A DNA stretch of 64,000 nt, taken from the IMG/VR virus record IMGVR_UViG_3300050821_001948, positions 66,644-130,643 of that record; one strand, 5' to 3'. This document shows, one piece after another, positions 1 through 64,000 of the stretch (the stretch's first letter is position 1; the number at the start of each line of letters is the position of its first letter). The notes below the pieces were generated by a model, which did no database searches, had not been told where the DNA came from, and worked only from the letters and a program-made list of their open reading frames with translations. Both the position numbers and the translations under genes were made by a program. The stretch comes from a virus.

Positions 1-35
1 CTAACCTTAGTGCCGGGTAGCAGTCTGGCAGTCAT
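1..35 (-). CDS. partial hypothetical protein (runs off window edge)
   Basis: ATG at 35 (minus) preceded by the AACACTCACAAAGAAAGG motif/RBS; open to window edge. Confidence 0.5.
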   Translation of the reverse strand, partial: MTARLLPGTKV

Positions 36-109
36 GGCCGTAGCCTTTCTTTGTGAGTGTTTAGGATGACAAGGAACGACACGCGCGCGGCGTGCCGAAC
101 CTAGAGACA

Positions 110-559
110 CTAAACGTAGTGCGGTGTGTGTACTCCATCCTTCGCTGTGTAGTCATCGCAGGATTCGCACGGGCGAGGATTCGCGTACTCTAGAGCCTCG
201 GCCAACGTGAACGCATAGCCGGACATTCCGCCGTACATTCCCTTACCGTGCTCGTCCACGCCTGCGAACGCTTCGCGCGTGCCATTGTCGGCGTACACGT
301 ACTCCGGCCATTCAACCGTTTCCGCCTCTGTGATCGCCGCGTCAAGCTGCGCGCGCAATTCCCTAGCCTCTGCGACTGTGTACCAGAGGTGAAAACGCTT
401 GTCCGTTTCGCCGTTACCCTGCGACACGTAGACGCACACTGTCGGATCGCTGATATCCGAGCCCGCGTATCCGTCAATACCGGCATGACCTTTATTACCG
501 TCCGATGACGTCCGAACGTAAACCGCCGTGCCGCGTGCAAGGTTCGATTGTGTGCCCAT
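110..559 (-). CDS. hypothetical early protein
   Basis: ORF 110..604; ATG at 559 follows the GAAAGG motif. Confidence 0.7.
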   Translation of the reverse strand: MGTQSNLARGTAVYVRTSSDGNKGHAGIDGYAGSDISDPTVCVYVSQGNGETDKRFHLWYTVAEARELRAQLDAAITEAETVEWPEYVYADNGTREAFAGVDEHGKGMYGGMSGYAFTLAEALEYANPRPCESCDDYTAKDGVHTPHYV

Positions 560-653
560 GGTGAGTGTTTCCTTTCGTGAGTGAGTGGCAACGGACGTTG
601 CCATCGTGCGCCGTGTCGGAATCGAACCGGCTTAAACCGTTCGGCGCTGTGAA

Positions 654-794
654 TCAATCCGTGTAGGTGATCCGGTAGTCTGCCAAGTCGCGGTATTCAT
701 CCGTGGCTAGTTCCACCTGTACGTCGACTGCCTGCGACAGACTGTCACAATCCGCGCGGACGTTACCCTGAGAGTCGATTACTACGTATCGCAT
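654..794 (-). CDS. small hypothetical protein (46 aa, MRYVVIDSQGNVRADCD...)
   Basis: read by hand; ATG 794 downstream of repeat motif, TGA 654. Confidence 0.65.
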   Translation of the reverse strand: MRYVVIDSQGNVRADCDSLSQAVDVQVELATDEYRDLADYRITYTD

Positions 795-885
795 GTTAAA
801 GCCTTTCTGTGTGAGTGTTGTCTAGGTGTGCAACACGTAGCGCGCACCGTAGCGCGTGCCACATGCAACGAACCTAGCGCCGTGC

Positions 886-1134
886 TTAGCGCTCCGTGCC
901 CCAGACAAGTTCGCCGTGTGCGTCGCGGCCGATGACGTTACCGCCGCAGAGCGCGTACTCACGCTCGATCTCAGCGCCGAGCGTGCTCCAGAGTGAGACA
1001 GTCTCAACCGTCTCCGCCATAACCGTGGAGCGGCGGAAAGGGTTCGAGCCGACGTTCGTCCGTACTGCCGATGTCGCAGTAGCGCGCGGGTCGGCGCCGT
1101 TGTGCTTCACAACCTTGCGTCCGTTGAGTTCCAT
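886..1134 (-). CDS. hypothetical early protein (MELNGRKVVK...)
   Basis: within ORF 886..1257; ATG 1134 follows repeat motif. Confidence 0.65.
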   Translation of the reverse strand: MELNGRKVVKHNGADPRATATSAVRTNVGSNPFRRSTVMAETVETVSLWSTLGAEIEREYALCGGNVIGRDAHGELVWGTER

Positions 1135-1837
1135 GTCCGTATCCGTTCTGTGTGAGTGTTCGTATGGCGTGTGCCATCGTGCGCGCTGTGAGTGTGAGTC
1201 ACTAGACCAGAATCGTCGGCGCGCGGACATGGCAGAGAATGAATCGGCCCGATGCAATGATGCACACCCGATGTCTATTCCCTACCAGCTAATCGCGCGG
1301 CGCTTGTTAGGTGCCAGACCTTGCCAGCACTCTCGCCGCTAGGGTCGGGCATCACGGGGAGTTATTATCGCTGACTCCCAGGCCACTCGCCACCATCACG
1401 ATGTCTTGCACTACCAGAATCGACCGATGCCTACGCCTGCCATACCGCCATTAGGGTGACGTTTCCGTCTCACTGTCTCGACGGCATCGGGCCAGTGAGA
1501 GTCTAGCCGCCTATGCAAGCAGTCTACCTGTCTATCTGGCCTAGCTGCCTATGCTTTGCGATTCGATATCGCAGATACACTACCTACAATGTTCGAACAC
1601 CTGTTCGATAGCCCCCCCGTTAGAAGTAGTCAAACCCTCAATTACTTTGTGTTATAACGCCGGGACCGCTCGAACATTTTGGGCGATTTCAAATTCGGAT
1701 TATTACGAAAACGGACGTTTTAATTTCACCCGTTTGGCGGTTGTATTGGCCTTTATTTGACATGGCTGCTAAACTAAGCGCAAAGCGCTTGACACCCGGC
1801 GTAATCAGTAGTAACGGACGTTTGAATTGGAGTTGGA

Positions 1838-1996
1838 ATGAGTGGGGAAGCGCGAGAAATTGCCCGCATGCGGGAAGAGATGTATGGGATGATCGAATAT
1901 CTGGAACTCGAACTCAAGGATGATCCCAGTTTCATGGTTCACCCGGTCGATGTAATCGTAGACCTTCGATATGCCCTTGGTGAGATTGAAAGATGA
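1838..1996 (+). CDS. small hypothetical protein (52 aa, MSGEAREIARM...)
   Basis: read by hand; GGAG RBS; stop overlaps next start (ATGA). Confidence 0.55.
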   Translation: MSGEAREIARMREEMYGMIEYLELELKDDPSFMVHPVDVIVDLRYALGEIER

Positions 1997-2503
1997 CGAC
2001 CCAAATGTTTGAGGAATACGATCCAACCCGAATCGATATCCAATTCGATCCAACCGCGAAGAGAATGGTTGGAGTTGCCTATCATGGCAACACTCCGTTT
2101 GACGTACCTTTATCTCGGAGATCGCGCCTAATATTTGGCAGGGTGGCTGCGAGAATGGATTAATCCTTCCAGCACATATTCGACACTTGGTGTCACTTTA
2201 TCCGTGGGAGCAGTACACCACCCATGACGATCTGGACTCGATCCTGGTTGTGAAAATGTACGACTCGGTTGACCAGGGCTTTGGTCAGGTAGAACAGATC
2301 GCCCGATGGGTTGACTCAGTGGCTGACTCAGCTCCGGTATTAGTTCACTGCCAGGCCGGTTTAAACCGCAGCTCCCTGGTTGTGGCGCGCGCCCTTATGT
2401 TTCGCGGGTATAACGGAGAGGAAGCCATCGATCTGGTCGCGAGAAGCGTTCACCAGCATGTTTATGTAATCCGGCCTTCGAAGAGTACCTACTAAATCTT
2501 TAA
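1993..2503 (+). pseudogene. dual-specificity/tyrosine phosphatase, frameshifted twice (or sequencing errors)
   Basis: HCQAGLNRS catalytic loop (HCxxGxxRS); single-base deletions near 2110 and 2437 break an otherwise continuous frame ending ...RSPACLCNPAFEEYLLNL*. Confidence 0.7.
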
Positions 2504-2526
2504 CATTAACTTCCGTTTTCGGTTGA

Positions 2527-2533
2527 GCCGATA
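2527..2533 (+). promoter_or_regulatory. GCCGATA late-promoter -10-like element
   Basis: 8 nt upstream of ATG 2542. Confidence 0.6.
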
Positions 2534-2541
2534 CAATGGGT

Positions 2542-3633
2542 ATGGCTAACCAACTAAAATACGGTCGTCGTCCGCCCAAGAATTCCCCCGCCCTCAAGTT
2601 TGCAAGCTTTCGCAGCGCGGTAGTTCCAACTCATCCAACCACCGAAGACTACCTCGCGCCACTCGCGGGCTGGCAGGTTCTTGGAAATGATGTTGCTGGT
2701 GACTGCAATGCAGTGGCTTGGGCTAACATGCGTCGCCTTGTAACTGCCACCTTAGCGACTGAGAACTATCCGTCTCAGGACGAGGTGTGGGCTTTTTATA
2801 AGACGCAGAACCCAACTTTCGATCCGAACGGAACTTCTGCCGATAATGGCCCCGGCTCCAACGCTGACCAGGGTATGGATATTCAGAGTGGTCTTGAATA
2901 TCTTCAGGCTAACGGTGGACCTGATGGGGTTAAGGCAATCGCTTTCGCTAAGGTTGACCATACTAATCTCGCTGAGGTTGAGGCGGCGCTCGCGATCTTC
3001 GGTTCTCTTTGGCTCGGCATTACAGTCCTTGCGGCGAACCAGACGGAGTTCTCGAACGGCCAACCGTGGAGCAATGTTCCCAACTCCCCTATTGATGGCG
3101 GTCACGCAATCCTTGGTGGCGGCTACACCCCAGATATTAGATTCATCACCTGGGGCCAAGAGACTGAATTCGACCCCAGCTTCTGGAGCGGCTCCGCTGG
3201 CGGTAGCCCGTTGGTTGAAGAGGCATGGGTTGTTATCTGGCCAGAGCACTTCGGTTCGAAAGAATTTCTTACGGGCGTAAATCTTGCTCAGCTCGCAATT
3301 GATTACAACGCCTTGACTGGCGGAACCCTGGTTGTTCCTACCCCTCAACCACCTACCCCGGCCCCAGTACCGGCCCCGGCTCCTCAACCAACGCCGACTC
3401 CGGAACCTATCCCAGCACCCCCTGCTCCACCAACACCCGTGCCACCCATCCCGGAGCCAACCCCTAGCCCAACTCCAGTTCCGGTACCGACGCCTCAGCC
3501 ATCTCCTATCGTAGATAAGTTTGATCTTGCACTAGCCCAGGTGGCAACTTCGTGGGTTAAGAATCGCCACATCTTCAGTAATCACAAAATGGCAGTAGCT
3601 CTCAAGCAGTGGCTGGCCGGTAAGGGACTCTAA
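2542..3633 (+). CDS. papain-like cysteine peptidase domain protein with Pro-rich linker (lysis-associated)
   Basis: GDCxxxA nucleophile-like motif, GGHAILGGGY His motif, TWG; long PTP/PAP linker; directly upstream of endolysin. Confidence 0.6.
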   Translation: MANQLKYGRRPPKNSPALKFASFRSAVVPTHPTTEDYLAPLAGWQVLGNDVAGDCNAVAWANMRRLVTATLATENYPSQDEVWAFYKTQNPTFDPNGTSADNGPGSNADQGMDIQSGLEYLQANGGPDGVKAIAFAKVDHTNLAEVEAALAIFGSLWLGITVLAANQTEFSNGQPWSNVPNSPIDGGHAILGGGYTPDIRFITWGQETEFDPSFWSGSAGGSPLVEEAWVVIWPEHFGSKEFLTGVNLAQLAIDYNALTGGTLVVPTPQPPTPAPVPAPAPQPTPTPEPIPAPPAPPTPVPPIPEPTPSPTPVPVPTPQPSPIVDKFDLALAQVATSWVKNRHIFSNHKMAVALKQWLAGKGL

Positions 3634-3635
3634 TA

Positions 3636-4739
3636 ATGACGACCATTGCCTACGATAAGCCCGTCGAGGATCTGGTTGCGCAGCTTAGCGCAACAGGTCA
3701 CGTAACCCACGACGCATACAAAAAGACTTCTGTCACTATCCACCACAATGCTGGCATCATGACCCATGAAGATATTCTTCGCGCCTGGGTAGTTCGACCA
3801 TCCTCAGCACACTTCGACGTAGATGGTGCTGGTTCCGTGGCTCAGTATGTCAAGGTTGATGAGTACGCTTGGGCTGTCGGGAACACCGAAGGTAATCAGT
3901 TCTCAATCAGTATTGAAATGTGCAACTCGACCCTCAGCCCGGATTGGCAGGTTTCCGCGACTACATGGCAGGCCGCTGCCCGTCTAGCTGGATGGCTCTT
4001 CGCATTCGAAATCGGCGCTCGACCGGACTCAAATAACTTCTTCCAGCACGACCACTGGTCCGCTACTGGATGCCCAGGTCCCTATATCGCCTCTATTTGG
4101 GGTCAGGTTATGGCTGCGGCGCAGGCTGCTTATGATTCATTCGTGGGGCACTCTTCCCCGACCCCCGCTCCCACCCCAACCCCGGTGAGCCCACCGAGTT
4201 CGGTACTGAGTCTTGGTAGTAAGGGTGCGGCCGTTTCCGCCATGCAGGCGGAGTTGAACGCTAAGGGCTTCGGGCCGGTTGTGGTAGATGGAGACTTTGG
4301 TCCAGCAACTCAGGCTACTCTGAAGGTTGCTCAGGCCGCGCTTCATCTAGCAGTAGTAGATGGTATTTATGGTCCGAACACTCAGGCGGCTCTCGCTGCG
4401 TATAGCAAGCCGCTGACTACGAACCCAGCCCTGGTGACAAATCTCCAGAACGACGTCCACGTGCTACCTGATGGCAAATGGGGCAATGGGACTGATGTTG
4501 CACTGACATGGGTAATGTCTGTTGCGCAGAGCCAGTCGCTACCTGGAGATATTAAGGCGCTCCAGACCTGGGTTGGCGCCACACCGGACGGATTCTGGGG
4601 TCAGCTCTCTAAGCTCGCGCTTGTTGCGACCGTGAGGAAGATCCAGGGATCTCTTGGGGTTGCGCAGGATGGGTCCGTTGGGCCGATCACTCTTGCGGCC
4701 TTCAACAAGGCTCGCGTAGCTAACCTTAACAAGTTCTGA
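3636..4739 (+). CDS. endolysin: N-acetylmuramoyl-L-alanine amidase with peptidoglycan-binding repeats
   Basis: HHNA, SAHF, YAWAVG, SISIE, HxHW-ATGCPG amidase_2 motifs; repeated DGxxGPxT PG-binding motifs. Confidence 0.9.
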   Translation: MTTIAYDKPVEDLVAQLSATGHVTHDAYKKTSVTIHHNAGIMTHEDILRAWVVRPSSAHFDVDGAGSVAQYVKVDEYAWAVGNTEGNQFSISIEMCNSTLSPDWQVSATTWQAAARLAGWLFAFEIGARPDSNNFFQHDHWSATGCPGPYIASIWGQVMAAAQAAYDSFVGHSSPTPAPTPTPVSPPSSVLSLGSKGAAVSAMQAELNAKGFGPVVVDGDFGPATQATLKVAQAALHLAVVDGIYGPNTQAALAAYSKPLTTNPALVTNLQNDVHVLPDGKWGNGTDVALTWVMSVAQSQSLPGDIKALQTWVGATPDGFWGQLSKLALVATVRKIQGSLGVAQDGSVGPITLAAFNKARVANLNKF

Positions 4740-4778
4740 TAGGTTGACGTGAAGTGCCCTAAGTGGGATGCTTGTTAA

Positions 4779-4946
4779 ATGACGGGACACCGCAAGTGGG
4801 GCGACATTTACGCCGAAGCTCTCGCCTCGGGTAGGATCACCGAAGAGGGCGTCAAACGAGCGCGTAAGGAACTGCTCGCCCAGATTGAAGTATGGGATAA
4901 TGAGGCATTGACTTCCGGTGAGCCCTGTGAGAAGATCGATGGATGA
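4779..4946 (+). CDS. small hypothetical protein (55 aa)
   Basis: read by hand (MTGHRKWGDIYAEAL...), ATGA overlap with next gene. Confidence 0.5.
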   Translation: MTGHRKWGDIYAEALASGRITEEGVKRARKELLAQIEVWDNEALTSGEPCEKIDG

Positions 4947-5149
4947 GAGCCGTCCACGGTAAAGAACGCTACATGCGTACTTTGTATGGGAAAAGGGACA
5001 GAAGGTCCGAAGTCCAGAAAGCCAATGATGAGGCACGGCGCAAGCGACACAAGATTACATTCCTCAGCGTCGTAGCCATCTTATTGATTCTGATTGTCGC
5101 CGGTAATATTATTCATGGCCTGTTTATCCTGTTTGGATATCAGAGCTAA
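4943..5149 (+). CDS. small membrane protein
   Basis: basic N-terminus followed by one hydrophobic helix. Confidence 0.6.
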   Translation: MRAVHGKERYMRTLYGKRDRRSEVQKANDEARRKRHKITFLSVVAILLILIVAGNIIHGLFILFGYQS

Positions 5150-5325
5150 AAGAGCGTTCCTTGCTCCATGGGGCGCGAACTCGGGAACATTATTCCGTCC
5201 TTGTGGTAAGCCCGCACATCCTCAGCGCGCTCCTTAGAAGTGAGAACGCCAGTCAAGGAACAGTTACTACACTCAACCAGGTAGCAGTCTCCGTTCCGAA
5301 TAATCTTGACGGAGTGCTTACTCAT
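5146..5325 (-). CDS. small hypothetical protein (59 aa, CxxC)
   Basis: read by hand (MSKHSVKIIRNGDCYLVECSNC...), overlaps upstream stop. Confidence 0.5.
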   Translation of the reverse strand: MSKHSVKIIRNGDCYLVECSNCSLTGVLTSKERAEDVRAYHKDGIMFPSSRPMEQGTLF

Positions 5326-5509
5326 CCCCGAGGTACCCCATCTCCCACGTGGGATGAACGGACACCATTTGGCCGGTATCGAGAAGGAGATTCAGCCGAC
5401 CATTGTCAGCGCTAAGGATTCGCCCAGGGAAACCCTGAAATAATACTCGACCTCCGCGCTTAGCTGGAACGTTGTAGTAGTTCCGAACGTAAGCCATGTC
5501 GCCGCGCAT
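5318..5509 (-). CDS. hypothetical phage protein
   Basis: ORF track; coupled to neighbours. Confidence 0.65.
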   Translation of the reverse strand: MRGDMAYVRNYYNVPAKRGGRVLFQGFPGRILSADNGRLNLLLDTGQMVSVHPTWEMGYLGDE

Positions 5510-5823
5510 TATGCCCGCTTCATCGCCATAGGGTGCCCAGTGGAACGGGTACGCTGTGAGGCGGAAGAACCATGATGGTAAGGTAGCTGCACTTCGCGCG
5601 TGTTAGAAGGATTAGCAACCTCGCTAGCGGTCAGCGTAATAATCTTCCGACCCTTCCTCTTACCAATGAAGCCCTTACGGTAATTCGGGGGGCCAATCGG
5701 CGTTGGGTTCTGCCTACGCGGGGGAGTGGGTTCCCAAGGAGTATTGGCACTCTCGTTAATATCCGGCCCCGCAGTAGAGCCTTCATCGAAAATCATGATT
5801 GGGAGGGAACTCGTGTCATTCAT
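5509..5823 (-). CDS. hypothetical protein
   Basis: ORF track; GGAGG RBS; coupled. Confidence 0.6.
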   Translation of the reverse strand: MNDTSSLPIMIFDEGSTAGPDINESANTPWEPTPPRRQNPTPIGPPNYRKGFIGKRKGRKIITLTASEVANPSNTREVQLPYHHGSSASQRTRSTGHPMAMKRA

Positions 5824-5993
5824 CGTACAGCATCCTCCTTCGCCAACGCGTAAAGCTCAGCATGAGCTTCTGCCTCAGGGCCGGTGAACACACCAACCAC
5901 CTTCGACGTCAAAGTATCAACGACTTCGAACCGCTTCCGGGTGGCACTCCGGTCGGGAAACGTGAAATCCTCACACGTGAAATATCTGTCCAT
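5820..5993 (-). CDS. small hypothetical protein (57 aa)
   Basis: read by hand (MDRYFTCEDF...), GGAGG RBS, ATGA overlap. Confidence 0.55.
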   Translation of the reverse strand: MDRYFTCEDFTFPDRSATRKRFEVVDTLTSKVVGVFTGPEAEAHAELYALAKEDAVR

Positions 5994-6150
5994 ACCCTTA
6001 TCCTCCCATATGCCGGTTTTAAGTGACCCCTGACACGCCGGTCAGGTTTTGATTTTCGAGGGATACGCTCAGTAGCCCTGTAACCTAATTCCTAAAATTT
6101 TCGCGATTGGAAAACATTTGATTCAACCGCTGACCTACCGATAAATAGGT

Positions 6151-6381
6151 ATGAACCTTTCTGTGACAAACACTGCTACTCGCTTGACGCTTCCTCAGGG
6201 TGCTCTCGTTATTCTTCAGAACCTGGGAAGCGGTGCGGTCTACGTTGATCAAGACGATAGCGTAAGTAGCACCACTTCTTTTAAGCTGGCGTCTGGTGAC
6301 AAGTACCAGTTCCCTAGAACGGCTGGCTCAATCTGGGTAATTAGCGATGGTGCGGCTGATCTTCGGATTCTTGTTGCTTAG
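6151..6381 (+). CDS. small beta-rich protein, possibly virion-associated
   Basis: ORF track; ACCGATA element 7 nt upstream. Confidence 0.6.
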   Translation: MNLSVTNTATRLTLPQGALVILQNLGSGAVYVDQDDSVSSTTSFKLASGDKYQFPRTAGSIWVISDGAADLRILVA

Positions 6382-6559
6382 GTAGTCGCTCTACATTACC
6401 GCAATTGTCCCACCTGGCGTTACACTCCCAATTTTCGCACTCAAATCCTGTTAAGTCTCGGTGCTCTGAATAGGCCATGGAAGTATAGGTAAGTTCAACC
6501 TCAATATCGTTTCCACAATATGGACATACGAGACGCCTAGGTTCTACCACATTATCCAT
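6341..6559 (-). CDS. zinc-ribbon protein
   Basis: CPYC...CENWEC motifs. Confidence 0.55.
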   Translation of the reverse strand: MDNVVEPRRLVCPYCGNDIEVELTYTSMAYSEHRDLTGFECENWECNARWDNCGNVERLPKQQESEDQPHHR

Positions 6560-6581
6560 TTCTCTCTCACAATTCCTCACT

Positions 6582-6606
6582 AAACCCGATTATCTCGGGT
6601 TTTTTG
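6582..6606. terminator. intrinsic terminator-like hairpin
   Basis: AAACCCGA-TTATC-TCGGGTTT followed by T run. Confidence 0.55.
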
Positions 6607-6619
6607 CGTTTTTCCAAGT

Positions 6620-6755
6620 AATAAACGAGTGGCCCGTAGCCGCTCGGGCGCCGAGTTCCGAGACAAGCTACGAGCCACTCGCAACTGGCGGATCAGGTCA
6701 CTTCGCACAGTGACCGATGCGCAGAGCGTGGCAGGCACCGCTCGTTGACCAGTTG
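6620..6755 (-). ncRNA. candidate structured ncRNA (~135 nt), unnamed
   Basis: minus-strand TTGACA-17-TAAGTT promoter (6790-6762); three-way junction plus 15-bp hairpin with G-U pair on this strand, followed by TTTATT. Confidence 0.55.
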
Positions 6756-6856
6756 AGCAGAAACTTAGCCACCCCGGAAACATTTGTCAAGCCCCTAGAT
6801 CTGGGTGGAGTGTCGTGCTAGAGTCTCTCCTAGCCGAAATTTTCTTGGAGGAAACC

Positions 6857-7084
6857 ATGTCTACCGACGTTATGTCAGATCTGAGCATCTCACCTACCTC
6901 TACGGATGTTCCCGATGACCCAGATGGCCTAGCCCATGTTGCGGATGAGGTAGAAATTACCCGGAGTGCAGTAGAGGGAACCGTAGTTACGGCTCTCTGC
7001 GGCTACAAGCTCCAACAGGTACGCGATGCGGTTGGTCTTCCCATCTGTGAAGAGTGTCGCAGGCTTAACCAACTACTTCTTTGA
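6857..7084 (+). CDS. DUF3039-like actinobacterial protein
   Basis: AHV...ITRSAVEGxxVTALCG...PICEEC signature; GGAGG RBS. Confidence 0.7.
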   Translation: MSTDVMSDLSISPTSTDVPDDPDGLAHVADEVEITRSAVEGTVVTALCGYKLQQVRDAVGLPICEECRRLNQLLL

Positions 7085-7132
7085 CGGGTAAGTTATACTG
7101 AAGGTTACATATACTACTGGTCGGAGAAGATT

Positions 7133-7504
7133 ATGGGCTGGAACGAGCTGAGCGTACCTGATGAGCCGGAAGGAACCGGCTGGGTTACAGCACCCCTTCT
7201 AACTACCTCAGAGATAGCCCAGGTAATTCTTTGTCGTTATACGGCTGAACGCCCATCGAGGGTAGACGTTGTGCACGGCATTGAATTAAACACCCCACCG
7301 GAGTGTTTAGCAAGGATGAAAGGCTTACACCCGGACGAAGACTGCCTGACGATTTTCGTCTCAGCTAGAAGTTTAGATGCTGGCATATCCGCAGAGGCTT
7401 TCACCTTAGAATTACGGACCAGCGACCCATCTAGTGAACCCCTTCATGCTGGACTCCTCTTCGAGGCTGACCTTGATGACGAGATTCCGCTCGCTGATGA
7501 GTAA
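7133..7504 (+). CDS. hypothetical protein
   Basis: ORF track; GGAG RBS. Confidence 0.6.
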   Translation: MGWNELSVPDEPEGTGWVTAPLLTTSEIAQVILCRYTAERPSRVDVVHGIELNTPPECLARMKGLHPDEDCLTIFVSARSLDAGISAEAFTLELRTSDPSSEPLHAGLLFEADLDDEIPLADE

Positions 7505-7709
7505 ATCCATCCCGTGCGTTTGTGGCGGTATAAATAGCGCGTGTACTCAATGTTCCGGTTCTGGGTTTGTCTTGAAAATTAACTGTCGTAGGTGTAATGG
7601 AACCGGAAACGACTCGGGTATTGCAAATGTCGGCGGAAAATGCGTAGATTGTCGCGGTTTAGGTTGGCGCGAGCTAGATAATCCTATTCTGACTGATGAG
7701 TTTGAGTGA
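7497..7709 (+). CDS. DnaJ-type zinc-finger protein
   Basis: CxxCxGxG repeats (CTQCSGSG, CRRCNGTG, CVDCRGLG). Confidence 0.7.
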   Translation: MSKSIPCVCGGINSACTQCSGSGFVLKINCRRCNGTGNDSGIANVGGKCVDCRGLGWRELDNPILTDEFE

Positions 7710-8287
7710 TCTATCCTTGGAGTAAGGCTGTCGTAATAAATTTGCCCTCAAGGAAGGATAGATTAGAACAATTCTCTCTTGGCGCCGAAAAGCAGGAGAT
7801 CAATTTCACTACATGGCCAGCTATGGCTCATCCATTAGGAGCAGTTGGCTGCTTGGCGTCACATCGGGAGGTTTTAAGGGCATTCAAGGATTCCGGTGAC
7901 GAATGTTGGGCCATATTCGAAGATGACTGCTTATTTGTGGACAACTTTCAAGAATTGTTCCATAACTTCTTCGATCTAGTTCCGGTGTGTTGGGATGCCC
8001 TGTGGCTTGGTGGTAGGCACTTGGATCATCCCATACGTATGCACGAGCACGCCCGAGTCATTACTAAGGTGAGCCTTAGTCATGCTTATGTGATATCACA
8101 CCGCGCAGTAGATGCGCTACTCGGTTTAACGGAAAGAGGGTTGCCGGGTACCTCTCACGTTGATAAGATGTGGAGTGACGCACTGGGTCCTCGTGGTTTA
8201 ACTTATGCTCCAGTTCCTTGGCTTTGTGGGCAATCTGATGGATGGTCTGATATAATTCAGTCTCATTTGTCAGAAAGATGGGGTTAA
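7706..8287 (+). CDS. glycosyltransferase family 25
   Basis: VINLxxRxDR, GCLASH, IFEDD, HAYVIS motifs. Confidence 0.8.
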   Translation: MIYPWSKAVVINLPSRKDRLEQFSLGAEKQEINFTTWPAMAHPLGAVGCLASHREVLRAFKDSGDECWAIFEDDCLFVDNFQELFHNFFDLVPVCWDALWLGGRHLDHPIRMHEHARVITKVSLSHAYVISHRAVDALLGLTERGLPGTSHVDKMWSDALGPRGLTYAPVPWLCGQSDGWSDIIQSHLSERWG

Positions 8288-8291
8288 TCGC

Positions 8292-8320
8292 TTGACGGGG
8301 TAGAAGCTGTCTGATAACGT
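8292..8320 (+). promoter_or_regulatory. sigma70-type promoter of the tRNA array
   Basis: TTGACG-17 nt-TAACGT. Confidence 0.6.
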
Positions 8321-8384
8321 ATGATTGCAACGTCCGATTCCGATAGTTGGACATTATAACCGAGATAAGGTACAGGAGGTAATC

Positions 8385-8486
8385 ATGATTGATACGCGCG
8401 GACTAGGGACAAACCCATCCGTTAATCAGTCATGGGCGAAGCGATTCCAGCCCACCTCGGCCTACAGTGGTGAGGAGCAGGACTAG
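8385..8486 (+). CDS. putative leader peptide (33 aa) of tRNA-array attenuator
   Basis: AGGAGGT RBS, MIDTRGLGTNPSVNQSWAKRFQPTSAYSGEEQD*, immediately before terminator. Confidence 0.6.
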   Translation: MIDTRGLGTNPSVNQSWAKRFQPTSAYSGEEQD

Positions 8487-8502
8487 ACTAAAATCTAAGC
8501 CT

Positions 8503-8533
8503 GCGCCCCTGTCCACTGGATGAGGGGCGTTTT
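8503..8533 (+). terminator. intrinsic terminator (attenuator) before first tRNA
   Basis: GCGCCCCT...AGGGGCGT + TTT. Confidence 0.65.
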
Positions 8534-8539
8534 ACATAT

Positions 8540-8611
8540 AGGGGATTAGTTCAGCGGTAGAACAGCAGTCTCCAAAACTGCGTGTCGGGAGTTCAAGTCT
8601 CTCATCCCCTG
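8540..8611 (+). tRNA. tRNA-Trp(CCA)
   Basis: cloverleaf; GCAGT-CTCCAAA-ACTGC. Confidence 0.92.
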
Positions 8612-8737
8612 CTAGACCGCCAGACCGGAGCTTGAGGCCGAGGTTCGATGTGTCTCTGGTAAGACTTGAAAACTGGACAGTGTGACCAAACGGTGTAGAA
8701 ACGAGCGTTACTTCTCGTTTTACTACTGCACCGTCAT

Positions 8738-8813
8738 CGGGATATGGAGGAGTATGGTCATCCTCGCCTGTTTTGGAAACAGGAGATCGCAGGTTCAAAT
8801 CCTGCTATCCCGA
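8738..8813 (+). tRNA. tRNA-Pro(TGG)
   Basis: cloverleaf; CCTGT-TTTGGAA-ACAGG. Confidence 0.92.
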
Positions 8814-8818
8814 CTGGA

Positions 8819-8891
8819 GTCGTTAAGGGTGTTGAGGGCAGCATACCGGCCGGTGAGGACGGAGGCTTCGGTTCGAATCCGGATTAACGAT
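8819..8891 (+). tRNA. atypical tRNA-His(GTG)-like
   Basis: acceptor TCGTTAA/TTAACGA, normal T arm, anticodon loop CG-GTG-AG (G33), mismatched anticodon stem, no U8. Confidence 0.55.
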
Positions 8892-8897
8892 TCGTTT

Positions 8898-8969
8898 GTG
8901 GTACAGGTGTTCTCGGTGACACGCCAGTCTTCCAAACTGGAGAACGGGGTTCGATCCCCCGGTGCCGCA
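8898..8969 (+). tRNA. tRNA-Gly(TCC)
   Basis: CCAGT-CTTCCAA-ACTGG. Confidence 0.9.
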
Positions 8970-9016
8970 CTAGACCCGGAGCGATCCCTAGTGAAAGTGG
9001 CTACATCGCCGGGTAT

Positions 9017-9083
9017 GCCAGACATTCTGGGACTAACGAGCCTTCGTACGGCTTGTAGTGGAGTTCGATTCTCCAGTTTGGCT
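9017..9083 (+). tRNA. tRNA-Thr(CGT), truncated D arm
   Basis: GAGCC-TTCGTAC-GGCTT; normal T arm; D arm reduced. Confidence 0.7.
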
Positions 9084-9091
9084 CGTATTTT

Positions 9092-9164
9092 GCCAGATTA
9101 GCTCAGTTGGAAGAGCGCCTCTCTTGTAAAGAGGATGTCGCGGGTTCGATTCCTGCATCTGGCT
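9092..9164 (+). tRNA. tRNA-Thr(TGT)
   Basis: CCTCT-CTTGTAA-AGAGG. Confidence 0.95.
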
Positions 9165-9194
9165 CTGGTGATGTTTTGTTAGCATCACTCATTT

Positions 9195-9267
9195 GCTGCC
9201 GTAGCTCATCTGGTAGAGCACTTCCCTGGTACGGAAGAGGTGCAAGGTTCGAGTCCTTGTGGTAGCT
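9195..9267 (+). tRNA. tRNA-Thr(GGT)
   Basis: CTTCC-CTGGTAC-GGAAG. Confidence 0.93.
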
Positions 9268-9342
9268 CTTGAAGCGGTATTCAATAGGGACATCGGGCCA
9301 TATGGAGCCCGATAGAACGCCGGTTTCCGGTGACCGCTCGTT

Positions 9343-9415
9343 GTGAAAGTAGCTCAGTTGGTAGAGCGCCACCTTGCCAAGGTGGAGGTCGCGGGTTCGA
9401 GCCCCGTCTTTCGCT
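9343..9415 (+). tRNA. tRNA-Gly(GCC)
   Basis: CCACC-TTGCCAA-GGTGG. Confidence 0.95.
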
Positions 9416-9554
9416 CAATGCACTAACTGGAACCCTGGCTGACGCTAACCACGCTCAGAGGGGTTCCGTGGTGGTGCAGGATGTATGGAAAGTGTTCTGC
9501 GGCAGGCGGTAGGTTGGTTACCTATGCGCACGTCGAAATTACTCCCGTACCTCT

Positions 9555-9626
9555 GGTTCTTTAGCTCAGTTGGTAGAGCAAGCGGTTGAAGCCCGCTGTG
9601 CGAAGGTTCAAGTCCTTCAGGAACCA
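9555..9626 (+). tRNA. tRNA-Phe(GAA)
   Basis: AGCGG-TTGAAGC-CCGCT. Confidence 0.92.
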
Positions 9627-9712
9627 CTGGAATCGATGGAAAAGAGGTAGTAGCCCAACGCGGTTGCGTCTTACGGTAACCATTCCGTGATTATGGGAGA
9701 TTGATTCCGTAT

Positions 9713-9785
9713 TGGAGAGTTGAGTAATTGGTAGCTCACCTGACTTTGAATCAGGCCGGTGTAGGTTCGAATCCTGCTTCTCCAG
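9713..9785 (+). tRNA. tRNA-Gln(TTG)
   Basis: CCTGA-CTTTGAA-TCAGG. Confidence 0.92.
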
Positions 9786-9851
9786 CTAGAGTGGGTATCA
9801 CGGCTGTCTTAGGACCGGATATTAAACGATCTACAGACGCCCGCTCGTTAT

Positions 9852-9924
9852 TGGCTACTAGGGGAACGGTAGACCCACTCGGCTCTGACCCGAGATCTTC
9901 CTAGTTCGAATCTAGGGTAGCCAG
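9852..9924 (+). tRNA. tRNA-Gln(CTG)
   Basis: CTCGG-CTCTGAC-CCGAG. Confidence 0.9.
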
Positions 9925-9948
9925 CTTATGCTACAATGTAGACAGCAT

Positions 9949-10021
9949 GTCCCACTAGCCCAACGGTAGAGGCAACGGGTTTAAGCCCCGTCTAGTGTCC
10001 GTTCGAATCGGACGTGGGATA
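9949..10021 (+). tRNA. tRNA-Leu(TAA)
   Basis: ACGGG-TTTAAGC-CCCGT; short variable loop. Confidence 0.9.
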
Positions 10022-10037
10022 CGACATAGTAAGACGA

Positions 10038-10111
10038 GCGCCTGGGACCGAACGGTTTGACGGTACTGAGCTTATATCTCAGCGGACAAGGTTCAATTCC
10101 TTGCGGGCGTA
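10038..10111 (+). tRNA. tRNA-Ile(TAT)
   Basis: CTGAG-CTTATAT-CTCAG; A73. Confidence 0.82.
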
Positions 10112-10119
10112 CGTAACAT

Positions 10120-10193
10120 GCAGGAGCATCCAAGCGGTTGAGGGAAACGTCTGATAAGCGTTAGCGGTGTAAGTTCGAATCTTACCTCCTGTA
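10120..10193 (+). tRNA. tRNA-Ile(GAT)
   Basis: AACGT-CTGATAA-GCGTT. Confidence 0.82.
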
Positions 10194-10213
10194 CGTCGAT
10201 ATGATAGAATCAT

Positions 10214-10286
10214 GGTCCGTTAGTGTAGCGGTTATCACGCCTGCCTCTCACGCAGGAAATCGCCGGTTCGAATCCGGCACGGACTA
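10214..10286 (+). tRNA. tRNA-Glu(CTC)
   Basis: CCTGC-CTCTCAC-GCAGG. Confidence 0.93.
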
Positions 10287-10333
10287 CGACAGAACAGTAC
10301 TGTTTTTGGTATAGTTCTGACACATAATAACGT

Positions 10334-10409
10334 CGCGGAGTGGACTGGAGTTCGGCCCCAGCACGGCCTCATAAGCCGTACGACGCAGGTTCGAATCCTG
10401 CCTCCGCCA
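10334..10409 (+). tRNA. tRNA-Met(CAT), initiator-like
   Basis: C1 unpaired, CGCGGAG acceptor; ACGGC-CTCATAA-GCCGT. Confidence 0.85.
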
Positions 10410-10463
10410 CTGGTTGATGAATAGCATGCTTCGAGGTGACGAGCCCCCGACATTAACCGTTAT

Positions 10464-10539
10464 TGGCATGATGCTCTTGTCGGCTCAGGGCGCCTGGCTG
10501 TTAACCAGGACTTCGTAGGTTCGACTCCTACCATGCCAG
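10464..10539 (+). tRNA. tRNA-Asn(GTT)
   Basis: CCTGG-CTGTTAA-CCAGG. Confidence 0.85.
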
Positions 10540-10578
10540 CAGGGTTACTATACGCAAGGTCGCTTAGTAACCTGATAT

Positions 10579-10648
10579 GGGCTTTACGCTAAGGTAGCGA
10601 TCCTCTTTTGCAAGGAGGCTGTAAGGGGTTCGATTCCCCTAGGGTCCA
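10579..10648 (+). tRNA. tRNA-Ala(TGC)
   Basis: CCTCT-TTTGCAA-GGAGG; G3-U70 present. Confidence 0.8.
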
Positions 10649-10649
10649 C

Positions 10650-11048
10650 GTGGGAAATACCGAACGCAAAAGATTCATCCGAGATAAACGCAGACGAATT
10701 CTAGTCTCTGCGCTGGGTGGACTTTGTTCTAGTTGTGGTGTAGCTGAGAATCTTCAGTTTGATCACATCATCCCTGCTACAAAGGTCTTCGAAATGAGCG
10801 GTTATCATCTAGATAAGCCTTGGGTCATCCTAATAGATGAGTTGTCTAAGTGTCAGTTATTGTGTAACGATTGCCATCTCGATAAATCTAAACTAGAGGG
10901 TTCGCTCGGAACGGTAGATCACGGTGGTGGTATTAGTGGAAAGAAAAACTGCCCCTGTGTGCTATGTAAAACTCGCAAGGCTGAATATATGAAGAATTAT
11001 CACTTGGGACGTTGGAGCAGCGGAGTGCTCGTCACCCTGTCAAGGTGA
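10650..11048 (+). CDS. HNH endonuclease (free-standing, in tRNA array)
   Basis: CSSCG...LQFDHI...KCQLLCNDCH; C-terminus overlaps tRNA-Asp. Confidence 0.85.
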   Translation: MGNTERKRFIRDKRRRILVSALGGLCSSCGVAENLQFDHIIPATKVFEMSGYHLDKPWVILIDELSKCQLLCNDCHLDKSKLEGSLGTVDHGGGISGKKNCPCVLCKTRKAEYMKNYHLGRWSSGVLVTLSR

Positions 11049-11078
11049 AGGTCACGGGTTCAAATCCCGTACGTCTCG
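11006..11078 (+). tRNA. tRNA-Asp(GTC)
   Basis: TCACC-CTGTCAA-GGTGA. Confidence 0.93.
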
Positions 11079-11079
11079 C

Positions 11080-11152
11080 GGTGTCTATAGCTCAGTGGTT
11101 AGAGCGCCCGACTGTGACTCGGGATACGATGGTTCGACCCCATCTAGACACA
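11080..11152 (+). tRNA. tRNA-His(GTG)
   Basis: CCCGA-CTGTGAC-TCGGG; G-1, A73. Confidence 0.88.
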
Positions 11153-11154
11153 CT

Positions 11155-11227
11155 GTGAGAGGTAGCCCAATAGAGAGGCAACCTGATAAGGGATCAAAGT
11201 GTCGGTGTCAAATCCGACCCTCTCACC
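11155..11227 (+). ncRNA. tRNA-like RNA with degenerate anticodon arm
   Basis: G-TGAGAGG/CCTCTCA-C acceptor, D arm, T stem with 8-nt loop TGTCAAAT, no 5-bp/7-nt anticodon arm. Confidence 0.6.
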
Positions 11228-11230
11228 TAT

Positions 11231-11307
11231 GCCATGACTGCTGGGACAGACGCGGGTCTGTAAAACCTGCTCCTACGGATAGCGAGGTTCGATTCCTCGG
11301 CGTGGCA
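11231..11307 (+). tRNA. tRNA-Tyr(GTA), reduced D arm
   Basis: GCGGGT-CTGTAAA-ACCTGC, long variable arm, T arm. Confidence 0.75.
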
Positions 11308-11308
11308 C

Positions 11309-11382
11309 TAGTGTGTAGCTCAGTAATAGAGCATCGGCACCACAGCCGAAGGTCCCCGGTCTGAAAACTCCGGGCGCGCTTC
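11309..11382 (+). ncRNA. tRNA-like RNA with 6-nt anticodon loop and 10-nt T loop
   Basis: TAGCTCAG..AGAGC D arm, TCGGC-ACCACA-GCCGA, AGGTC variable loop, CCCGG-TCTGAAAACT-CCGGG. Confidence 0.6.
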
Positions 11383-11384
11383 TT

Positions 11385-11465
11385 GGAAGGTAGCGCGAAT
11401 GGTCGCAATCGGTCTTGAAAACCGTGCCAGGGTTAAACCTGAGGGTTCGATTCCTTTACTTTCCG
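11385..11465 (+). tRNA. tRNA-Ser(TGA)
   Basis: CGGT-CTTGAAA-ACCG, long variable arm, G73. Confidence 0.85.
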
Positions 11466-11560
11466 CAAGAAGACAGTTAGTTGGAGGCCCACAGGTCAAT
11501 GAAGACCCTGTTTTCTAGTCAGCCAGAAATACTTGTGCACAGTAATCTGGTTGGCGTCAT

Positions 11561-11631
11561 GCATCCGTAGCTGAGGGGATTAGCCGCTGACTCTTAATCA
11601 GCAGACGTTGGTTCGATTCCAACCGGGTGTA
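11561..11631 (+). tRNA. tRNA-Lys(CTT)
   Basis: GCTGA-CTCTTAA-TCAGC. Confidence 0.9.
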
Positions 11632-11655
11632 CTTGTGTTAGACTGCTAGAAACAA

Positions 11656-11727
11656 GCCTCGCTAGCTCAGAGGAAGAGCAGCCGACTTTTAATCGGCGGG
11701 TCGGGATATCGTAATTCTCGCGGGGTA
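11656..11727 (+). tRNA. tRNA-Lys(TTT), atypical T loop
   Basis: GCCGA-CTTTTAA-TCGGC; T loop ATCGTAA. Confidence 0.8.
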
Positions 11728-11728
11728 C

Positions 11729-12073
11729 ATGGTGAAAGAAAAGCTATTCTCGGTAACGGTTAACGACTGCGAAGTGCAGACCTTCCGTTCTGGTGGTAAT
11801 GGCGGTCAAAACCAGAACGTTCGCGATACTGGCGTTCGGATTATTCATCATCCATCGGGCGCTCGCGGTGAGTCACGCGAGGAGCGTTCTCAGCTACAAA
11901 ATAAGAGAACCGCCTTCCGAAGAATGGCTGAGTCTGCTAAGTTTAAGATCTGGATTACTCGGGTCGTCGGAAATCGACTTTCACCCGAACAGCAGGTAGA
12001 GAAAGATATGCAGGAAGCGAACTTGAAAGTTGAGGTTCGTGATGGTAAGGTTTGGAAAGTTGTGCCTCACTAG
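11729..12073 (+). CDS. RF-1 domain (GGQ) peptidyl-tRNA hydrolase / ribosome rescue factor
   Basis: TFRSGGNGGQNQN...TGVRIIH.PSG...ERSQLQNK. Confidence 0.9.
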   Translation: MVKEKLFSVTVNDCEVQTFRSGGNGGQNQNVRDTGVRIIHHPSGARGESREERSQLQNKRTAFRRMAESAKFKIWITRVVGNRLSPEQQVEKDMQEANLKVEVRDGKVWKVVPH

Positions 12074-12137
12074 CTCAGTGGACTAGAGCACTTGGTTTCT
12101 ACCCAAGGTGTCGCAGGTTCGAATCCTGCGTGGGGCT
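12064..12137 (+). tRNA. tRNA-Arg(TCT)
   Basis: CTTGG-TTTCTAC-CCAAG; overlaps stop of GGQ gene. Confidence 0.92.
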
Positions 12138-12264
12138 CGCGTTGGCCAAGCACGGCCATAGGTTTGAGTGTCATAGTCTGTCAGATACGCTCGGAGTCAT
12201 ATGCCCGAAGACGGCTGGCTAAGCTCTTACCGAATTGGGAACTCGAAAGCCCTTTGCGCAGCAT

Positions 12265-12348
12265 GGAAGATGCCCGCACGGCGACGGAGCCTGAGTGCTA
12301 ATCAGGTACGAGGTAAAACTCCGGTAGGTTCGACTCCTACATCTTCCG
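12265..12348 (+). tRNA. tRNA-Ser(GCT)
   Basis: CCTGA-GTGCTAA-TCAGG, long variable arm. Confidence 0.85.
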
Positions 12349-12455
12349 CTGCATAGTTCAGGTAGCCAGCGTGTATTGATGTGATGACGGATCGATTGTG
12401 ATAGAATCGTCCCGATCCATATTGAGCCCTCTCTTATGTTACTATCACCTACATA

Positions 12456-12520
12456 GACTGGGTAACGCGAAAGAACACCGACTTCATACGTCGGAGACCT
12501 GTGAGTGGCGCACTCAGTCA
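12456..12520 (+). ncRNA. minimal tRNA-like RNA with CAT anticodon (degenerate D and T arms)
   Basis: GACTGGG/CTCAGTC acceptor + A73, CCGAC-TTCATAC-GTCGG, 4-bp T-stem remnant. Confidence 0.6.
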
Positions 12521-12525
12521 AATTT

Positions 12526-12596
12526 GCCGCTGTTGCCGAATGGTTAGGCGCTGGATTGCAACCCCAGTTACGCAGGTCCGATTCCTGTCGGCGGCT
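12526..12596 (+). tRNA. tRNA-Cys(GCA)
   Basis: CTGG-ATTGCAACC-CCAG; U73. Confidence 0.88.
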
Positions 12597-12639
12597 CGAT
12601 ATTCACTGTTATGCTATTATTTACCGATAGTGTAAATAT

Positions 12640-12713
12640 GGCCTACTACTCCAATAGGTAGAGGGGACGGATTCAAAACCCGTACAGTCTCAGTTCGAAT
12701 CTGAGGTGGGCCA
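12640..12713 (+). tRNA. tRNA-Leu(CAA)
   Basis: ACGG-ATTCAAAAC-CCGT. Confidence 0.88.
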
Positions 12714-12726
12714 CGTAGTAAGATAT

Positions 12727-12800
12727 GCCGGTGTATCCCAATTGGTAGAGGAGCCTGACTTAGAATCAGGATGTTGGAGGTTCGAGTCCTCTCATCGGTA
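12727..12800 (+). tRNA. tRNA-Leu(TAG)
   Basis: CCTGA-CTTAGAA-TCAGG. Confidence 0.92.
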
Positions 12801-12903
12801 CAAGGGTTGTCAACGGTAGCTGCCTGTCGGCTACTGGCAATGCGGCTTAGACCACCGCGCCGCGCATGAAGCTTGGTCGGCGGATTGCTTGATGGCCCAG
12901 TTT

Positions 12904-12976
12904 GCCGGATTACGTCATGGGGTAGACTGGCTCCCTTACAAGGAGTTTGCGGAAGGTTCGAGTCCTTCATCCGGTA
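12904..12976 (+). tRNA. tRNA-Val(TAC)
   Basis: GCTCC-CTTACAA-GGAGT. Confidence 0.88.
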
Positions 12977-13109
12977 CGCAGTTGCCTCGGCCTCCAGGGG
13001 CGAAGTTGGGTGTGGTTAGCGCATGAGGGATATTCTAGAAACACCCTGAAGTCAGCGTCATCCGGCGATCTGTGGGGATTGGTGTCCATAGAGACTGTAC
13101 CCACTTAAG

Positions 13110-13138
13110 TTGACAATAGGCGAACGCCGTGTTAACTT
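13110..13138 (+). promoter_or_regulatory. sigma70-type promoter of rpf
   Basis: TTGACA-17 nt-TAACTT. Confidence 0.6.
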
Positions 13139-13237
13139 ACTATAAGTAAATAGCAAGGAGCCCCACCAGGGGTTCAGCCAGGACGCCCCAAAATTCGATT
13201 TGAATGAGGGTGTCGCCGCAACTGCCTCTGGAGACAC

Positions 13238-13687
13238 ATGCCCTATGCTATCAAATTCCTTATTGTCCTAATCATCGCTGTAGTTTCGCCAGGTAAACCG
13301 CCGAATATTATCGCAGCTTCTGATACTCAGCCGGTAGTATTCAGTTATCAAGACTCCGTAAGTGCAGCATTCGCGTTCCATGATTTAATGGTTCAAGATG
13401 CACCTAAACCCAAACCTATTAAACCAACTCCGGTAGCATACAATACCGTATGGGATCATCTAGCTCAGTGTGAGTCCTCTGGTAACTGGGCTGACACCGC
13501 TGGTATGTTTGAGGGCGGTCTCCAGTTCCTCCACTCTACATGGATCGAGTATGGCGGCGCGACCTTCGCTCAGCACGCCTACGAGGCCACCAGGGAGCAG
13601 CAGATCCTAGTGGCTACAAGAGCCTTAGCTGGGCGTCCAGACTGGTCAGCGTGGCCTGTGTGTAGCATCAAGCTTGGTCTACGATAA
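13238..13687 (+). CDS. rpf: resuscitation-promoting factor (Rpf) transglycosylase
   Basis: hydrophobic N-terminus; WDHLAQCESSGNW...GGLQF..STW...ATREQQI...AWPVCS. Confidence 0.92.
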   Translation: MPYAIKFLIVLIIAVVSPGKPPNIIAASDTQPVVFSYQDSVSAAFAFHDLMVQDAPKPKPIKPTPVAYNTVWDHLAQCESSGNWADTAGMFEGGLQFLHSTWIEYGGATFAQHAYEATREQQILVATRALAGRPDWSAWPVCSIKLGLR

Positions 13688-13742
13688 ATCTTTCCCTTCA
13701 TTGTGAAGGGAAAACGGCGTGAAGCCGTGAAAGAAAGGTGGC

Positions 13743-13937
13743 GTGATGCCAAAAGAAAAGTTCTACGACAGCACTCGAATTGATGGAGATGGATTACCTC
13801 CAGATATTATCGTTGCTTGGGGAAATTCCCAACCAGAGGTCACCATCAATGGCATAGTGTATGATAGGTCTGGGGTAAATCGTTTGATCAGCACTCTTCG
13901 TAAGGCGCGAAATCAAACTTATGGACCCGATGAATAA
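13743..13937 (+). CDS. hypothetical protein
   Basis: ORF track; GAAAGG RBS. Confidence 0.65.
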   Translation: MMPKEKFYDSTRIDGDGLPPDIIVAWGNSQPEVTINGIVYDRSGVNRLISTLRKARNQTYGPDE

Positions 13938-14119
13938 AATGTGATATGATGAAGCTGCCCTGTGCGTGGGGCGCGCGACCTGTTGCGGGAAGCGGCACGT
14001 ACCGGAAGGTCGGTAGGCTGGGGTAGCCGATCACCGTTAAACACTACCCAGACGCAACCTCTTCATAGGCATTCGTGCCCGTCTCCCCGGCGCGTTGAAG
14101 AGTATGTAGCCGGGGTTTA

Positions 14120-14195
14120 GCTTCTATAGCTCAGTGGAAAGAGCGTCTGGCTACGAACCAGAAGGTCGGGAGTTCGAATCTCTCTAGGGGCACCA
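14120..14195 (+). tRNA. tRNA-Arg(ACG), CCA encoded
   Basis: TCTGG-CTACGAA-CCAGA. Confidence 0.95.
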
Positions 14196-14254
14196 TCGTT
14201 CAGAGGCCAAACGGTCAGGCACCGCTCTCATAAGGCGGGCAACCCGCCGATATT

Positions 14255-14722
14255 ATGAAAGTGAAGAATTGTTCAAATTGCAAGCAAACCAAACCGCACA
14301 GTGAGTTTGGCCGTAACGTAGCTACGAAAGATGGTTTACAGTATCACTGTAAGCAGTGTCGAAACGCTTACCTGAAAACTTGGTACTCTGAGAACAAGGA
14401 CTTACAAAAAAGTCGAGTCCAGAAAAATACCAAAAAGAAGGTTGATGACCGCAGAAATTTGATACGGGAAATCAAAGAGTCGACACCATGCGCAGACTGT
14501 GGTATCCTCTACCCTCCGTACGTCATGGATTTCGACCACCTCCCCGGAAGTGAGAAGATTACATCCATCTCATCCTTATCGCAAGGATGGCGTGGGAGCG
14601 TCGAGATACTAAAAGCGGAGATCCTAAAGTGTGAGCTTGTATGTGCCAACTGTCACAGAATTAGAACTCACAAAAGGCGCGTCAACGCTGGGAAGCCGAA
14701 GGGTGAGGCACCTCTCTCATAA
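14255..14722 (+). CDS. HNH endonuclease with N-terminal zinc finger (alternative start GTG 14261)
   Basis: CSNC...HCKQC; PCADCG...MDFDHL...KCELVCANCHRIRT; stop lies in anticodon loop of nested tRNA. Confidence 0.88.
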   Translation: MKVKNCSNCKQTKPHSEFGRNVATKDGLQYHCKQCRNAYLKTWYSENKDLQKSRVQKNTKKKVDDRRNLIREIKESTPCADCGILYPPYVMDFDHLPGSEKITSISSLSQGWRGSVEILKAEILKCELVCANCHRIRTHKRRVNAGKPKGEAPLS

Positions 14723-14760
14723 AGAGGCCGTCGTGGGCTCGACTCCCACTCCAGCGACCA
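14686..14760 (+). tRNA. tRNA-Met(CAT), nested replacement copy, CCA encoded
   Basis: CGCTGGG/TCCAGCG; CCTCT-CTCATAA-AGAGG; T loop CTCGACT. Confidence 0.85.
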
Positions 14761-14803
14761 TCTAACCGGGTATAGTTGGTTCGATTCCAACCTGGACGAC
14801 CAT

Positions 14804-14875
14804 CGGCTCGTAGCTCAGAGGAAGAGCACGCGGTTCCTATCCGTGGTGTCGGGGGTTCGACTCCCTCCGGGCCGA
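14804..14875 (+). tRNA. tRNA-Arg(CCT)
   Basis: CGCGG-TTCCTAT-CCGTG. Confidence 0.9.
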
Positions 14876-14881
14876 CAATGG

Positions 14882-15205
14882 TCACACTGTCCTGGGTGCC
14901 CGTTCCCGTTCTTGACGACTCATCTCTAGGATGAAGTCAGTAATCTCGTCTTCGGTGATAGCTGGGCCTTGGGGATTGGATTCTACCAGCTCTAGTGGTA
15001 CATGGCTCAGTACGTGCTCAACCATAGGGAACAGAAGCGCCACTATTGCAGAGTTAGCATCCCTCTGGTAAGCTTGGGAACACTTAGAGCAAACGAATTC
15101 GTAATATGGTTTACCGTAGGGGTCGTCAAATAGATAGAGGGTCACACGCTCAGGCGTTAATTCAACCCTTCCATCTATCGGGCAAACTACAGCAATACCA
15201 TTCAT
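14882..15205 (-). CDS. hypothetical zinc-binding protein
   Basis: CPxDG...CSKC, C-terminal GPAITEDE; ATG 15205 avoids overlap with tmRNA. Confidence 0.65.
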   Translation of the reverse strand: MNGIAVVCPIDGRVELTPERVTLYLFDDPYGKPYYEFVCSKCSQAYQRDANSAIVALLFPMVEHVLSHVPLELVESNPQGPAITEDEITDFILEMSRQERERAPRTV

Positions 15206-15268
15206 AGTGTTATTATCGCACGTGACGCAAACCGATATGAATTCTACAACTGAATAGGGTTTACACAT

Positions 15269-15627
15269 GGGGGTGCCGGGTTTCGACGGCATCTGCTGAT
15301 GTGAGAGAAGCGAGCAAGACCAAGGTAACACGGAAGTCTTTCAAAACTCTTGTTGCATAAAATAAATGAGGCATTCGTGCCCGCTCGTTCTTACGCTCTC
15401 GTAGCCTAGGAACCGTCAGCCCGAGGATTCCTCGACTCGGTAACTGGCGTCAGCTAGAGGAACGCTCTCCGATTAGGTGTTCGAGTAGTCGGAGCTAAGA
15501 TACACGAACTAAGCTCACCGGATGAGTCCCGCAATGCCGGAAGCTGACATTTAAGACCGGGACTACGCTCGTAGAAGAAGCACAAACGTAATGTCGGACG
15601 GGAGTTCAACTCTCCCCACCTCCACCA
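15269..15627 (+). ncRNA. ssrA: tmRNA; tag (A)EAFVPARSYALVA at 15368-15409
   Basis: GGGGGTG..TTTCGAC 5' end, GACGGGAGTTCAACTCTCCCCACCTCCACCA 3' end, G3-U70, AATAAAT resume signal. Confidence 0.93.
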
Positions 15628-15683
15628 ACGCTCGATGGAACCCTATACGGGAGCTAACTATTGCGTTTTCATCGAGCGTGTTT

Positions 15684-15755
15684 GGCCGATTGGGGTACTG
15701 GCTAGCCCTCCTGACCTTCACTCAGGGAGAAACGGATCGAAACCGTTATCGGCTA
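15684..15755 (+). tRNA. tRNA-Glu(TTC), C33 and atypical T loop
   Basis: CCTGA-CCTTCAC-TCAGG; AACGG-ATCGAAA-CCGTT. Confidence 0.75.
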
Positions 15756-15768
15756 CAAAGTGAGTCTT

Positions 15769-15840
15769 GTTTTCGTAGCTCAATGGAAGAGCGTAGCCCT
15801 CCGAAGGCTAAGGTTGCTGGTTCAAGTCCAGCCGGGAACA
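15769..15840 (+). tRNA. tRNA-Arg(CCG)
   Basis: TAGCC-CTCCGAA-GGCTA. Confidence 0.92.
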
Positions 15841-15884
15841 CTTTTATCGGTTGAATGCCGATATACTCTTCAGGAGGTAATACA

Positions 15885-16061
15885 ATGGCTGAAGATAGAG
15901 TACTCGGAACCGGCGCACAGCATTTGTCCGCCGTTCAGGTTGGTAGATCACTCTTTGCTCACGAGTCCGCATTTGAAGTAGTGGCAGAACCAGCAACGGA
16001 CGTTATTGAGGTAGTAGTTCCAGATCCCGTAATTTCGGAAGCTACTTCCACCGAAGAGTAA
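15885..16061 (+). CDS. small acidic hypothetical protein
   Basis: AGGAGG RBS; GCCGATA upstream at 15857. Confidence 0.6.
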   Translation: MAEDRVLGTGAQHLSAVQVGRSLFAHESAFEVVAEPATDVIEVVVPDPVISEATSTEE

Positions 16062-16101
16062 TAGGCTTTCATCTTATTCAAGAATAGCCGATAAAGTCTT
16101 C

Positions 16102-16293
16102 GTGACACTTATTACCGAGAAGGCTACCCATAACCTCGATTTGCCACATGCATTTTTTGGCGTCGGGGATATTGAGCTGTCTTCAATTCGCAAGTGCGTT
16201 TGTGGTCGGAACGGTAACGATCCTCTACATAGTTTCTCACAGACTGAATGGGCATCGTCTAACGAGCCCCTAATGACCGAAAAGGGGTCGTAA
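16102..16293 (+). CDS. small hypothetical protein
   Basis: GTG 8 nt after GCCGATA (16087-16093). Confidence 0.55.
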   Translation: MTLITEKATHNLDLPHAFFGVGDIELSSIRKCVCGRNGNDPLHSFSQTEWASSNEPLMTEKGS

Positions 16294-16296
16294 GAC

Positions 16297-17217
16297 ATGG
16301 CTGCACCGACAATTAGCTCAGTAACCCCCGCAGCGGGGCCAATTACAGGAACAACGAGCGTTGCTATCGTTGGAACCAACCTAGATACTGTGACCGCCGT
16401 AAACTTCGGTCTTGTTGCAGCCACTAGCTTTATTCTAACTGACCCGACCCATATGTCGGCTATTGCGCCTGCTCACGCGGCTGGTGTTGTTGATATAACC
16501 GTAATTAACCCGACTGCTACTTCTGCGACTTCAAGCGCCGACCACTTCACGTTCGAGCCGATCCCGGTTGTTTCAAGCGTAGCTCCGGGTGGTGGACCGA
16601 CCGCTGGCGCGACTTCTGTAGTCATCCACGGTTCTGGCTTCACGGGTGTTACTGGTGCCGCTGGTGTGAAGTTTGGTGCTACAAACGCGACCTCTTACGT
16701 AGTAAATAGCGACACTCAGATCACCGCAGTAGCACCGGCACACTCTGCTGCAACTGTCGATATCACGGTTACGAGTCCAGGTGGTGTTTCTACTACCTCT
16801 GCGGCTGATGACTTCGTTTATGCGGGTCTACCGACTGTAACTTCAGTAACCCCTCTTCCTGGTGATGAAGATGTCGAAATTGTTGGTACTAACTTTCTAG
16901 GGGTTACGGATGTTGAGTTTGGCGGACATGACGCCACTTCCTTTACTGTTACTGACTCAACTCACATCGTTGCTACGTACGCCCCATTGAGCGCACCAGC
17001 TACCGTTGATGTGACCGTAACGGCATTCGGTGGAGTTTCCGCTACAAGCGGTGCTGACCTGGTATTTGATGGCACCTACGTGCAGCCAGATGGTACTGAG
17101 GATGCAACTTACTTCATGGATGTGGAGATCTCACCAGCTACACTAGCTGATGGTTCCCTGTTCGCGCGTCTGAACCCTGATGTCTACCCTCAGGTTGGGG
17201 TAATCGCGAGTTCCTAG
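16297..17217 (+). CDS. IPT/TIG Ig-like repeat protein (probable virion surface protein)
   Basis: three PxxxSVxP..G..V.I.G.NF...V.FG...AT.F...SDT.I.A.AP repeats. Confidence 0.85.
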   Translation: MAAPTISSVTPAAGPITGTTSVAIVGTNLDTVTAVNFGLVAATSFILTDPTHMSAIAPAHAAGVVDITVINPTATSATSSADHFTFEPIPVVSSVAPGGGPTAGATSVVIHGSGFTGVTGAAGVKFGATNATSYVVNSDTQITAVAPAHSAATVDITVTSPGGVSTTSAADDFVYAGLPTVTSVTPLPGDEDVEIVGTNFLGVTDVEFGGHDATSFTVTDSTHIVATYAPLSAPATVDVTVTAFGGVSATSGADLVFDGTYVQPDGTEDATYFMDVEISPATLADGSLFARLNPDVYPQVGVIASS

Positions 17218-17509
17218 TCTCTAGGTTCGCATAAGCTCTCTTACGTTGCAAATGTAGGGATTCTCTTTCTACACCGAGGTCTCGACACTTACTTCCCGTT
17301 GGTTGGGAACACTTCGGACACCTGACTGTATCGATGACTCTTTGACGGTCGAGGTTAACTGATTCTAGGGATTTCCCACTTCCGGGTAAGCACCTGGCGT
17401 GCACCCACTTATTATTCCGGTAGTTTCTGACTATCTCGTTACCTGGAAAAATCGTCTTTTTACATGCGCTACACGTCGTGAAACTTTTAGCTGCAACGTC
17501 CGTTTTCAT
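17138..17509 (-). CDS. zinc-finger hypothetical protein
   Basis: CSAC...HARC; CPKC...C...H. Confidence 0.55.
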   Translation of the reverse strand: MKTDVAAKSFTTCSACKKTIFPGNEIVRNYRNNKWVHARCLPGSGKSLESVNLDRQRVIDTVRCPKCSQPTGSKCRDLGVERESLHLQRKRAYANLETRNSRLPQPEGRHQGSDARTGNHQLV

Positions 17510-17684
17510 TCGTTACCCCTGGCTCGTAACCGCTCGTCCTTCGGTGATTGATCGGACTCGGTTTTTAGATCGTATCGGGTCTGTCAAATCGGTAGATCAC
17601 TCTCACTAGAAACGCCCGTTACTACTTAGCCAGCACCTCAGCAAAGATTCTCCTAGTTGACATCTGCTACCGATACTGTATGGT

Positions 17685-17909
17685 ATGAAGCCTACGACGC
17701 TTACAGCAGAGCTACCTACTCTGTCCTGGCAGGATGAGCCCGCCATGGAGACGATTGATAGGATGCTGAAGTTCCTCTCGACTATAGACAGGAACATGAA
17801 GGTCGGAGATGTTTTAGACGAGTGGCTTGACGTCCGGGTGGACCTAGGGAGACTTCTAAGCAATGGCCCAGCGCGACTACCTCATGAAGCAGGTTCAGCA
17901 GGAAATTGA
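17685..17909 (+). CDS. hypothetical protein
   Basis: ORF track. Confidence 0.5.
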   Translation: MKPTTLTAELPTLSWQDEPAMETIDRMLKFLSTIDRNMKVGDVLDEWLDVRVDLGRLLSNGPARLPHEAGSAGN

Positions 17910-18426
17910 CAAAGGTCAACTTAAGCCCGTATGGCAAGAGGTCGACACCCGAGTATTTACTATCGAGCACTTAAGTGAAGATCCGGATTTAGTCTATACA
18001 TATCATGAGCCTTCCGCATTTACATGGGGTCGCGAGTTCACTAAGATCTATATAGCGCCCCCCTTGTGGGAATCACTCAGGGAAATGCCCCAGGTACAAC
18101 TAGTTACAACATTTCTAGAATTCTTGGGTCCTAAAACCGGACTATGGGACAGTGGGCTATACACTGCTAACGTGGTAAAGAAGAACCCAGCTATTATTTA
18201 CTCAGACCGGATAACCTCCCTTCTAAATGATATGTCCGCAGTCTTGAATGTCATTAGTACAACTAATATCCATGGCGTATCCGAAACAGATAAGGTGGGG
18301 TTAATCCTTCGCCTCCATGAAATTGAAGAAAAGTATTACGATCTTAATTCTGAATTCAATCAGTGTCGTGTCGGTTTGGATCTGATAAAAGTAAGCCTAT
18401 CTGAGGAGATAAAGAGTGCCTCCTAA
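17863..18426 (+). CDS. hypothetical protein
   Basis: ORF track; GGAG RBS. Confidence 0.65.
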   Translation: MAQRDYLMKQVQQEIDKGQLKPVWQEVDTRVFTIEHLSEDPDLVYTYHEPSAFTWGREFTKIYIAPPLWESLREMPQVQLVTTFLEFLGPKTGLWDSGLYTANVVKKNPAIIYSDRITSLLNDMSAVLNVISTTNIHGVSETDKVGLILRLHEIEEKYYDLNSEFNQCRVGLDLIKVSLSEEIKSAS

Positions 18427-18712
18427 GACCCAGAAGAAATGGGTCCATAAAAAGCACGAACACTGTTTCGTCTGGACAGATGTAGATGGGCAGTTGATAA
18501 TTAGATGTGCTCACTGTGAATTTGTGAAGGTCTCCATTGATGTCAGCTTGACAACTTCGGAAGAGTTGCTAGAGTATCTAGTGAGGTGCTCTAGGTTTCA
18601 GCACAAGCAGAACAAACATGTTCCCGTCAAAGATCCTGCCGCCGTTGCGATCCGTAAACACTTCAGCCCCGAGCGCATCGCGCGTATGAGTTATAACCCA
18701 ATGGCGAGGTAG
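18416..18712 (+). CDS. hypothetical protein
   Basis: ORF track; GAGGAG RBS. Confidence 0.6.
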   Translation: MPPKTQKKWVHKKHEHCFVWTDVDGQLIIRCAHCEFVKVSIDVSLTTSEELLEYLVRCSRFQHKQNKHVPVKDPAAVAIRKHFSPERIARMSYNPMAR

Positions 18713-18716
18713 AGCT

Positions 18717-19943
18717 GTGCAGTTAGACGATCTGATTGATCCAGAAGCCCTACGTAAGAAAATAGATCTTGGCCACGTAGCTGAGCGCCACCACTGTACC
18801 CTCCCCCTAGCTATCCTAAATTACACGGCCCGATGCCAGTACGCTAACGACTGGGATGAGGTCACCTCAAAGACTCGTGGTTTAATTTACAACACTGAGA
18901 CAGGTAAGATTGTCGCTAGGCCCTTCGAGAAGTTCTTCAATCTGGGTCAGCACACTGATGATGAGATCCCTACTGGACCCATACGTGTCTTAGAGAAGAT
19001 GGACGGTTCTCTTGGGATTCTTTATGACACACCGGATGGGTTAGCTATCGCAACTCGCGGATCATTTCATAGCGAACAGGCTGAGCACGCAACTGAGGTT
19101 CTCCGATTCAACATAGAGCACTATTATGGTCCAGGCTCTAAGCTTCCGTTTAGTCCAGACCTTGAGAATCATACATATCTTTTCGAGATCATCTATCCAG
19201 CGAATCGCATCGTTGTGGATTATGGATCAAAAGATCTGTTAGTGCTTTTGGATGTTTTGGATATTGAGACAGGAATGGCAGTTCCTGAGTTCGATCTGTA
19301 TGATCAGCGTTATTATTTTGGACCTCATGTTTATCGTCATGAGGGGATTAAAAGCCTTTCTGAATTGATCGACAGAGATGTGCCAAATGCCGAAGGCTAT
19401 GTCGTTGTTTTTGACAATAACTTCCGTGTTAAGGTCAAGCACGCTGAGTATGTTCGGCTACATAGAATTCTAACGAACGTTACTGCTCGTAGTATTTATG
19501 AGTGTATAGCTGTAGAGGATCTAAAGAAGAGGGGCTTCGGAGCCAAGGAGATAGCACGATCTATTAGTATTAGCGACGAAGAGGTTGAAGATTATCCCTC
19601 ACTAGCGCAGCTTCTAGACGGAGTTCCGGATGAGTTCTACTCTTGGGTCCACAAGGTGGTTCATCGACTAGAAACGGCATTCTCCGAGATTGAATCTGAG
19701 GCCAAGATTGAGTTCTTGAATAATTTAGCCTTCATCGATGTCCCCCTTCCCGGCTTTGAAGAATTCGATCAGCAGCCAGTGAAGGATGGTCGAGCTGAGT
19801 TCGCTAAGGTTGCGCAGAAGAGTAAGTATGCTAGTATGATGTTCCTGATGTATGATGGTAAGCCTTACCACCAAGCTATCTGGAAGATATTGCGCCCCGA
19901 GCACGAGAAGCCATTTGGAGAAAGGACAGAGGATGTATCGTGA
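18717..19943 (+). CDS. RNA ligase, T4 Rnl1-like
   Basis: RGLI, PFEKFFN, EKMDGSLG (motif I), ATRGSF, FEII, EGYVV, RVKVK. Confidence 0.9.
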   Translation: MQLDDLIDPEALRKKIDLGHVAERHHCTLPLAILNYTARCQYANDWDEVTSKTRGLIYNTETGKIVARPFEKFFNLGQHTDDEIPTGPIRVLEKMDGSLGILYDTPDGLAIATRGSFHSEQAEHATEVLRFNIEHYYGPGSKLPFSPDLENHTYLFEIIYPANRIVVDYGSKDLLVLLDVLDIETGMAVPEFDLYDQRYYFGPHVYRHEGIKSLSELIDRDVPNAEGYVVVFDNNFRVKVKHAEYVRLHRILTNVTARSIYECIAVEDLKKRGFGAKEIARSISISDEEVEDYPSLAQLLDGVPDEFYSWVHKVVHRLETAFSEIESEAKIEFLNNLAFIDVPLPGFEEFDQQPVKDGRAEFAKVAQKSKYASMMFLMYDGKPYHQAIWKILRPEHEKPFGERTEDVS

Positions 19944-20824
19944 GTGATCGTAGAGATTTCTACATGACCAAGGGCCTCCCTGGCTCCGGGAAGAGCACCT
20001 GGGCAGCCGAGTACGTCCTGAATAGGGCTCCTGGTAAGGCTGTTAGGGTCAACCAAGATTTACTTCGGATTATGTTGCACCTTGACCGCTTCGGTGGAGG
20101 TAAGACCGAGCCTCTCGTTCAGGGCGGTCGTAGCCTGTTAATCGAACTCGCTATGCAAAACAACGTTGAGGTTGTTATTAGTGACGATACCAACTTTCAT
20201 CCCGATTGCGAAAAGGAATTTCGTAGGTTATGTGAGAAGCATGGTTATCAGTTCACGATTAAGGACTTCACTGATGTTCCTGTTGAGGAATGCATCAAGC
20301 GTGACTTGAAGCGCACAGCCTCTGTTGGTGAACAGGTCATCCGCAAGATGTGGCGTCGTTACTTAGTTCCTCCGAAGGCTCCCACTAACCCGGAGGACTT
20401 CGATCCCAACCTACCGACAGCCGTTATGGTAGATATTGACGGAACTGTGGCTATTATGAATGGTCGAGGTCCCTATGACCCAACTCTCTACCACACCGAT
20501 ATTCCACACAAACCCGTAGTTCAGCTAGTTAAGGACTTACACGCTGCTGGTGAGGAGATAGTTTTCTGCTCGGGTCGAGATGATACTTACTGGCAGGAAA
20601 CTCATAATTGGCTCACTACCCACCTTGGGTTCCTTCCTAATCACCTCTTCATGCGTCCGGCCGCTGATAAGCGTAAGGATGCCATCGTAAAGAAGGAACT
20701 CTACGAGGCAAAGATAAAAGGTAAGTTCAATATTCGTTTCGTTCTAGATGACCGTAATCAGGTTGTTGAGATGTGGCGCGATGAGGGGCTTACTTGCCTC
20801 CAGGTTGCTGATGGGAATTTCTAA
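19940..20824 (+). CDS. pseT: polynucleotide 5'-kinase/3'-phosphatase (T4 PseT-like)
   Basis: GLPGSGKS P-loop, DDTN; DIDGT HAD motif, SGR, DDRNQVV. Confidence 0.92.
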   Translation: MSDRRDFYMTKGLPGSGKSTWAAEYVLNRAPGKAVRVNQDLLRIMLHLDRFGGGKTEPLVQGGRSLLIELAMQNNVEVVISDDTNFHPDCEKEFRRLCEKHGYQFTIKDFTDVPVEECIKRDLKRTASVGEQVIRKMWRRYLVPPKAPTNPEDFDPNLPTAVMVDIDGTVAIMNGRGPYDPTLYHTDIPHKPVVQLVKDLHAAGEEIVFCSGRDDTYWQETHNWLTTHLGFLPNHLFMRPAADKRKDAIVKKELYEAKIKGKFNIRFVLDDRNQVVEMWRDEGLTCLQVADGNF

Positions 20825-21018
20825 TGACGCGAATTCCAGTAATCTATGATGAGGGTTCTTTTGCGACTCTGGTCAGGGCTGTTTGGACGCGCGAGGCGGT
20901 TATATATGGAGGAGAATGCTCACATGGAGCAGACGGTCCAGACTGCTTTAGCTGTTCAGAGGCGACAGAGCGACTGGTAATCGGTGCAGCGATGCACTTG
21001 AATGTGAAAAGATCGTGA
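20824..21018 (+). CDS. hypothetical protein
   Basis: coupled ORF. Confidence 0.55.
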   Translation: MTRIPVIYDEGSFATLVRAVWTREAVIYGGECSHGADGPDCFSCSEATERLVIGAAMHLNVKRS

Positions 21019-21383
21019 GCCTAGAAGACATTCCTATTTGTGGCGCAAGTAAGGGCTCCCTGGTTTGCCTAAAGGAGCAGCATCGCGGTAGACATCTATT
21101 CAGACCAACTCCTCATGTGCCACCTCCTCGCTCTTGGTCTGGAATCGATTTTATTGAGATTGAAACAGGTCTCATTCGTAACCCAACTGCTAGAATTACT
21201 GTTGGGGATGTCGTTGGTGTCATCGGGAAACAGGGCGACTGGCGTGTCATTAGAATAGAGCAGCATACGGAGTCTATGGTTATAAACGTGGAGGTAAAGG
21301 CTCCGAATACTGGCCACTCTCATGTGTATAGGGTTGAGGATATCCGTTACCGTAGACCAATAAAGGTGAAGCAATATGCCTGA
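21015..21383 (+). CDS. hypothetical protein (SH3-like C-terminus possible)
   Basis: coupled ORF. Confidence 0.6.
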   Translation: MSLEDIPICGASKGSLVCLKEQHRGRHLFRPTPHVPPPRSWSGIDFIEIETGLIRNPTARITVGDVVGVIGKQGDWRVIRIEQHTESMVINVEVKAPNTGHSHVYRVEDIRYRRPIKVKQYA

Positions 21384-22059
21384 CAGGGACTATATATTCA
21401 AAGGAATCACTGGGTCTGTAGCTTACGGTTTAGATACCGAGGATAGCGATGTTGACCGGAAGGGTATATTCGTTTTCCGAACTGAAGAAATATTTGGGTT
21501 GAAGACACCCGATGAGACGGTGACTAGCAGCTCTCCTGACTTTCAGGGCCACGAAATAGGTAAGTTCTTCAGACTGGCGCTTGGATGTAACCCTAACCTT
21601 ATTGAGTTGATGTTCCTTCCTCAGAATTGTGTTGAGCTGGAGGATTCAGTTTTTACTTTCATCAGGGCAAATAGAACAAAGTTCTTATCAGAGGGAGCGG
21701 TCAGAGCTGCCTACGGCGGATATGCACGTCAGCAACTATCTCGTATCGAGAGACGGATGTCTGTTGATGGTGAAACAGCTAGTGAGACAGATAAGCGGGT
21801 CAAGAAGCATGCCAGGCATTGTTTTCGACTATTTGATCAGGGGGCTCAGTTACTTCGCGACGGGGTTATGGATGTCCGTGTAACGAAGGAAAAGCGCGAG
21901 GAGCTTTTCGCCCTTGGTGACGTTCCTTTTCCTCGTCTATCTGAAATGTTCTTGGAAAAGGATGCAGAGTTTAAGGCGATCCCGTCTAACCTACCCGATT
22001 CTCCTGATTCAGAATGGGTTAACGAACTCCTAGTCGAGATTAGGAAGATGCGTGTCTGA
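21376..22059 (+). CDS. nucleotidyltransferase, Pol-beta superfamily (YcgL/RlaP type)
   Basis: GSVAYGLDTEDSDVDRKG, HEIGKF, NPNLIELMF, KHARHCFRL. Confidence 0.88.
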   Translation: MPDRDYIFKGITGSVAYGLDTEDSDVDRKGIFVFRTEEIFGLKTPDETVTSSSPDFQGHEIGKFFRLALGCNPNLIELMFLPQNCVELEDSVFTFIRANRTKFLSEGAVRAAYGGYARQQLSRIERRMSVDGETASETDKRVKKHARHCFRLFDQGAQLLRDGVMDVRVTKEKREELFALGDVPFPRLSEMFLEKDAEFKAIPSNLPDSPDSEWVNELLVEIRKMRV

Positions 22060-22498
22060 GCGCCCAGGTTGGGACGACTATTTCCTGGGCATAGCACACA
22101 GCGTCTCAGCTCGCGCCGATTGTACTAGACGCCGCGTAGGCGCCGTCTTAGTGAAGGACAATAGGATTGTAGCAACTGGGTACAATGGTGCTCCCGCTGG
22201 CGATTCTGGCTGCTTAGAAGGTGCATGCCCGCGTGGTCAGCTTTCATATGAAGAGCTACAAGAGCATTCCGACTATGAGCGCGGTCCTGGTAGGTGTATT
22301 TCAATCCATGCGGAAGTAAATACCCTTCTTTACTCATCACTTGATGATAGACGAGGTGCGGTCCTGTATATAACTGACGCACCGTGTCCAGCGTGCATGA
22401 AGGTAATTCGCGGGAGTGGTGTCGCTCGTGCCCACTGGACCGATGGCGGTAACTCGGCCGGTTGGGATCGTTCCACTGGAGAATTTTACTCCCAGTAA
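22052..22498 (+). CDS. dCMP deaminase
   Basis: CTRRRVGAV, TGYNG, HAEVN, PCPAC. Confidence 0.92.
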   Translation: MSERPGWDDYFLGIAHSVSARADCTRRRVGAVLVKDNRIVATGYNGAPAGDSGCLEGACPRGQLSYEELQEHSDYERGPGRCISIHAEVNTLLYSSLDDRRGAVLYITDAPCPACMKVIRGSGVARAHWTDGGNSAGWDRSTGEFYSQ

Positions 22499-22714
22499 CG
22501 ACAAAACCCGCCATATAGGCGGGTCTGCCGAGATTTTGGATCACCTCCCTAGTTGGGGGAAATACCTGGTGCCTTTCGATGTATGGACTCAAGGGTCCTA
22601 TAGGCTGAGGGTATATTCACAAGCAACCTCCTTTAACTAGGGCGATACTGTCAACTACTGTATCGGGAATATGGCCAACCTATTCTAGCACAGGCTAAAT
22701 GCCGATTTATTAGC

Positions 22715-23068
22715 ATGGACCTGTTTACCTTCACTCATTTCGAAGACCCGGTTGTGAAGGGTCGACCAAGATTTTCTAAATGGGGTGCTTATACCCCCAA
22801 GAAGACTCTTGATGCAGAGAAACGCCTAAGAGAGACGGCGATAGAAGCAGGTATACCAAAGTTTGAGGTCCCGGTCGAGATGTCCCTTATCTTCTACACG
22901 AAGACTAAGCGCCGATCGGATGCGAGTAACCTAGCTAAACTGGTTGAGGATGCTCTTAATAACGTGGCCTATTCAGATGATTACCTTATTGAATCTCTTC
23001 ATGTTCGCGTCTTCCGCGCACTATCGGGTGAAGTTCCCCGCAGTGAGGTAATGATAAAAGAATTGTGA
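22715..23068 (+). CDS. rusA: RusA Holliday junction resolvase
   Basis: KGRPR, DASNLAKLVEDAL..VAYSDD. Confidence 0.88.
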   Translation: MDLFTFTHFEDPVVKGRPRFSKWGAYTPKKTLDAEKRLRETAIEAGIPKFEVPVEMSLIFYTKTKRRSDASNLAKLVEDALNNVAYSDDYLIESLHVRVFRALSGEVPRSEVMIKEL

Positions 23069-23116
23069 TGGCAGTTTTAGCATCTTAATTTGACAGGCGT
23101 TATAGTATAGTACCAA

Positions 23117-23758
23117 ATGACTACGCCATCTATACCACATCCAATCCTTAAGCACCAGTCTGTTAAATTGGTGTCCGGAAAAGACACTGTTGTTCAAACT
23201 GACCTAGAAGCCGAATGGTTCAATGAAACACGCGATCTCTACTTAAAAGATCTAAAGTTTACTGAGCAAACGGACTTAGCTGACCTGGATAGAGTTCTAA
23301 TTCAGGAGTTAATGGTATTCAGATGGACGCAGCAACTATCTAAGGGCGAGGACTACGAGGGAGACCCTATAGATGCTAAGCAAATGGCTATGGATCTGAG
23401 AGGGTACTCGGATCAGATCTCTAAGCTAAAAGAAAACATGGCTATCTCAAAGAAGCAGCGAGATTCTGCTGCAAACGATGGTAACTTCTCCGCATGGTTT
23501 CAGCAGACCAAGCAAAGGGCTATGAAGTTCGGAATCCACAGGCAGCAACAGTTGAATCAGATGATTTCCTTAGGGAAAGAACTTTTCTATATCGTTGATA
23601 CCTTCAAGAGATCGGATGAAGAAGAGCGCGTTAAGATGGGCTTTCCTACTGAGCACTCTATCTTTGAGTGGGTTGATGGAACCATGCGTCCCGAGTTTGA
23701 TGCTCTCGATAAGTATTTCAGAGAACACGAACAAAAGCTCTGGGTTAGGGAGATGTAG
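23117..23758 (+). CDS. hypothetical protein, possible terminase small subunit
   Basis: helical 213 aa ORF upstream of terL. Confidence 0.5.
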   Translation: MTTPSIPHPILKHQSVKLVSGKDTVVQTDLEAEWFNETRDLYLKDLKFTEQTDLADLDRVLIQELMVFRWTQQLSKGEDYEGDPIDAKQMAMDLRGYSDQISKLKENMAISKKQRDSAANDGNFSAWFQQTKQRAMKFGIHRQQQLNQMISLGKELFYIVDTFKRSDEEERVKMGFPTEHSIFEWVDGTMRPEFDALDKYFREHEQKLWVREM

Positions 23759-24309
23759 TGGCTAAAGCAAATCTTGACGCAGCCAAAGAAGCCTATCCAA
23801 GTGTTGACTTGGATGTTGAGGGCTGGAGAATATTCTTCGGTACCCCCGAGGGTTTCTCGGCAATGGGTAGGATAATTGGTGATATCTACGATGAGCTTCT
23901 TGCTATAGAAGATAAAGAAAAGGGATTTCGAAGCTTAGGGCGCCGCCCTTCTAGGGTTGAGGTTCCTCTTGATGAGGTATTCGCAAAGGTGTTTGGGGTT
24001 CCGCAGAGTAACGAACCTTTCCGGATTGCTCTAGCAAGTCTCTTAGTGGGGAAGTCCCAGAGACAATTTGCTAGTCGTGTCCCCATGGACCAGTCAACCC
24101 TTTCCAGGCTTCTGTCTGGAGCTAAGGAGCCCTCCAGGGATGTAATGGAACTCATTGCTGCGGCAGCTCGGGTCGATCCAGCTTATTTTGTTGAGTGGCG
24201 CGCGGATTTCGTTTCAGGCTTAGTAAACGATTGCCTACGTATGAGTCCAAACGTAGGAGTCAAGATTGTCAAGCACATAAGGTCAGCGAGGAAGCGAAAT
24301 GAATCCTGA
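23758..24309 (+). CDS. XRE-family helix-turn-helix protein
   Basis: SQRQFASRVPMDQSTLSRLLSGAKEPS. Confidence 0.8.
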   Translation: MAKANLDAAKEAYPSVDLDVEGWRIFFGTPEGFSAMGRIIGDIYDELLAIEDKEKGFRSLGRRPSRVEVPLDEVFAKVFGVPQSNEPFRIALASLLVGKSQRQFASRVPMDQSTLSRLLSGAKEPSRDVMELIAAAARVDPAYFVEWRADFVSGLVNDCLRMSPNVGVKIVKHIRSARKRNES

Positions 24310-24460
24310 CGGGTTAAATGAGGAACAGGTTCGTGAGCTTGCTGATTACTTCGGGTGTCTTTTAGCTGAGCATTCTATTATTGAGTCAACTCGTGCAGTT
24401 GAGCAGTTATGGCCTTTGGTTCTAGACGCTCCGGAGCCATTCGGTCCATTGGTTCTGTAA
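24299..24460 (+). CDS. small hypothetical protein (53 aa)
   Basis: read by hand; fills gap, TAATG overlap with terL. Confidence 0.5.
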   Translation: MNPDGLNEEQVRELADYFGCLLAEHSIIESTRAVEQLWPLVLDAPEPFGPLVL

Positions 24461-26157
24461 TGGCTGTTATTACCTGTCCTGACGAGGAGGAGCTATACCT
24501 TCTTGCTATTCTTGAAGACCCAACAGGTCTTGATCTAGCTGAGTTGTTTTGGCAGGATCATGAGGCTGATGATGGCTGTTATAGAGCTTGGGACTACCAG
24601 TGGCCCTGGTATATGTGTCAAGACCAATTCCAGGTTGACCAGGGTGGTCGATCAACGGGGAAAACCGTTGGTATCCAGATGAGGGCCTGCTCTTTTCCTT
24701 TTGTCTTCCCTGGCGGCGAGATGCTAGTTACGGCCCCAGAACTCAATCACCTTCAGCCTTTGACTGCCGCAATTGAGGGAAGGTTAATATCTTCTCGTCT
24801 CCTTAGAGAGATGCTACCCGATACGAAGGGTCGCGGTGTAATTCGTAATCCCCACTGGGAGATTAAGTTCAATAACGGAACTAGGATCATCAGTAGGCTT
24901 CCAGGACTTACGGGCAAGGGCGTTAAGGGCCAGCACGTGGTCAGGGTAGAGATGGATGAGGCACAGAACTATCCTAATCCAGGATGGGTTGAGATCATTC
25001 CTACACTAAAGCGCAATATACCAGGTAATGCATTCTACGCCCATGGTGTACCCACTGGTGTGCGTGGACAGTACTACGAGGTTAGTCAGGATTCGTCCAA
25101 CTGGACAGTTCATCGCCCTATGGGTTTCATGAGGCCATCCTGGACACCGGAGGAGCGCGCAGATCTTGTCTCTCAGTACGGTGGTTCGAGACAGAACATC
25201 GACTACAAGAGAAACGTCTATGGCGACCACGGTGATATGACTCACAGCGTCTTCGTTCTCTCTCGCTTAATTGCTTGCGTCGATATTGATGATGCCAGTT
25301 TCTACAACAACAATGTTTACACTCATATATCACTGATTTTCGAGTCAATTCCAAAGGGTCTATCTAACGAGGAGACCACTTTCTACCTCAAGGGGCTCAT
25401 TGACCCCCCTGGGGAGCACAAGACCGGATGGTCCCAGAAGGTAACTAGAACTGAGGGGGGTAAATCATCCCAAGTCGAGATAGGGGCAACCAAGGGGTAT
25501 TCTGCCTACTTCGGTGGCATGGACGTCGGTGTCACCAACCACCCCAGCGAGATACTAATTTTTGGTCAGAGGGAAGACAACGATAAGGTCGATCTTCTTC
25601 TCAGGGTAAACATGCAACGAATAGATACAGATGACCAGAAGGTTGTAATTGAAAAGTGCTTCGAGTTCTATGGATCTAAACTAAAATGGTTCGCACTGGA
25701 TAAGAGCGGTGTCGGGTTCCCTATTTGGAATGAGATAGCTAAGTATCCTGGTATTGGTTCAAGGATTATGGGTATCGGTTTCTCTGAGAAGCGTATTGTT
25801 GCTTTTGAAGACCGAGAAATGAAGCCGGGGGAAACCTGGGAAGATCTTGGAATCCAGCGAAGTGTTATCGAACAGGCAACTGACTGGTTAAGAAATAACT
25901 TGGTTGACTCGAAGCGCCTATTGCTTCCTAATGATAACGAGTTGATTATGGAATTCCAGGGACAGTCTTACACCACAGTTAAGGATACTGGTGACCCATA
26001 TGGTCGAAAGAGGATCTTCAGTGGTGGGAGTTTTCATACACTGGACGCGGCGAAAATGTTTGCATGTTCCCTATTCTTACCTCCAATCGAAGAAAGGTTA
26101 GCAGCAGTTAAACCCGCTGAACCAATTCTGGACGTATTTATTGGTGGCATGATGTAA
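24460..26157 (+). CDS. terL: terminase large subunit
   Basis: GGRSTGKT Walker A, VEMDEAQ Walker B, GMDVG / DKSGVG / HTLDA nuclease residues. Confidence 0.9.
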   Translation: MAVITCPDEEELYLLAILEDPTGLDLAELFWQDHEADDGCYRAWDYQWPWYMCQDQFQVDQGGRSTGKTVGIQMRACSFPFVFPGGEMLVTAPELNHLQPLTAAIEGRLISSRLLREMLPDTKGRGVIRNPHWEIKFNNGTRIISRLPGLTGKGVKGQHVVRVEMDEAQNYPNPGWVEIIPTLKRNIPGNAFYAHGVPTGVRGQYYEVSQDSSNWTVHRPMGFMRPSWTPEERADLVSQYGGSRQNIDYKRNVYGDHGDMTHSVFVLSRLIACVDIDDASFYNNNVYTHISLIFESIPKGLSNEETTFYLKGLIDPPGEHKTGWSQKVTRTEGGKSSQVEIGATKGYSAYFGGMDVGVTNHPSEILIFGQREDNDKVDLLLRVNMQRIDTDDQKVVIEKCFEFYGSKLKWFALDKSGVGFPIWNEIAKYPGIGSRIMGIGFSEKRIVAFEDREMKPGETWEDLGIQRSVIEQATDWLRNNLVDSKRLLLPNDNELIMEFQGQSYTTVKDTGDPYGRKRIFSGGSFHTLDAAKMFACSLFLPPIEERLAAVKPAEPILDVFIGGMM

Positions 26158-26272
26158 TGTCGTTTCCCCATATTTACGTCTATGTGAGATAATGATATCT
26201 GGCTTATTTTTGTCCAGAATCTTGGTTTTTGGTTTCATTTTGCCGAACTTATAGATAGAGCGGAGGCTAGTA

Positions 26273-26668
26273 ATGGTAGTGTCAGTACTCGCAGAGGATA
26301 GAAGTGATCCAGATTCAATCGCCTATATCCCTGATTTAGTCCCAGACATTGCTTCAACGCTAGCTGAGGGTGAGCTTATAGATAAGCAGCACGTAGAGGA
26401 AGAGATTGATCTGATCCTTAGAACACTTCGCGAGATGTGGAATATGGAGCCGGATCAGGTTATGAGAATGTCCTCTGCTTTAAGTTCAAGGGCAACAGAA
26501 TTAGCTGTTCATCTTCATCGTGCTGAGAACGCTAAAGGTCCAGGTAGGCTTCAGTGGAAGCAGATTAGGACCTTGCAGATCGGCCCCGTTATTGCGGAAC
26601 TTGATCGTCAGTTCCGAGTGGCTAGTCGAATTGTTGAATTGAGAAGGCAAGATCTTGCTAGCCTATAG
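26273..26668 (+). CDS. hypothetical protein
   Basis: ORF track; GGAGG RBS. Confidence 0.7.
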   Translation: MVVSVLAEDRSDPDSIAYIPDLVPDIASTLAEGELIDKQHVEEEIDLILRTLREMWNMEPDQVMRMSSALSSRATELAVHLHRAENAKGPGRLQWKQIRTLQIGPVIAELDRQFRVASRIVELRRQDLASL

Positions 26669-26683
26669 AGTAGAGGTTCTTAG

Positions 26684-28534
26684 ATGGCTGTGATGGAAGT
26701 AGAGGCATCGTCTGAGATTTTTATAGCCGGTCAGCCTATGCAGTTCATAAATGACTCAGGCTTACCGTCCTCACAGCTTATTGAGGACCCTGGTATGCGC
26801 GAACTAGCTAGTTCGCTTTCACACTGGGTTGATAATGCACGTGCCGCTACTGGTAGAAACACCATGTTCGACCGAGGAGCGTTTACCCCCCCTAACAACT
26901 ATTACGACGAAGTTCGCGCAGCTCGTCATGCCGTTCAATATGACTCAATCGTTAGCGGTGTTGCTGAAATCACCGAAGCATTCGCATTCCAGGGGATCAA
27001 ATGGGAGTCTCCGGATGCAGATGAGGCTGATGTATTCAATCAACTAGCTATTGATCAGAACCTTGACTCTATTATTCGCAAGATGTGGAAAGAGGAGTTT
27101 ACTGGATCTCAGGCTATTATGGCTAAGATCTGGGGATGGAGTGAGTACACCTCCCGCGTTCAGACTGAAAGCGGAAATAAGAAGAAGAAGAAGTACAAGA
27201 TCTGGGCACCCCAGCAAATCCGTACACTGGATAGCTGCAAGGTTGTTCCAGTTGGCGTTGGCCCACTTGGTGGAGAGGCGCTTGCATGGCAAGCTACCCC
27301 CGGCGAGATTGGGCACTACACGTCAGCATTCTTGGGGGATAAAATTGATCCACTGATGATCACCTATTTCCAAGGGCCTTATGAGCCAGGTTTTGAAGAG
27401 GCTTCTGAGCTTTCACGTCTAGGGGTAGTGACTAGTCGTCTTCTCGTTATGAATCCGGAGTGGGTTTTTCGGCATGTAGTTACTAAGCCAGATTACGAAA
27501 GATTCCCAGAGGTTCGCTTAAAGTCCATCTTTGCGCTATTGGACCTAAAGCGCCAGTTGATGCAAGCCGATAGGGCTAGCCTTATTGGGGCGGCTAACTA
27601 TATCCTTCACGTAAAGAAGGGTCTACCTAATGAGCCAGCACTTGCTCCCGAGATTCAGCACCTCCAGGACAGTTACAACTACATCGTTAAGATGCCTGTT
27701 ATTATCTCAGACCATCGCCTGAATATTGAGATCATTTCCCCCAAGACGGACCTGACCCTAAATCCGGATAAGTACGAGATGCTCGACCAACGTATTCTCA
27801 ACCGGCTTCTTGGGACACTTTCACCCGGTGGTAGAAACTCTGGACGCAGCGAGAATCAGGACACATTGTCAGCGTCGGTTGCGCAGGTTATGGAGAACCG
27901 GCGCCACATGCTCAAGAGGACGATGGAGATTGAGGTTGCTCGCGCAATTATTAATCACCCCAAGAATAAGGGTATCTTCGAATATGAGCCGAATCTAGTT
28001 TATACACCTAGGCGCATTGCTCTTAACATGGATGCTGCGTATGCGCAGGCACTCCAGGCATTGAGAACCCAGCGTGAGATTTCAAGAGAGACAATTCTTG
28101 AGTTCTTTGGGTTGGATGAATCGGTCGAGGCGATGCGTCTTGAGATGGAAGCGAAGATGTATGACGACATCTTTAAGACTGAAATTCCATACTCAAAGGG
28201 TCAGCCAAGCCAGGATGTGGATGCAAACCTAGATAAGAAGGATGCACCTTCTGCGGTTACTGTTGCACCTGATGGGACACTCAAGGTGGCACCAGCCGCT
28301 CCATCAAAGACTGCAACTACAAAGGATGGCCCAAACAAGGGTGGGGCTGCTTCAACTCCCGCTTCCGGTCAACCGTCTAATGGTAAAGCAAAGACTGGAC
28401 CGAACGGAACCCCAGAGTCGCCAAAGGTGTCTGGAGCCCGTGGTGGTCGCCCCGTTGGTGGAGGAACTTCACCGAAATCACCAGCGGCGACCGCAAAACC
28501 GAAGACGCCTAGAGGAAATCCGAGGAGTGGCTGA
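26684..28534 (+). CDS. portal protein
   Basis: 616 aa, position after terL, ISRETILEFFG C-terminal motif, low-complexity tail. Confidence 0.75.
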   Translation: MAVMEVEASSEIFIAGQPMQFINDSGLPSSQLIEDPGMRELASSLSHWVDNARAATGRNTMFDRGAFTPPNNYYDEVRAARHAVQYDSIVSGVAEITEAFAFQGIKWESPDADEADVFNQLAIDQNLDSIIRKMWKEEFTGSQAIMAKIWGWSEYTSRVQTESGNKKKKKYKIWAPQQIRTLDSCKVVPVGVGPLGGEALAWQATPGEIGHYTSAFLGDKIDPLMITYFQGPYEPGFEEASELSRLGVVTSRLLVMNPEWVFRHVVTKPDYERFPEVRLKSIFALLDLKRQLMQADRASLIGAANYILHVKKGLPNEPALAPEIQHLQDSYNYIVKMPVIISDHRLNIEIISPKTDLTLNPDKYEMLDQRILNRLLGTLSPGGRNSGRSENQDTLSASVAQVMENRRHMLKRTMEIEVARAIINHPKNKGIFEYEPNLVYTPRRIALNMDAAYAQALQALRTQREISRETILEFFGLDESVEAMRLEMEAKMYDDIFKTEIPYSKGQPSQDVDANLDKKDAPSAVTVAPDGTLKVAPAAPSKTATTKDGPNKGGAASTPASGQPSNGKAKTGPNGTPESPKVSGARGGRPVGGGTSPKSPAATAKPKTPRGNPRSG

Positions 28535-28535
28535 T

Positions 28536-30257
28536 ATGGCTAATTTGATCCCAGAAGACAGTGTGCCACCCCATGGTTTTCATACTGGCTATAACGGTAA
28601 GTGCTTAATCTGTAATGGTCAGCCCGGTGGGCCTATTCACGAGGACTGGCTGGATAATCAGACACCCGAATTTACCAGCAAGCTGGTAGATAACCTTCCC
28701 GATGAGGATTATGGGAAGAGCGAGTACTCATCTGATGGTGATGACGATGAGGAGGAAACTCATTCAGGGGTAATGATCGCTTTAATGGTCGATCCTTCTG
28801 TCGCAGATATCTTAGCCATTCCTGGCGGGGAGCCAGCTAATAACATGCACGTAACGCTTGCCTACCTAGGTGATGCGGTTGATTTACAGAACCCTGATGA
28901 TCTAATTTCTACAGTTAAGCAGTTTGCCACAGATGAGGGTAAGCCCTTAAGTGGTAAAGTGAATGGCCTTGGTTTATTCACTGGCGGCGAGACTACGGTT
29001 ACCTATGCAAACGCTGATGTCCCAGGTCTACCAGTACTTCGCCAGCAATTACTTCAGGTACTTGATGCTGCCGGATTCATTGTGGACAATTCTCATGGAT
29101 TCACCCCTCATATCACGCTAGCCTTTTCGGATGAGCGTAATATAGATGTACCGAATCTTCCATTGGAATTTACTACGATGACTGTCGCCATCGCCGGGAA
29201 GAAGACTACTTTCCCACTCGGTGAGTCACCAGAGGTATCTGGTGTTCATAAGAAGCATAAGTACAAGCATCCAGTCGGTGAACCATTGAAGGAACATCGT
29301 GAGAGCTTTGTCGGATTCCCGATGGCAGCACAGTATCCCCCTTGCGCTGATTGCGGGGGTGCCAAAGATTCGGATGATCATATTCCCGATAATGATGTTG
29401 ATGACACTGCTGTCAGTGGTATGCCAGAACCAGCGAGCGCCGGGAGTAGTACGCTTCAGAAGTTTACAACTGGCTACCTTCAGGTCGTAGATCGCCAGCC
29501 TATTATAACCCCAAAACCTGAGGTTCAGACTGCGTTCATTTCTGAGGTAAACGGTCATACACTACTCACTGGCCCAGCTCATGTGGATAATATTTGGGAA
29601 AAGGCTCTAACTCCAAATCAGCATATGATGTGGTTACAGGGTCGTCTTGTTGGCGCTGATGAGGCTAATAGGAACAAGGCGTATTGGTCCAGCGATGATC
29701 TTGAGTTTGGTGAGCCAACTGTTTCCCACGGGCCACTTAACTGGCTTCATGAGTCACGTCATATCATCGGAGCGATCGCGGACCAGCAACTAATTCATGC
29801 TCCGGAGAGGTCTTCTACTACTAAGAGTCTACCTACACACGTGGCGGCGGTTGCTGGTATTTGGAAGTGGATATATCCAGATGAGGCGTATGTGGTAGAG
29901 CAGGCTAGTGATCAGGGTAGACTCTATTTCTCTATGGAATGCATCTCTGAGAACGTAGAGTGCATCGGAGATAATGGGTGCGGCGAGAAGGCGTCCTACA
30001 GTGACTATCTAAAGGGTCGCGGTTGCCAGCACATGCGGGAGAAGTCGGCGGTTCGTCGGTTTGAGAACCCCACGTTTTTGGGGGCAGCGGTTATCGTTCC
30101 ACCAGTGCGTCCAGGTTGGGCGGATGCTGACGCTCGTATAATTAGGGAAGCTGCGTCATTAGCTGAGGTTGCCTTTGAGAAGGTTAACCCAGATATGGCG
30201 GCTACTGAGTGGGAGGCGCTGATGCGCCAGGTGGTTGGATACGCGCACACCATTTAA
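28536..30257 (+). CDS. 2H-phosphoesterase domain fused to capsid maturation protease-like domain
   Basis: HVTL and HITL 2H motifs; C-terminal NRNK..W, PLNWLH...IIG, FSMEC, FLGAAV.PPVRPGW between portal and scaffold. Confidence 0.7.
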   Translation: MANLIPEDSVPPHGFHTGYNGKCLICNGQPGGPIHEDWLDNQTPEFTSKLVDNLPDEDYGKSEYSSDGDDDEEETHSGVMIALMVDPSVADILAIPGGEPANNMHVTLAYLGDAVDLQNPDDLISTVKQFATDEGKPLSGKVNGLGLFTGGETTVTYANADVPGLPVLRQQLLQVLDAAGFIVDNSHGFTPHITLAFSDERNIDVPNLPLEFTTMTVAIAGKKTTFPLGESPEVSGVHKKHKYKHPVGEPLKEHRESFVGFPMAAQYPPCADCGGAKDSDDHIPDNDVDDTAVSGMPEPASAGSSTLQKFTTGYLQVVDRQPIITPKPEVQTAFISEVNGHTLLTGPAHVDNIWEKALTPNQHMMWLQGRLVGADEANRNKAYWSSDDLEFGEPTVSHGPLNWLHESRHIIGAIADQQLIHAPERSSTTKSLPTHVAAVAGIWKWIYPDEAYVVEQASDQGRLYFSMECISENVECIGDNGCGEKASYSDYLKGRGCQHMREKSAVRRFENPTFLGAAVIVPPVRPGWADADARIIREAASLAEVAFEKVNPDMAATEWEALMRQVVGYAHTI

Positions 30258-30319
30258 ATGGGTGTTTTCTGACCGGCGTGTCGGCTTCATTCTGGCTGAT
30301 AAGTGACCGATACTGAGGC

Positions 30320-30562
30320 ATGGCCTTATTTGATGATCTTCCAGTAAGTCAGTCCGAGGCGAGCAATCGTTGCACTATTAATCAAATCAAGCTTAAGGTC
30401 GAGCAAGAGGATTGTAACATCCTCGACCAGGCCCTCGCATCGGGGGCGGCTCACAGCACCCTTGCTAAAGCTCTCCGAGCTAAGGGTTTCAAAACCAGTG
30501 AGTCTAGTGTGGGAAGACATCGTCGTGGCGAATGCTCATGCCCCAAGAAGGTGGCCGAATGA
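30320..30562 (+). CDS. small DNA-binding-like protein
   Basis: SVGRHRRGECSC; ACCGATA 7 nt upstream. Confidence 0.65.
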   Translation: MALFDDLPVSQSEASNRCTINQIKLKVEQEDCNILDQALASGAAHSTLAKALRAKGFKTSESSVGRHRRGECSCPKKVAE

Positions 30563-31869
30563 CCGAGAGTATTGAAAATACCGATAGCATCTTTGCTGAC
30601 CTACCTACTGACCCACCCCCTCATTTATTAAAGCCCTCCTGGGAGGGTGTGAACGAAAACGAGAACTGGAAGGTAACTGTAACTTCTGATTCCGCCGAAC
30701 TAGAAACGGACGTTACTACTCAAAAATTAGTGGCGGCAGATGACTGGGATGGGGTTCTTCGTCATTTCGGTCTAAATCCTAACGAATTCAAGATCTTAGA
30801 TGACTCGGTTCGGATGTCCTCCTGGCAGCAGTCTAAGCGCCTAGAAAACGGGGATCGCGATACTATTACTCTATACTCCTATCGCGCTCGATTCGGACGT
30901 GTTACTAATCGTCTAGCCGAAATGGACATAACTGCCCTTTCTGACAAGGTGTATAAATGGAAGCCTCTTATTCGGAAGACTCCAGGTAGCGGATTAGGTG
31001 AGCCTTGCACTTTTTACGAGGGCTGGGCAGACTGGCAGTTGGGTAAGAGTGCGGGCGGCGGCTCCATTGGTACTACACAGCGTGTTCTGGACACAATTGA
31101 AATGACAGTCAAACGTATTAAGGAACTCCGTAGGGTCGGACGCAATATCGAAAGCATTAGCGTCTGGAATATGGGTGACCCGAATGAGTCCTGTGATGGC
31201 CACTATGCTTCTCAGCTATTTACCGTGGAACTAACCAGAAGGCAGCAATTAAATCTAGCCCTTGATTTGTGGCTAGTTGGAATTCGGGAGTTAGCCCCCC
31301 TGGTTGACGATTTTGAATTTGGTTCCGTTTTATGTAACCATGGAGAATGGTCACGGCAAGGTGGCGCTGGATCAAAGCCCGTCACGTCAGATAGTGATAA
31401 CATTGGTGGTTACTTAGCTGATACTATAAAGACGGTGTTAGCGGGTCGCCCGGACTTTGAGCACGTGAGGTTTACTATTCCTCACGACCAGATGAGCCTA
31501 CAGACGTTTATGAGTGGTGTTCCGGTAGCGTTAGCTCATGGACACAAGGCACCATCTGGTTCAGCAAAGGAACTTGAATGGCTCCGTGGGCAGTCTTTGA
31601 GGTTACTTCGTGAGTCTGGAGTGGAACCAAGGTTATGGCTTACAGCCCACCGCCACCATTACGAAATTAAAGATTACGGTCCTTGGACTAGAATTCAGCA
31701 CCCCAGCCTCGATTATGGAAGTAAATGGTTTGAGGATACTACGGGGAATTGGTCCACTCCTGGAACATTCACCTGCCTAGTTGGTCAGCATGAAGAGGCT
31801 GGTGGTCGTTTGGAGGGTAACACTGCAACAGGGTTTAGTGATGAAATGGTATTGATTCCTCCGAGTTAA
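30559..31869 (+). CDS. calcineurin-like metallophosphoesterase / exonuclease
   Basis: ADWQLG, GD, CNHG, AHGH, AHRHH motifs. Confidence 0.8.
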   Translation: MTESIENTDSIFADLPTDPPPHLLKPSWEGVNENENWKVTVTSDSAELETDVTTQKLVAADDWDGVLRHFGLNPNEFKILDDSVRMSSWQQSKRLENGDRDTITLYSYRARFGRVTNRLAEMDITALSDKVYKWKPLIRKTPGSGLGEPCTFYEGWADWQLGKSAGGGSIGTTQRVLDTIEMTVKRIKELRRVGRNIESISVWNMGDPNESCDGHYASQLFTVELTRRQQLNLALDLWLVGIRELAPLVDDFEFGSVLCNHGEWSRQGGAGSKPVTSDSDNIGGYLADTIKTVLAGRPDFEHVRFTIPHDQMSLQTFMSGVPVALAHGHKAPSGSAKELEWLRGQSLRLLRESGVEPRLWLTAHRHHYEIKDYGPWTRIQHPSLDYGSKWFEDTTGNWSTPGTFTCLVGQHEEAGGRLEGNTATGFSDEMVLIPPS

Positions 31870-31884
31870 TATAAGTTCCATCTA

Positions 31885-31925
31885 GAAAACAGCGTCTCGT
31901 CGTAATTTGGCGGGGCGCTGTTTTC
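31885..31925. terminator. intrinsic terminator
   Basis: GAAAACAGCG...CGCTGTTTTC inverted repeat. Confidence 0.75.
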
Positions 31926-31941
31926 ATTTATTTCCTAAGGT

Positions 31942-31948
31942 GCCGATA
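31942..31948 (+). promoter_or_regulatory. GCCGATA late-promoter element of head operon
   Basis: TTCAT-14 nt-GCCGATAA, 8 nt before GTG 31957. Confidence 0.65.
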
Positions 31949-31956
31949 AACATTTT

Positions 31957-32688
31957 GTGCCAATTAGTAGCGTAAAAGAAGCTCACGACGAGCTACTTCA
32001 ATCCATGCCCGCTGGTGCGGTACACGAAGATTGTCCGATCTGCGAGAGCGGACATCGCGAGAGAGCAGAGGAGGACAGTATGGCTGACACTAAGGTATTC
32101 ACCGAGGAGCAGCACGTACAGCTTCTGGAGTCGGCTATTGAGCGGGAGACCGCTTCCCTTACGGCTGCTACCCAGGAACTTACAGTTAAGGTCGAGACCC
32201 TGACTTCAGAGAAGGCGGCTGTTGAGACTGAGAACACCGAACTTCAGAACAAGCTTGATGTAGTTGAGTCCGAGAAGGCTGCCGAGACCGCTCGCGCAGA
32301 TGCTGCCGAGAAGGCGCTTACTGACTTCCAGGACGAAATTGCTGAGAAGGCTGCAATCCAGGAGCGTAAGGAAGAGCGTCTAGCCGCAGTTAAGGCCGCT
32401 GACGAGAACCTTGACGACGAATACTTCACAGATGGTCGCGTTCAGCGTTGGGCAGAAATGTCTGATGACAGCTTCGCAGCACTTGTGGAAGACCTTAGTG
32501 AGGCAGCGGCTAAAAAGAAGCCAGCTTTCCTTAACAAGGAAGATATGAAGGATGGCGGCGCTGATGACTCTACTGAGAAGTCTAGCCGCGAAACTGCCGC
32601 ATTCAAGGGTGGCGAAGCTCCGACCGCTGTTTCTGGCGGTCTCCGTGCACTGTTAGAGGCGACGGGCAAACTGCCCGCGTCAGTCTGA
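31957..32688 (+). CDS. scaffolding protein
   Basis: acidic coiled coil, upstream of capsid genes. Confidence 0.75.
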   Translation: MPISSVKEAHDELLQSMPAGAVHEDCPICESGHRERAEEDSMADTKVFTEEQHVQLLESAIERETASLTAATQELTVKVETLTSEKAAVETENTELQNKLDVVESEKAAETARADAAEKALTDFQDEIAEKAAIQERKEERLAAVKAADENLDDEYFTDGRVQRWAEMSDDSFAALVEDLSEAAAKKKPAFLNKEDMKDGGADDSTEKSSRETAAFKGGEAPTAVSGGLRALLEATGKLPASV

Positions 32689-32702
32689 AGGGAGGGTAAG
32701 TA

Positions 32703-33233
32703 ATGGCTAGCGACTATGGTATTAACTTCGGCTTTCGTCGGAGTGATGAAAGCGTCCGTGTCTCCGAAGGGCGTCTAAAGACTCCTGTCGGCAGCGCTCT
32801 CCAGCAGGGCACGCTTGTTACTTTTGATACTTCTAGTGCGGGTTACCTGAAGCAGGCTGTGGCGAGTGCCCCAGTTGTGCCTGGTTACACCGGACTTCTT
32901 GTTCAGGAAGAAATTTGGGACCGCCCAATTTACTCGCCGGAACTCGTTGACAGCTACCAGATTGGTATCTGCCTACCGAACCGTCTGTCTGTTATTTCGA
33001 CAGGTGCGGGTGTGAAGTTCTGGATCAAGAACACCGCAGGTTTCACTCAGGCCGATGGCCGAGTGGTTGCAGCCGTGACTATGTTCGACCCAACCAGCAT
33101 CGCTGTTGGTGACGGTATCGCATGGAACGGCACTGAATATGTCCATGTCGCAGCGGGTGACGCAACTGAGATTGCGCGCGTTACTTTCTACGATTCCACC
33201 GCGCTCGTTCTCGAAGCCGTTCTAGTTAAGTAA
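32703..33233 (+). CDS. capsid decoration/cement protein
   Basis: between scaffold and MCP, GGGAGG RBS. Confidence 0.6.
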   Translation: MASDYGINFGFRRSDESVRVSEGRLKTPVGSALQQGTLVTFDTSSAGYLKQAVASAPVVPGYTGLLVQEEIWDRPIYSPELVDSYQIGICLPNRLSVISTGAGVKFWIKNTAGFTQADGRVVAAVTMFDPTSIAVGDGIAWNGTEYVHVAAGDATEIARVTFYDSTALVLEAVLVK

Positions 33234-33247
33234 GGGGTGAAATAACC

Positions 33248-34231
33248 GTGACTACGACTACTACTGCTGCTGAGCTTATTGCTCACCGCAGCGCAGTTAA
33301 CCCCTTCGGTGGTAAGGATGGCGCTCACATCGCTGAGCATGCTGCTCTTATCCAGAAGCTTAACGAAGAGGCTCTTGCTAACTGGGATAACGAGGCATGG
33401 CACCGTCAGGTTGCAGCAGATGTTGCAACGGCGTTGGACTATGGTTTCACATTCGACAATCTGTTCTCTACCTACTTCCAGGTTGAGACTGTTGGAGAGT
33501 TTGATCGTGTTATTCTTCGCGAGCGTAGGGGCCTTAAGGTCTTCTACACCTCTCGTGGTGGGTACCTAGAGGAAAGCCAGCTTCGTACTGAGAACTGGCA
33601 GCTTCCTCGGGACACCCTAGGTTTCCACGTTTCAGAGCACACCGATAAGCTTCGTGCAAACTTCGGTACTGCGATGAACGATATGGTTACCCTTGGTGAG
33701 GCTCGCCTTGAGGCTGAGGTTAACCGTCGTATCTTCTCGCTACTTCAGGCGGCAATCCCGTCCAGCAGCGCGTACTACGTGGCAACTTCTGGTCTTACGA
33801 AGACTGAGCTTGACGCTGCGATCCGTGAGGTTCGTGACGCTATCAAGCCGAACGGTCTTGGTCCGATTCCGGTTACCGTTATTGCTCGCGCAAGCATGGT
33901 TGACCAGATTTCCGACTTCAACCTTGGGTTCGACCCTGAGGCTACGAGCGAGATTCGCGCAAAGGGACGCCTTGGTGTCTACCGTGGTGCGAACATCGTT
34001 CAGGTTATTAACTACACCGACGAAGATGGTTCTAGCTACATCCCAGCGAACGAGCTGTGGGTCTTCGGTGGTACTGTTGGTAAGTTCGCTCTTTACGGCG
34101 CCATGCAGGTTAAGTCGTGGGAAGAGAACACGGTTGACTACAGACACTACCGTGCTCGCAAGGATGTTGGTGGACTTGTTCACCACCCAGAGCAGGCACG
34201 TCGTATCGTGGACAGTAGCGTTACTCCGTAG
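33248..34231 (+). CDS. major capsid protein
   Basis: 327 aa, highly biased codons, HK97-like GRLGVYRGANIV motif, followed by terminator. Confidence 0.85.
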   Translation: MTTTTTAAELIAHRSAVNPFGGKDGAHIAEHAALIQKLNEEALANWDNEAWHRQVAADVATALDYGFTFDNLFSTYFQVETVGEFDRVILRERRGLKVFYTSRGGYLEESQLRTENWQLPRDTLGFHVSEHTDKLRANFGTAMNDMVTLGEARLEAEVNRRIFSLLQAAIPSSSAYYVATSGLTKTELDAAIREVRDAIKPNGLGPIPVTVIARASMVDQISDFNLGFDPEATSEIRAKGRLGVYRGANIVQVINYTDEDGSSYIPANELWVFGGTVGKFALYGAMQVKSWEENTVDYRHYRARKDVGGLVHHPEQARRIVDSSVTP

Positions 34232-34239
34232 TTTTAATA

Positions 34240-34279
34240 GAAAAAGCCCCTCCACCTTCACGGGTCGGGGGGCTTTTTC
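34240..34279. terminator. bidirectional terminator
   Basis: GAAAAAGCCCC...GGGGCTTTTTC between convergent genes. Confidence 0.85.
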
Positions 34280-34295
34280 GTTACCCTTGGTGGGT

Positions 34296-34577
34296 TTACG
34301 GTTCTTGGTAGCGCGGAAAAGCGGAGAGTTCGATGATCGGAGCCTCTCCAATCTTGGTGAGTGCCCTAACTTCCTTCATGGCACACACCATGGCGCTCGT
34401 CTGCTCTCTGTGGGCGTGTTCACAGACGAAGCTTCGGGGAGCCTTCTTGACTCCAGCCCATTGAACAATACCTTGCCAGTATGGGCTGCGAATCTCGTTG
34501 ACCCTTCCCGTACCTGCCTTACTTGCTACCTTGCGGCCCGTGCTAGCCGTCTTGCGGTCGAGCGTGGCTGTTGACAT
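34296..34577 (-). CDS. hypothetical protein (antisense, early-type promoter)
   Basis: GGAGG RBS; minus-strand TTGACA near 34670. Confidence 0.6.
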   Translation of the reverse strand: MSTATLDRKTASTGRKVASKAGTGRVNEIRSPYWQGIVQWAGVKKAPRSFVCEHAHREQTSAMVCAMKEVRALTKIGEAPIIELSAFPRYQEP

Positions 34578-34799
34578 TTGTCCCCAACCTCCCTCTCTCT
34601 GTTTAACTTCTGGCGCTTAGTCTGGACCAGAAGATTCATAGACTGAAGGTACGGCGCTTCGAGATATCTGTCAAGGGCTAATTTTTGTGAAGTCCGACAC
34701 GGTAAGTTCATGCGTTTGTTGCCTGGATTTTCCTACTTTGGGTGCTAGGGTTACCACTCGTAGTAGATCCGGGCCTTGAGCCCTAGGGGATGGGGAGTT

Positions 34800-35099
34800 A
34801 TGCAAACTGATATTCAGAACTCTGATGTTGACAGATTCAACGAGGCATGGAAGAATCTCCAGGCTTCTATACAGATCATGACCGCCGATGGCCTTTTCCC
34901 CAGTGATACCCTAGGTGCTTCTGTTGGTCGAGTGGATCAGGGGGTGCTAGAGGCGGCATCTAAGGGTATGTGTGATTCTGTGATAGACTCCCTGGGTGGC
35001 CACGTGAGCTGCGATGTTCATGGCGCCATGGCAGCTCTGTTCTCAATGGGGGTTCTGTGCGGCATCGAGTTCCAGCGCCTAGGTGGTACCAGCACGTAG
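34800..35099 (+). CDS. hypothetical protein
   Basis: GGGGAG RBS. Confidence 0.55.
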   Translation: MQTDIQNSDVDRFNEAWKNLQASIQIMTADGLFPSDTLGASVGRVDQGVLEAASKGMCDSVIDSLGGHVSCDVHGAMAALFSMGVLCGIEFQRLGGTST

Positions 35100-35135
35100 G
35101 TTGGAAAACCGCTCCAGGGTGCCGATATTCATGGT

Positions 35136-35642
35136 ATGAAATCTGGAGACTTCGGCCTCATCGCCACTAGCGACATCTTCGGTCGCCTCATACGCCTCGT
35201 AACTGGTGGTTCAGTCAACCACGCCTTCATCGTTGTAAACGACAGCATTATAGAGATGCAACCTTCCGGTGTCAAGCTTTCTCCTATAGATCAGTACGGC
35301 CCGAAGACGATCTGGGTAACCGTCCCGCTCCCACCACTATCAGATGAGGCGCGCCAGCTCGTAGTTCAAGCCGCCCAGGGTCTGTACCAGCGTCAAGTCA
35401 GGTACTCGTTCAAGGATATCGCCGCACAGCTCCTGTACCGCACCTTCCACGTGCGCCCGAGGTGGCTGGCTGAGTTCATAAGCAGCACCAAGAGTATGGT
35501 GTGCTCACAGTCGGTGGACTGGTGTTACTCCCAAGCTGGTGTGCAGCTATTTAACGATGGCCGACTTCCTGGCCTGGTCGCACCGAGTGATCTCCTAACC
35601 TTAGCTAAGCAGAATGGATGGGTCAATGACGGTTCACGATAA
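35136..35642 (+). CDS. permuted papain-like amidase (YaeF/YiiX, NlpC/P60 superfamily)
   Basis: GD..., NHAFI, Y, MVCSQ, PSDL in permuted order; GCCGATA 8 nt upstream. Confidence 0.75.
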   Translation: MKSGDFGLIATSDIFGRLIRLVTGGSVNHAFIVVNDSIIEMQPSGVKLSPIDQYGPKTIWVTVPLPPLSDEARQLVVQAAQGLYQRQVRYSFKDIAAQLLYRTFHVRPRWLAEFISSTKSMVCSQSVDWCYSQAGVQLFNDGRLPGLVAPSDLLTLAKQNGWVNDGSR

Positions 35643-36030
35643 GATTTGGAAGAAGCATCCTGCTGTATCTAAGGGCGAGAAGCTGAGTATTGGACAGAGG
35701 TCTGCCGACCACATGAAGGGCGTTCTGGCTACATGGCCAGCACTTATCCTTGTTTCAGTCTCTATAGTTGCTTGGATGGTTACGAATGGCGGCGGAATAG
35801 ACAAGAGTCCTTGGATTCTTCTAAACCTATGCTTATCTTGTTTTGCGGCCCTTCAGTGCTTCGTGCTACTTATTGCTAATAAGCGCGGTGAGCAAATTGC
35901 CGCCGAAATAGCTCAGCACACATATGAGAATACCCAAAAGCTGACTCAGCTACTGGAAGAGAATACCACACTCACCGCAACGGTTAATCAGTTAACGACA
36001 GATATCCATACACATATCATGAATTCCTAG
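35626..36030 (+). CDS. DUF1003-like membrane protein
   Basis: GQRSAD...TW, D..PWILLNLCLSCFAALQ..VLLIANKR. Confidence 0.75.
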   Translation: MTVHDKIWKKHPAVSKGEKLSIGQRSADHMKGVLATWPALILVSVSIVAWMVTNGGGIDKSPWILLNLCLSCFAALQCFVLLIANKRGEQIAAEIAQHTYENTQKLTQLLEENTTLTATVNQLTTDIHTHIMNS

Positions 36031-36086
36031 AACTAAATTCTTAGCATACTAGGTGTCGATAAATATTATTGAGAGGACGGTTGGAA

Positions 36087-36677
36087 ATGATTGAGAATTC
36101 TGAGTCAACCGTTCCTGGTGCCAACGCTCCTTATAAGATTCAGAGGCGCGGTAATAAGTATGTTGTGGTAAATAATGCTGGTTTGACTAAAGCTACATTC
36201 ACCACTAGGGCGGAAGCCCTAGCTTACCAGCGAGCGTTATATGTCAATGTTCCAGGCGCAGCCAAGAGGGCTGATGAGACTAAGTTTACGGGAAAGGCCC
36301 GTAATCGTATACCGGAGGCTGCTATGTGGCGCGTAGAGGATTCAAAGGTTATTCGTGCTATAGACGATAGTGTTGTGCGTATTTGTGCTAATACCGAGGA
36401 TGCAGTAGAATATGCTGCTAATTTGGAGTCGCATCTCTACCTAGAGAAGGCGCGCAAGTTTGATACCGCTACTCGGAAGAAGCTTGCATCCACAGGTGCA
36501 GCTCTTCCTGATGGTTCGTACCCAATCGAGAACACTGAAGACCTTCGTAATGCTGTGCGTGCATACGGTCGCGCAAATGACCCAGATGAGGTAAAGGCGC
36601 ACATCAAGAAGAGGGCAGCGGCTCTCGGTGCATCAGATATACTTCCGGTTGCATGGAAGAGCGCTGGCGGCTATTAG
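36087..36677 (+). CDS. hypothetical head-associated protein
   Basis: C-terminal ALPDGSYPI...DLRNAVRAYGRA domain often seen fused to phage head proteins. Confidence 0.6.
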   Translation: MIENSESTVPGANAPYKIQRRGNKYVVVNNAGLTKATFTTRAEALAYQRALYVNVPGAAKRADETKFTGKARNRIPEAAMWRVEDSKVIRAIDDSVVRICANTEDAVEYAANLESHLYLEKARKFDTATRKKLASTGAALPDGSYPIENTEDLRNAVRAYGRANDPDEVKAHIKKRAAALGASDILPVAWKSAGGY

Positions 36678-36734
36678 AGTGAGCGACCTTTCGGGATCTG
36701 TTGGTTCTACGGTAGTCCACCCGAACCCTGTCAG

Positions 36735-37187
36735 GTGAAGCACGTTCGTCGCCTTTCTCGTGATCAGATTGGCGAGGCTATCTTTGGTATTGAAGATGGT
36801 GTTGTTTCCATCCTTGGTGTGGAAATTGGATTTCTTTCATCTGGTGGACATACTCATTTGCTTGCAATTGTCTTAGGACTCGCTGTAGCGGCTACCGTTT
36901 CCATGGCTGGTGGTCAGTATCTTGGGGATGATAAGAAGCGCTTAGGTTTAGCTCTAGTCATGGGGTTATCAACACTAATTGGTACTGTCATTCCAGCCGT
37001 TCCAATTATCCTATTTGGAACTGGGTGGCTCGGGGTGACAGCTATGATTGGCGTAGTCATGGCGACAGGAGCAAGTATCGCGGCTATACGTCCAGGTGGC
37101 ATTAGGTCATGGTTGGAGACGTTTGGAATCCTCGGAATAGCTAGTCTAGCCGCCATTTTGGTTCCCTTATTTACTGGGGCCGCTTAA
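36735..37187 (+). CDS. VIT1/CCC1-family membrane protein
   Basis: IFGIEDGVVSILG, A.TVSMAGGQYL, multiple TM helices. Confidence 0.75.
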   Translation: MKHVRRLSRDQIGEAIFGIEDGVVSILGVEIGFLSSGGHTHLLAIVLGLAVAATVSMAGGQYLGDDKKRLGLALVMGLSTLIGTVIPAVPIILFGTGWLGVTAMIGVVMATGASIAAIRPGGIRSWLETFGILGIASLAAILVPLFTGAA

Positions 37188-37253
37188 TTCATTAGCATTT
37201 GGTGTCGAATGATATAATGGAAGCAAGACTGGAACTGGAAAAGGAGTATAGAA

Positions 37254-37787
37254 ATGACTGACGAAAAGGCTGAGTTCGACGCCGAGAAGAACATTGAGAC
37301 CTGGGAATCCGTATTCCCTGGCACCGTGTGGCTGCTGGTACGTGATCCTAGGGATTCATCCGGCTACAAGAAGGTGCGAGTTGGGGGTCGCCAAGGCGGC
37401 TCCAAGAGGGTTCGTCTTTCAACGGACGATCGCCGTTACAACCAAGAACAGGTTGTTGACGAAATGTCTGAGCACGATCCGTTCACTAGTGGCGCACTTC
37501 GCCTAGTTGATGAGAAGCATGCGGATGACGTTAATGCGACTTACCATCTGACTAATGCAGACCTCGAAGAGTTCCTTGCGCTCAAGGACACTGATCTATT
37601 TACTCAGCAGGTCAATGATATTAAGTCGGAACTGATCGTTAGGCGCCTTTATGCCATTGCCGAAAAGAGTGGTACGGGTACTCAGGTTGAAATAATCCGG
37701 GACATCATTGATGAGCGTTACGGATTCGCTAAGTCGCAGGAGTCAACATTGGATGATTCTAAGGGTATTAGGCTTAGCGAGTTCTAA
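37254..37787 (+). CDS. hypothetical protein
   Basis: AGGAG RBS; biased codons. Confidence 0.7.
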   Translation: MTDEKAEFDAEKNIETWESVFPGTVWLLVRDPRDSSGYKKVRVGGRQGGSKRVRLSTDDRRYNQEQVVDEMSEHDPFTSGALRLVDEKHADDVNATYHLTNADLEEFLALKDTDLFTQQVNDIKSELIVRRLYAIAEKSGTGTQVEIIRDIIDERYGFAKSQESTLDDSKGIRLSEF

Positions 37788-38095
37788 TGTTTAACCGTAA
37801 AGCCCTCAGGAGAGCTGAGGCCGATCTGGAGCGTACCCAGCAAAAATTAGATAACGTAAGATCATGGCTCGAAGGTCTCGTGGATGAAGCTGGAAGTATA
37901 TATGCTAAGGAAAGATGGATGGTACGTCGCTCTAGGCTCCGTCAGGCTATGAACTTCGATGTACCATACGTTCCGCTTGCGAATCCATTTGTCTCAAAGA
38001 TAGATGAATCTAGTAATGCGGGTTCCCAGTTTCTCAATATTCGGGCAGATCGCATGAAGCTTACCCCCGAAGATATCGCTATCATTAGCACCTAA
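37787..38095 (+). CDS. hypothetical protein
   Basis: coupled ORF. Confidence 0.55.
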   Translation: MFNRKALRRAEADLERTQQKLDNVRSWLEGLVDEAGSIYAKERWMVRRSRLRQAMNFDVPYVPLANPFVSKIDESSNAGSQFLNIRADRMKLTPEDIAIIST

Positions 38096-38139
38096 ATTGG
38101 TGCATCAGATTTACTTGATGTTTGGCCGATACATAACAT

Positions 38140-38511
38140 ATGGCTGCTGGAACACAGGATATTATCATTGAGGTTGGGTCTTCTTTTCGCATGTCCTTAA
38201 CTTGGGATGATGAGCATGGGAATCCAATTGATCTTACCGGGAAGACTGCGCATATGCAGATCCGGCCGAAGGCTGGAACGGGTGGTACTCCTCTTTTGGA
38301 CGCAACGAATGTTGCTAATCCAACCACTGGAACCGTCTTGGCTCTCGGTGGTGTTCTTGGAACGATTAACATATTCCTTTCTAGCGCAGACACCGTGAGT
38401 ATCACTGGAAAGAAGGCTGAGTGGGATCTATATGTGATCACCTCACCCACTGATGCAGTGCGCGTTCTTGAGGGTAAGGTAACGCTTTCTCCTAGCACAA
38501 CGGTGAACTAA
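38140..38511 (+). CDS. virion structural protein (fibre-attachment-like)
   Basis: PIDLTG.TA.MQIR...WDL...LEG.V; GCCGATA 8 nt upstream. Confidence 0.7.
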   Translation: MAAGTQDIIIEVGSSFRMSLTWDDEHGNPIDLTGKTAHMQIRPKAGTGGTPLLDATNVANPTTGTVLALGGVLGTINIFLSSADTVSITGKKAEWDLYVITSPTDAVRVLEGKVTLSPSTTVN

Positions 38512-38512
38512 T

Positions 38513-38953
38513 ATGACAGTAGTAGTAGTTGATACAGAGATTGTTGTTGTTGAGCAGGATCGACCTGTAAATATCACGGTCAGCGAGACACCTAATACCG
38601 TTTCGGTTACCGATATGTCTATTGGTGAAACAGTTCGATCAGATAATCTTGTAGATGTAGTTGAGGAAGCTGACTCTGTTGTTGTTCAGGGCGTCGGAAT
38701 CCAGGGACCACCTGGGGCTGACGGCCCACAGGGTCCACCTGGCATTGGGGTTGATTCAAGATACATACATACCCAGATTCTTCCGAATACTATATGGACA
38801 GTTAATCATAACCTTAATCGTGATGTGGCCGTCATTCGCTTACAAGACTCAGCGGGAACAGTCTATGAAGATCCAGCATACTCAATAGTTGATTCTAATA
38901 ACCTGATCATTAATCTTTACTACCCGATAGGCGGAAAGGCGGTTATCCTATAA
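38513..38953 (+). CDS. short collagen-repeat structural protein
   Basis: GIQGPPGADGPQGPPG; W.VNHNL. Confidence 0.7.
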   Translation: MTVVVVDTEIVVVEQDRPVNITVSETPNTVSVTDMSIGETVRSDNLVDVVEEADSVVVQGVGIQGPPGADGPQGPPGIGVDSRYIHTQILPNTIWTVNHNLNRDVAVIRLQDSAGTVYEDPAYSIVDSNNLIINLYYPIGGKAVIL

Positions 38954-40179
38954 TGGGACAGCATTTATCACAGGAGAACTTCCTTTCCATTCCTCTACTG
39001 GGTGTCGTAGATGAGCAGCTTGCATCTGCTCCTTCAACCCCCGCAACGGGACGTATGTACTATGACACAACCTTGGGTTATGAATTAATCAACACTGGAA
39101 CCTCGGGTTCCCCTGTTTGGGTTCCCATGGCCCTTGTTGCTGGTATTGTTACGAATGCCATGCTCGCTGGTTCGATTGCTAATAGTAAGCTTGCAACTAA
39201 CCCCCTAGCTCGTGCTAACCACACCGGCACGCAGACCGCTAGCACAATTTCTGACCTTGCGACAGTTGTTCAGGCATATACACTGGATCAGTTCGCTGCG
39301 GCTGCCGCAAGTATAAATCTTAACAGCCACAAGCTAATCAACGTAACGGACCCGACTTCGGCTCAGGATGCTGCAACTAAGGCATACGTTGACTCTGTTG
39401 CTTCGGGTCTAAGTGTTCATGGTTCAGTGCGAGCTTCCACGGTCGGAACTGAAACGTTCACGGTTGTCTCGGGCTCAGTAACGGTTATCACCGGAACAAC
39501 TATTGATGGTGTTTCACCATCAGTTAACGATCGTATCCTTATTAAGGATGCCCCTTCTGCTACGGGGGTTGGATCTGCCAACTCTACACAGCCTGGTAAC
39601 GGTGTCTATGTTGTTACCTCGAACACCACAAACCTATCAGTTTCTCGTGCGACAGATATGTCTGGAACGAACCTTCCGGCCGGTGTATTCGTCTTTGTTG
39701 AAGCTGGTACCGTTAACGGTTCCGGTGGTTTCGTCGTTAGCACTCCGAGTTCTGGGGCTGCATTCACTTATGGAACTAACAACATTGCATGGACCCAATT
39801 CTCTGGTGCCGGGGAGATTACTGCTGGAACCGGCCTTACGAAGTCTGGTAACACAATCTCACTTAGCACTCCCGTAAGCGCCGCAAACGGTGGTACTGGT
39901 GTTTCCTCATTAGCTGCCCTTAAGACTGCCCTTGGCGTTCCTGGCGTGTTCTCCGCATCCATTCCAGCTATCTCTGCTGGTGGTACGAACACTCTAGTCC
40001 ATAGTCTTGGAACCACCTCAGTCATGGTGGCCTTCCTTCCAGCCTCTGGTGGTGTTGTTACAGCAGACGCTTCCGCCGTAGATCTGGACTGGTCTGTGCA
40101 CGATTCAAACACCTTGACTATTGGACCCCCGGCTTCTGCTATCTCCGCAGGTGCCTATAGGGTCGTAGTTGTTGGGTAA
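38953..40179 (+). CDS. fibre/head-decoration protein
   Basis: RANHTGTQ, DPTSAQDAATKAYVD, DRILIKD...NGVYVV, WTQFSGAG motifs. Confidence 0.7.
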   Translation: MGQHLSQENFLSIPLLGVVDEQLASAPSTPATGRMYYDTTLGYELINTGTSGSPVWVPMALVAGIVTNAMLAGSIANSKLATNPLARANHTGTQTASTISDLATVVQAYTLDQFAAAAASINLNSHKLINVTDPTSAQDAATKAYVDSVASGLSVHGSVRASTVGTETFTVVSGSVTVITGTTIDGVSPSVNDRILIKDAPSATGVGSANSTQPGNGVYVVTSNTTNLSVSRATDMSGTNLPAGVFVFVEAGTVNGSGGFVVSTPSSGAAFTYGTNNIAWTQFSGAGEITAGTGLTKSGNTISLSTPVSAANGGTGVSSLAALKTALGVPGVFSASIPAISAGGTNTLVHSLGTTSVMVAFLPASGGVVTADASAVDLDWSVHDSNTLTIGPPASAISAGAYRVVVVG

Positions 40180-40194
40180 TGGTATAATCATTAC

Positions 40195-42810
40195 ATGCCC
40201 AGTACTAGCTTAAGTAAGAATGGTGAATCCCTAGTCGGTCCCCTATCCGTAAATGGGGGAACTGGTGTTATCGCTGGCCGCTACATGGGATCAACCGCCT
40301 CAGGTATACCAACTTCTGGGACTTTTAATACTGGGGACTTTATAGCTTCCCAGGACGGTGCCTTATATATTTGCACCGCAGGTGGGTCACCTGGAACCTG
40401 GAAGCAGCTTGGAACAAGTGCAACATCAACTAAAACAGCAAGTTTTACTCTCGTCACTCGTACCGCCTACCAGGTAACCCCAGCGGCGGCGGTAACAGCA
40501 ACCCTCCCCGCTGCAAGCGCAACAGCGGCGGGGGATTGGGTAATAATCACTTTAATTGATCCTACGAATGGATCAATTACCATCGCTCCAAATGGTGCTG
40601 ATACAATAGATGCCGTTAATGCTTCCATTGGAATGGATAAGTATAATCAGGTATTCCAGCTCATTTCAGATGGATCATCCGGCTGGAGGGCGTTCCGTGA
40701 TGGCATAGGCACAGCATCATCTACTGCTATGAGTATTATGTCGAGAGACTCATCTGGGTCTACCGCAGCGACTATGTTTAAGGCGGGCGGAAGTACTGGA
40801 ACTACTACTGGTCGATACGTTGGGTGCACGAACCCTTCGGGGCCACCTACTACGGGTACATTCCAGGCTGGTGATTATGTTGTATCGGTAGACGGCGGGT
40901 TATATGTTTGCACTACTGGTGGATCTCCTGGAACGTGGACCGTTCCTAATATCCCAGTTGGTTCCATCTATATGTATGGTGGATCTCTTCCTAATGGAAC
41001 GTTATCCTGTGATGGTTCGGCTGTTTCTAGAACAACCTATGCAACTCTATTTGCTTCTATTGGTACAACCTTTGGCGCGGGTGACGGATCAACCACCTTT
41101 AATCTACCAAACTTGAAAGATAGTGTTCCAGTTGGTCTTGATTCTGGTGGTGGTTTCGCCATGGGTGCAACAGGAGGTTCAGCAACTCACACCCATACTG
41201 AAGCCGCCCATACACACCCATTGAGTGATAATGGTGCAGCAGCAATCTCATTAGCGGCGGCAACGCCAGGATTTTACTTGCGCCGCGTGACGACGGGATC
41301 ATGGGTAGAAACTCATACGGCAACCACACCTACGGGGTTTGCAACCGGGTCTTCAGCACAAACTTCAGGTGCTGGCCTGACTGGTAACACTGACTCCACG
41401 ACTCCCGGAGCCACAGGGTCCGCTAGTGAGTACCCACCCTATCAGGTTGTCGGTTTCTGTATTCGTTATCTAGCTGGCCCTCCAACCAGTGGTAGCTGGA
41501 CGGTGGGGGCTCTTTCGATAAGTGGAGTGAGCCATCCGAGTATTAGTTTTGCAGATACAGGATCAGACACCGCCCTGATTGAATTAGCTTCAGCAACGAA
41601 TGATGGAATTACAGGTTCCGCTGCCGGTGATCTTGTGGTTAAGTCTACAGGCAAAATACGTTTCGCACCCGATGGGCGCACTACCTCTGCTTTGGTGATA
41701 GGTCGCCTCGGTATTGAATCTACACAGGGATCAACTCCGGATAACAGGTGGCATTACCCAGGCCAAACTGGTGAGCCTACGATGACCCAATTCTCCTATG
41801 ATCAGCAGAACCATAACCTTATGGAATCATTCGGACGTATTCGTTTTCGTCTTGACGAGGTTGGTTGCGTCTGGCTGGAAGGTTTACTTGCTTCAGGTAC
41901 ATGGACGGGGGGAACGCTATTTACGTTGCCGGTAGGGTATCGCCCGGCTTATACTTTAGCTTTCAACTGTGTAACAGACGTTGGTTGTGGAAAGATTCAA
42001 GTTCTAGCAAACGGTAACGTAAACCTATTCACCAATGGTACTGCGGGTTCTTATATTTCTTTAACTGGGGTTACATTTATGGCTGAAGATTTAGTGGCCC
42101 CTGCATGGACTAGCCTCACTAGCGCTTTAGCTTCCGGTTGGTCGGCCGCAGGTAGTGGATTAGCACCTCCTAGAGCCTTTATTGATGACTGTGGTGATAT
42201 GCACCTATCTGGAGCTATTACGAAAGCCGGATCATCCACTACTCTTGCTTTAACGTTGCCTTCCGGTTTTCATAATACTGATCTACAGGATCTATTTCTT
42301 GTTGCTTCCGGTTCTGGAACGACAGGTACAGCCAGACTCGACTTCGACGTGTCTGGTGGTGTGACCGTTCAGAGCTACAAGAATGGTGGAAACAGCTCAT
42401 CATACGTAAGTCTTGAGGGTATCGTTCTTCCAAGTGTTAATAACGGGTGGTTCTGGAGCAACCCAACTATGGCTAACTCTTGGGTTAACTATGACGCTGC
42501 GCAGACAACCTGGATGGGTATGTCATTTGGCGTAAATAAGAACGGGATTGGAAGTTTTCGAGGTCTGATTAAGAGCGGAACTGTTAGTGTTAGTGTTAAC
42601 ACCGCAGCTCTTGGCGCGCTTCCAAAGAATCAGTTGCTGTTTATCCTTGAATGCCAAACCGGGCTTGCCCGCTCAGATATTCAAGGATTAGCCGAGCTAG
42701 GGTCCGGAGTTGGTTCCCCAGGATCACTTAGCGTCGGTCCGTATTTTAACAGTGGAACAAATGGGTACGTTAGTCTTAGCGCGCTCCGCTGGAACTCGAA
42801 GCAACTGTGA
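40195..42810 (+). CDS. fibre protein with tail-collar domain
   Basis: PVGSI...CDGSAVSRTTYATLFASIGTTFGAGDGSTTFNLP; two PTSGTF..GD...CT.GGSPGTW repeats; TLP.GYRP H-lectin-like repeats. Confidence 0.8.
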   Translation: MPSTSLSKNGESLVGPLSVNGGTGVIAGRYMGSTASGIPTSGTFNTGDFIASQDGALYICTAGGSPGTWKQLGTSATSTKTASFTLVTRTAYQVTPAAAVTATLPAASATAAGDWVIITLIDPTNGSITIAPNGADTIDAVNASIGMDKYNQVFQLISDGSSGWRAFRDGIGTASSTAMSIMSRDSSGSTAATMFKAGGSTGTTTGRYVGCTNPSGPPTTGTFQAGDYVVSVDGGLYVCTTGGSPGTWTVPNIPVGSIYMYGGSLPNGTLSCDGSAVSRTTYATLFASIGTTFGAGDGSTTFNLPNLKDSVPVGLDSGGGFAMGATGGSATHTHTEAAHTHPLSDNGAAAISLAAATPGFYLRRVTTGSWVETHTATTPTGFATGSSAQTSGAGLTGNTDSTTPGATGSASEYPPYQVVGFCIRYLAGPPTSGSWTVGALSISGVSHPSISFADTGSDTALIELASATNDGITGSAAGDLVVKSTGKIRFAPDGRTTSALVIGRLGIESTQGSTPDNRWHYPGQTGEPTMTQFSYDQQNHNLMESFGRIRFRLDEVGCVWLEGLLASGTWTGGTLFTLPVGYRPAYTLAFNCVTDVGCGKIQVLANGNVNLFTNGTAGSYISLTGVTFMAEDLVAPAWTSLTSALASGWSAAGSGLAPPRAFIDDCGDMHLSGAITKAGSSTTLALTLPSGFHNTDLQDLFLVASGSGTTGTARLDFDVSGGVTVQSYKNGGNSSSYVSLEGIVLPSVNNGWFWSNPTMANSWVNYDAAQTTWMGMSFGVNKNGIGSFRGLIKSGTVSVSVNTAALGALPKNQLLFILECQTGLARSDIQGLAELGSGVGSPGSLSVGPYFNSGTNGYVSLSALRWNSKQL

Positions 42811-42848
42811 GTCTTTTCTAACTAACATCAGGAGCCGATAAGTTAATC

Positions 42849-43397
42849 ATGACCACTACCGACTTGTCCGACTGGACTGACTCTTTGCGCCGAATGGTGG
42901 CAACGCCTGGAACTTTTGCGACCGTGTTTCCAAACACGTCAGATGACGATCTGGTTGGCTCCCTAATGGACGGTATGGCGGAAGCTCAGATGGATGGGTT
43001 TTTCATCAACCCGACCCTATTCTCCTACGACCCCGATTCAGGTATAGTTACACCAGCTCTTACTCCTCCCCAAATTTCCCTAATCGTCCTCTATGCTGGT
43101 TCACGCATCATTAGAGCTGAGTTGATGGCTCGTAATACCACATTCCGCGCGAAGGCAGGCCCAGTCGAGTTCGAGACTCAGCAGGGTTCGAACGTCCTGA
43201 CAACAATCTTGAAGGATCTTGAGCAGCGCAAGATAGATATCCTCAAGCTGTTCCGCAACTTCGGCGCCGGTATGGCCTTTAGCATGGCTGATGCTTACTT
43301 CATCAAGGCTACCGGATATTACCCAGGATTTGACTTCAGCTACAGCGATGACATCGATCGTGCATACGACTATCATGATCCTTACGGACAAGTTTGA
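42849..43397 (+). CDS. head-to-tail adaptor
   Basis: synteny; KAGPVEFE; GCCGATA 8 nt upstream. Confidence 0.6.
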   Translation: MTTTDLSDWTDSLRRMVATPGTFATVFPNTSDDDLVGSLMDGMAEAQMDGFFINPTLFSYDPDSGIVTPALTPPQISLIVLYAGSRIIRAELMARNTTFRAKAGPVEFETQQGSNVLTTILKDLEQRKIDILKLFRNFGAGMAFSMADAYFIKATGYYPGFDFSYSDDIDRAYDYHDPYGQV

Positions 43398-43837
43398 TGG
43401 CGGGCAGTAACCCGCAGTTCGATTCAGCAGCTTTTCGAACTGGGATCAAATTCGCCATGCAGATGGCGTCTCCTGAAACTCTGGATGAGCAGGCTGCGTT
43501 CTATATGCCCACTACAACAACGTACAATAAGGGTGTTGACGGGGAGAATTTTCCCTTCGATCCGACTGCAACAAAAACGTCCGTTACTCCTCCATCTATC
43601 AAGGTCGATTGCGCTATCGAGTTTAGAAATGCAGACGATCAACAGACCCCTTTTGGTGAAATAACCCCTGCTAAGGTGGTTATTACGCTACTTGATGTGG
43701 ATTACGCGCAAGTTGTTGGATTCTCCCATGTTCTTATTCGTGGAGAGAAATACATCTACCATCACACAGAGCCGTCAGTTGGCCTTTTCGATGCTACGGT
43801 TTACACCGTTCACGCGCTTGCTGAGTTGGAAACGTAA
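43397..43837 (+). CDS. head-closure/stopper protein
   Basis: synteny, beta-rich. Confidence 0.55.
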   Translation: MAGSNPQFDSAAFRTGIKFAMQMASPETLDEQAAFYMPTTTTYNKGVDGENFPFDPTATKTSVTPPSIKVDCAIEFRNADDQQTPFGEITPAKVVITLLDVDYAQVVGFSHVLIRGEKYIYHHTEPSVGLFDATVYTVHALAELET

Positions 43838-43839
43838 TC

Positions 43840-44361
43840 ATGACTACTTTGAGGTTTAGGGATAGGCATCTCCATAGGTCAATCTTTGAGACCATAAAGG
43901 GTGAGTTGACAACACTCGGGTGGTCTGGATCAACCCCCCCAATGCAATCTACTCCAGTCACTTACATAGATTTCCAGCCAGATGAAGAGGATGTTCCGGG
44001 TTATCAGATAGTTCCAAATGTTGTTTCAGTTTCTATCGGGGTACCTGGGGTTCGTAAACCATCTGAGATGGGTGATGGTCTATTCAATTACAATGTTCCA
44101 GTTTTTATAGACATCTATGGTGAGAATCGTGGTGTTGCTTGGAGCATAGGGCTCGATGTAATGGATATTCTGCGTAAGTATCGAGATACATCTTATATAA
44201 ATGACTACACGAATCCTTCTTCACCCGTCCCTTCGGGTGATACCTGGGAAGTTGACAACGAACAGGGGCCATTATTAACTCCAGCAGCAGCCCAGGCTCA
44301 GGACTTTAGGAAGTTTTGGAGAGTGTGCCGTTTTGAGGCTCATGTAGAATATCTACAATAG
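43840..44361 (+). CDS. tail terminator-like protein
   Basis: synteny; EMG...FIDIYG. Confidence 0.55.
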   Translation: MTTLRFRDRHLHRSIFETIKGELTTLGWSGSTPPMQSTPVTYIDFQPDEEDVPGYQIVPNVVSVSIGVPGVRKPSEMGDGLFNYNVPVFIDIYGENRGVAWSIGLDVMDILRKYRDTSYINDYTNPSSPVPSGDTWEVDNEQGPLLTPAAAQAQDFRKFWRVCRFEAHVEYLQ

Positions 44362-44379
44362 ATGAGATTGGAATTGGAT

Positions 44380-44667
44380 ATGGCTGAAGACGTAGTAATA
44401 AAGCTAATTACCGAGCAGCGCAAGCGTCTTGTGGCGTCCATTATGGGTGCCGCAGAGCAGAAGGCTTGGTGGAGTAAACTCACCCCGCAGGACCAGCAGC
44501 AGTATCGCCAGAAGGTTCTTGATTCAATTGGCGTATTCTATGATCTCATCCGGGATGTTGTGAAGGTAACCAATGAGGGTTGGATGGTTTCTGAGGAAGC
44601 GATTAAGCTCTTAAGTCAAGTTCATGCCAGCCAGCAGCGCTTAGAGCGAGGGAAAAATGGCCTCTAA
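44380..44667 (+). CDS. hypothetical protein
   Basis: ORF track. Confidence 0.6.
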   Translation: MAEDVVIKLITEQRKRLVASIMGAAEQKAWWSKLTPQDQQQYRQKVLDSIGVFYDLIRDVVKVTNEGWMVSEEAIKLLSQVHASQQRLERGKNGL

Positions 44668-45316
44668 GAATATCAAGTTCTCTGCTACTATCAATAATAC
44701 TAAGAGTAGCAGATTGGTTGAATTCTTTTCGGGGGACCAGAATATTTCCGTTTGGGAAAGTGAAGCTAAACTTCTGCAAGAGTTTCAACAGAAGGCGCTC
44801 CAAGATAGGGTGCGCGAAAGGGATCGTCCCCAGGAGCGCGGCAATCATCTGGTAGAGGCAATTGTTGCATCTGATAACCGTCAAGTACGTGGAGATGGGT
44901 TTATCGTCGGCCAGGGGTTAGCCGAAGGGTCCGCTCAGCGATACTTTCGACTAATCGACCAGGGTACTGATATCTTTGTTGGAAGAACCCTGTTAGGTTT
45001 CTTTTTAGATGAGGGGGGGCGCAGACTCCCTCCCCGTCCTGATGCACATGATGCCGCTAAGCTGGTTCAGTTGACTCAGGGTGGTGGTTTACGTAATACA
45101 AAAGGCCAGTTTCGAAGTCGCGCATTAAAGAGTGACGAGTCTGCTCACGAGGGAGGGCGCAATGGAGAGCTTCCACGAGGGGTGTTCTTAATTACTATCA
45201 ATAAGCCAATACAACCGTACGACTATATTCAAGTCGGTTTTAATAATTGGCTCGAAGGCGCCAAGGAGCGTATAGTCACAAAATTACGAGAAAATCTTCG
45301 CCGTAATTTTAGGTAG
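44657..45316 (+). CDS. neck/tail-completion protein (HK97 gp10-like position)
   Basis: YFRLIDQGT...QPYDY; synteny. Confidence 0.5.
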   Translation: MASKNIKFSATINNTKSSRLVEFFSGDQNISVWESEAKLLQEFQQKALQDRVRERDRPQERGNHLVEAIVASDNRQVRGDGFIVGQGLAEGSAQRYFRLIDQGTDIFVGRTLLGFFLDEGGRRLPPRPDAHDAAKLVQLTQGGGLRNTKGQFRSRALKSDESAHEGGRNGELPRGVFLITINKPIQPYDYIQVGFNNWLEGAKERIVTKLRENLRRNFR

Positions 45317-45411
45317 GTTTGTTTACGTAGGAAATTAGCCGATATAGAAGTGAGGCTAAGAGGTCTAACTATTTGGCGGCTTGCGCCGGGAAAATTGAGG
45401 AGGCGATTTCT

Positions 45412-46674
45412 TTGGCTACCAAGGCTGGCCAGCTTATTACAGTTGGAAACCAAGTTCTTATTGAGCGCGCTCAGACCGTGGGTCCGGGTACGATTAACCG
45501 TAACGCCACGAAGGTCTATGAGTGCGGTAACTACTTCGGTGTTGCTACCGTTTTCGATATTCCGGACCTGAGCTGGACGCTACAGTCATATGACGCTTCT
45601 GCGGCTACTGAGGCCCTTCTGACTAACACTACGGCTACAGCGCACGTACCGATTGATCTTGCTGCAAACATCCCGATCGATGTTCTTGGTGAGTTCAAGA
45701 AGGGCCGCACGGACTCAGCCCCCTACGATGTTTCACAGTCGATTGTTACCCCTTACCTGACTCTTGAGTCAATGTCTTACAAGTACGGTGTTTCAGCTCT
45801 TGCTGAGCAGACTGCTACCCTTAAGGGTGACTCGATCTTCTACACACCTGGTTCAGCTTACACCCAAGAATTTGTCGGAACTAACGCGATCAACCAGAGC
45901 TGTGCAGTGACACACGAGGCTTACCAGTACAATGGAGACGTTCTAACTGGAACTCGTTATGCGCTTGGCGTTTCCCTTTCAAACGGTACACGTCTTCGTT
46001 ACGGCGTGGACTACACTGAGACTGTTGGTACAGTTACTTCTGGTCACGCAACCCTTACGGTCGTTATCCTCGCGGCAGTTCCGTCTACCGAGAAGATCCG
46101 CATTTGTTACTCTTCTAACACTGTTGCGAACTATCCTCAGAGTGTTCACACGATCGACAGCATTGTTAAGCCAGCCGCTATCCGTGGTTACCAGATTGAG
46201 GTTTATGTCGGTGCGCTTCTAACTGGTAGCACTGGAGCTGACGCTGTTGACCCAAGTAAGTTGTGGATTTCCGTTCAGGCTGTTACTGCGGACTGGAAGG
46301 TGACCCTCGACAAGAATGAGGAGTTCGGAAACACTCAGGTTGTTTCTCAGGACTTTGACGTTCCGGCCGTTTCTGGAACCATTCAGATTCGTCCTCGCAA
46401 CGTAGCTGAGATGATCCAGCGTGCTCGGCAGGCTGGCGGTGTAGCAACGGCGACTGAGGTTGCGGGTGCCCTTAACACGGCTACCGTTCCGATTGTTATT
46501 CGTCTTACCTCACCGATTGATGGTTCGATTCTGAAGGATCTCTACATTCCAGACGCTCTTCTCACCGTTCCGCCAGTTTCTGGTGCAGCGAATAAGAAGT
46601 TGGAATACACCTTCCCATTCGAATCAAACCAGGGCTTCTTCTACGTTGTACCAGAGGGTCTTGTCCAGGCTTAA
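45412..46674 (+). CDS. major tail protein
   Basis: TTG start after GAGGAGG; biased codons; precedes chaperones and tape measure. Confidence 0.8.
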   Translation: MATKAGQLITVGNQVLIERAQTVGPGTINRNATKVYECGNYFGVATVFDIPDLSWTLQSYDASAATEALLTNTTATAHVPIDLAANIPIDVLGEFKKGRTDSAPYDVSQSIVTPYLTLESMSYKYGVSALAEQTATLKGDSIFYTPGSAYTQEFVGTNAINQSCAVTHEAYQYNGDVLTGTRYALGVSLSNGTRLRYGVDYTETVGTVTSGHATLTVVILAAVPSTEKIRICYSSNTVANYPQSVHTIDSIVKPAAIRGYQIEVYVGALLTGSTGADAVDPSKLWISVQAVTADWKVTLDKNEEFGNTQVVSQDFDVPAVSGTIQIRPRNVAEMIQRARQAGGVATATEVAGALNTATVPIVIRLTSPIDGSILKDLYIPDALLTVPPVSGAANKKLEYTFPFESNQGFFYVVPEGLVQA

Positions 46675-46699
46675 TCTTTGAATTGGTTTTTGCTCTACA

Positions 46700-46754
46700 A
46701 GAAAGCAGGGAATTGATTCGCCTTAATCGGCGTCTCGTCCCTGCTTTCTGTTTT
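46700..46754 (+). terminator. terminator-like hairpin after major tail gene
   Basis: AGAAAGCAGGGA...TCCCTGCTTTCT GTTTT. Confidence 0.65.
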
Positions 46755-46802
46755 ATGGGGATGATACAATGAGGTAAATGGAAAAGAAATTGGAGGATCT
46801 AA

Positions 46803-47675
46803 ATGGCTAAGGCCAAGTACAAGAAGTTAACGGATTTATATGTTCGCGGAACCGTTAAAGAGTTTGATGATGGTACCGTTATGTGGATTCAAGTTATGAA
46901 TCCGTTTGAGGCTGATGAGGCCAAGAGAAATGCTCAGGCTGTGCGTGCTAGGATTGTTGGTGCTCTAGAGTCTGGTATTTCGAATGAGATTGAAGCAATG
47001 ACCGATAATTTTCATCTTAGATCTCGCAAAGAGTCTATCGATGATATTCTGAATACCAATTATATAAAGTGGTACCAGGAGTCGGTGGACGAAATTCAGG
47101 TACACGAGGATTGGTCTGAGCGTGTAGAAATGCTCAAAAGGGCTGATAATGACACTTCCCATGTTAGCCCAGAAGAGCAAGAATATCTTGCTCAGGTAAA
47201 CAGGGAATGGGTTATAGAACTTGAGCGCCGGTTAGACGAGAAGATTTCATATGAGCGTAGTATTTGTGAAAGAATGAGCCCAGAGGATCTTCTTAAAGAG
47301 TATCGAGAACTCTACTTGCAGCGTCGGGGAACTGAACACGCTATAGCAGAGTTCAACCTTAACGAAGTTTACTTTTCTACTCGTGAATGTAATGCCCAGA
47401 AGGGTGATGAAGATAGTTCTTTCACTGTAGATTCTCATTCTAAGTGTAATCATAGTATTAGGGTGTTCGATTCAGTGGAAGAGGTCCGAGATTTACCAGT
47501 TGAACTCTTCCAGGAGTTATTGTCATCAATTGGGTCCATCGGGATGTCGGCACGTGATGCCCGTTTCTCGGACAGGCAGGAGAGTTCCTCAGCGTCGTCT
47601 CCTCTGCCAAGCGTGGTGGCGGAATCGACGCACTCTATCCGGATAGAAGTATCGGAGAGTGTCCTTGGTATTTAA
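46803..47675 (+). CDS. tail assembly chaperone (G-like)
   Basis: between major tail and tape measure. Confidence 0.75.
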   Translation: MAKAKYKKLTDLYVRGTVKEFDDGTVMWIQVMNPFEADEAKRNAQAVRARIVGALESGISNEIEAMTDNFHLRSRKESIDDILNTNYIKWYQESVDEIQVHEDWSERVEMLKRADNDTSHVSPEEQEYLAQVNREWVIELERRLDEKISYERSICERMSPEDLLKEYRELYLQRRGTEHAIAEFNLNEVYFSTRECNAQKGDEDSSFTVDSHSKCNHSIRVFDSVEEVRDLPVELFQELLSSIGSIGMSARDARFSDRQESSSASSPLPSVVAESTHSIRIEVSESVLGI

Positions 47676-47890
47676 ACGTTGCAGTTAGTCATGCTCTAAG
47701 TGTTTTAGGTTGGATGGAGCTAGGTGACGATTGCCCACCAGAAGATATTTGGCTTGACGATGAGGCGTTAGAAGCGTATTTCGGACAATTAAAGATTAAG
47801 GGAAGCGGTGGTTCAGGTTCTATCGAGGCGGTAGAAGAGGTTCCCCTAATGGATAATTTTGATCCAGTAATTGAGATGTGGAAGAGGTGA
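47558..47890 (+). CDS. tail assembly chaperone -1 frameshift extension (GT-like)
   Basis: open -1 frame with PPEDIWLDDEALEAYF, no early start codon; candidate slip site CCGTTTC 47561-47567. Confidence 0.65.
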   Translation, partial: CPFLGQAGEFLSVVSSAKRGGGIDALYPDRSIGECPWYLNVAVSHALSVLGWMELGDDCPPEDIWLDDEALEAYFGQLKIKGSGGSGSIEAVEEVPLMDNFDPVIEMWKR

Positions 47891-47893
47891 GAA

Positions 47894-50800
47894 GTGAGTA
47901 ACGAAGACTTTATTATAACAAGCGGGTTCGAACCCGGCGATACCCTTAGCGCCCTCGAAGCTATGTTCGAGAAGGCGCGGCAGATAGCAGCCTCTTCCGG
48001 CGATGGTGCCCAGCTCGGTATAATAAACGTCCTAGTCTCACAGTTGGAGACTAAACTTCGTCCTGCTATTACGGAACTCAATGAGCAACTCCATACTATA
48101 GGGGAAGGGACGGAAGTTGGCGCAGGGTTTTTATCTTCTCTGAATAAAGTAAAGGAGGAGATTAATACTTTCACTAAAGAGGTCCCCTCCCTCTTGCAGG
48201 TCCGTGACCCTGAAGTAGGAAAGAGCCTGGGAACTGCCTACACTCAGGTTTTTAATCAGATTAAGGTAGAAGCGGCAGCCACGGGAAAGTTTGCCGCTGA
48301 ACAATTAAAGCTGATTGGTAACGCGGCTAATAGTACCAGGGTAACAGCACAGCGTGCTTTTCCACTTGTTCAGACACCTACCTCTGCACGCGATACGGGA
48401 TACGTATTCCCTGCGCTTACTCCCGAACAGAAGCTTCAACAGTCCACTGGTGTAAAACAAACACAAGCTGAAGCTGAGGCCCAGAAGCGCGCCAATGCTG
48501 AACTAAAGGCGCAGCAGGAGGCTGGTAAGGAGCTATTCTCACAGGGTGTTCTGAATGGAGAATATCTTAGACTCAACCAGCAGTATGGGGTAAGTCAAGA
48601 AGGTCGCCTAGTGCGCACTGACCTTCAGCCCATATTGTCATCCCAAGATCAAGAGGCAGCTCAGAGAGCTGCTGTAACAAGATTAGCTGCCGCGCAGGCT
48701 GAGCAGGCTAAGCTCGATAATATCAATAACCCTAATCCAGGTCTTCTGAGAACCTATCTTGGTGGTGCCACGGGTAGAGGTTTTGAGGCGCCTAAGACTG
48801 ATTCGTTCGTGGGAGCCCTAGCCGGTACTGCCGGTGTTTTAACCAAGTACGCAGCGGCAGGTGCGGGTATTGGTATCGCAACCCAAGGTCTGCATGAGTT
48901 AATCTCTCAGACAGAGACTTATGAGGCAGCTCTTGTTAATCTATCGGGCGTTGAGAGTCAAGCAGGTATTGGTCAACTAAGTATCAATGGAGCTATCGCG
49001 GACGGGGCGAAGTATGGGCTAGATGCTTCTCAGGCCCTGGATGCTGGTACCGCTGGTGTAAAGAATTATAGTTCTGCCATTGCACAAGGTGCTTCAGCGC
49101 AGGATGTATTCAATGAGTCGGTAAAGCAAGCCGGAATCATTGCCACAATTACAGGCGAGGAAGTCCAGAAGGCGCAACAACAGCTTTTAGCTGTATCTAA
49201 TGCGTTCAACCTTTCGTACAGTCAGCAGGGTCAAGTTTCAGATGCGGTGCTAGCTGCATCTAGGGCGTTCAACGCCTCCCCCACTGATGTCCTATCGGGT
49301 CTTCAGTCAAGCGGTGATCTCGCGGGTGTATCTGGCTTCTCTGTGGCAAGCCTTGCTGCTACGGCGGCAGCGGCTAAGGGTCAAGGAGCAGACCCCTCTG
49401 GCCTGGGTCGCCTTCTTGCTAAAGGGGGAAGCGCCCAGTTTGAGACAGGTCTTCAGACACTGGGTGTTCAGAACACTGGAAACGTCGCCACCGAACTTCA
49501 GCAAGCTGCGGGAGCTTACGCTAAGCTAACCGATGCTGAGAAAGCCCACTTCGCGCAGACGATTGGTGGCGCGCGCTCCGGAGATCTTCTTATCTCAGTC
49601 TTGAAGTCTCAGGCGCAGATAACTGATACGGTTGCTTTTGCTAATACACATGCAGGGTTGGCACAACAGGAAGCTATAAATCAGCAGAACACACTAGGTG
49701 GTCAACTGCGGCAGTTCTCGGCTGACCTGAAGGATTTAGCTTCTGAGATTACCAACACTGGGGCATTTACCCTACTAGGGTTAACCTTTGAGTCTGTAAA
49801 GACTGGACTACAGGGAATTGATCAGGCTCTTGGTGTTTTCAACACTCTTCCGGGAACGTTGAAGGAGATAGTTGTTGGTGGAACTGAACTCCTACTTGTC
49901 CTGTCTGCCTTAAGCAGGGAGGGTGGAGAGCAGGGCGGTATTAGGGGTGGTCTATCTACTCTCGGATCATTCATTAAGGGTCAGTTAACAGCTAGTCGCG
50001 GTGTTGTTGCTACAGACGTTACTTCAGCGGAGGGTACCAAGAAGGCAACTTCTGCTACTCAAACTGTTCGCTTCACCGAGGCACTCGCTGTAGCGACAAA
50101 GGCAATTCAGGATCATACTGTTGCCGTTGTTAGCGATACAGAGAGCACCGTTCCACACACCGTAGCCGTAGACGGAGATACCGTTTCGGAAGAGGAAAAT
50201 ATAGTAGCCCAGAAGGGCGGCGCTTTAGCGCAGCTTACTGGTTCCGTTGGTGGCTTCTTGGGCGCCTCTCGTGCTAGCCTGGGTGGGGCTTCGATAGGCG
50301 GAACAGCCCTCATTGGGGGGGCGGTAGCGATCGGTGCTGCTGAGATTAACAAGGCTATCTACAATGCGGCCGGATCTCAGAGTAGGGCAATTGACTCAAT
50401 TAACAACCTTGCCGCAACAGGTATTAATGCCACAGATGCTAATTCGCTTCAGCAGTCAGCAAAAGATGCTTCAACTGCTGCATCTGCTGCAAAGCAATCC
50501 TCGGGTGGTGTTATTGGTAGTTACACCAACTTTGTTTCTGGAATTGCGGGACTTGGAACAACTGATCAGGCTGCTAAGGTAGCCCAGAATCAGGCTGATA
50601 CTGCACAAGCTCTTGCCGCGCAGCAGAAGGTTTACAACCCAACGGGACAGTTTAACTTCAATAATTCAGATGTCTTTACTGCTGGTACGCAGAATATTAA
50701 GCAGCTTGGTCTAGATCCTGCTGGAATTGTAAAGCAACAACAGGATGCGCTAGCAGCTTTTATTAAAGAGTCTTCTGAGGGTAGGTCATTCCTGGGCGCT

Positions 50801-52894
50801 GGTCAAGGAGCGTCTTTTGCTGCGAATATTGGTGCGAGGACAATTTCACAGTTCCAGGGATCTTCCGCAGAAGCAGCCCTAGGTGTATCTAAGAATGGAA
50901 ATCCTGAGCTAACCGCTGGTCAGAAATCTGATCTTGCTGCTTCTGTTACAAAAGCGACAAACGACTATATCAGTAAGAATAAGCTTGAGAATACAGATCT
51001 TTCTAAGAACCCGGAGGCACTAAAGGGTCTCAGGGACGCAACACATGCAGCACTTGAGCAGCAGCTTGCAACAGAGGGGTTTAAGAAGAGTGTCATTGCT
51101 CAACTAGCTCCTGAGTTGAGTGGGCTTGCTGCTTTTGGTGTGCAATCTGGTCGTGAAAACGTTAATCCATTTGGGGGAACAAATCTAAACCAGACCCAGG
51201 TTGGAGATATATCCAACATTGGCATAAGCTCACAGCAGTCCCTAGAGGCTCTAAATCTTCAGAAGAATACTGCAAACGCTGGTCGAAACCCTCTTGTTGA
51301 TTCAGAGGGTGCTGCACTGACCACTCAGTTGGACAACTTGAAAACCCTTAGGTCTCAGTTAGCAGCGGCCGATCCGGGTGCCGACTTAAGTGCTATTGAT
51401 GATGAGATTCAGAAGGTTAAACTAGCCCAAGGGACGGCGCTGGCAACATATGCCAAGAATGCTGCCGCCTTCCAGGCTGGTCTATTGGCTCCTAATGATG
51501 TAGCCGCCAACCTAGCCACTCAGCTAAAGGGGCTTACCACAGCGGCCCAAACAGACACCGGGCAGGCGCTCCAGCAGGATCTAGACCAAGCTGCCCAGAT
51601 TAAGTTTCAGCAGAGTTTACTTTCTAGCACCACTACGCCAATCTCGACCCTTCTGAATAAGACAGCCAGTGGTTCCGCTCCCTCCGTAGATACTCAAGCA
51701 GCGGCCCTAGCAAAGCAGGCTGGTGTAAGTGCTTCCCAACTAGCTGCCGTTTCTTCTCCTGGATCTTCTATTGGACAGGCAACCCAGACGGTCTTAGCCG
51801 CACAGGGTCAGTATAATGAGGACCTAAAGAATCAGATTACTGATCAGAATACTTTAAATAGGGATAAGGCTGCTATCGCGCAGAATCAGCTTGCTCTTGC
51901 CCAGGCTCAACAACAAGATTCCGCCGCTCAGTTAGAGGCGAGCGTCGCAATTGGGGATGTTGTTGGTCAGGCTAAGGCTCAGCAGCAGGCCCTGTTAGCT
52001 CAGGCGAACGTAACAGCAGATCCCGGTGCTGCGGCTTCCTTGCGTAGGCAAGCTGCTCAACAGGGAGCAACGGCAGCAATCGATGTTACTAACATCGCCG
52101 GTCTACAAGCCCTCGCCGCTATCCAGCCAGGAAACGACCTAGGTACCGCAAGTCAGCAACTTGCAAATGATAGGGCTAAACTGGCGACACTTAGATCTAC
52201 GACTCCAGGGGATTTGCAGGCTATAGCGCAAGCCCAGCAGTCTATTAATCAGGACATTATTTCTGTTGTAAGTGCTTATACTGCATATGCGGGTGCTGTT
52301 AATACATCGAACATCGATCAAACTAACCCGGTTGCCGTTGCCCAAGCGGCGGCAAGGACGGCCGCTCAAGCAGTTGCTAAGGATGTTTCTACGGGCGTTG
52401 GTGGCACTAAGCTTATTCAGGATCAGAATGCGGCGGCAGCAGCGGTTTCCAATGCCAGTCAGGCAGCTTTTAGTCAGCAGTTCACTGATCAACAGAATCA
52501 ATTTAATCTCCATCAGATAACAGCCTCTGCGTATATTAACTATCTTGATTCGACTAGAGATTCATTAAAGGCTCAGCTTACCGCTATGAAGGCTGGTTCC
52601 CAAGGAGCACGCCAGATTCTGGATGAGCTAACTCAGGTTAATCAGACGATTCTTTCTGTTGCCAATCAGGCATCAGGGCAGTTCAACTTGGGTAACATAA
52701 ATATCCCAACTCCTTATGAGGTGCAGCGGTCGATTGCGGCAAGTGGCGTTGGAGCAGGGTATAATGTTATGCCTATAACAAACAATACTTCTATTGTAAT
52801 CAACGGTACTGATCTAGCAGCCGTGCAGGCTATATTGTCACAGTACCTAGCTAACCCGTTGACAACGGTTACGACAGCACCTCGGAAGGTTTGA
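47894..52894 (+). CDS. tape measure protein
   Basis: 1666 aa, Ala/Gln-rich helical, synteny. Confidence 0.92.
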   Translation: MSNEDFIITSGFEPGDTLSALEAMFEKARQIAASSGDGAQLGIINVLVSQLETKLRPAITELNEQLHTIGEGTEVGAGFLSSLNKVKEEINTFTKEVPSLLQVRDPEVGKSLGTAYTQVFNQIKVEAAATGKFAAEQLKLIGNAANSTRVTAQRAFPLVQTPTSARDTGYVFPALTPEQKLQQSTGVKQTQAEAEAQKRANAELKAQQEAGKELFSQGVLNGEYLRLNQQYGVSQEGRLVRTDLQPILSSQDQEAAQRAAVTRLAAAQAEQAKLDNINNPNPGLLRTYLGGATGRGFEAPKTDSFVGALAGTAGVLTKYAAAGAGIGIATQGLHELISQTETYEAALVNLSGVESQAGIGQLSINGAIADGAKYGLDASQALDAGTAGVKNYSSAIAQGASAQDVFNESVKQAGIIATITGEEVQKAQQQLLAVSNAFNLSYSQQGQVSDAVLAASRAFNASPTDVLSGLQSSGDLAGVSGFSVASLAATAAAAKGQGADPSGLGRLLAKGGSAQFETGLQTLGVQNTGNVATELQQAAGAYAKLTDAEKAHFAQTIGGARSGDLLISVLKSQAQITDTVAFANTHAGLAQQEAINQQNTLGGQLRQFSADLKDLASEITNTGAFTLLGLTFESVKTGLQGIDQALGVFNTLPGTLKEIVVGGTELLLVLSALSREGGEQGGIRGGLSTLGSFIKGQLTASRGVVATDVTSAEGTKKATSATQTVRFTEALAVATKAIQDHTVAVVSDTESTVPHTVAVDGDTVSEEENIVAQKGGALAQLTGSVGGFLGASRASLGGASIGGTALIGGAVAIGAAEINKAIYNAAGSQSRAIDSINNLAATGINATDANSLQQSAKDASTAASAAKQSSGGVIGSYTNFVSGIAGLGTTDQAAKVAQNQADTAQALAAQQKVYNPTGQFNFNNSDVFTAGTQNIKQLGLDPAGIVKQQQDALAAFIKESSEGRSFLGAGQGASFAANIGARTISQFQGSSAEAALGVSKNGNPELTAGQKSDLAASVTKATNDYISKNKLENTDLSKNPEALKGLRDATHAALEQQLATEGFKKSVIAQLAPELSGLAAFGVQSGRENVNPFGGTNLNQTQVGDISNIGISSQQSLEALNLQKNTANAGRNPLVDSEGAALTTQLDNLKTLRSQLAAADPGADLSAIDDEIQKVKLAQGTALATYAKNAAAFQAGLLAPNDVAANLATQLKGLTTAAQTDTGQALQQDLDQAAQIKFQQSLLSSTTTPISTLLNKTASGSAPSVDTQAAALAKQAGVSASQLAAVSSPGSSIGQATQTVLAAQGQYNEDLKNQITDQNTLNRDKAAIAQNQLALAQAQQQDSAAQLEASVAIGDVVGQAKAQQQALLAQANVTADPGAAASLRRQAAQQGATAAIDVTNIAGLQALAAIQPGNDLGTASQQLANDRAKLATLRSTTPGDLQAIAQAQQSINQDIISVVSAYTAYAGAVNTSNIDQTNPVAVAQAAARTAAQAVAKDVSTGVGGTKLIQDQNAAAAAVSNASQAAFSQQFTDQQNQFNLHQITASAYINYLDSTRDSLKAQLTAMKAGSQGARQILDELTQVNQTILSVANQASGQFNLGNINIPTPYEVQRSIAASGVGAGYNVMPITNNTSIVINGTDLAAVQAILSQYLANPLTTVTTAPRKV

Positions 52895-52895
52895 T

Positions 52896-53318
52896 ATGCC
52901 ACTAGGTAGTAGTACGTCGAAGCAGGCGCGAGGTATAGCCTTGGATGCTTTTTATGGGGACGGTAGGGCTGCCGGTACACCGGCTCTAATTGACATGGCC
53001 CTCTTCGTTGGAGACCCTACTGGCGCAGGTACGGAGTTAACTTCAACAGGTGGTTATGCCCGAGTTCAATTAGGGAATAATAGTACCATCTTTCCTAACG
53101 CCCTACCTACAAACAGTTATGCTAAACTGGTAGGTATTCCGATTAGGTTCCCGGTTTCCACGGCAGCTTGGTCTGGTACTCCTGATCACTGGGCTTTCTT
53201 TGATCATGCGACTAGCGACTTACTAGATTCTGGAACAATCACGGGATCTGCAACTATTAGTGCAGCTAATCAGATTTTACGTTTTGATACCAACACGATT
53301 GAGATTACCGTAGCCTAA
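52896..53318 (+). CDS. minor tail protein
   Basis: ALF.GDP.G.G.E...GGYARV...FP..T..W. Confidence 0.7.
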   Translation: MPLGSSTSKQARGIALDAFYGDGRAAGTPALIDMALFVGDPTGAGTELTSTGGYARVQLGNNSTIFPNALPTNSYAKLVGIPIRFPVSTAAWSGTPDHWAFFDHATSDLLDSGTITGSATISAANQILRFDTNTIEITVA

Positions 53319-53319
53319 T

Positions 53320-54714
53320 ATGCCAACGACAATAGATGTAAGTGGATCGGGCGCTGAAACGCGCTCCGCTTCTGCGACTTCCGCTGTCTACAATCCACCG
53401 TCTAACGATAATGTAGCCAGTGCTACAATGATAACTTATCATCTTGCGGATATCGGGGGATCTCCTGTTACGGTTGCTTTTTCAACTATAGCTTCAAGTA
53501 GGGAATCTGGAGAGAATATTCTTGGTGGAACTGCACCTTCTGGTGGTTTGAGCCAAGGAACGATCTGGTATCGCATAGTAAACGCCTCCGTTCCGGCTGG
53601 TAACATCGTTCGCTTTGTTTCAAATGATCCTGTATTCATGGAGGTTTTCGCGCTCCCCGCAGGAGGTCCTGCTACTACGGCAGATTTTCCTTCGATGGCT
53701 CTTCGTGGTACGTCTTCCGAACCCGGAGTTGTTTACGATTCTACCCAATCTGCCATAATCCCAAATCATGGATATACCATAACTCCCGTTACTGGTGGTC
53801 CAGTATTGGCGTGGACAATCAAAGCGGGAGAACAGTATTACGTCCGGGTTCATTCATTAGGGTACTATTCGGAGCCGCTTGATGGTCACCTTACTTATGA
53901 CCTAGAGGCTCCCGTTCTTCAACTACGTTTAACGAGTTCTGTGCTTACTAGTACGCCCAACGTTCTAATTGCTTCGATTACAGGTGGTACACCTAACGCA
54001 ATTATTACCTTTGAGATAGACGGAACCCCTCAACTCGGTGACCGCCAGCTTGATTCTGACGGAGATCTTATTGGTTCACCTATTCAGGTTCCATTTATGG
54101 CATCAGGTAGTCATATTCTGTTAATGACAGATAGTACTAGTGGGTATACATCAGGAACATTGGGGACCTTTACTGTTTCGGATCAGTTTGCTTACTATGA
54201 CGATCCGCTTCCTCCGACCTTTATGCTTCCCGGAACTCCAGTTCCTGATTCTGACGGAGTGCTCCGATTCCAGCTAAATGACCCTACCACTAACACATCA
54301 TTCTCGTTCCCGATTAACCCAGCTCAGGTTTCAACGATGGCATCTCAGAGGACTATTACTTCAGGAACTACAACATCTCCGGTAGGAACTCCTATTTTAT
54401 GGGAGGGTGGTAAGCGTGGTCGAGCCGTTACTCTTACAGGTGATGTGTTAACATTAGCTCAGTTGAATGATTTAAGAAGTTGGTGTGCTAAGCCTTATAG
54501 AGTTTTCATGAGCGACGAAATTGGTCGACAATGGGTTGTAATGTTTAGATCAATAAAAGCAACGCCAGTTCACGATAATCGAAACCCGGAGCATCACACA
54601 TATATTTTAACCCTATTACTTCTCGGGAGAGTTCAGGATTTGGATATTCCAGACCCTGATTATCCAGAGTTACACCTTTATCCAGCCGAAAACCTATACC
54701 CAGTTAATCTATAA
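53320..54714 (+). CDS. minor tail protein (distal-tail-like C-terminus)
   Basis: PSND N-terminal module; FPINP...W.G C-terminal module. Confidence 0.65.
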   Translation: MPTTIDVSGSGAETRSASATSAVYNPPSNDNVASATMITYHLADIGGSPVTVAFSTIASSRESGENILGGTAPSGGLSQGTIWYRIVNASVPAGNIVRFVSNDPVFMEVFALPAGGPATTADFPSMALRGTSSEPGVVYDSTQSAIIPNHGYTITPVTGGPVLAWTIKAGEQYYVRVHSLGYYSEPLDGHLTYDLEAPVLQLRLTSSVLTSTPNVLIASITGGTPNAIITFEIDGTPQLGDRQLDSDGDLIGSPIQVPFMASGSHILLMTDSTSGYTSGTLGTFTVSDQFAYYDDPLPPTFMLPGTPVPDSDGVLRFQLNDPTTNTSFSFPINPAQVSTMASQRTITSGTTTSPVGTPILWEGGKRGRAVTLTGDVLTLAQLNDLRSWCAKPYRVFMSDEIGRQWVVMFRSIKATPVHDNRNPEHHTYILTLLLLGRVQDLDIPDPDYPELHLYPAENLYPVNL

Positions 54715-54725
54715 GAAGGAATAAT

Positions 54726-56537
54726 ATGCCTACTCCACCTTACGTAGAACAGACGTGGAATAATGGCGCCCTGGGTGGGACGCCGTTGGCTGCTAGGCGC
54801 CTCAATCCCATGGAGGTTGGTATCTTCAATGCAACCCAGGGCGTTATTGCCCTAGAGGCTGCGGTGGCTACTTTGACGTCCCCTTCTGGTATTGTTCAGG
54901 TTGGTAGTGGTGCGCCAGGTATTGGAACCCCAACTTTCCCTCCCATCTACCTAGATACTAGTGTTACCCCTCGCGCTACCTGGATGTACGAGACGGATAC
55001 GGCCGTCTGGATCGAGGTTGTATCCGACCTGTTTCAGCATGCGAGTGGTGCACCAACTGGTCTTACCCCCACATTCCCTAAGTTCTACATTGATAGCTCT
55101 ACAACACCTTGGCATATTTACGCATATGACGGATCAGCGTGGCACCTAGTTGGTGACAGCGACACAGTTCCTAGTGCTATTCAGTTTGGTTCTGGCGCAC
55201 CCGGTTCCACCACGAGCCCACCCGTCCTCTACGCGGACACGAGCACTACACCATGGTCAGTCTACGTATACCATTCTGGCGCTTGGCACATAACGGGTGA
55301 TAGTGATGTGGACTCTGCTCCAATCCAGTTCGGGGCTGGTACACCTGGGGTAACATCTCCCCCGACGACTCCTATTATCTATGCAGATACAACTACAGTT
55401 CCGTTTACAATCTGGGTGTATGAAGCATCAGCTTGGAACCAAGCTGGTGGGAGTGCACCGATTCAGTTTGGAGCCGGAACTCCCGCTGTCACAACTCCAC
55501 CAACTACTCCGATTCTTTATGCTGATACCACGACTACACCGTGGGAGATTTGGGTTTACGATTCAGGAACCTGGCATTTAACCGGAGATGGTTCGGGAGG
55601 CGGTGGAACCCCGGTTCAATTTGGTTCGGGAACCCCAGCTATAACTAGCCCGACCTCTCCGCCTATGATTTATGTAGATAGCTCTACGGTTCCCGAGACC
55701 CCTTATGCCTGGGATGGTTCTGTGTGGCAACTGCTAGTTCCATCTATTTTGAACCCCACAGCGTCTACTCATATCTTAACTTCAACTCGTGGGGTTAATG
55801 ATCCTTCGATTAATGCAGGCGCTGTTGCGCAAGATACCTTAACGGGAGGCGTGGCTTACACTGTTGATTTTCCTAACACTGGGTTATATGTCGGAGATGT
55901 TCCAACAGGGCAAGATTTCCAGATAGTCGATGCAGAGGCTGCAATCATAACCATCCTAACGTTTAAGGGAATTTCGAATTGCTTGGTAAGAATAGATGAG
56001 ATTGTCACATTTTATGGGCTAGCGCAGGGTGACACCGTATATGTATCTACGTGGGATCAAAGTTTTACGCAGGTAGATACGTCAGGCGTTTTGGTCTGTC
56101 GGGCGATCTTTAGTGATAACCAGATTCCAAGTACTGATGTTTGTATTGATCAAGTTTTCACAAACACACTAGTTCCTCAAATTGGATTCATTTTAGATAC
56201 GGCATCAACTACAGTTGGTGTAGATGCTCAGGTTATCTGTAGGGTTCAGGCTGGTGTTCCTAATTCTGATACGACCTTGCGTGCCACGGCTGTTACGGGT
56301 TTATCAGGTAACACCAGCGTTTCTGGCCAGATTACCCTCTCTTGGACCGCTGGTGTTGGTGGTGGAGCCGTGCTGGACTTTGTAGTCCAAGATCTATCTT
56401 CTGGACTGAGCTATGTGACCACGTCGTCACCTAAGCTCATTACTGGTCTTTCTGCTGGCTCTAGAACATTTGTCGTTACAGCCAGAAGTGCGTATGGCTA
56501 TAGCGCTCAGACTTCCGGAACGTACACAATAACGTGA
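54726..56537 (+). CDS. minor tail/receptor-binding protein with six tandem ~45-aa repeats and C-terminal Fn3-like domain
   Basis: QFGSG.P....P..Y.DTSTTPW...Y....W repeats; LSW...ITGL.AG...F.V.A. Confidence 0.7.
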   Translation: MPTPPYVEQTWNNGALGGTPLAARRLNPMEVGIFNATQGVIALEAAVATLTSPSGIVQVGSGAPGIGTPTFPPIYLDTSVTPRATWMYETDTAVWIEVVSDLFQHASGAPTGLTPTFPKFYIDSSTTPWHIYAYDGSAWHLVGDSDTVPSAIQFGSGAPGSTTSPPVLYADTSTTPWSVYVYHSGAWHITGDSDVDSAPIQFGAGTPGVTSPPTTPIIYADTTTVPFTIWVYEASAWNQAGGSAPIQFGAGTPAVTTPPTTPILYADTTTTPWEIWVYDSGTWHLTGDGSGGGGTPVQFGSGTPAITSPTSPPMIYVDSSTVPETPYAWDGSVWQLLVPSILNPTASTHILTSTRGVNDPSINAGAVAQDTLTGGVAYTVDFPNTGLYVGDVPTGQDFQIVDAEAAIITILTFKGISNCLVRIDEIVTFYGLAQGDTVYVSTWDQSFTQVDTSGVLVCRAIFSDNQIPSTDVCIDQVFTNTLVPQIGFILDTASTTVGVDAQVICRVQAGVPNSDTTLRATAVTGLSGNTSVSGQITLSWTAGVGGGAVLDFVVQDLSSGLSYVTTSSPKLITGLSAGSRTFVVTARSAYGYSAQTSGTYTIT

Positions 56538-56923
56538 GCGCTAACGGACGTTGGAAATTCCATGACCCAGAGGGTAATCTTGCTGATTACATATTCCACA
56601 CAAACCCCAACCAGCAAGATGCTGCGGATATCCCACTTGACCAAGATACACCCATCCCTACCCAGGACGGCACGCAGGGTGTAATGACAGCAATCCAGGG
56701 GCCACAGCCTTGGACATTCTCTGGAACGTCTATGACTCAGGCTCAGATTGATATGTTCCAGACTTGGATTGACAATGGGCGTAACATAGAGGTAACTGAC
56801 CATTACAATCAAACCTGGCTTATTCAATTGAGTGACATTTCTACGATTACCCGAAAGAATGCACACCACTCTTCTGCCAGAATTAATTGGACCCTAACAG
56901 GATTCATGATAGGTAGAATTTAA
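56534..56923 (+). CDS. distal-tail-like protein
   Basis: W.F.DP....Y.F..NP; W.FSG. Confidence 0.55.
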   Translation: MSANGRWKFHDPEGNLADYIFHTNPNQQDAADIPLDQDTPIPTQDGTQGVMTAIQGPQPWTFSGTSMTQAQIDMFQTWIDNGRNIEVTDHYNQTWLIQLSDISTITRKNAHHSSARINWTLTGFMIGRI

Positions 56924-59115
56924 TGCGTCTCCTACAAGATACCACTCAACACGACACGTGGCTCTCAGGCCAGTATACTGGGCGCAATAAGCCCTACGCG
57001 AGAGCTACTGTTCAGCGCACCAACATCCACGTTGGTTCAGCATGGACCCCACGTAAGCCATTGGATGGTAGCATAACTACAGATAATAGTTTCACGGCTA
57101 GCAGTAATAGTAATGATGCTTATGCATCATATTATTGGGGTAACCTAGATGCGCCTCGTGAGCTTCCTAATATAAAGTCTATTACATGGAATCGTAGCAT
57201 TGGTCAGGATGCCGGGACCTTGACGATGGTTCTCTATAACACTCGCGCACTTCCTCTTGGTGTGGCTCCAGATCCGGATGATACTGCCGTTGATCAAGCT
57301 GGTTTTTATGACTTCCATAGGGGAAGCGGGGGTAACCGTTGGGATCATTCACCCACAGCCTGGACTAACCGGCTATACCCTGATGCGATGATTAAGACTT
57401 ATGAAGGTTATGGTATTGATCGCGATCTTCCTCCTGATCTAGATACTCATATGACACCTTCTGGTGTTTGGTTCATTGATAAGATCGAAATTAATACGGA
57501 CAAGACTATTACCGTAACGGCGCGCGATTCAATGCGCCTACTTATCGATCAAATCTGCTTCCCGCCAATTATCCCCGTGGGAATGTATCCAGTCCTCTTC
57601 TCTCACAAGCACCCTGTTGCTAATCCCCCTATAGCACACGTATCTACAGCCTGGGTTCATCCTACATATTTCCACGATTCAGATGTACCTTATATTGGAG
57701 CTAACGGTAACGAGCACGGTCATCATGCAACTGATTCATTCGATGGCGACTTAAATACATACTGGCTTTCCATTGGTAACGGTAGCCCGGTTTCAGATTA
57801 TGCCTTTGAATACGTCGAGGGTACTATTCCTAGTAGCACTGTTAGCGCATTTAGAATAGCCGTCAAGGGTGGCCCATATCAGGTATTTGTTTCAGTTGGA
57901 GATGGAACGAACTGGCAGGGTGGCGCTGTCATACCTTACAACCCCAGAGACCCGGTGTCAGCTCCCAACGGTAGCGATGTACCCTATGTGCTTTCCACTT
58001 CAGTGGCAGCAGATTCAACAACTGTAATTCCACTACCTACATTCAGTGGTATTTCTCATGTGCGTATCACCTTCCATGACTTGTGGAATTCTGGTATAGG
58101 TCCGTTTAGATACAGGGCTGCCCTTAGGGACTTCCAGGTTGCCACTGGGGTTACCACTTACACCGATGGTGGTACGCACATCGAGGGTAACTACCAGGAC
58201 TTCAGCGATATCCCTGAGATGTTCGCTGCGTATGCTGGGTTCTGGTGGCCAGATGACACCAACGACTTCTATTTAGATAGCGATGGTGGTAGGCACGTCT
58301 ACCCCCCAACTCCTGATCCCGTTCTTGCTAGGGGTGCATTATGGGGAGATATAGAGAAGTCAGGAACTTTTGCAGGTGCAGGTGCAGGCCCGCTGGATGC
58401 TGGGATTGACATACCGTATGATGTCTTTGATAAGAAACCACTCATGGATGGCGTCAGTTATATCCGGGACATCCTAGGATTCATTTGTTATTGTGATGAG
58501 ACTGGTGGATTCATCTTCAGAAGCCCCAACATTTGGTCTGTTGGAAATAACTTGATTCTTCCTGGTCATCGTATTCTAACAGAGGGCAGTAGGACTGCCG
58601 ACTCAGTTGTTATCGATGAGAACCAAACCATCATCTCCCTTACGACGACACTGGATAGTAGCAATGTGCGAGAGCGTATCGTTGTTGCTAACATTGGAGG
58701 GTCATTTGGAGCCGTAACTGCGGGCTTCAATCCTTACAACCTACCCCCAACTGGGTTTAGGCGTGTCGGTGTTTGGTCCGACCAGTACTTTACCACCGAA
58801 GAGGAATGCCAGAAAATGGCCGATCTCATCGCACTTCGCCAGCTATTCACGTATTACACTGATAAGATAACGATCCCCGGAAATCCAGAGATTCAAATTG
58901 ATGACCAGGTAACTGTTATAGAAAGAGTAACTGAAGCGGCTGACCAGCATTACGTGATTGGTATAACTTCTTCGCTCGACAATGAGACGGGTAAGTGGAC
59001 CTATGAATTAGATACCCACTGGCTGGGAATCTCCGCCTTCTCTAACTGGGCGTTTGATCCGGCGAATCTGTCTGAAGAAACTCAGTTGTATCTTACCGAG
59101 CTAGGGAAACTCTAA
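56923..59115 (+). CDS. tail tip/baseplate hub protein with discoidin-like insert
   Basis: FDGDLNTYWLS; DETGGFIFR; IPGNPEIQIDDQV. Confidence 0.7.
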   Translation: MRLLQDTTQHDTWLSGQYTGRNKPYARATVQRTNIHVGSAWTPRKPLDGSITTDNSFTASSNSNDAYASYYWGNLDAPRELPNIKSITWNRSIGQDAGTLTMVLYNTRALPLGVAPDPDDTAVDQAGFYDFHRGSGGNRWDHSPTAWTNRLYPDAMIKTYEGYGIDRDLPPDLDTHMTPSGVWFIDKIEINTDKTITVTARDSMRLLIDQICFPPIIPVGMYPVLFSHKHPVANPPIAHVSTAWVHPTYFHDSDVPYIGANGNEHGHHATDSFDGDLNTYWLSIGNGSPVSDYAFEYVEGTIPSSTVSAFRIAVKGGPYQVFVSVGDGTNWQGGAVIPYNPRDPVSAPNGSDVPYVLSTSVAADSTTVIPLPTFSGISHVRITFHDLWNSGIGPFRYRAALRDFQVATGVTTYTDGGTHIEGNYQDFSDIPEMFAAYAGFWWPDDTNDFYLDSDGGRHVYPPTPDPVLARGALWGDIEKSGTFAGAGAGPLDAGIDIPYDVFDKKPLMDGVSYIRDILGFICYCDETGGFIFRSPNIWSVGNNLILPGHRILTEGSRTADSVVIDENQTIISLTTTLDSSNVRERIVVANIGGSFGAVTAGFNPYNLPPTGFRRVGVWSDQYFTTEEECQKMADLIALRQLFTYYTDKITIPGNPEIQIDDQVTVIERVTEAADQHYVIGITSSLDNETGKWTYELDTHWLGISAFSNWAFDPANLSEETQLYLTELGKL

Positions 59116-59117
59116 CC

Positions 59118-59549
59118 ATGGCGCAGAATGATGTTTTCAATAGCATGGAATCTCGCCGTGCAAAGGTCGCTCAGGTACAAGAGAACTCGGCTCGCCCCGG
59201 ACGGGTTCTTTCTAGCTATACCGCAACCGGATTGGGAACGGTAATTGAGCCCCAGTGTTTTACTTTCGGTGCCGCCTTCACGGATAAGCCTCATTTTTCC
59301 TTTGGTTCAGAGATACTTACGGATATAACATCCGTACCACAGCAACCTCCACTATGTATTGCTAGCGTCTATCGTTGGCGTCAGTTAGCTAATGGTCTTT
59401 ATACGGGGGCCTACTGTACTTTCTATGTTGGTTCACTTGTTAGCGGTTTAGGTTCTTATGAGGTCGAGTTCCACCTGACCTTCGAGGGTATTCTAATTAA
59501 GCATTTCATCGCCAGCTTGGGCTTTCCGGTTCAGGATTTGGATATCTGA
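59118..59549 (+). CDS. minor tail protein
   Basis: synteny. Confidence 0.55.
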   Translation: MAQNDVFNSMESRRAKVAQVQENSARPGRVLSSYTATGLGTVIEPQCFTFGAAFTDKPHFSFGSEILTDITSVPQQPPLCIASVYRWRQLANGLYTGAYCTFYVGSLVSGLGSYEVEFHLTFEGILIKHFIASLGFPVQDLDI

Positions 59550-59641
59550 TGGCGCTAAGTGGAGTAATAGGTACTACTAAGGTTAATACTGGTAATACGA
59601 TCCAGACAAAGAGCCCAGGTGGTAGTGGAACTGTTTCATAG
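59549..59641 (+). CDS. small hypothetical peptide (30 aa)
   Basis: TGATG coupling to upstream gene. Confidence 0.35.
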   Translation: MALSGVIGTTKVNTGNTIQTKSPGGSGTVS

Positions 59642-59702
59642 CCTAGGTTATTTGCCGATATAGACACTATGGCAAACCTCCCCGAGCGACGTAGGTGAAA
59701 TA

Positions 59703-60098
59703 GTGTCCAACTTCTTGAATACGGTTGAATTCATCTCCACAGCTACTGTTGTTATTACAGCTCTCATCACGGTTTTCGCCGCTACTACTCGGTATCTTTT
59801 TAAGACATTCAAGAAGTTCAACTACTTCTTCAGCGATTTCTACGGGGAGCCAGCTCGTCTTGGGGTACCGGCTAAGATAGGTATTATTGAGCGCATCGCT
59901 GGTCTAGAGCAGGTGTCTAGCCTCAATCATCAAATGATACAGCAGGTGTTGGCGGAGACGACAGCAAACCACGGCAGCTCGATGCGTGATGACATTACTA
60001 GAATTCACCAAGCTACCACAGGTGAACCGTCTCCCGCTTCGACCGACGCTTTCAGGTCTGGGCAATACAGTGACCCGTCTCATGTTGGTGGAGTTTAG
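59703..60098 (+). CDS. membrane protein (lysis-region)
   Basis: N-terminal TM; GEPAR.GV..GIIER; NHGSSMRD. Confidence 0.7.
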   Translation: MSNFLNTVEFISTATVVITALITVFAATTRYLFKTFKKFNYFFSDFYGEPARLGVPAKIGIIERIAGLEQVSSLNHQMIQQVLAETTANHGSSMRDDITRIHQATTGEPSPASTDAFRSGQYSDPSHVGGV

Positions 60099-60115
60099 CC
60101 CGAGGGGTTTATGTC

Positions 60116-60304
60116 ATGGATATAGAGGGTAAGTTCTTCCTTGAAGAGTATCATGATCCTGACTGCGGACGCCCTAAGGGTCGCGGTAGACCTAAACGTG
60201 GATGGGTAAAAGTTGAGGCAACATTCTCAGATGGTCCAGATGGACGCTGGTACTGTGGCTGGAACTGTGTGAAGGAACTTGCAGAGCGTCACTTATCTGA
60301 ATAA
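60116..60304 (+). CDS. hypothetical protein
   Basis: ORF track; GAGGGG RBS. Confidence 0.55.
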   Translation: MDIEGKFFLEEYHDPDCGRPKGRGRPKRGWVKVEATFSDGPDGRWYCGWNCVKELAERHLSE

Positions 60305-60320
60305 GGAGGGACGTGATACA

Positions 60321-60392
60321 ATGTTATTAGAAGTCCTAATTGTTATTGGAATAATCGTGGGTGTTATTTGGATATTCAAGCACGTCCACTGA
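60321..60392 (+). CDS. small single-TM peptide (23 aa)
   Basis: AGGAGG RBS; MLLEVLIVIGIIVGVIWIFKHVH. Confidence 0.5.
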   Translation: MLLEVLIVIGIIVGVIWIFKHVH

Positions 60393-60405
60393 TTGAAAGG
60401 AAGTC

Positions 60406-60861
60406 ATGACTACTCTCTCTACTGATATTAAGCCTGGTTGGACCACTTCGGAATGGTGGTCAACTACTCTGGTTCACATTCTATCTGCCGTAGCACTTGT
60501 CCTGACCGATCTTCATGTCAACTGGTCCCACCTGACTGCGGTTCAGGCATCCGTCCCTGTGGTAGCCTTGATCGTGTCAGGTGCTGCGCAGCTACTTTAC
60601 GCTAACAAGCGAACTGCTTTGAAAATTGCTAAGCTTCAGAGCGATGCGGCAGTAATCATTACTCATGAGAAATCACTAGTAACGAACGTTTCCAATCAGC
60701 TCTCACCTCTAGTTTCTGCTGTTACGGCATATCCTACAGCTTTTGGGACTACGGTCGGGACTGTCGTGAGTGATGTTGAGCATGTAGCTTCGCTGGCTGA
60801 TGCAGTTATTGACACTGCCAAGGGTGAAGAGGTTGCTCTAGGGACCGGAGTGCACAGCTAA
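60406..60861 (+). CDS. holin-like protein
   Basis: KPGWTTSEWW followed by two TM helices. Confidence 0.65.
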   Translation: MTTLSTDIKPGWTTSEWWSTTLVHILSAVALVLTDLHVNWSHLTAVQASVPVVALIVSGAAQLLYANKRTALKIAKLQSDAAVIITHEKSLVTNVSNQLSPLVSAVTAYPTAFGTTVGTVVSDVEHVASLADAVIDTAKGEEVALGTGVHS

Positions 60862-60877
60862 CTCTCCTTGCTCCAAC

Positions 60878-60916
60878 GACATCCCGCCCCTGACATAATT
60901 TACGGGGCGGGATGTC
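60878..60916. terminator. hairpin ending late operon
   Basis: GACATCCCGCCCC...GGGGCGGGATGTC 13-bp inverted repeat. Confidence 0.7.
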
Positions 60917-60996
60917 TGCTATAGTAAAGAAGTTCCTGGCAGAGAATTGTCAGACCTTGATGCTATGGTTGATTCATTCAGAATCTTGGAGTCACA

Positions 60997-61911
60997 TTGC
61001 TTTTACATCAAAGCGACCTTTCCGCCCTGGCTAGGTGTCCAGCTCAATATGGATATCGCCGCGCGGGCGTAGCTTCCTCTTCAAATAGTGCCTCGGCCTA
61101 TGGGTCAGTCATGCACTATGCGATTCACGTGTACGAACGCCTGATTCACCAGGCTAAAATAGATTACAAGCCTCGGTCGGAAGAGATGAAGGCCGCTCGG
61201 GCGCTTGCGCTTAGGACTGCTTTAGAGACATTCGTTCACTATTGGGAACCAATGAACATAGAGCAGATTTGTGAGCCGGTACCGAACGATGGCTGGCTAC
61301 CCAGGCAGGGATATTCCGAGATGCGCGCCAGGGGTATTGCCGCCTTGCGTAGCTACCATGATAACTTCCCGTACGACCAGCATACCGTACTCGGTCTTGA
61401 GTACAGCTTTATAGTTCCCATCGATGGAACTTGGGATGCTGATCTGAATGAACCGCATATGCTGGCGGGTTCAATCGACCGTTTGGTTGAGCGCCCCCGT
61501 AAGGCCAAGTTAGTTCTCTCTGTGGACGACTTTAAGAGCGGTAAGGAACAGAAGTACTTGCGCCACAACATGCAGGGGTCAGCCTATTGTTATGCGACCA
61601 CTAAGCTTGAGTTTTGGCAAGGCTTCCGAGGTGAAGATGGTTTCGGGGAGAAGCGCGGCGCTGATCTATTCGAGAGGTTCCAGGGAGTTGAGCGAAGATT
61701 CCGCTGGGTTAACCTTAGAACCGTCGAATACAATGACGGCGGTATCAGGGAAACCCTTGACTACCAGCGGTTTGCGCTTGCTGTAGAACAGTTCGTAGCA
61801 CTAGTCAAGGCTGATATTTATCCCTTGAGTATCAGTGGTGAGAATTGTAAGTTCTGCGACTTCAGAAATTTCTGCGGTGGCCTTGGTCTTCCCAAAGAAG
61901 AGGATGATTAA
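60997..61911 (+). CDS. PD-(D/E)xK RecB/Cas4-like exonuclease
   Basis: RCP, GSVMH, E, GSIDRL, DFKSG, Q..AY, CKFCDF..C. Confidence 0.85.
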   Translation: MLLHQSDLSALARCPAQYGYRRAGVASSSNSASAYGSVMHYAIHVYERLIHQAKIDYKPRSEEMKAARALALRTALETFVHYWEPMNIEQICEPVPNDGWLPRQGYSEMRARGIAALRSYHDNFPYDQHTVLGLEYSFIVPIDGTWDADLNEPHMLAGSIDRLVERPRKAKLVLSVDDFKSGKEQKYLRHNMQGSAYCYATTKLEFWQGFRGEDGFGEKRGADLFERFQGVERRFRWVNLRTVEYNDGGIRETLDYQRFALAVEQFVALVKADIYPLSISGENCKFCDFRNFCGGLGLPKEEDD

Positions 61912-61913
61912 TT

Positions 61914-62339
61914 ATGCTTTCTGGTACTCTCTCAAGAGAGATTTCCCTGTTCTCCCCCAGTGCTGTGGGTAGTGAAGTCCATGGCCGATCTAATTCCTCT
62001 TCATTTATGAAGTCGCTTTTAGAGTTGCGTATAGGTCGGGAGTGGGATGTCGATGCACTCTGTCAGCAGGTCGACCCAGACATTTTCTTCCCATCTAAGG
62101 GAGTTCAGCCTAAGTCAGCTACGGGCACATGTGGCTTATGTGATGTTCGTGGGAAATGCTTGGAGTATGCTCTCAAGTTTGATCCTCAGGATGACCAAGG
62201 GGTTTGGGGTGGAACTACCGAGCGGGAGCGTAAGGTTATTCGGAATGCGCTGAAGCGCGGTATCGAAGTTGACTATGAGAATGTGGACCTCGAAAGTCTT
62301 TCCAATCTAGTAGCAGAGTACGATAACCAAAAATCTTAG
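61914..62339 (+). CDS. whiB: WhiB-family transcription factor (start may be 62007)
   Basis: ALCQQVDPDIFFP...CGLCDVRGKCLEYAL...GVWGGTTERER. Confidence 0.92.
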   Translation: MLSGTLSREISLFSPSAVGSEVHGRSNSSSFMKSLLELRIGREWDVDALCQQVDPDIFFPSKGVQPKSATGTCGLCDVRGKCLEYALKFDPQDDQGVWGGTTERERKVIRNALKRGIEVDYENVDLESLSNLVAEYDNQKS

Positions 62340-62415
62340 TTTGTTCGGGCGTGTCGTCCTGTGAGGCGGCGGCACTCATGGAATCATTAAGCTATTCACC
62401 AAGGAAGAAGGATTA

Positions 62416-63873
62416 ATGGGATTACGTATACAAACGACGGGGCTGGAGCAGTATGCACCCGGTGGTCTTGCTCATATTAAAGCACTCATCATCGGTGGTC
62501 CCGGTGTTGGTAAGACTCGCTGGTCGAGTTATTTCCCTCGGGCTCTGTATGCAAACTGTGAGGGCGGTCTAGCCTCAGTTGCTGACCGTGGTGTTCAGTT
62601 CGTAGACATTTCTAATAGCAAGCAGATGCTTGACCTTTTAGTTGAACTTGATGCTGAATGTAACCGCCCGCTGGCGGCTCGGCACTTCGACACAATCGTT
62701 ATTGATACCATCGATGCTTTCCAGCGGAAGGTCCAGGATGAGTGGCTATTAAAGAACCCCAACGAGGCAGCTTTCCGAGGATTCGAGGCATGGGGCTATC
62801 TTGATAGCAAGATGCAGATGTTGCTCACTCGCCTATTGAACCTCAAGATCAACGTGATTGTTTTGTGCCACTACGAAGACAAGATTATCACTGAGGGTGC
62901 CGGAAATGATGCCGTTCAGCGCCGTGAGTATCAGCTTCAGTTGTCAGGAAAGGTCAAGGAGAGAATCTTCAACGACTTCGATCTTGTTGGCTGGATGGAC
63001 ACTCACTATGAGGCAGAGGCTGGTAAGCGCGTTCAGAAGCGTAGTCTTACGTTCCAACCAACGCCTGATAAGCCGTTCTTAAAGGACCGCCTTAATGCGA
63101 CTCCTGAGAAGATCGACGTTTCATTCTCTGAGGCTGATTACTTCGTTCTTTTTGAGTCTATTGTTTCAAGGCTTGATGAGTTCAAGGAAACTCAGGACTT
63201 CGGAGAGATCCCCAGTTACGATGGTGACGAGACACCCATTGTCATTCCACCAATTCAGTCTGGTGGTGCCCTACCTGAGATTACCCCACAGGAGATCCCA
63301 CTCATTCAGCACGACAAGGTTACTCTTCAGAAGATGGCTAGAGACCTTGGGATTAAGTTTGCGGGGAACATCGTTAAGAGCGAGCTAGTTACTTTGATTG
63401 AGGATCACCTAAAGCCTAAGGAAACCGGCGATATCCCTGAGGCTAACACCCCGGTGGAAGATGTTGCTCCGGAACCCGTTGTAACCACTGAAGAAGCATC
63501 GGTTGAGGCACCTGAACCAGAGGTTATTGATGAGGTTCCTGACGGAGTGGTGGATGAGGTTACCGGAGTCTTTACTGAGACCCCTTCTGTGGTTGAGGAT
63601 GCCGTAGCTGCCATTCAAGATGTTATCGGGGCACAGGATTTGAGTAAGCCAGATCCTAAGCTTGTCGACACCCCTGTGGTTGTTTCCTCTGAGTCAGCTC
63701 CGAGTGAACAGAAAGCTACTACGAAGACTCATAGGTGCGAGGTCTGTGATAAAGATCTAGCTCAAGAGCCGGATACGGACAGGGTAACGTTAGCTTGGAT
63801 TAAGGTTCGTAAGAGGTTATGTAATGAGCATTGGCGTGAAGAGCAAATAGCTCGCGGATTTATTAAGGCATAG
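62416..63873 (+). CDS. Sak4-like AAA ATPase (ssDNA annealing) with acidic tail and zinc finger
   Basis: GGPGVGKT, IVIDTID, LCH, LKDR. Confidence 0.8.
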   Translation: MGLRIQTTGLEQYAPGGLAHIKALIIGGPGVGKTRWSSYFPRALYANCEGGLASVADRGVQFVDISNSKQMLDLLVELDAECNRPLAARHFDTIVIDTIDAFQRKVQDEWLLKNPNEAAFRGFEAWGYLDSKMQMLLTRLLNLKINVIVLCHYEDKIITEGAGNDAVQRREYQLQLSGKVKERIFNDFDLVGWMDTHYEAEAGKRVQKRSLTFQPTPDKPFLKDRLNATPEKIDVSFSEADYFVLFESIVSRLDEFKETQDFGEIPSYDGDETPIVIPPIQSGGALPEITPQEIPLIQHDKVTLQKMARDLGIKFAGNIVKSELVTLIEDHLKPKETGDIPEANTPVEDVAPEPVVTTEEASVEAPEPEVIDEVPDGVVDEVTGVFTETPSVVEDAVAAIQDVIGAQDLSKPDPKLVDTPVVVSSESAPSEQKATTKTHRCEVCDKDLAQEPDTDRVTLAWIKVRKRLCNEHWREEQIARGFIKA

Positions 63874-63886
63874 GGAGAATAAGAAT

Positions 63887-64000
63887 ATGGGTTACACAAC
63901 AGAACTTGAAGATGGTAGCCAGGAGCAGGTCGAGCGTGAGCAAATTCCTGCCGACCTGATCGCAGCAGCGAATATCGTTAGCATTGAACTAAATGAGTTC
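63887..64000 (+). CDS. partial ORF, possibly ssDNA-binding protein
   Basis: GGGAG RBS; follows Sak4-like gene; truncated by window. Confidence 0.45.
   Translation, partial: MGYTTELEDGSQEQVEREQIPADLIAAANIVSIELNEF

Follow-up and report, generated by a model that had tools for sequence, protein, structure and literature searches.

Promoter-like sites, a short reading frame and a terminator-like hairpin at the head of a phage tRNA array

Locus and features

The viral record IMGVR_UViG_3300050821_001948 comprises 130,643 bases and is rated 84% complete. The window is the whole stretch of DNA analysed here, 64,000 nucleotides in length (66644-130643 of the record), and all positions are those of the window. 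The leader under study lies between a family-25 glycosyltransferase (GT25) gene and a tRNA array, and the genes near it are all on the plus strand. Two small ORFs are found among the upstream genes, beside the GT25 gene and the gene for a DUF3039 protein. The features are as follows.

6815-7084, plus strand: DUF3039 protein, upstream of the leader
7434-7709, plus strand: 91-aa zinc-finger ORF, upstream neighbour
7706-8287, plus strand: GT25 gene, directly upstream, followed by a 97-nt gap to the leader ORF
8227-8256, plus strand: TGGGCA-18-TATAAT with an upstream TG (extended -10), inside the 3' end of the GT25 gene, from the sigma-70 scan
8292-8297 and 8315-8320, plus strand: promoter-like site TTGACG-17-TAACGT, between the GT25 gene and the leader ORF
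8374-8379, plus strand: Shine-Dalgarno (SD) sequence AGGAGG (T at 8380), 5 nt ahead of the ATG
8385-8486, plus strand: 33-codon ORF MIDTRGLGTNPSVNQSWAKRFQPTSAYSGEEQD, ATG at 8385, TAG at 8484-8486
8466-8481, plus strand: candidate antiterminator 5' strand (AGUGG, AGG, GCAGG) in the last ORF codons, from nascent-RNA folding
8477-8504, plus strand: small hairpin spanning the stop codon, GCAGG/CCUGC plus UAGA/UCUA, -10.8 kcal/mol
8504-8529, plus strand: GC-rich hairpin C8504-G8529, -16.7 kcal/mol, 11 pairs, bulged G8522, loop ACU
8530-8533, plus strand: U4 tract, followed by ACAUAU and then by tRNA-Trp at 8540
8540-8612, plus strand: tRNA-Trp(cca), first gene of the array (ARAGORN, Rfam)
9167-9194, plus strand: hairpin (-9.8 kcal/mol) with TTT, 3 nt before tRNA-Thr(ggt) at 9195, no SD-led ORF
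14085-14119, plus strand: hairpin CCCCGGC...GCCGGGG (-17.3 kcal/mol) with UUU, 4 nt before tRNA-Arg(acg) at 14120, no SD-led ORF

The array contains 33 tRNAs and a tmRNA according to ARAGORN, plus two more tRNA matches in Rfam, and extends to 15841. HNH-like ORFs, an RF-1-domain protein, an Rpf-type transglycosylase and small ORFs are located between its tRNAs, and several array ORFs overlap the next tRNA (for example 10608-11048 with tRNA-Asp at 11006, and 11729-12073 with tRNA-Arg at 12064). The RF-1 protein is 61-64% identical to mycobacteriophage counterparts, the RNA ligase is 35-38% identical to ligases of Streptomyces and Arthrobacter phages, and the phage also encodes an amidase-type lysin and an Rpf domain. 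The lysin type, the Rpf domain and the similarities of the RF-1 protein and the RNA ligase point to an actinobacterial host. Mycobacteriophage Catera was considered as an annotated analogue and rejected, as its RF-1 gene lies outside any tRNA array.

The short ORF and its peptide

An earlier note on this DNA had described an AGGAGGT ribosome-binding site and a 33-codon leader ORF with a single Trp codon; all three are present, the Trp codon being TGG 8433-8435, codon 17 of the ORF. The source record has a gene call for the ORF (P0001), and its frame is open from TTG 8325 (53 aa). Leaderless mRNAs are frequent in actinobacteria, and genome-wide only 27 of the 66 AGGAGG sites have a start codon 3-10 nt downstream. 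The codon score of the ORF (0.273 per codon) equals the median of in-frame pieces from the phage's 50 long ORFs and is reached by 0.3% of out-of-frame pieces. By this score the ORF would come 11th in a set of 867 small ORFs (25-45 codons); an SD-like 5-mer is present in just 9 of the set. Its gene-like codon usage and its SD sequence suggest that the ORF is probably translated. Runs of one codon, tandem regulatory codons and a recognisable stalling peptide were not found in it, and to our knowledge the peptide contains no known stalling motif.

The peptide of the 33-codon ORF, searched with HMMER against 1.84 billion representative proteins, matched itself and three proteins. Two of the three (P0002 and P0003) consist of repeated HTH_23/HTH_Tnp_1 units and were matched with E = 2e-8 and 7e-8, values that are summed over 5-7 repeats. 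Similarity to the turn and recognition helix of these repeats (LGINPSTAQTWVKK) spans residues 7-31 of the peptide, with a Smith-Waterman score of 68 against the HTH repeat (shuffles 26 ± 4). Ahead of the ATG, the open frame can be aligned with the HTH helix that comes before, leaving a 9-residue gap in place of helix 2. Pfam (E ≤ 10) gave no match for either the 33-aa or the 53-aa ORF, HTH_23 and HTH_Tnp_1 profiles included, and PHROGs (E ≤ 1) gave none for the leader ORF. As a weak lead, the ORF is possibly a descendant or relic of a decayed small HTH gene that retained its terminator, a descent that would also account for the gene-like codon usage.

Promoter-like sites

The promoter-like TTGACG-17-TAACGT claimed in the earlier note can be read directly from the sequence at 8292-8320, and TANNNT is the actinobacterial -10. 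The window contains the pattern TTGAC-N17-19-TANNNT 10 times, where 5.24 ± 2.36 would be expected, and 10 occurrences are reached by 4 of 100 shuffles; by itself the motif is weak evidence for a promoter. The site at 8227-8256 has 10 of 12 matches, is the top sigma-70 match in 6000-17000 and scores better than the site at 8292-8320. The sigma-70 scan as a whole returned 11 sites, against 9.1 ± 3.2 expected, which is not significant alone. A similar site, TTGACA-17-TAACTT, is present at 13110-13138 ahead of the Rpf-like gene. Between 8320 and 10286 the sigma-70 scan found no sigma-70-like site, and the spacer between the hairpin and tRNA-Trp is too short for a promoter; the first ~15 tRNAs therefore need read-through of the hairpin.

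The hairpin ahead of tRNA-Trp

The earlier note placed a GC-rich terminator 6 nt before tRNA-Trp; a terminator-like hairpin at 8504-8529 and the UUUU that follows it are present there. The element has the characters of a Rho-independent terminator, i.e. a GC stem-loop that lies beyond a stop codon and runs directly into a U tract. With 4 U, and 6 T within the 10 bases after the stem, this tract is short. The hairpin was 18th of 440 hairpin+TTT sites in a permissive whole-genome scan and was omitted by a simple terminator scan, probably owing to its bulge. The folding of 8325-8545 is stronger than that of shuffles (z = -2.99), also when the terminator is left out (z = -2.43). The small hairpin at 8477-8504 competes with the terminator for C8504 only.

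The hairpin lies 17 nt after the stop codon of the leader ORF. Terminators after the phage's long genes lie 13-30 nt after the stop, a range given by the sites after the four longest ORFs, and have the same build, with the tails TTTTCATTTA, TTTTTCGTTA and TTTTTTTGTA. The leader hairpin resembles in particular those at 31890-31920 (after a 445-aa gene) and 34246-34273 (after a 327-aa gene), with which it has in common a GC stem of 26-31 nt, a U4-5 tail, a stop codon 13-30 nt upstream and the behaviour of the 5' arm described below. Unlike these, it follows an ORF of 33 codons and is itself followed, 6 nt on, by a co-directional promoterless tRNA array. Within the array, hairpin+T-run elements that have no SD-led ORF adjoin tRNAs at 9167-9189 and 14085-14115. 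A promoter-like site at 13922-13950 precedes the second of these; homology between the leaders 8288-8545 and 13915-14125 was looked for and not found.

A terminator with no promoter downstream is the geometry expected if an efficient terminator were overridden by a processive antitermination factor of phage or host that times the expression of the array. This we regard as highly improbable. Geometry is what speaks for it, together with a very weak match (E = 0.01) of the 91-aa zinc-finger ORF at 7434-7709 to the PHROG 'anti-termination protein Q-like'. The same ORF matches DnaJ_CXXCXGXG below the Pfam cut-off (19.6 vs 32.7 bits), a likeness that explains the PHROG match, and neither a nut-, put- or qut-like element nor an Rfam match was identified.

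Folding of the leader RNA

The earlier note held that the last codons of the ORF pair with the 5' arm of the terminator, forming an antiterminator which a ribosome at the stop codon would block. In an extended form of this scheme 8466-8481 would pair with 8500-8517 when the last codons are uncovered, with read-through into the array. When the SD is free, 8369-8380 would pair with 8505-8514 and hold the 5' arm of the terminator likewise. A ribosome at the stop codon would free the arm and cause termination, so that the array would be made preferentially when translation is slow or blocked. This attenuator as a whole is considered unlikely, on the evidence given in this and the following sections.

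The pairing proposed in the note stands in part. GCAGG 8477-8481 is predicted to pair with CCUGC 8500-8504 (P about 1), but only C8504 of the latter belongs to the terminator stem. The proposed AGG:CCU extension has P ≤ 0.015 at equilibrium, yet it forms in the nascent RNA. There it is part of a longer helix, in which AGUGG 8466-8470 pairs with CCACU 8513-8517, AGG 8473-8475 with CCU 8508-8510 and GCAGG 8477-8481 with CCUGC 8500-8504.

Equilibrium folding was run with stretches masked as ribosome-covered, the footprint of a ribosome being about ±15 nt. The terminator pairs kept P ≥ 0.90 under every ribosome mask, which would count against a ribosome-gated antiterminator. The leader of the E. 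coli trp operon (trpL, locus L248), used as a control, retains its terminator at equilibrium in all three states (free, Trp-stalled and with the ribosome at the stop codon), showing the test to be powerless, and equilibrium folding was dropped as a refutation of the antiterminator.

A nascent-RNA test was used in which the RNA is cut just ahead of the terminator 3' arm and the pairing of the 5' arm at that point is read. It was validated on trpL, whose switch it reproduces: the 5' arm is paired 0.14 with no ribosome, 0.66 when Trp-stalled and 0.14 with the ribosome at the stop codon. In the phage leader the 5' arm is paired 0.96 with no ribosome, its partner being the SD region 8369-8380, and 0.90 when a ribosome sits on the Trp codon. 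Covering the SD while leaving the last codons free gives 0.54-0.62, and covering the SD together with the stop codon gives 0.13. In these models the structural logic of the earlier note is thus compatible with the leader sequence, and this dependence on the state of the ribosome is a point in favour of a ribosome-gated attenuator.

The strength of the antiterminator pairing is within chance. The local helix gain of -7.7 kcal/mol is reached by 13.6% of dinucleotide-type and 13.2% of mononucleotide shuffles, and by 11.8% of 1326 real 64-nt windows when these are set in front of the arm. The duplex of the SD with the 5' arm (-13.3 kcal/mol) was also considered as a special antiterminator and rejected, since 36% of 4350 genome windows and 52% of 1000 shuffles give a duplex as strong.

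The nascent-RNA test was also applied to 15 hairpin+T sites of the genome, including the two tRNA-adjacent ones. Among the 6 terminators that follow ORFs of at least 93 aa, a stop-codon ribosome releases the arm in 4 (0.44 to 0.11, 0.72 to 0.43, 0.78 to 0.57 and 0.65 to 0.54) and fails to do so in 2 (0.42 to 0.68 and 0.22 to 0.24); in the same 64-nt context the leader changes from 0.54 to 0.26. In this folding test a stop-codon ribosome releases the arm of the leader, but most of these ordinary gene-end terminators do likewise, and the nascent-RNA behaviour does not separate a switch from an ordinary terminator. The folding switch is not evidence for an attenuator, because gene-end terminators act alike and the pairing is within chance, and also because the ORF has no tandem regulatory codons and ORF-less hairpins adjoin other tRNAs of the array.

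Comparison with other tRNA arrays

Heads of tRNA arrays were surveyed in this window and in 28 other loci with at least 5 tRNAs. Hairpins that reach -18 kcal/mol within 15 nt upstream were found at 25 of 224 sub-array head tRNAs and at 6 of 224 random positions, a comparison that contains duplicates and in which the random positions are mostly coding. The median hairpin is -9.3 kcal/mol at head tRNAs vs -8.8 kcal/mol at random positions (Mann-Whitney p = 0.22). Non-duplicate hairpins of -15 kcal/mol or better number 32; 12 lie directly after an ORF of at least 60 aa, 14 after an ORF of 20-59 codons and 6 after none. Their distances to the tRNA fall into bins of 14, 10 and 8, a mild skew towards 0-4 nt. 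Two loci (L006 and L007) have a 59-aa gene with a canonical terminator about 75 nt before an array led by tRNA-Trp.

Many of the strong head-tRNA hairpins have no U tract (at 6444 and 9474 in L005, 666 and 17055 in L009, 16869 and 18495 in L019, and 5428 in L037). This agrees with a role of the leader hairpin in the processing or insulation of an mRNA-tRNA co-transcript, where it would prevent mispairing of the leader with tRNA-Trp and would cap the leader mRNA against 3' exonucleases after RNase P cleavage. Such a role would also suit the shortness of the U tract in the present leader, and the enrichment of promoter-like sites upstream of head tRNAs, which places the hairpin within a leader. 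Of 188 non-duplicate head tRNAs, 17 have the pattern TTGAC-N17-19-TANNNT within 300 nt upstream, vs 4.5% of 5000 random windows (binomial p = 0.005); the random windows are mostly coding, so that an enrichment in intergenic leaders is partly expected. Both strong hairpins of the window, however, carry U3-4 right after the stem, as the gene-end terminators do, and the skew towards adjacency is weak. We consider a processing or insulating role to be somewhat unlikely.

Seven of the 17 promoter-bearing heads are array-first tRNAs (23 non-duplicate array-first tRNAs were counted, under a slightly different duplicate filter), and in these the hairpin sits in a leader of 80-230 nt. In 4 of the 7, namely in this window and in L005, L034 and L036, the promoter-like site is followed by an ORF of 25-45 codons before the hairpin or tRNA is reached. 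The closest look-alike is L036, where TTGACA-18-TACGCT is followed, 7 nt after the -10, by the start of a 25-codon ORF that ends 18 nt before a hairpin of -20.8 kcal/mol, which in turn is followed by tRNA-Trp. These parallels favour gating by the ribosome to some degree, although L036 is a single, non-homologous case without statistics. None of the array-head parallels is homologous to the leader and small ORFs are common by chance, so that the parallels are suggestive only. In a looser version of the ribosome-gated proposal, the order promoter, short ORF, strong hairpin and first tRNA would be a recurrent head module of actinophage arrays, found in non-homologous form in L005, L034 and L036.

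Search for relatives and known families

The leader DNA, searched against 50,697 phage records by megablast and blastn, gave matches to tRNA genes only. The GT25 protein had best tblastn matches of at most 28% identity, and no related loci were found from it in IMG/VR or metagenomes; a search based on the DUF3039 protein likewise found none. The LysA protein led to 16 loci and a head-decoration-like protein to 80, none of which has the neighbouring genes or a tRNA array. The RF-1-like protein led to 69 and 80 loci, at most 72% identical, with no blastn or tblastn match to the leader. Exact-pattern scans for the hairpin and for part of tRNA-Trp gave 0 matches, and the 53-aa frame matched only itself among 5.8 billion proteins. 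Apart from the HTH-repeat matches of the peptide, no relatives of the leader, the hairpin, the peptide or the four upstream proteins were thus found in phage records, IMG/VR, metagenome contigs or protein libraries. Contigs of two DNA runs (at least 80% likeness) matched tRNA genes only and nothing in 7700-8503, a result that is given no weight.

Rfam 15 (E ≤ 1) has no match in 8290-8539, with no T-box, riboswitch or leader family among its hits there. In 6500-16500 it returned tRNAs and the tmRNA only, besides below-threshold matches that overlap tRNA genes. The lack of an Rfam family and of any conservation found in these searches counts against an attenuator.

Comparison with known systems

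Like E. coli trpL and other amino-acid operon attenuators, the phage leader has an intrinsic terminator that is preceded by a short ORF with an SD sequence. As in trpL, an upstream segment can hold the 5' arm of the terminator, and in the same folding test the position of the ribosome alters the pairing. Unlike trpL, the phage leader has no tandem regulatory codons, its one Trp codon lies 50 nt from the pairing segment, and a third structure of the 1:2 type (pause or anti-antiterminator) is missing. The pairing is not above chance and no conservation was found, and the genes downstream are tRNAs, not biosynthetic enzymes.

Co-transcripts of mRNA and tRNA that are matured by RNase P are known from the tRNA cluster of phage T4 and the tufB operon of E. 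coli. As in these, coding sequence and tRNAs share a strand here, and the spacers between them could not hold promoters.

The bmrCD operon of Bacillus subtilis is reported to have a ribosome-mediated attenuator of the kind that responds to antibiotics or translation stress (PMC4191407). The logic of this kind is the one proposed in the earlier note, in that slowed translation of a short leader ORF lets transcription pass the terminator. From this kind the phage leader differs in having no known stalling peptide or inducer and in having a tRNA array as its target. Among the titles and opening lines of abstracts searched, none described an attenuator with a leader peptide in front of phage tRNA genes.

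Interpretation

The likeliest reading, given an even chance, is a small gene cassette with a constitutive, partly leaky terminator, which transcription passes to enter the array. One or two SigA-type promoter-like sites (8227-8256 and 8292-8320) would drive a leader transcript, and the SD-led 33-codon ORF borne by this transcript would be translated. RNA polymerase would then meet the constitutively folding hairpin at 8504-8529 with its U4 and would terminate in part. The hairpin would act as a fixed, partly leaky gate and not as a sensor, and the polymerases that read through it would supply the first 15 or so tRNAs. A cut by RNase P at 8539/8540 may free the tRNAs from a leader mRNA that keeps a protective 3' hairpin.

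The elements of the cassette, its gene-like codon usage and the strength of its hairpin are established directly. All elements of a small gene are present, including an SD sequence that is rare among small ORFs; the build of the hairpin and its distance from the stop codon match the phage's long-gene terminators; and the ribosome-dependent release of the arm is common to ordinary terminators, with alternative pairings within chance. The ORF-less hairpins beside other tRNAs of the array, the hairpins at other array heads (12 of 32 after ORFs of at least 60 aa), the layout of L006 and L007 and the HTH similarity, which fits a decayed small HTH gene, point in the same direction. On the other side, a terminator 6 nt before a promoterless tRNA is an odd site for a purely constitutive stop and invites regulation. 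Ribosome gating would agree with the nascent-RNA test, and codon usage and SD equally favour a translated leader peptide. Furthermore, the median hairpin strength at head tRNAs does not differ from that at random positions and the distance skew is mild, and the HTH similarity rests on three library proteins, with Pfam and PHROGs without a match.

For a ribosome-gated attenuator it can be added that its ORF is probably translated and that the hairpin is the sole entry to the first 15 or so tRNAs. The findings do not tell a ribosome-sensing switch apart from an ordinary small gene whose terminator leaks. The further proposal of the earlier note, an induction of the array as a counter-defence under translation stress or attack by anticodon nucleases, finds no support.

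Significance

Two recent articles reportedly discuss phage tRNA arrays as a counter to tRNA-cleaving host defences (eLife 2023, PMC10264068; Nat Commun 2024, PMC11555353). The elements of the present leader are, as they stand, ordinary. If true, a ribosome-sensing gate would be the first feedback link from translation status to phage tRNA supply, and the supply of tRNA would rise as translation falters. The narrower statement is that a terminator-like hairpin stands before the first 15 or so tRNAs of the array and that these have no promoter of their own, which makes the site at 8504, together with those at 9167 and 14085, a defined target for studies of termination.

Genes and tRNA-like elements in and near the array

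Two library proteins contain HTH_23/HTH_Tnp_1 repeats whose turn and recognition helix are similar to the peptide encoded by the 33-codon ORF ahead of the array (8385-8483; frame from 8325). Helix 2 is absent from this similarity, and the ORF may be what is left of a small HTH gene. The spacer between tRNA-Trp and tRNA-Pro is 125 nt long (8613-8737). By eye, it contains GGTTCGAT, which is T-loop-like, and near 8700-8723 a small hairpin with UUUU; from its sequence, the spacer may be a decayed tRNA. The other features of the window considered here are as follows.

Features in and near the tRNA array (window coordinates)
7434-7709: 91-aa ORF, 3 or 4 CxxCxGxG-like motifs
10038-10111: tRNA match, Rfam 49.9 bits, not reported by ARAGORN
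10608-11048: HNH-like ORF inside the array, its end within tRNA-Asp (11006)
11656-11727: tRNA match, Rfam 42.8 bits, not reported by ARAGORN
11729-12073: RF-1-domain (GGQ) protein, 114 aa, within the array
13238-13687: Rpf-type transglycosylase-like protein, coded within the array
14255-14722: HNH-like ORF inside the array, its end within tRNA-Met (14686)
15269-15627: phage-borne tmRNA close to the array end, tag peptide EAFVPARSYALVA

The RF-1-domain protein is 61-64% identical to mycobacteriophage 'RF-1 peptide chain release factor', and the 3' end of its ORF overlaps tRNA-Arg(tct) (12064) by 10 nt. Copies of the second HNH-like ORF (14255-14722) occur at 33-41% identity in other phage arrays. 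Upstream of the Rpf-type transglycosylase-like gene lies TTGACA-17-TAACTT (13110-13138), and downstream of it a two-way hairpin (13690-13714). The 91-aa ORF, which overlaps a 123-aa ORF (7133-7504), matches the DnaJ central domain at 19.6 bits, below the cut-off.

Array heads in other loci

The order tRNA-Trp then tRNA-Pro at the start of the array is common to the window and two of the other loci with tRNA arrays, L006 and L007, in which a conserved 59-aa ORF lies upstream.

Array heads with the 59-aa ORF
L006, 3819-4200: tRNA-Trp then tRNA-Pro
L007, 4897-5280: tRNA-Trp then tRNA-Pro

A canonical terminator (GC hairpin and T5) is located about 75 nt upstream of these two arrays, and the RF-1 proteins of the same contigs are similar to those in mycobacterial prophage records.

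A non-homologous look-alike of the window's array head was observed at 3257-3520 of L036, a 130-kb viral contig. It has a promoter-like site (TTGACA-18-TACGCT), and, 7 nt past the -10, the ATG that starts a 25-codon ORF with a Trp codon in it; 18 nt separate this ORF from a hairpin (-20.8 kcal/mol) with a U-rich tail, ahead of tRNA-Trp as the first tRNA.

In four further loci, L005, L009, L019 and L037, long perfect hairpins of -18 to -33 kcal/mol adjoin head tRNAs (first of an array or sub-array). These hairpins end 0-4 nt upstream of the tRNA 5' ends and have no U tract, which suggests that they serve in processing or 3'-capping where mRNA and tRNA meet.

Follow-up and report, generated by a model that had tools for sequence, protein, structure and literature searches.

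A probable homing cassette in a phage tRNA array: an HNH endonuclease gene and a complete tRNA-Met nested within a split tRNA-Met gene

Homing endonucleases usually spare the gene of their host, residing either in self-splicing introns and inteins or at intergenic sites. In insects, synthetic drives of the 'cleave-and-rescue' and 'home-and-rescue' types have been engineered around Cas9. In phage tRNA clusters, the best point of reference is SegB of T4 and T6 – a free-standing GIY-YIG homing endonuclease encoded within a tRNA gene cluster – which drives the inheritance of itself and of neighbouring tRNA genes (PMC2330249, PMC13096335) and which, in the account of its specificity cited here, recognises a conserved T-arm motif and cuts inside the tRNA genes of phages lacking SegB (PMC2330249). 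HNH genes, for their part, are described as being among the commonest protein genes in the tRNA arrays of actinophages, with a proposed role in shuffling the tRNA repertoire (PMC5966550, PMC6409571). Mobile group I introns with homing endonucleases are reported from bacterial tRNA genes (PMC3984707), and Lak megaphages carry 'enigmatic' tRNA introns – one of them predicted to encode a tRNA – that the main text describes as present in some genomes and absent from others (PMC6784885).

The locus discussed here belongs to a soil phage and lies in a window of 64,000 nucleotides, the whole stretch of DNA that was analysed (positions 66,644 to 130,643 of the IMG/VR virus record IMGVR_UViG_3300050821_001948); all coordinates refer to this window, and all features described lie on its plus strand. 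The best GenBank relative of the phage's terminase is 36.6% identical, and the relatives of its Rnl1-like protein are at most 42% identical, with none of the 8 loci scanned (of 14) being syntenic. A bacterial host is likely, because the phage carries a bacterial-type tmRNA. Within the tRNA array, a tRNA-Met(CAU) gene is split by 531 bp that contain an HNH endonuclease gene and a second, complete tRNA-Met(CAU).

The 5' half of the outer gene (14197-14239) comprises the acceptor strand, a 3-bp D stem and the whole anticodon arm with CAT, ending in CGGG; the 3' half (14771-14802) comprises four variable-loop bases, the T arm, the complementary acceptor strand, A73 and CCA. An earlier note on this DNA had placed the halves at these positions, had described a separation of 531 bp bounded by a CGGG direct repeat and had claimed that deletion of the insert gives a perfect cloverleaf. 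All of this stands: both halves are present, the coordinates bear out the separation and the repeat (14236-14239 and 14767-14770), and the halves joined in silico – a check that the note had proposed – are called by ARAGORN as a 75-nt tRNA-Met(cat) with all stems paired, 122 of the 224 joins near the junction yielding a call. When 20,000 random 531-bp deletions were scored for a junction-spanning tRNA call as a chance control, 47 gave one; the 20 such calls listed all fall in the tRNA array, 4 of them being the outer tRNA-Met locus and the others fusing two annotated tRNAs. A second control covered 1,115,832 joins over 8300-16100 with neither breakpoint within an annotated tRNA, and here the outer tRNA-Met locus was the top class (111 calls). 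The next classes, Lys-TTT and Ile-TAT, were rejected as further split tRNAs, being complete tRNAs overlooked by ARAGORN. The outer halves appear to be two non-functional remnants of a resident tRNA-Met(CAU). A tRNA with a CAU anticodon may be elongator Met, initiator or Ile2; outer and inner tRNAs are termed Met here by their anticodon, and the functional type of each may differ.

As for the contents of the insert (14240-14770), the earlier note had read in it a GCCGATA element 8 nt before a GTG start, an HNH gene whose stop codon is supplied by the anticodon loop of a complete, sequence-divergent tRNA-Met, and a hairpin at the left junction; each of these components was recovered. The HNH ORF (14255-14722) would encode 155 amino acids from ATG 14255 or 153 from GTG 14261, the GTG being the more likely start, in agreement with the MKxC N-terminus of the family. 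Its stop codon, TAA 14720-14722, sits in the anticodon loop of the inner tRNA, the 5' part of which overlaps the end of the ORF. Profile searches matched PHROG 2255 'HNH endonuclease' at 6e-35 and PHROG 3106 at 2.5e-23; Pfam gave no HNH family match at E <= 0.1, and a PDB sequence search returned chance matches only. The HNH motif is present as D94-H95 and C130-x-N-C133-H134, and in a 12-sequence alignment D94, H95 and H134 are invariant, as are the two CxxC pairs (C79/C82 and C130/C133) expected to hold a structural zinc. Because of the PHROG 2255 match and the retention of all invariant Cys, Asp and His residues, the enzyme looks functional. Its AF2 model has a pLDDT of 91.9; as to the beta-beta-alpha-metal fold of HNH enzymes, the top Foldseek matches of this model are HNH nucleases, though weak (4h9d, E 0.27; nothing at E <= 0.001). 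VIA-align matches are likewise weak: residues 62-155 align with Gme HNH (Z 4.2, rmsd 4.4, 65 aligned) and T4 endonuclease VII (Z 4.0, rmsd 4.2, 74 aligned), and residues 1-41 with Hpy99I (Z 5.8, rmsd 2.0, 40 aligned). There are 2131 relatives in a set of 5.8 billion proteins, the closest among the 120 matches listed being 56% identical over 44% of the query; since none of those listed exceeds 56%, no donor can be named. The GC content of the HNH gene is 45-46% against 50-57% around it, a difference too weak to use.

The motif GCCGATA occurs 13 times against 6.4 +/- 2.8 expected, with 12 copies on the plus strand, and an ATG or GTG lies precisely 8 nt downstream in 8 of these 12, including the cassette copy at 14246-14252, which precedes GTG 14261. 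Count and spacing suggest a promoter-like motif of the phage, placed as expected for a leaderless transcript; a scan for sigma-70 promoters and terminators found none at the left end of the cassette. In the left-junction hairpin GGCGGG-CAA-CCCGCC (14234-14248), the bases with which the insert begins form a helix with the 3' strand of the broken anticodon stem. RNA folding includes this hairpin in the minimum-energy structure of 14197-14270 (-24.3 kcal/mol, z -2.61, 3 of 200 shuffles as good), in which an extended helix pairs the CAU loop with the bases immediately upstream of the HNH start.

The inner tRNA-Met(CAU), at 14686-14760, is called by ARAGORN and matches RF00005 with 48.9 bits (E 3.7e-9) against a gathering score of 29. 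It is followed by a 6-nt spacer and the second CGGG copy (together 14761-14770), a reading of the sequence that carries a 4-base ambiguity in the position of the junction. Inner and outer tRNAs are 71% identical (54 of 76 columns) and form the closest pair among the seven CAU tRNAs compared. In a 26-position stretch of the alignment with the junction at its centre, they mismatch by count at 8 positions, among them 4 of the five positions 43-47, and the inner T loop reads CTCGACT against the outer TTCGATT. Of five inner T loops read, three depart from TTCRA.

The earlier note had looked to related phages for an empty allele, and one came to light in a soil run, X1. A contig of 415 nt (depth 5.4) aligns with 13986-14235 and resumes at 14767-14929. 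It skips exactly 531 bp, and its joint has 4 ambiguous bases and 163 nt on the shorter side. It differs from the window by 23 substitutions and 6 gaps on the left and by 7 substitutions on the right, and so represents a relative with about 90% identity in the flanks; the sole difference listed within the tRNA is 14205 G>A. As the contig skips the 531 bp, a relative has the allele in uninterrupted form, which makes the cassette a DNA insertion, on the basis of this single short contig from one run, the kind of which was guessed ('DNA?'). The filled allele rests on one IMG/VR assembly, no second copy having been found. In a further run, X2, matches were confined to tRNA-Arg pieces and 13600-13703, and no RNA data set was listed as a source of matches. 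Megablast of 13900-15100 against GenBank phages gave no match, and sensitive blastn gave generic tRNA-Arg pieces only (243 records, none covering at least 80%). An exact 27-mer from the outer 5' half had 0 matches in viral_contigs and 0 in metagenome_contigs, and the flanking ORF at 14885-15331 found no relative in either set.

With HNH relatives that are 38-44% identical, the same nested layout is found again in unrelated phages. Of 80 IMG/VR loci, 14 have a tRNA on the same strand whose start lies between 23 nt before and 7 nt after the HNH stop codon. Three loci are nests in their own right: Arg-TCT within Arg-TCT (L009, 54 of 120 joins called), His within His (L004, 7 of 238) and Gly-TCC within Gly-TCC (L079, 4 of 272). 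The outer stems or T arm are degenerate in the His and Gly-TCC nests, and the HNH of the Arg-TCT nest is as isolated in the protein search as the present one. A hairpin-scan criterion missed the His nest, whose loop starts with A. Among the 26 loci screened for a junction-spanning call, 22 gave none. Compared with the upstream spacer, the cognate inner tRNA ranked first among 15 tRNAs in 6 of 15 loci, against a chance expectation of 1 in 15 per locus. Several candidates were not counted as nests: one locus (L028) was ambiguous, with 301 junction-spanning calls of several tRNA types; two (L002, L026) have decayed Gln-TTG 5' fragments identified by alignment and eye only; and two (L021, L065) have orphan 3' halves with no clear 5' half. 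Nesting is a subset of the behaviour of this HNH family, because many of its members lie outside tRNA arrays or beside tRNAs that show no remnants.

Met-in-Met nests are found in the cultured Streptomyces phages Wofford, Riptide and Anedea, with the HNH of Wofford (gp171) sharing 44% identity with the present one. The 704-bp Wofford insert contains HNH, tRNA-Met and a small ORF. It lies between a 5' half of 40 nt and a 3' half of 29 nt, the latter placed by exact matching, which together match the intact tRNA-Met of phage Elmer exactly except for the loss of 3 nt, and there is no repeat at the junctions; Riptide retains only 19 nt of the 3' half. The uninterrupted allele was found in 10 records from 6 related phages and the split one in 4 records from 3 phages, so that presence and absence at one locus are observed both here (through X1) and at the Wofford-type locus (6 unbroken against 3 split phages). 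Between Wofford and Riptide, the HNH genes show a pN/pS of 0.10, indicative of purifying selection, and the inner tRNAs 0 differences over 73 positions; the inner tRNA of Wofford has an initiator-like anticodon stem, which its outer one lacks. Taking the present nest, the Streptomyces one and the Arg-TCT, His and Gly-TCC nests as independent, inner and outer anticodons are identical in 5 of 5, and the break falls after the anticodon stem in every case: in the outer tRNA-Met described here, in L009, L004 and L079, and in Wofford, Riptide and Anedea.

The joined tRNA, the empty allele and the recurrence of the layout alongside empty-site relatives support what the earlier note had proposed: the 531-bp insert is probably a free-standing cassette of the homing-endonuclease type, which breaks the tRNA gene that it targets and brings the replacement, cleavage specificity and the immunity of the inner tRNA being the presumed elements of this account. 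The cassette, in which an HNH gene and a complete tRNA-Met(CAU) follow a promoter motif of the phage type, would have entered as DNA at the variable-loop position, between the anticodon stem and the T arm of the resident tRNA-Met(CAU), leaving two halves that presumably no longer function and supplying its own tRNA-Met in their place. The HNH enzyme would cut both strands of the uninterrupted gene, at the variable loop or close to it, probably by reading conserved tRNA-gene sequence much as T4 SegB reads the T arm, and both the interrupted allele and the divergent inner tRNA would escape cutting. The first insertion may have been an end-joining event or a microhomology capture through the CGGG repeat, and later spread could proceed by recombination, with the conserved tRNA halves as homology arms. 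In read-through transcripts of the tRNA array, the broken anticodon arm is predicted to fold onto the HNH start region, while transcripts from the putative GCCGATA promoter of the cassette would begin at GTG 14261 and be translatable.

A broader reading, towards which we lean slightly less than away from it, joins these steps into a widespread natural 'home-and-rescue' drive on tRNA genes. The HNH family would read and cut conserved variable-loop and T-arm sequence; the element would sit in the cut site, with the tRNA halves serving as homology arms in any phage that has that tRNA; the cleavage-resistant tRNA of the same anticodon would repay the damage; and the broken anticodon arm would act as a translational clamp on the nuclease start, so that the nuclease is made only from the cassette promoter. 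If this were true, such cassettes would be a main engine of turnover and divergence in phage tRNA repertoires, odd T loops included.

The alternative that survives best, although we consider it unlikely, is that of an accidental scar: an HNH-tRNA segment that illegitimate recombination picked up a single time where a break happened to occur, with an HNH enzyme that does not target tRNA-Met and an inner tRNA that is an unselected hitch-hiker. The junction microhomology of only 4 bp and the 3-nt loss with no repeat in Wofford are both typical of end joining, and the many un-nested family members would fit as well. Random capture, however, predicts neither the shared anticodon of inner and outer tRNAs in all five independent nests nor a break that always follows the anticodon stem.

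More improbable still is an intron-like arrangement, in which the insert is removed from RNA – the inner tRNA being cut out by RNase P and 3' processing enzymes, the leftover RNA trimmed, and the outer halves rejoined by an Rnl1-type ligase with end-healing enzymes – and both tRNA-Met species are made. The outer halves are indeed undecayed and form a perfect cloverleaf, as would those of a spliced gene that is being maintained; a LigT-like domain and an RNA ligase of the Rnl1 family (Pfam PF09511, 9e-16) are both encoded by the phage; and unexplained 'introns', one perhaps encoding a tRNA, occur in the tRNAs of Lak megaphages (PMC6784885). Rfam, on the other hand, reveals no ribozyme: at E <= 1, the region 13900-15100 yields matches to tRNAs only and to no intron family. 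A group I intron in particular was rejected, since the last base of the 5' exon, which is U in such introns, would here be G, C, G, G or G at the five possible ends, and since the HNH ORF leaves just 63 nt of the insert free; that ORF is out of frame with any host protein gene, so no intein or intron embedding is seen. There is no known pathway for removing the 446 nt of HNH mRNA from the 5' half or the 10 nt from the 3' half, the outer anticodon stem faces competition from the left-junction hairpin, and the X1 contig makes the insert a DNA polymorphism. The homologous nests, moreover, are not maintained: Wofford is short of 3 nt, Riptide keeps 19 nt of the 3' half, and the His and Gly-TCC nests are degenerate. 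Rejoining of the outer halves by Rnl1 and Pnkp, which the earlier note had offered as its less likely alternative, accordingly finds no support, outer halves elsewhere being decayed or short of bases.

That the metagenomic contig is a chimera with an HNH-tRNA segment misplaced in a tRNA gene is scarcely credible: the filled allele is confined to this IMG/VR record and runs X1 and X2 have no cover over 14271-14758, but both junctions fall at one point of the tRNA with zero bases lost, finished genomes of isolated phages show the same architecture, and the cassette bears the phage's own promoter motif at the standard 8-nt spacing.

If the insert is a homing cassette that breaks its target and brings a spare, it would offer a third solution, beside introns or inteins and intergenic sites, to the problem of damage to the host gene. 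The same logic would account for the duplicated isoacceptors and the orphan halves of tRNA genes that phage tRNA arrays contain, and it predicts a nuclease family that recognises tRNA genes. Annotation should label the outer halves remnants and treat the inner tRNA as the functional gene. The idea is directly testable, as Wofford (filled) and Karimac and Elmer (empty) are phages isolated on laboratory hosts of the genus Streptomyces. A literature search covering abstracts and main texts found no description of a nested same-anticodon tRNA with an HNH gene.

Set against the known systems, the split-tRNA HNH cassette would be a new form of SegB-like homing in phage tRNA clusters. Like SegB, it is a free-standing nuclease gene within a phage tRNA array; unlike the GIY-YIG enzyme SegB, its nuclease is of the HNH type and its cleavage is presumed, and SegB lies between tRNA genes, with no report, in the accounts cited, of a location within a broken tRNA or of same-anticodon halves. 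The mycobacteriophage array accounts, as far as those cited go, concern co-occurrence of HNH genes with tRNAs and contain no split or nested tRNA, empty site or replacement logic (PMC5966550, PMC6409571). With group I tRNA introns, as described in the source cited above, the cassette shares a nuclease-bearing insert in a tRNA gene, the interrupted allele being expected to be immune and the intact one to be the target; those introns, however, occupy an anticodon-loop site and splice themselves, whereas the present insert follows the anticodon stem, has no detected ribozyme and would restore function through a second gene copy rather than through splicing. The Lak inserts are treated as introns and left unexplained, and the main text names no HNH gene or endonuclease (PMC6784885); the cassette logic may explain them. 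As in synthetic rescue drives, a nuclease would destroy the wild-type copy of a useful gene while a linked, cleavage-resistant rescue makes good the loss, and home-and-rescue drives likewise sit in their target. Unlike them, the phage element is natural and protein-guided, and the resemblance is functional only – a natural counterpart to engineered rescue-type gene drives.

The tRNA-Met(CAU) gene that the earlier note described as broken is indeed split, as a reading of the sequence confirms: its 5′ half (14197-14239, + strand) has, besides an acceptor strand and the D arm, the whole anticodon arm with its CAT, and its 3′ half (14771-14802, + strand) has four bases of the variable loop followed by a canonical T arm, the acceptor strand complementary to the first, and A73 with CCA. 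A CGGG direct repeat (14236-14239 and 14767-14770) leaves 531 bp between the halves. With this insert deleted in silico, ARAGORN scores the joined halves, as had been predicted, as a 75-nt tRNA-Met(cat) with all stems paired, and it calls a tRNA in 122 of 224 joins around the junction. Such a call is not a chance product. Random 531-bp deletions gave a junction-spanning call in 47 of 20,000 cases, and all 20 of the 47 that were inspected lay in the tRNA array – four at the 14197-14802 locus itself, the remainder fusing two annotated tRNAs. When 1,115,832 joins spanning the array were tried, with neither breakpoint in an annotated tRNA, the locus formed the strongest class (111 calls), followed by complete tRNAs that ARAGORN had overlooked. 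Default ARAGORN missed two complete cloverleaves, at 11656-11728 and about 10038-10112; one of them, a tRNA-Lys(TTT), has a T loop of 9 nt, and the other, a tRNA-Ile(TAT), is called at a relaxed threshold only.

The window makes up the right-hand 64 kb of an IMG/VR virus record that is 130,643 bp long (84% complete according to CheckV), and its array, from 8540 to 15841 and upstream of the structural genes, holds 33 tRNA genes and a tmRNA (15269-15627), all on the + strand. Close to the array are encoded an Rpf-type transglycosylase, an Rnl1-family RNA ligase (PF09511, 9e-16) and a LigT/2′-5′ RNA ligase-like domain protein (the latter two at 18717-19940 and 28242-30254); the ligase, the LigT-like protein and the tmRNA suggest an RNA-repair and ribosome-rescue tool kit. 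No close cultured relative was found, the best terminase match among GenBank phages being 36.6% identical, and a nucleotide search of the locus against these phages returned generic tRNA-Arg pieces only.

The insert contains what the earlier note claimed, namely an HNH gene and a complete, divergent tRNA-Met that supplies its stop codon. The ORF (14255-14722, + strand) matches PHROG 2255 ‘HNH endonuclease’ (6e-35), and it retains C79, C82, D94, H95, C130, C133 and H134, the residues that are invariant when it is aligned with the second HNH protein of the window and ten relatives from IMG/VR; the family N-terminus, MKxC, fits a start at GTG 14261 (MKNC...) better than at ATG 14255. A Pfam search of the ORF gave no HNH match, and its AF2 model is confident (pLDDT 91.9) and resembles solved HNH nucleases weakly; we thus class the product as a putative HNH protein by motif and profile, not by fold. 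The second HNH ORF, distant from the first (24% identity), lies at 10650-11048, beginning directly after a tRNA-Ala (end 10649) and stopping 43 nt inside a tRNA-Asp (11006-11079). Beyond the window there is a third member of the family (G000:C1:49707-49961, - strand).

The inner tRNA-Met(CAU) (14686-14760, + strand; Rfam 48.9 bits) holds the TAA of the HNH ORF within its anticodon loop. It shares 54 of 76 alignment columns (71%) with the outer tRNA, a higher identity than in any other pairing of the seven CAU tRNAs compared; by hand count on the alignment, 8 mismatches fall within the 26 positions that have the junction at their centre. The T loop departs from the TTCRA consensus in three of five inner tRNAs of such nests (window 14686-14760, 1922-1994 of locus L145 and 3389-3462 of IMG/VR locus L079) and is mostly canonical in the readable outer tRNAs; these departures may bear on immunity to the nuclease.

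The GCCGATA motif that had been noticed 8 nt before GTG 14261 recurs at the same spacing elsewhere. There are 13 copies in the window (2527-59660; 6.4 ± 2.8 expected), 12 of them on the + (gene) strand, and 8 of these 12 have ATG or GTG exactly 8 nt to their 3′ side. The linked starts – including the HNH GTG and those of ORFs at 16102, 31957, 35136 and 42849 – belong to structural-region genes and others. The motif looks like a phage promoter for leaderless transcripts and may be a late one. The hairpin reported at the left junction is likewise present, as part of a longer minimum-energy helix (-24.3 kcal/mol, z -2.6) that pairs the broken anticodon arm with the bases immediately 5′ of the HNH start; a transcript starting at 14261 would be without its 5′ arm. 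In IMG/VR locus L009, the anticodon loop can be read as similarly pairing with bases ahead of the ATG, and no such pairing of anticodon arm and HNH start was found in Streptomyces phage Wofford; the helix is best treated as a lead.

A related phage has the locus without the inserted DNA. Sequence words from this region occur in two soil sequencing runs, and when one of them (X1, its kind guessed as ‘DNA?’) was aligned to 13600-15400, a single contig (415 nt, depth 5.4) covered 13986-14235 and resumed at 14767-14929, skipping the 531 bp, with four bases fitting either side. Compared with the window, its left flank (250 nt) shows 23 substitutions and 6 gaps and its right flank (163 nt) 7 substitutions, and other X1 contigs (at 13637-13850, 15078-15221 and 15311-15400) are comparably divergent, so the source is a related phage rather than the same one. 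Among the listed differences, which are all but two, the sole one within the tRNA is 14205 G>A (tRNA position 9).

The same arrangement is found in cultured Streptomyces phages. The best GenBank match of the window HNH is gp171 of Wofford (44% identity), whose gene ends 38 nt into a tRNA-Met(cat). By exact matching, Wofford has 5′ and 3′ halves, of 40 and 29 nt, that are identical to the intact second tRNA-Met of Elmer; they stand 704 bp apart, with the HNH gene, the inner tRNA-Met and a small ORF between them and three tRNA bases lost, and ARAGORN calls the joined halves a tRNA-Met. The uninterrupted allele occurs in 10 records from six phages (Elmer, Karimac, Enygma, StarPlatinum, LukeCage and Bmoc), the split allele in 4 records from three (Wofford, Riptide and Anedea). 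Riptide carries the same cassette beside another upstream tRNA and other downstream genes, its 3′ half reduced to 19 nt. Between Wofford and Riptide, the HNH genes differ at 26 of 459 bases and 6 of 153 residues (pN/pS 0.10), the inner tRNAs at none of 73 positions and the 5′ half with its leader at 2 of 73; the low ratio and the differing neighbours indicate that the HNH gene is under selection and that the cassette has moved between backgrounds. Streptomyces phage TunaTartare (NC_070784, about 783-1310) has a mirror layout, in which HNH is preceded by a complete tRNA-Arg(acg) and followed by an orphan T arm; the remnant is a 3′ rather than a 5′ one, and its acceptor strand is identical to that of the upstream tRNA-Arg.

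IMG/VR relatives of the window HNH are at most 48% identical over full length, and many belong to tRNA arrays, where they have the same orientation as the tRNAs. The start of a tRNA falls within the interval from 23 nt upstream to 7 nt downstream of the HNH stop in 14 of 80 loci. When sequence 5′ of the HNH gene was joined to sequence 3′ of it in 26 loci, junction-spanning tRNA calls outside annotated tRNAs appeared in 4 and in none of the other 22. Three of these are nests whose inner and outer tRNAs share an anticodon: the window (Met in Met), L009 (a split tRNA-Arg(TCT) around HNH and an uncalled tRNA-Arg(TCT)-like gene; 54 of 120 joins called) and L079 (tRNA-Gly(TCC) around HNH, tRNA-Gly(TCC), a promoter-like site and tRNA-Met; 4 of 272). 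Another, L004, was spotted by eye: a tRNA-His with a degenerate T arm surrounds HNH and tRNA-His (7 of 238). The design is thus repeated for four amino-acid identities, and all placeable breaks fall between the anticodon stem and the T arm. For 15 loci in which a tRNA follows HNH, the spacer 5′ of HNH was compared with 15 tRNAs, and the cognate inner tRNA ranked first in 6 of the loci (chance, 1 in 15 each). The L009 inner gene (about 3412-3486) has perfect acceptor, anticodon and T stems, no D arm and a 19-nt stretch at the place of the variable loop (no ARAGORN call; -23.9 kcal/mol). In four further loci (L068, L073, L074 and L078) the HNH ORF ends 0-2 nt from an opposite-strand tRNA-Gln(ttg), a convergent layout at odds with the cassette design elsewhere.

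An intact HNH gene and a tRNA have therefore been inserted, as DNA, at one point of a tRNA gene with the same anticodon, and the empty allele and the recurring nests support the disrupt-and-replace interpretation of the earlier note at the DNA level. By analogy with the T4/T6 homing endonuclease SegB – reported to recognise a 27-bp site containing a T-arm motif and to cut inside tRNA genes (PMC2330249) – the HNH protein would cut the uninterrupted gene near its variable loop and would spare both the interrupted gene and the divergent inner tRNA. Judging from the 4-bp repeat in the window and the three bases lost in Wofford, each nest probably arose by end joining; after the founding insertion, the tRNA halves could act as homology arms. 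The inner tRNA may be a selected ‘rescue’, or it may simply be a resistant neighbour of the kind usual for free-standing nucleases. Rejoining of the outer halves at the RNA level is unlikely because the halves have been left to decay in other nests, and a mere coincidence of tRNA identity is argued against by the same anticodon in five nests. A group I intron is ruled out: Rfam gave no ribozyme family at the locus at E<=1, and none of the possible junction bases provides the U that would end the 5′ exon.

The window element probably works in the manner of SegB, the free-standing homing endonuclease encoded within the T4/T6 tRNA gene cluster; it has the sequence-testable features of that class and a predicted cleavage activity. 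HNH genes have been noted in actinophage tRNA arrays, with no mention of nesting in the available text of the reports (PMC5966550, PMC6409571), and a literature search of the main texts available found no published description of a nuclease and tRNA cassette inside a split tRNA gene. Lak megaphages are described as having tRNA ‘introns’, one possibly encoding a tRNA (PMC6784885), and, as far as that account goes, these may be the same element without its nuclease context. Free-standing homing in phage tRNA clusters is known from SegB; what is new is a cassette sitting within a split tRNA gene of the same anticodon.
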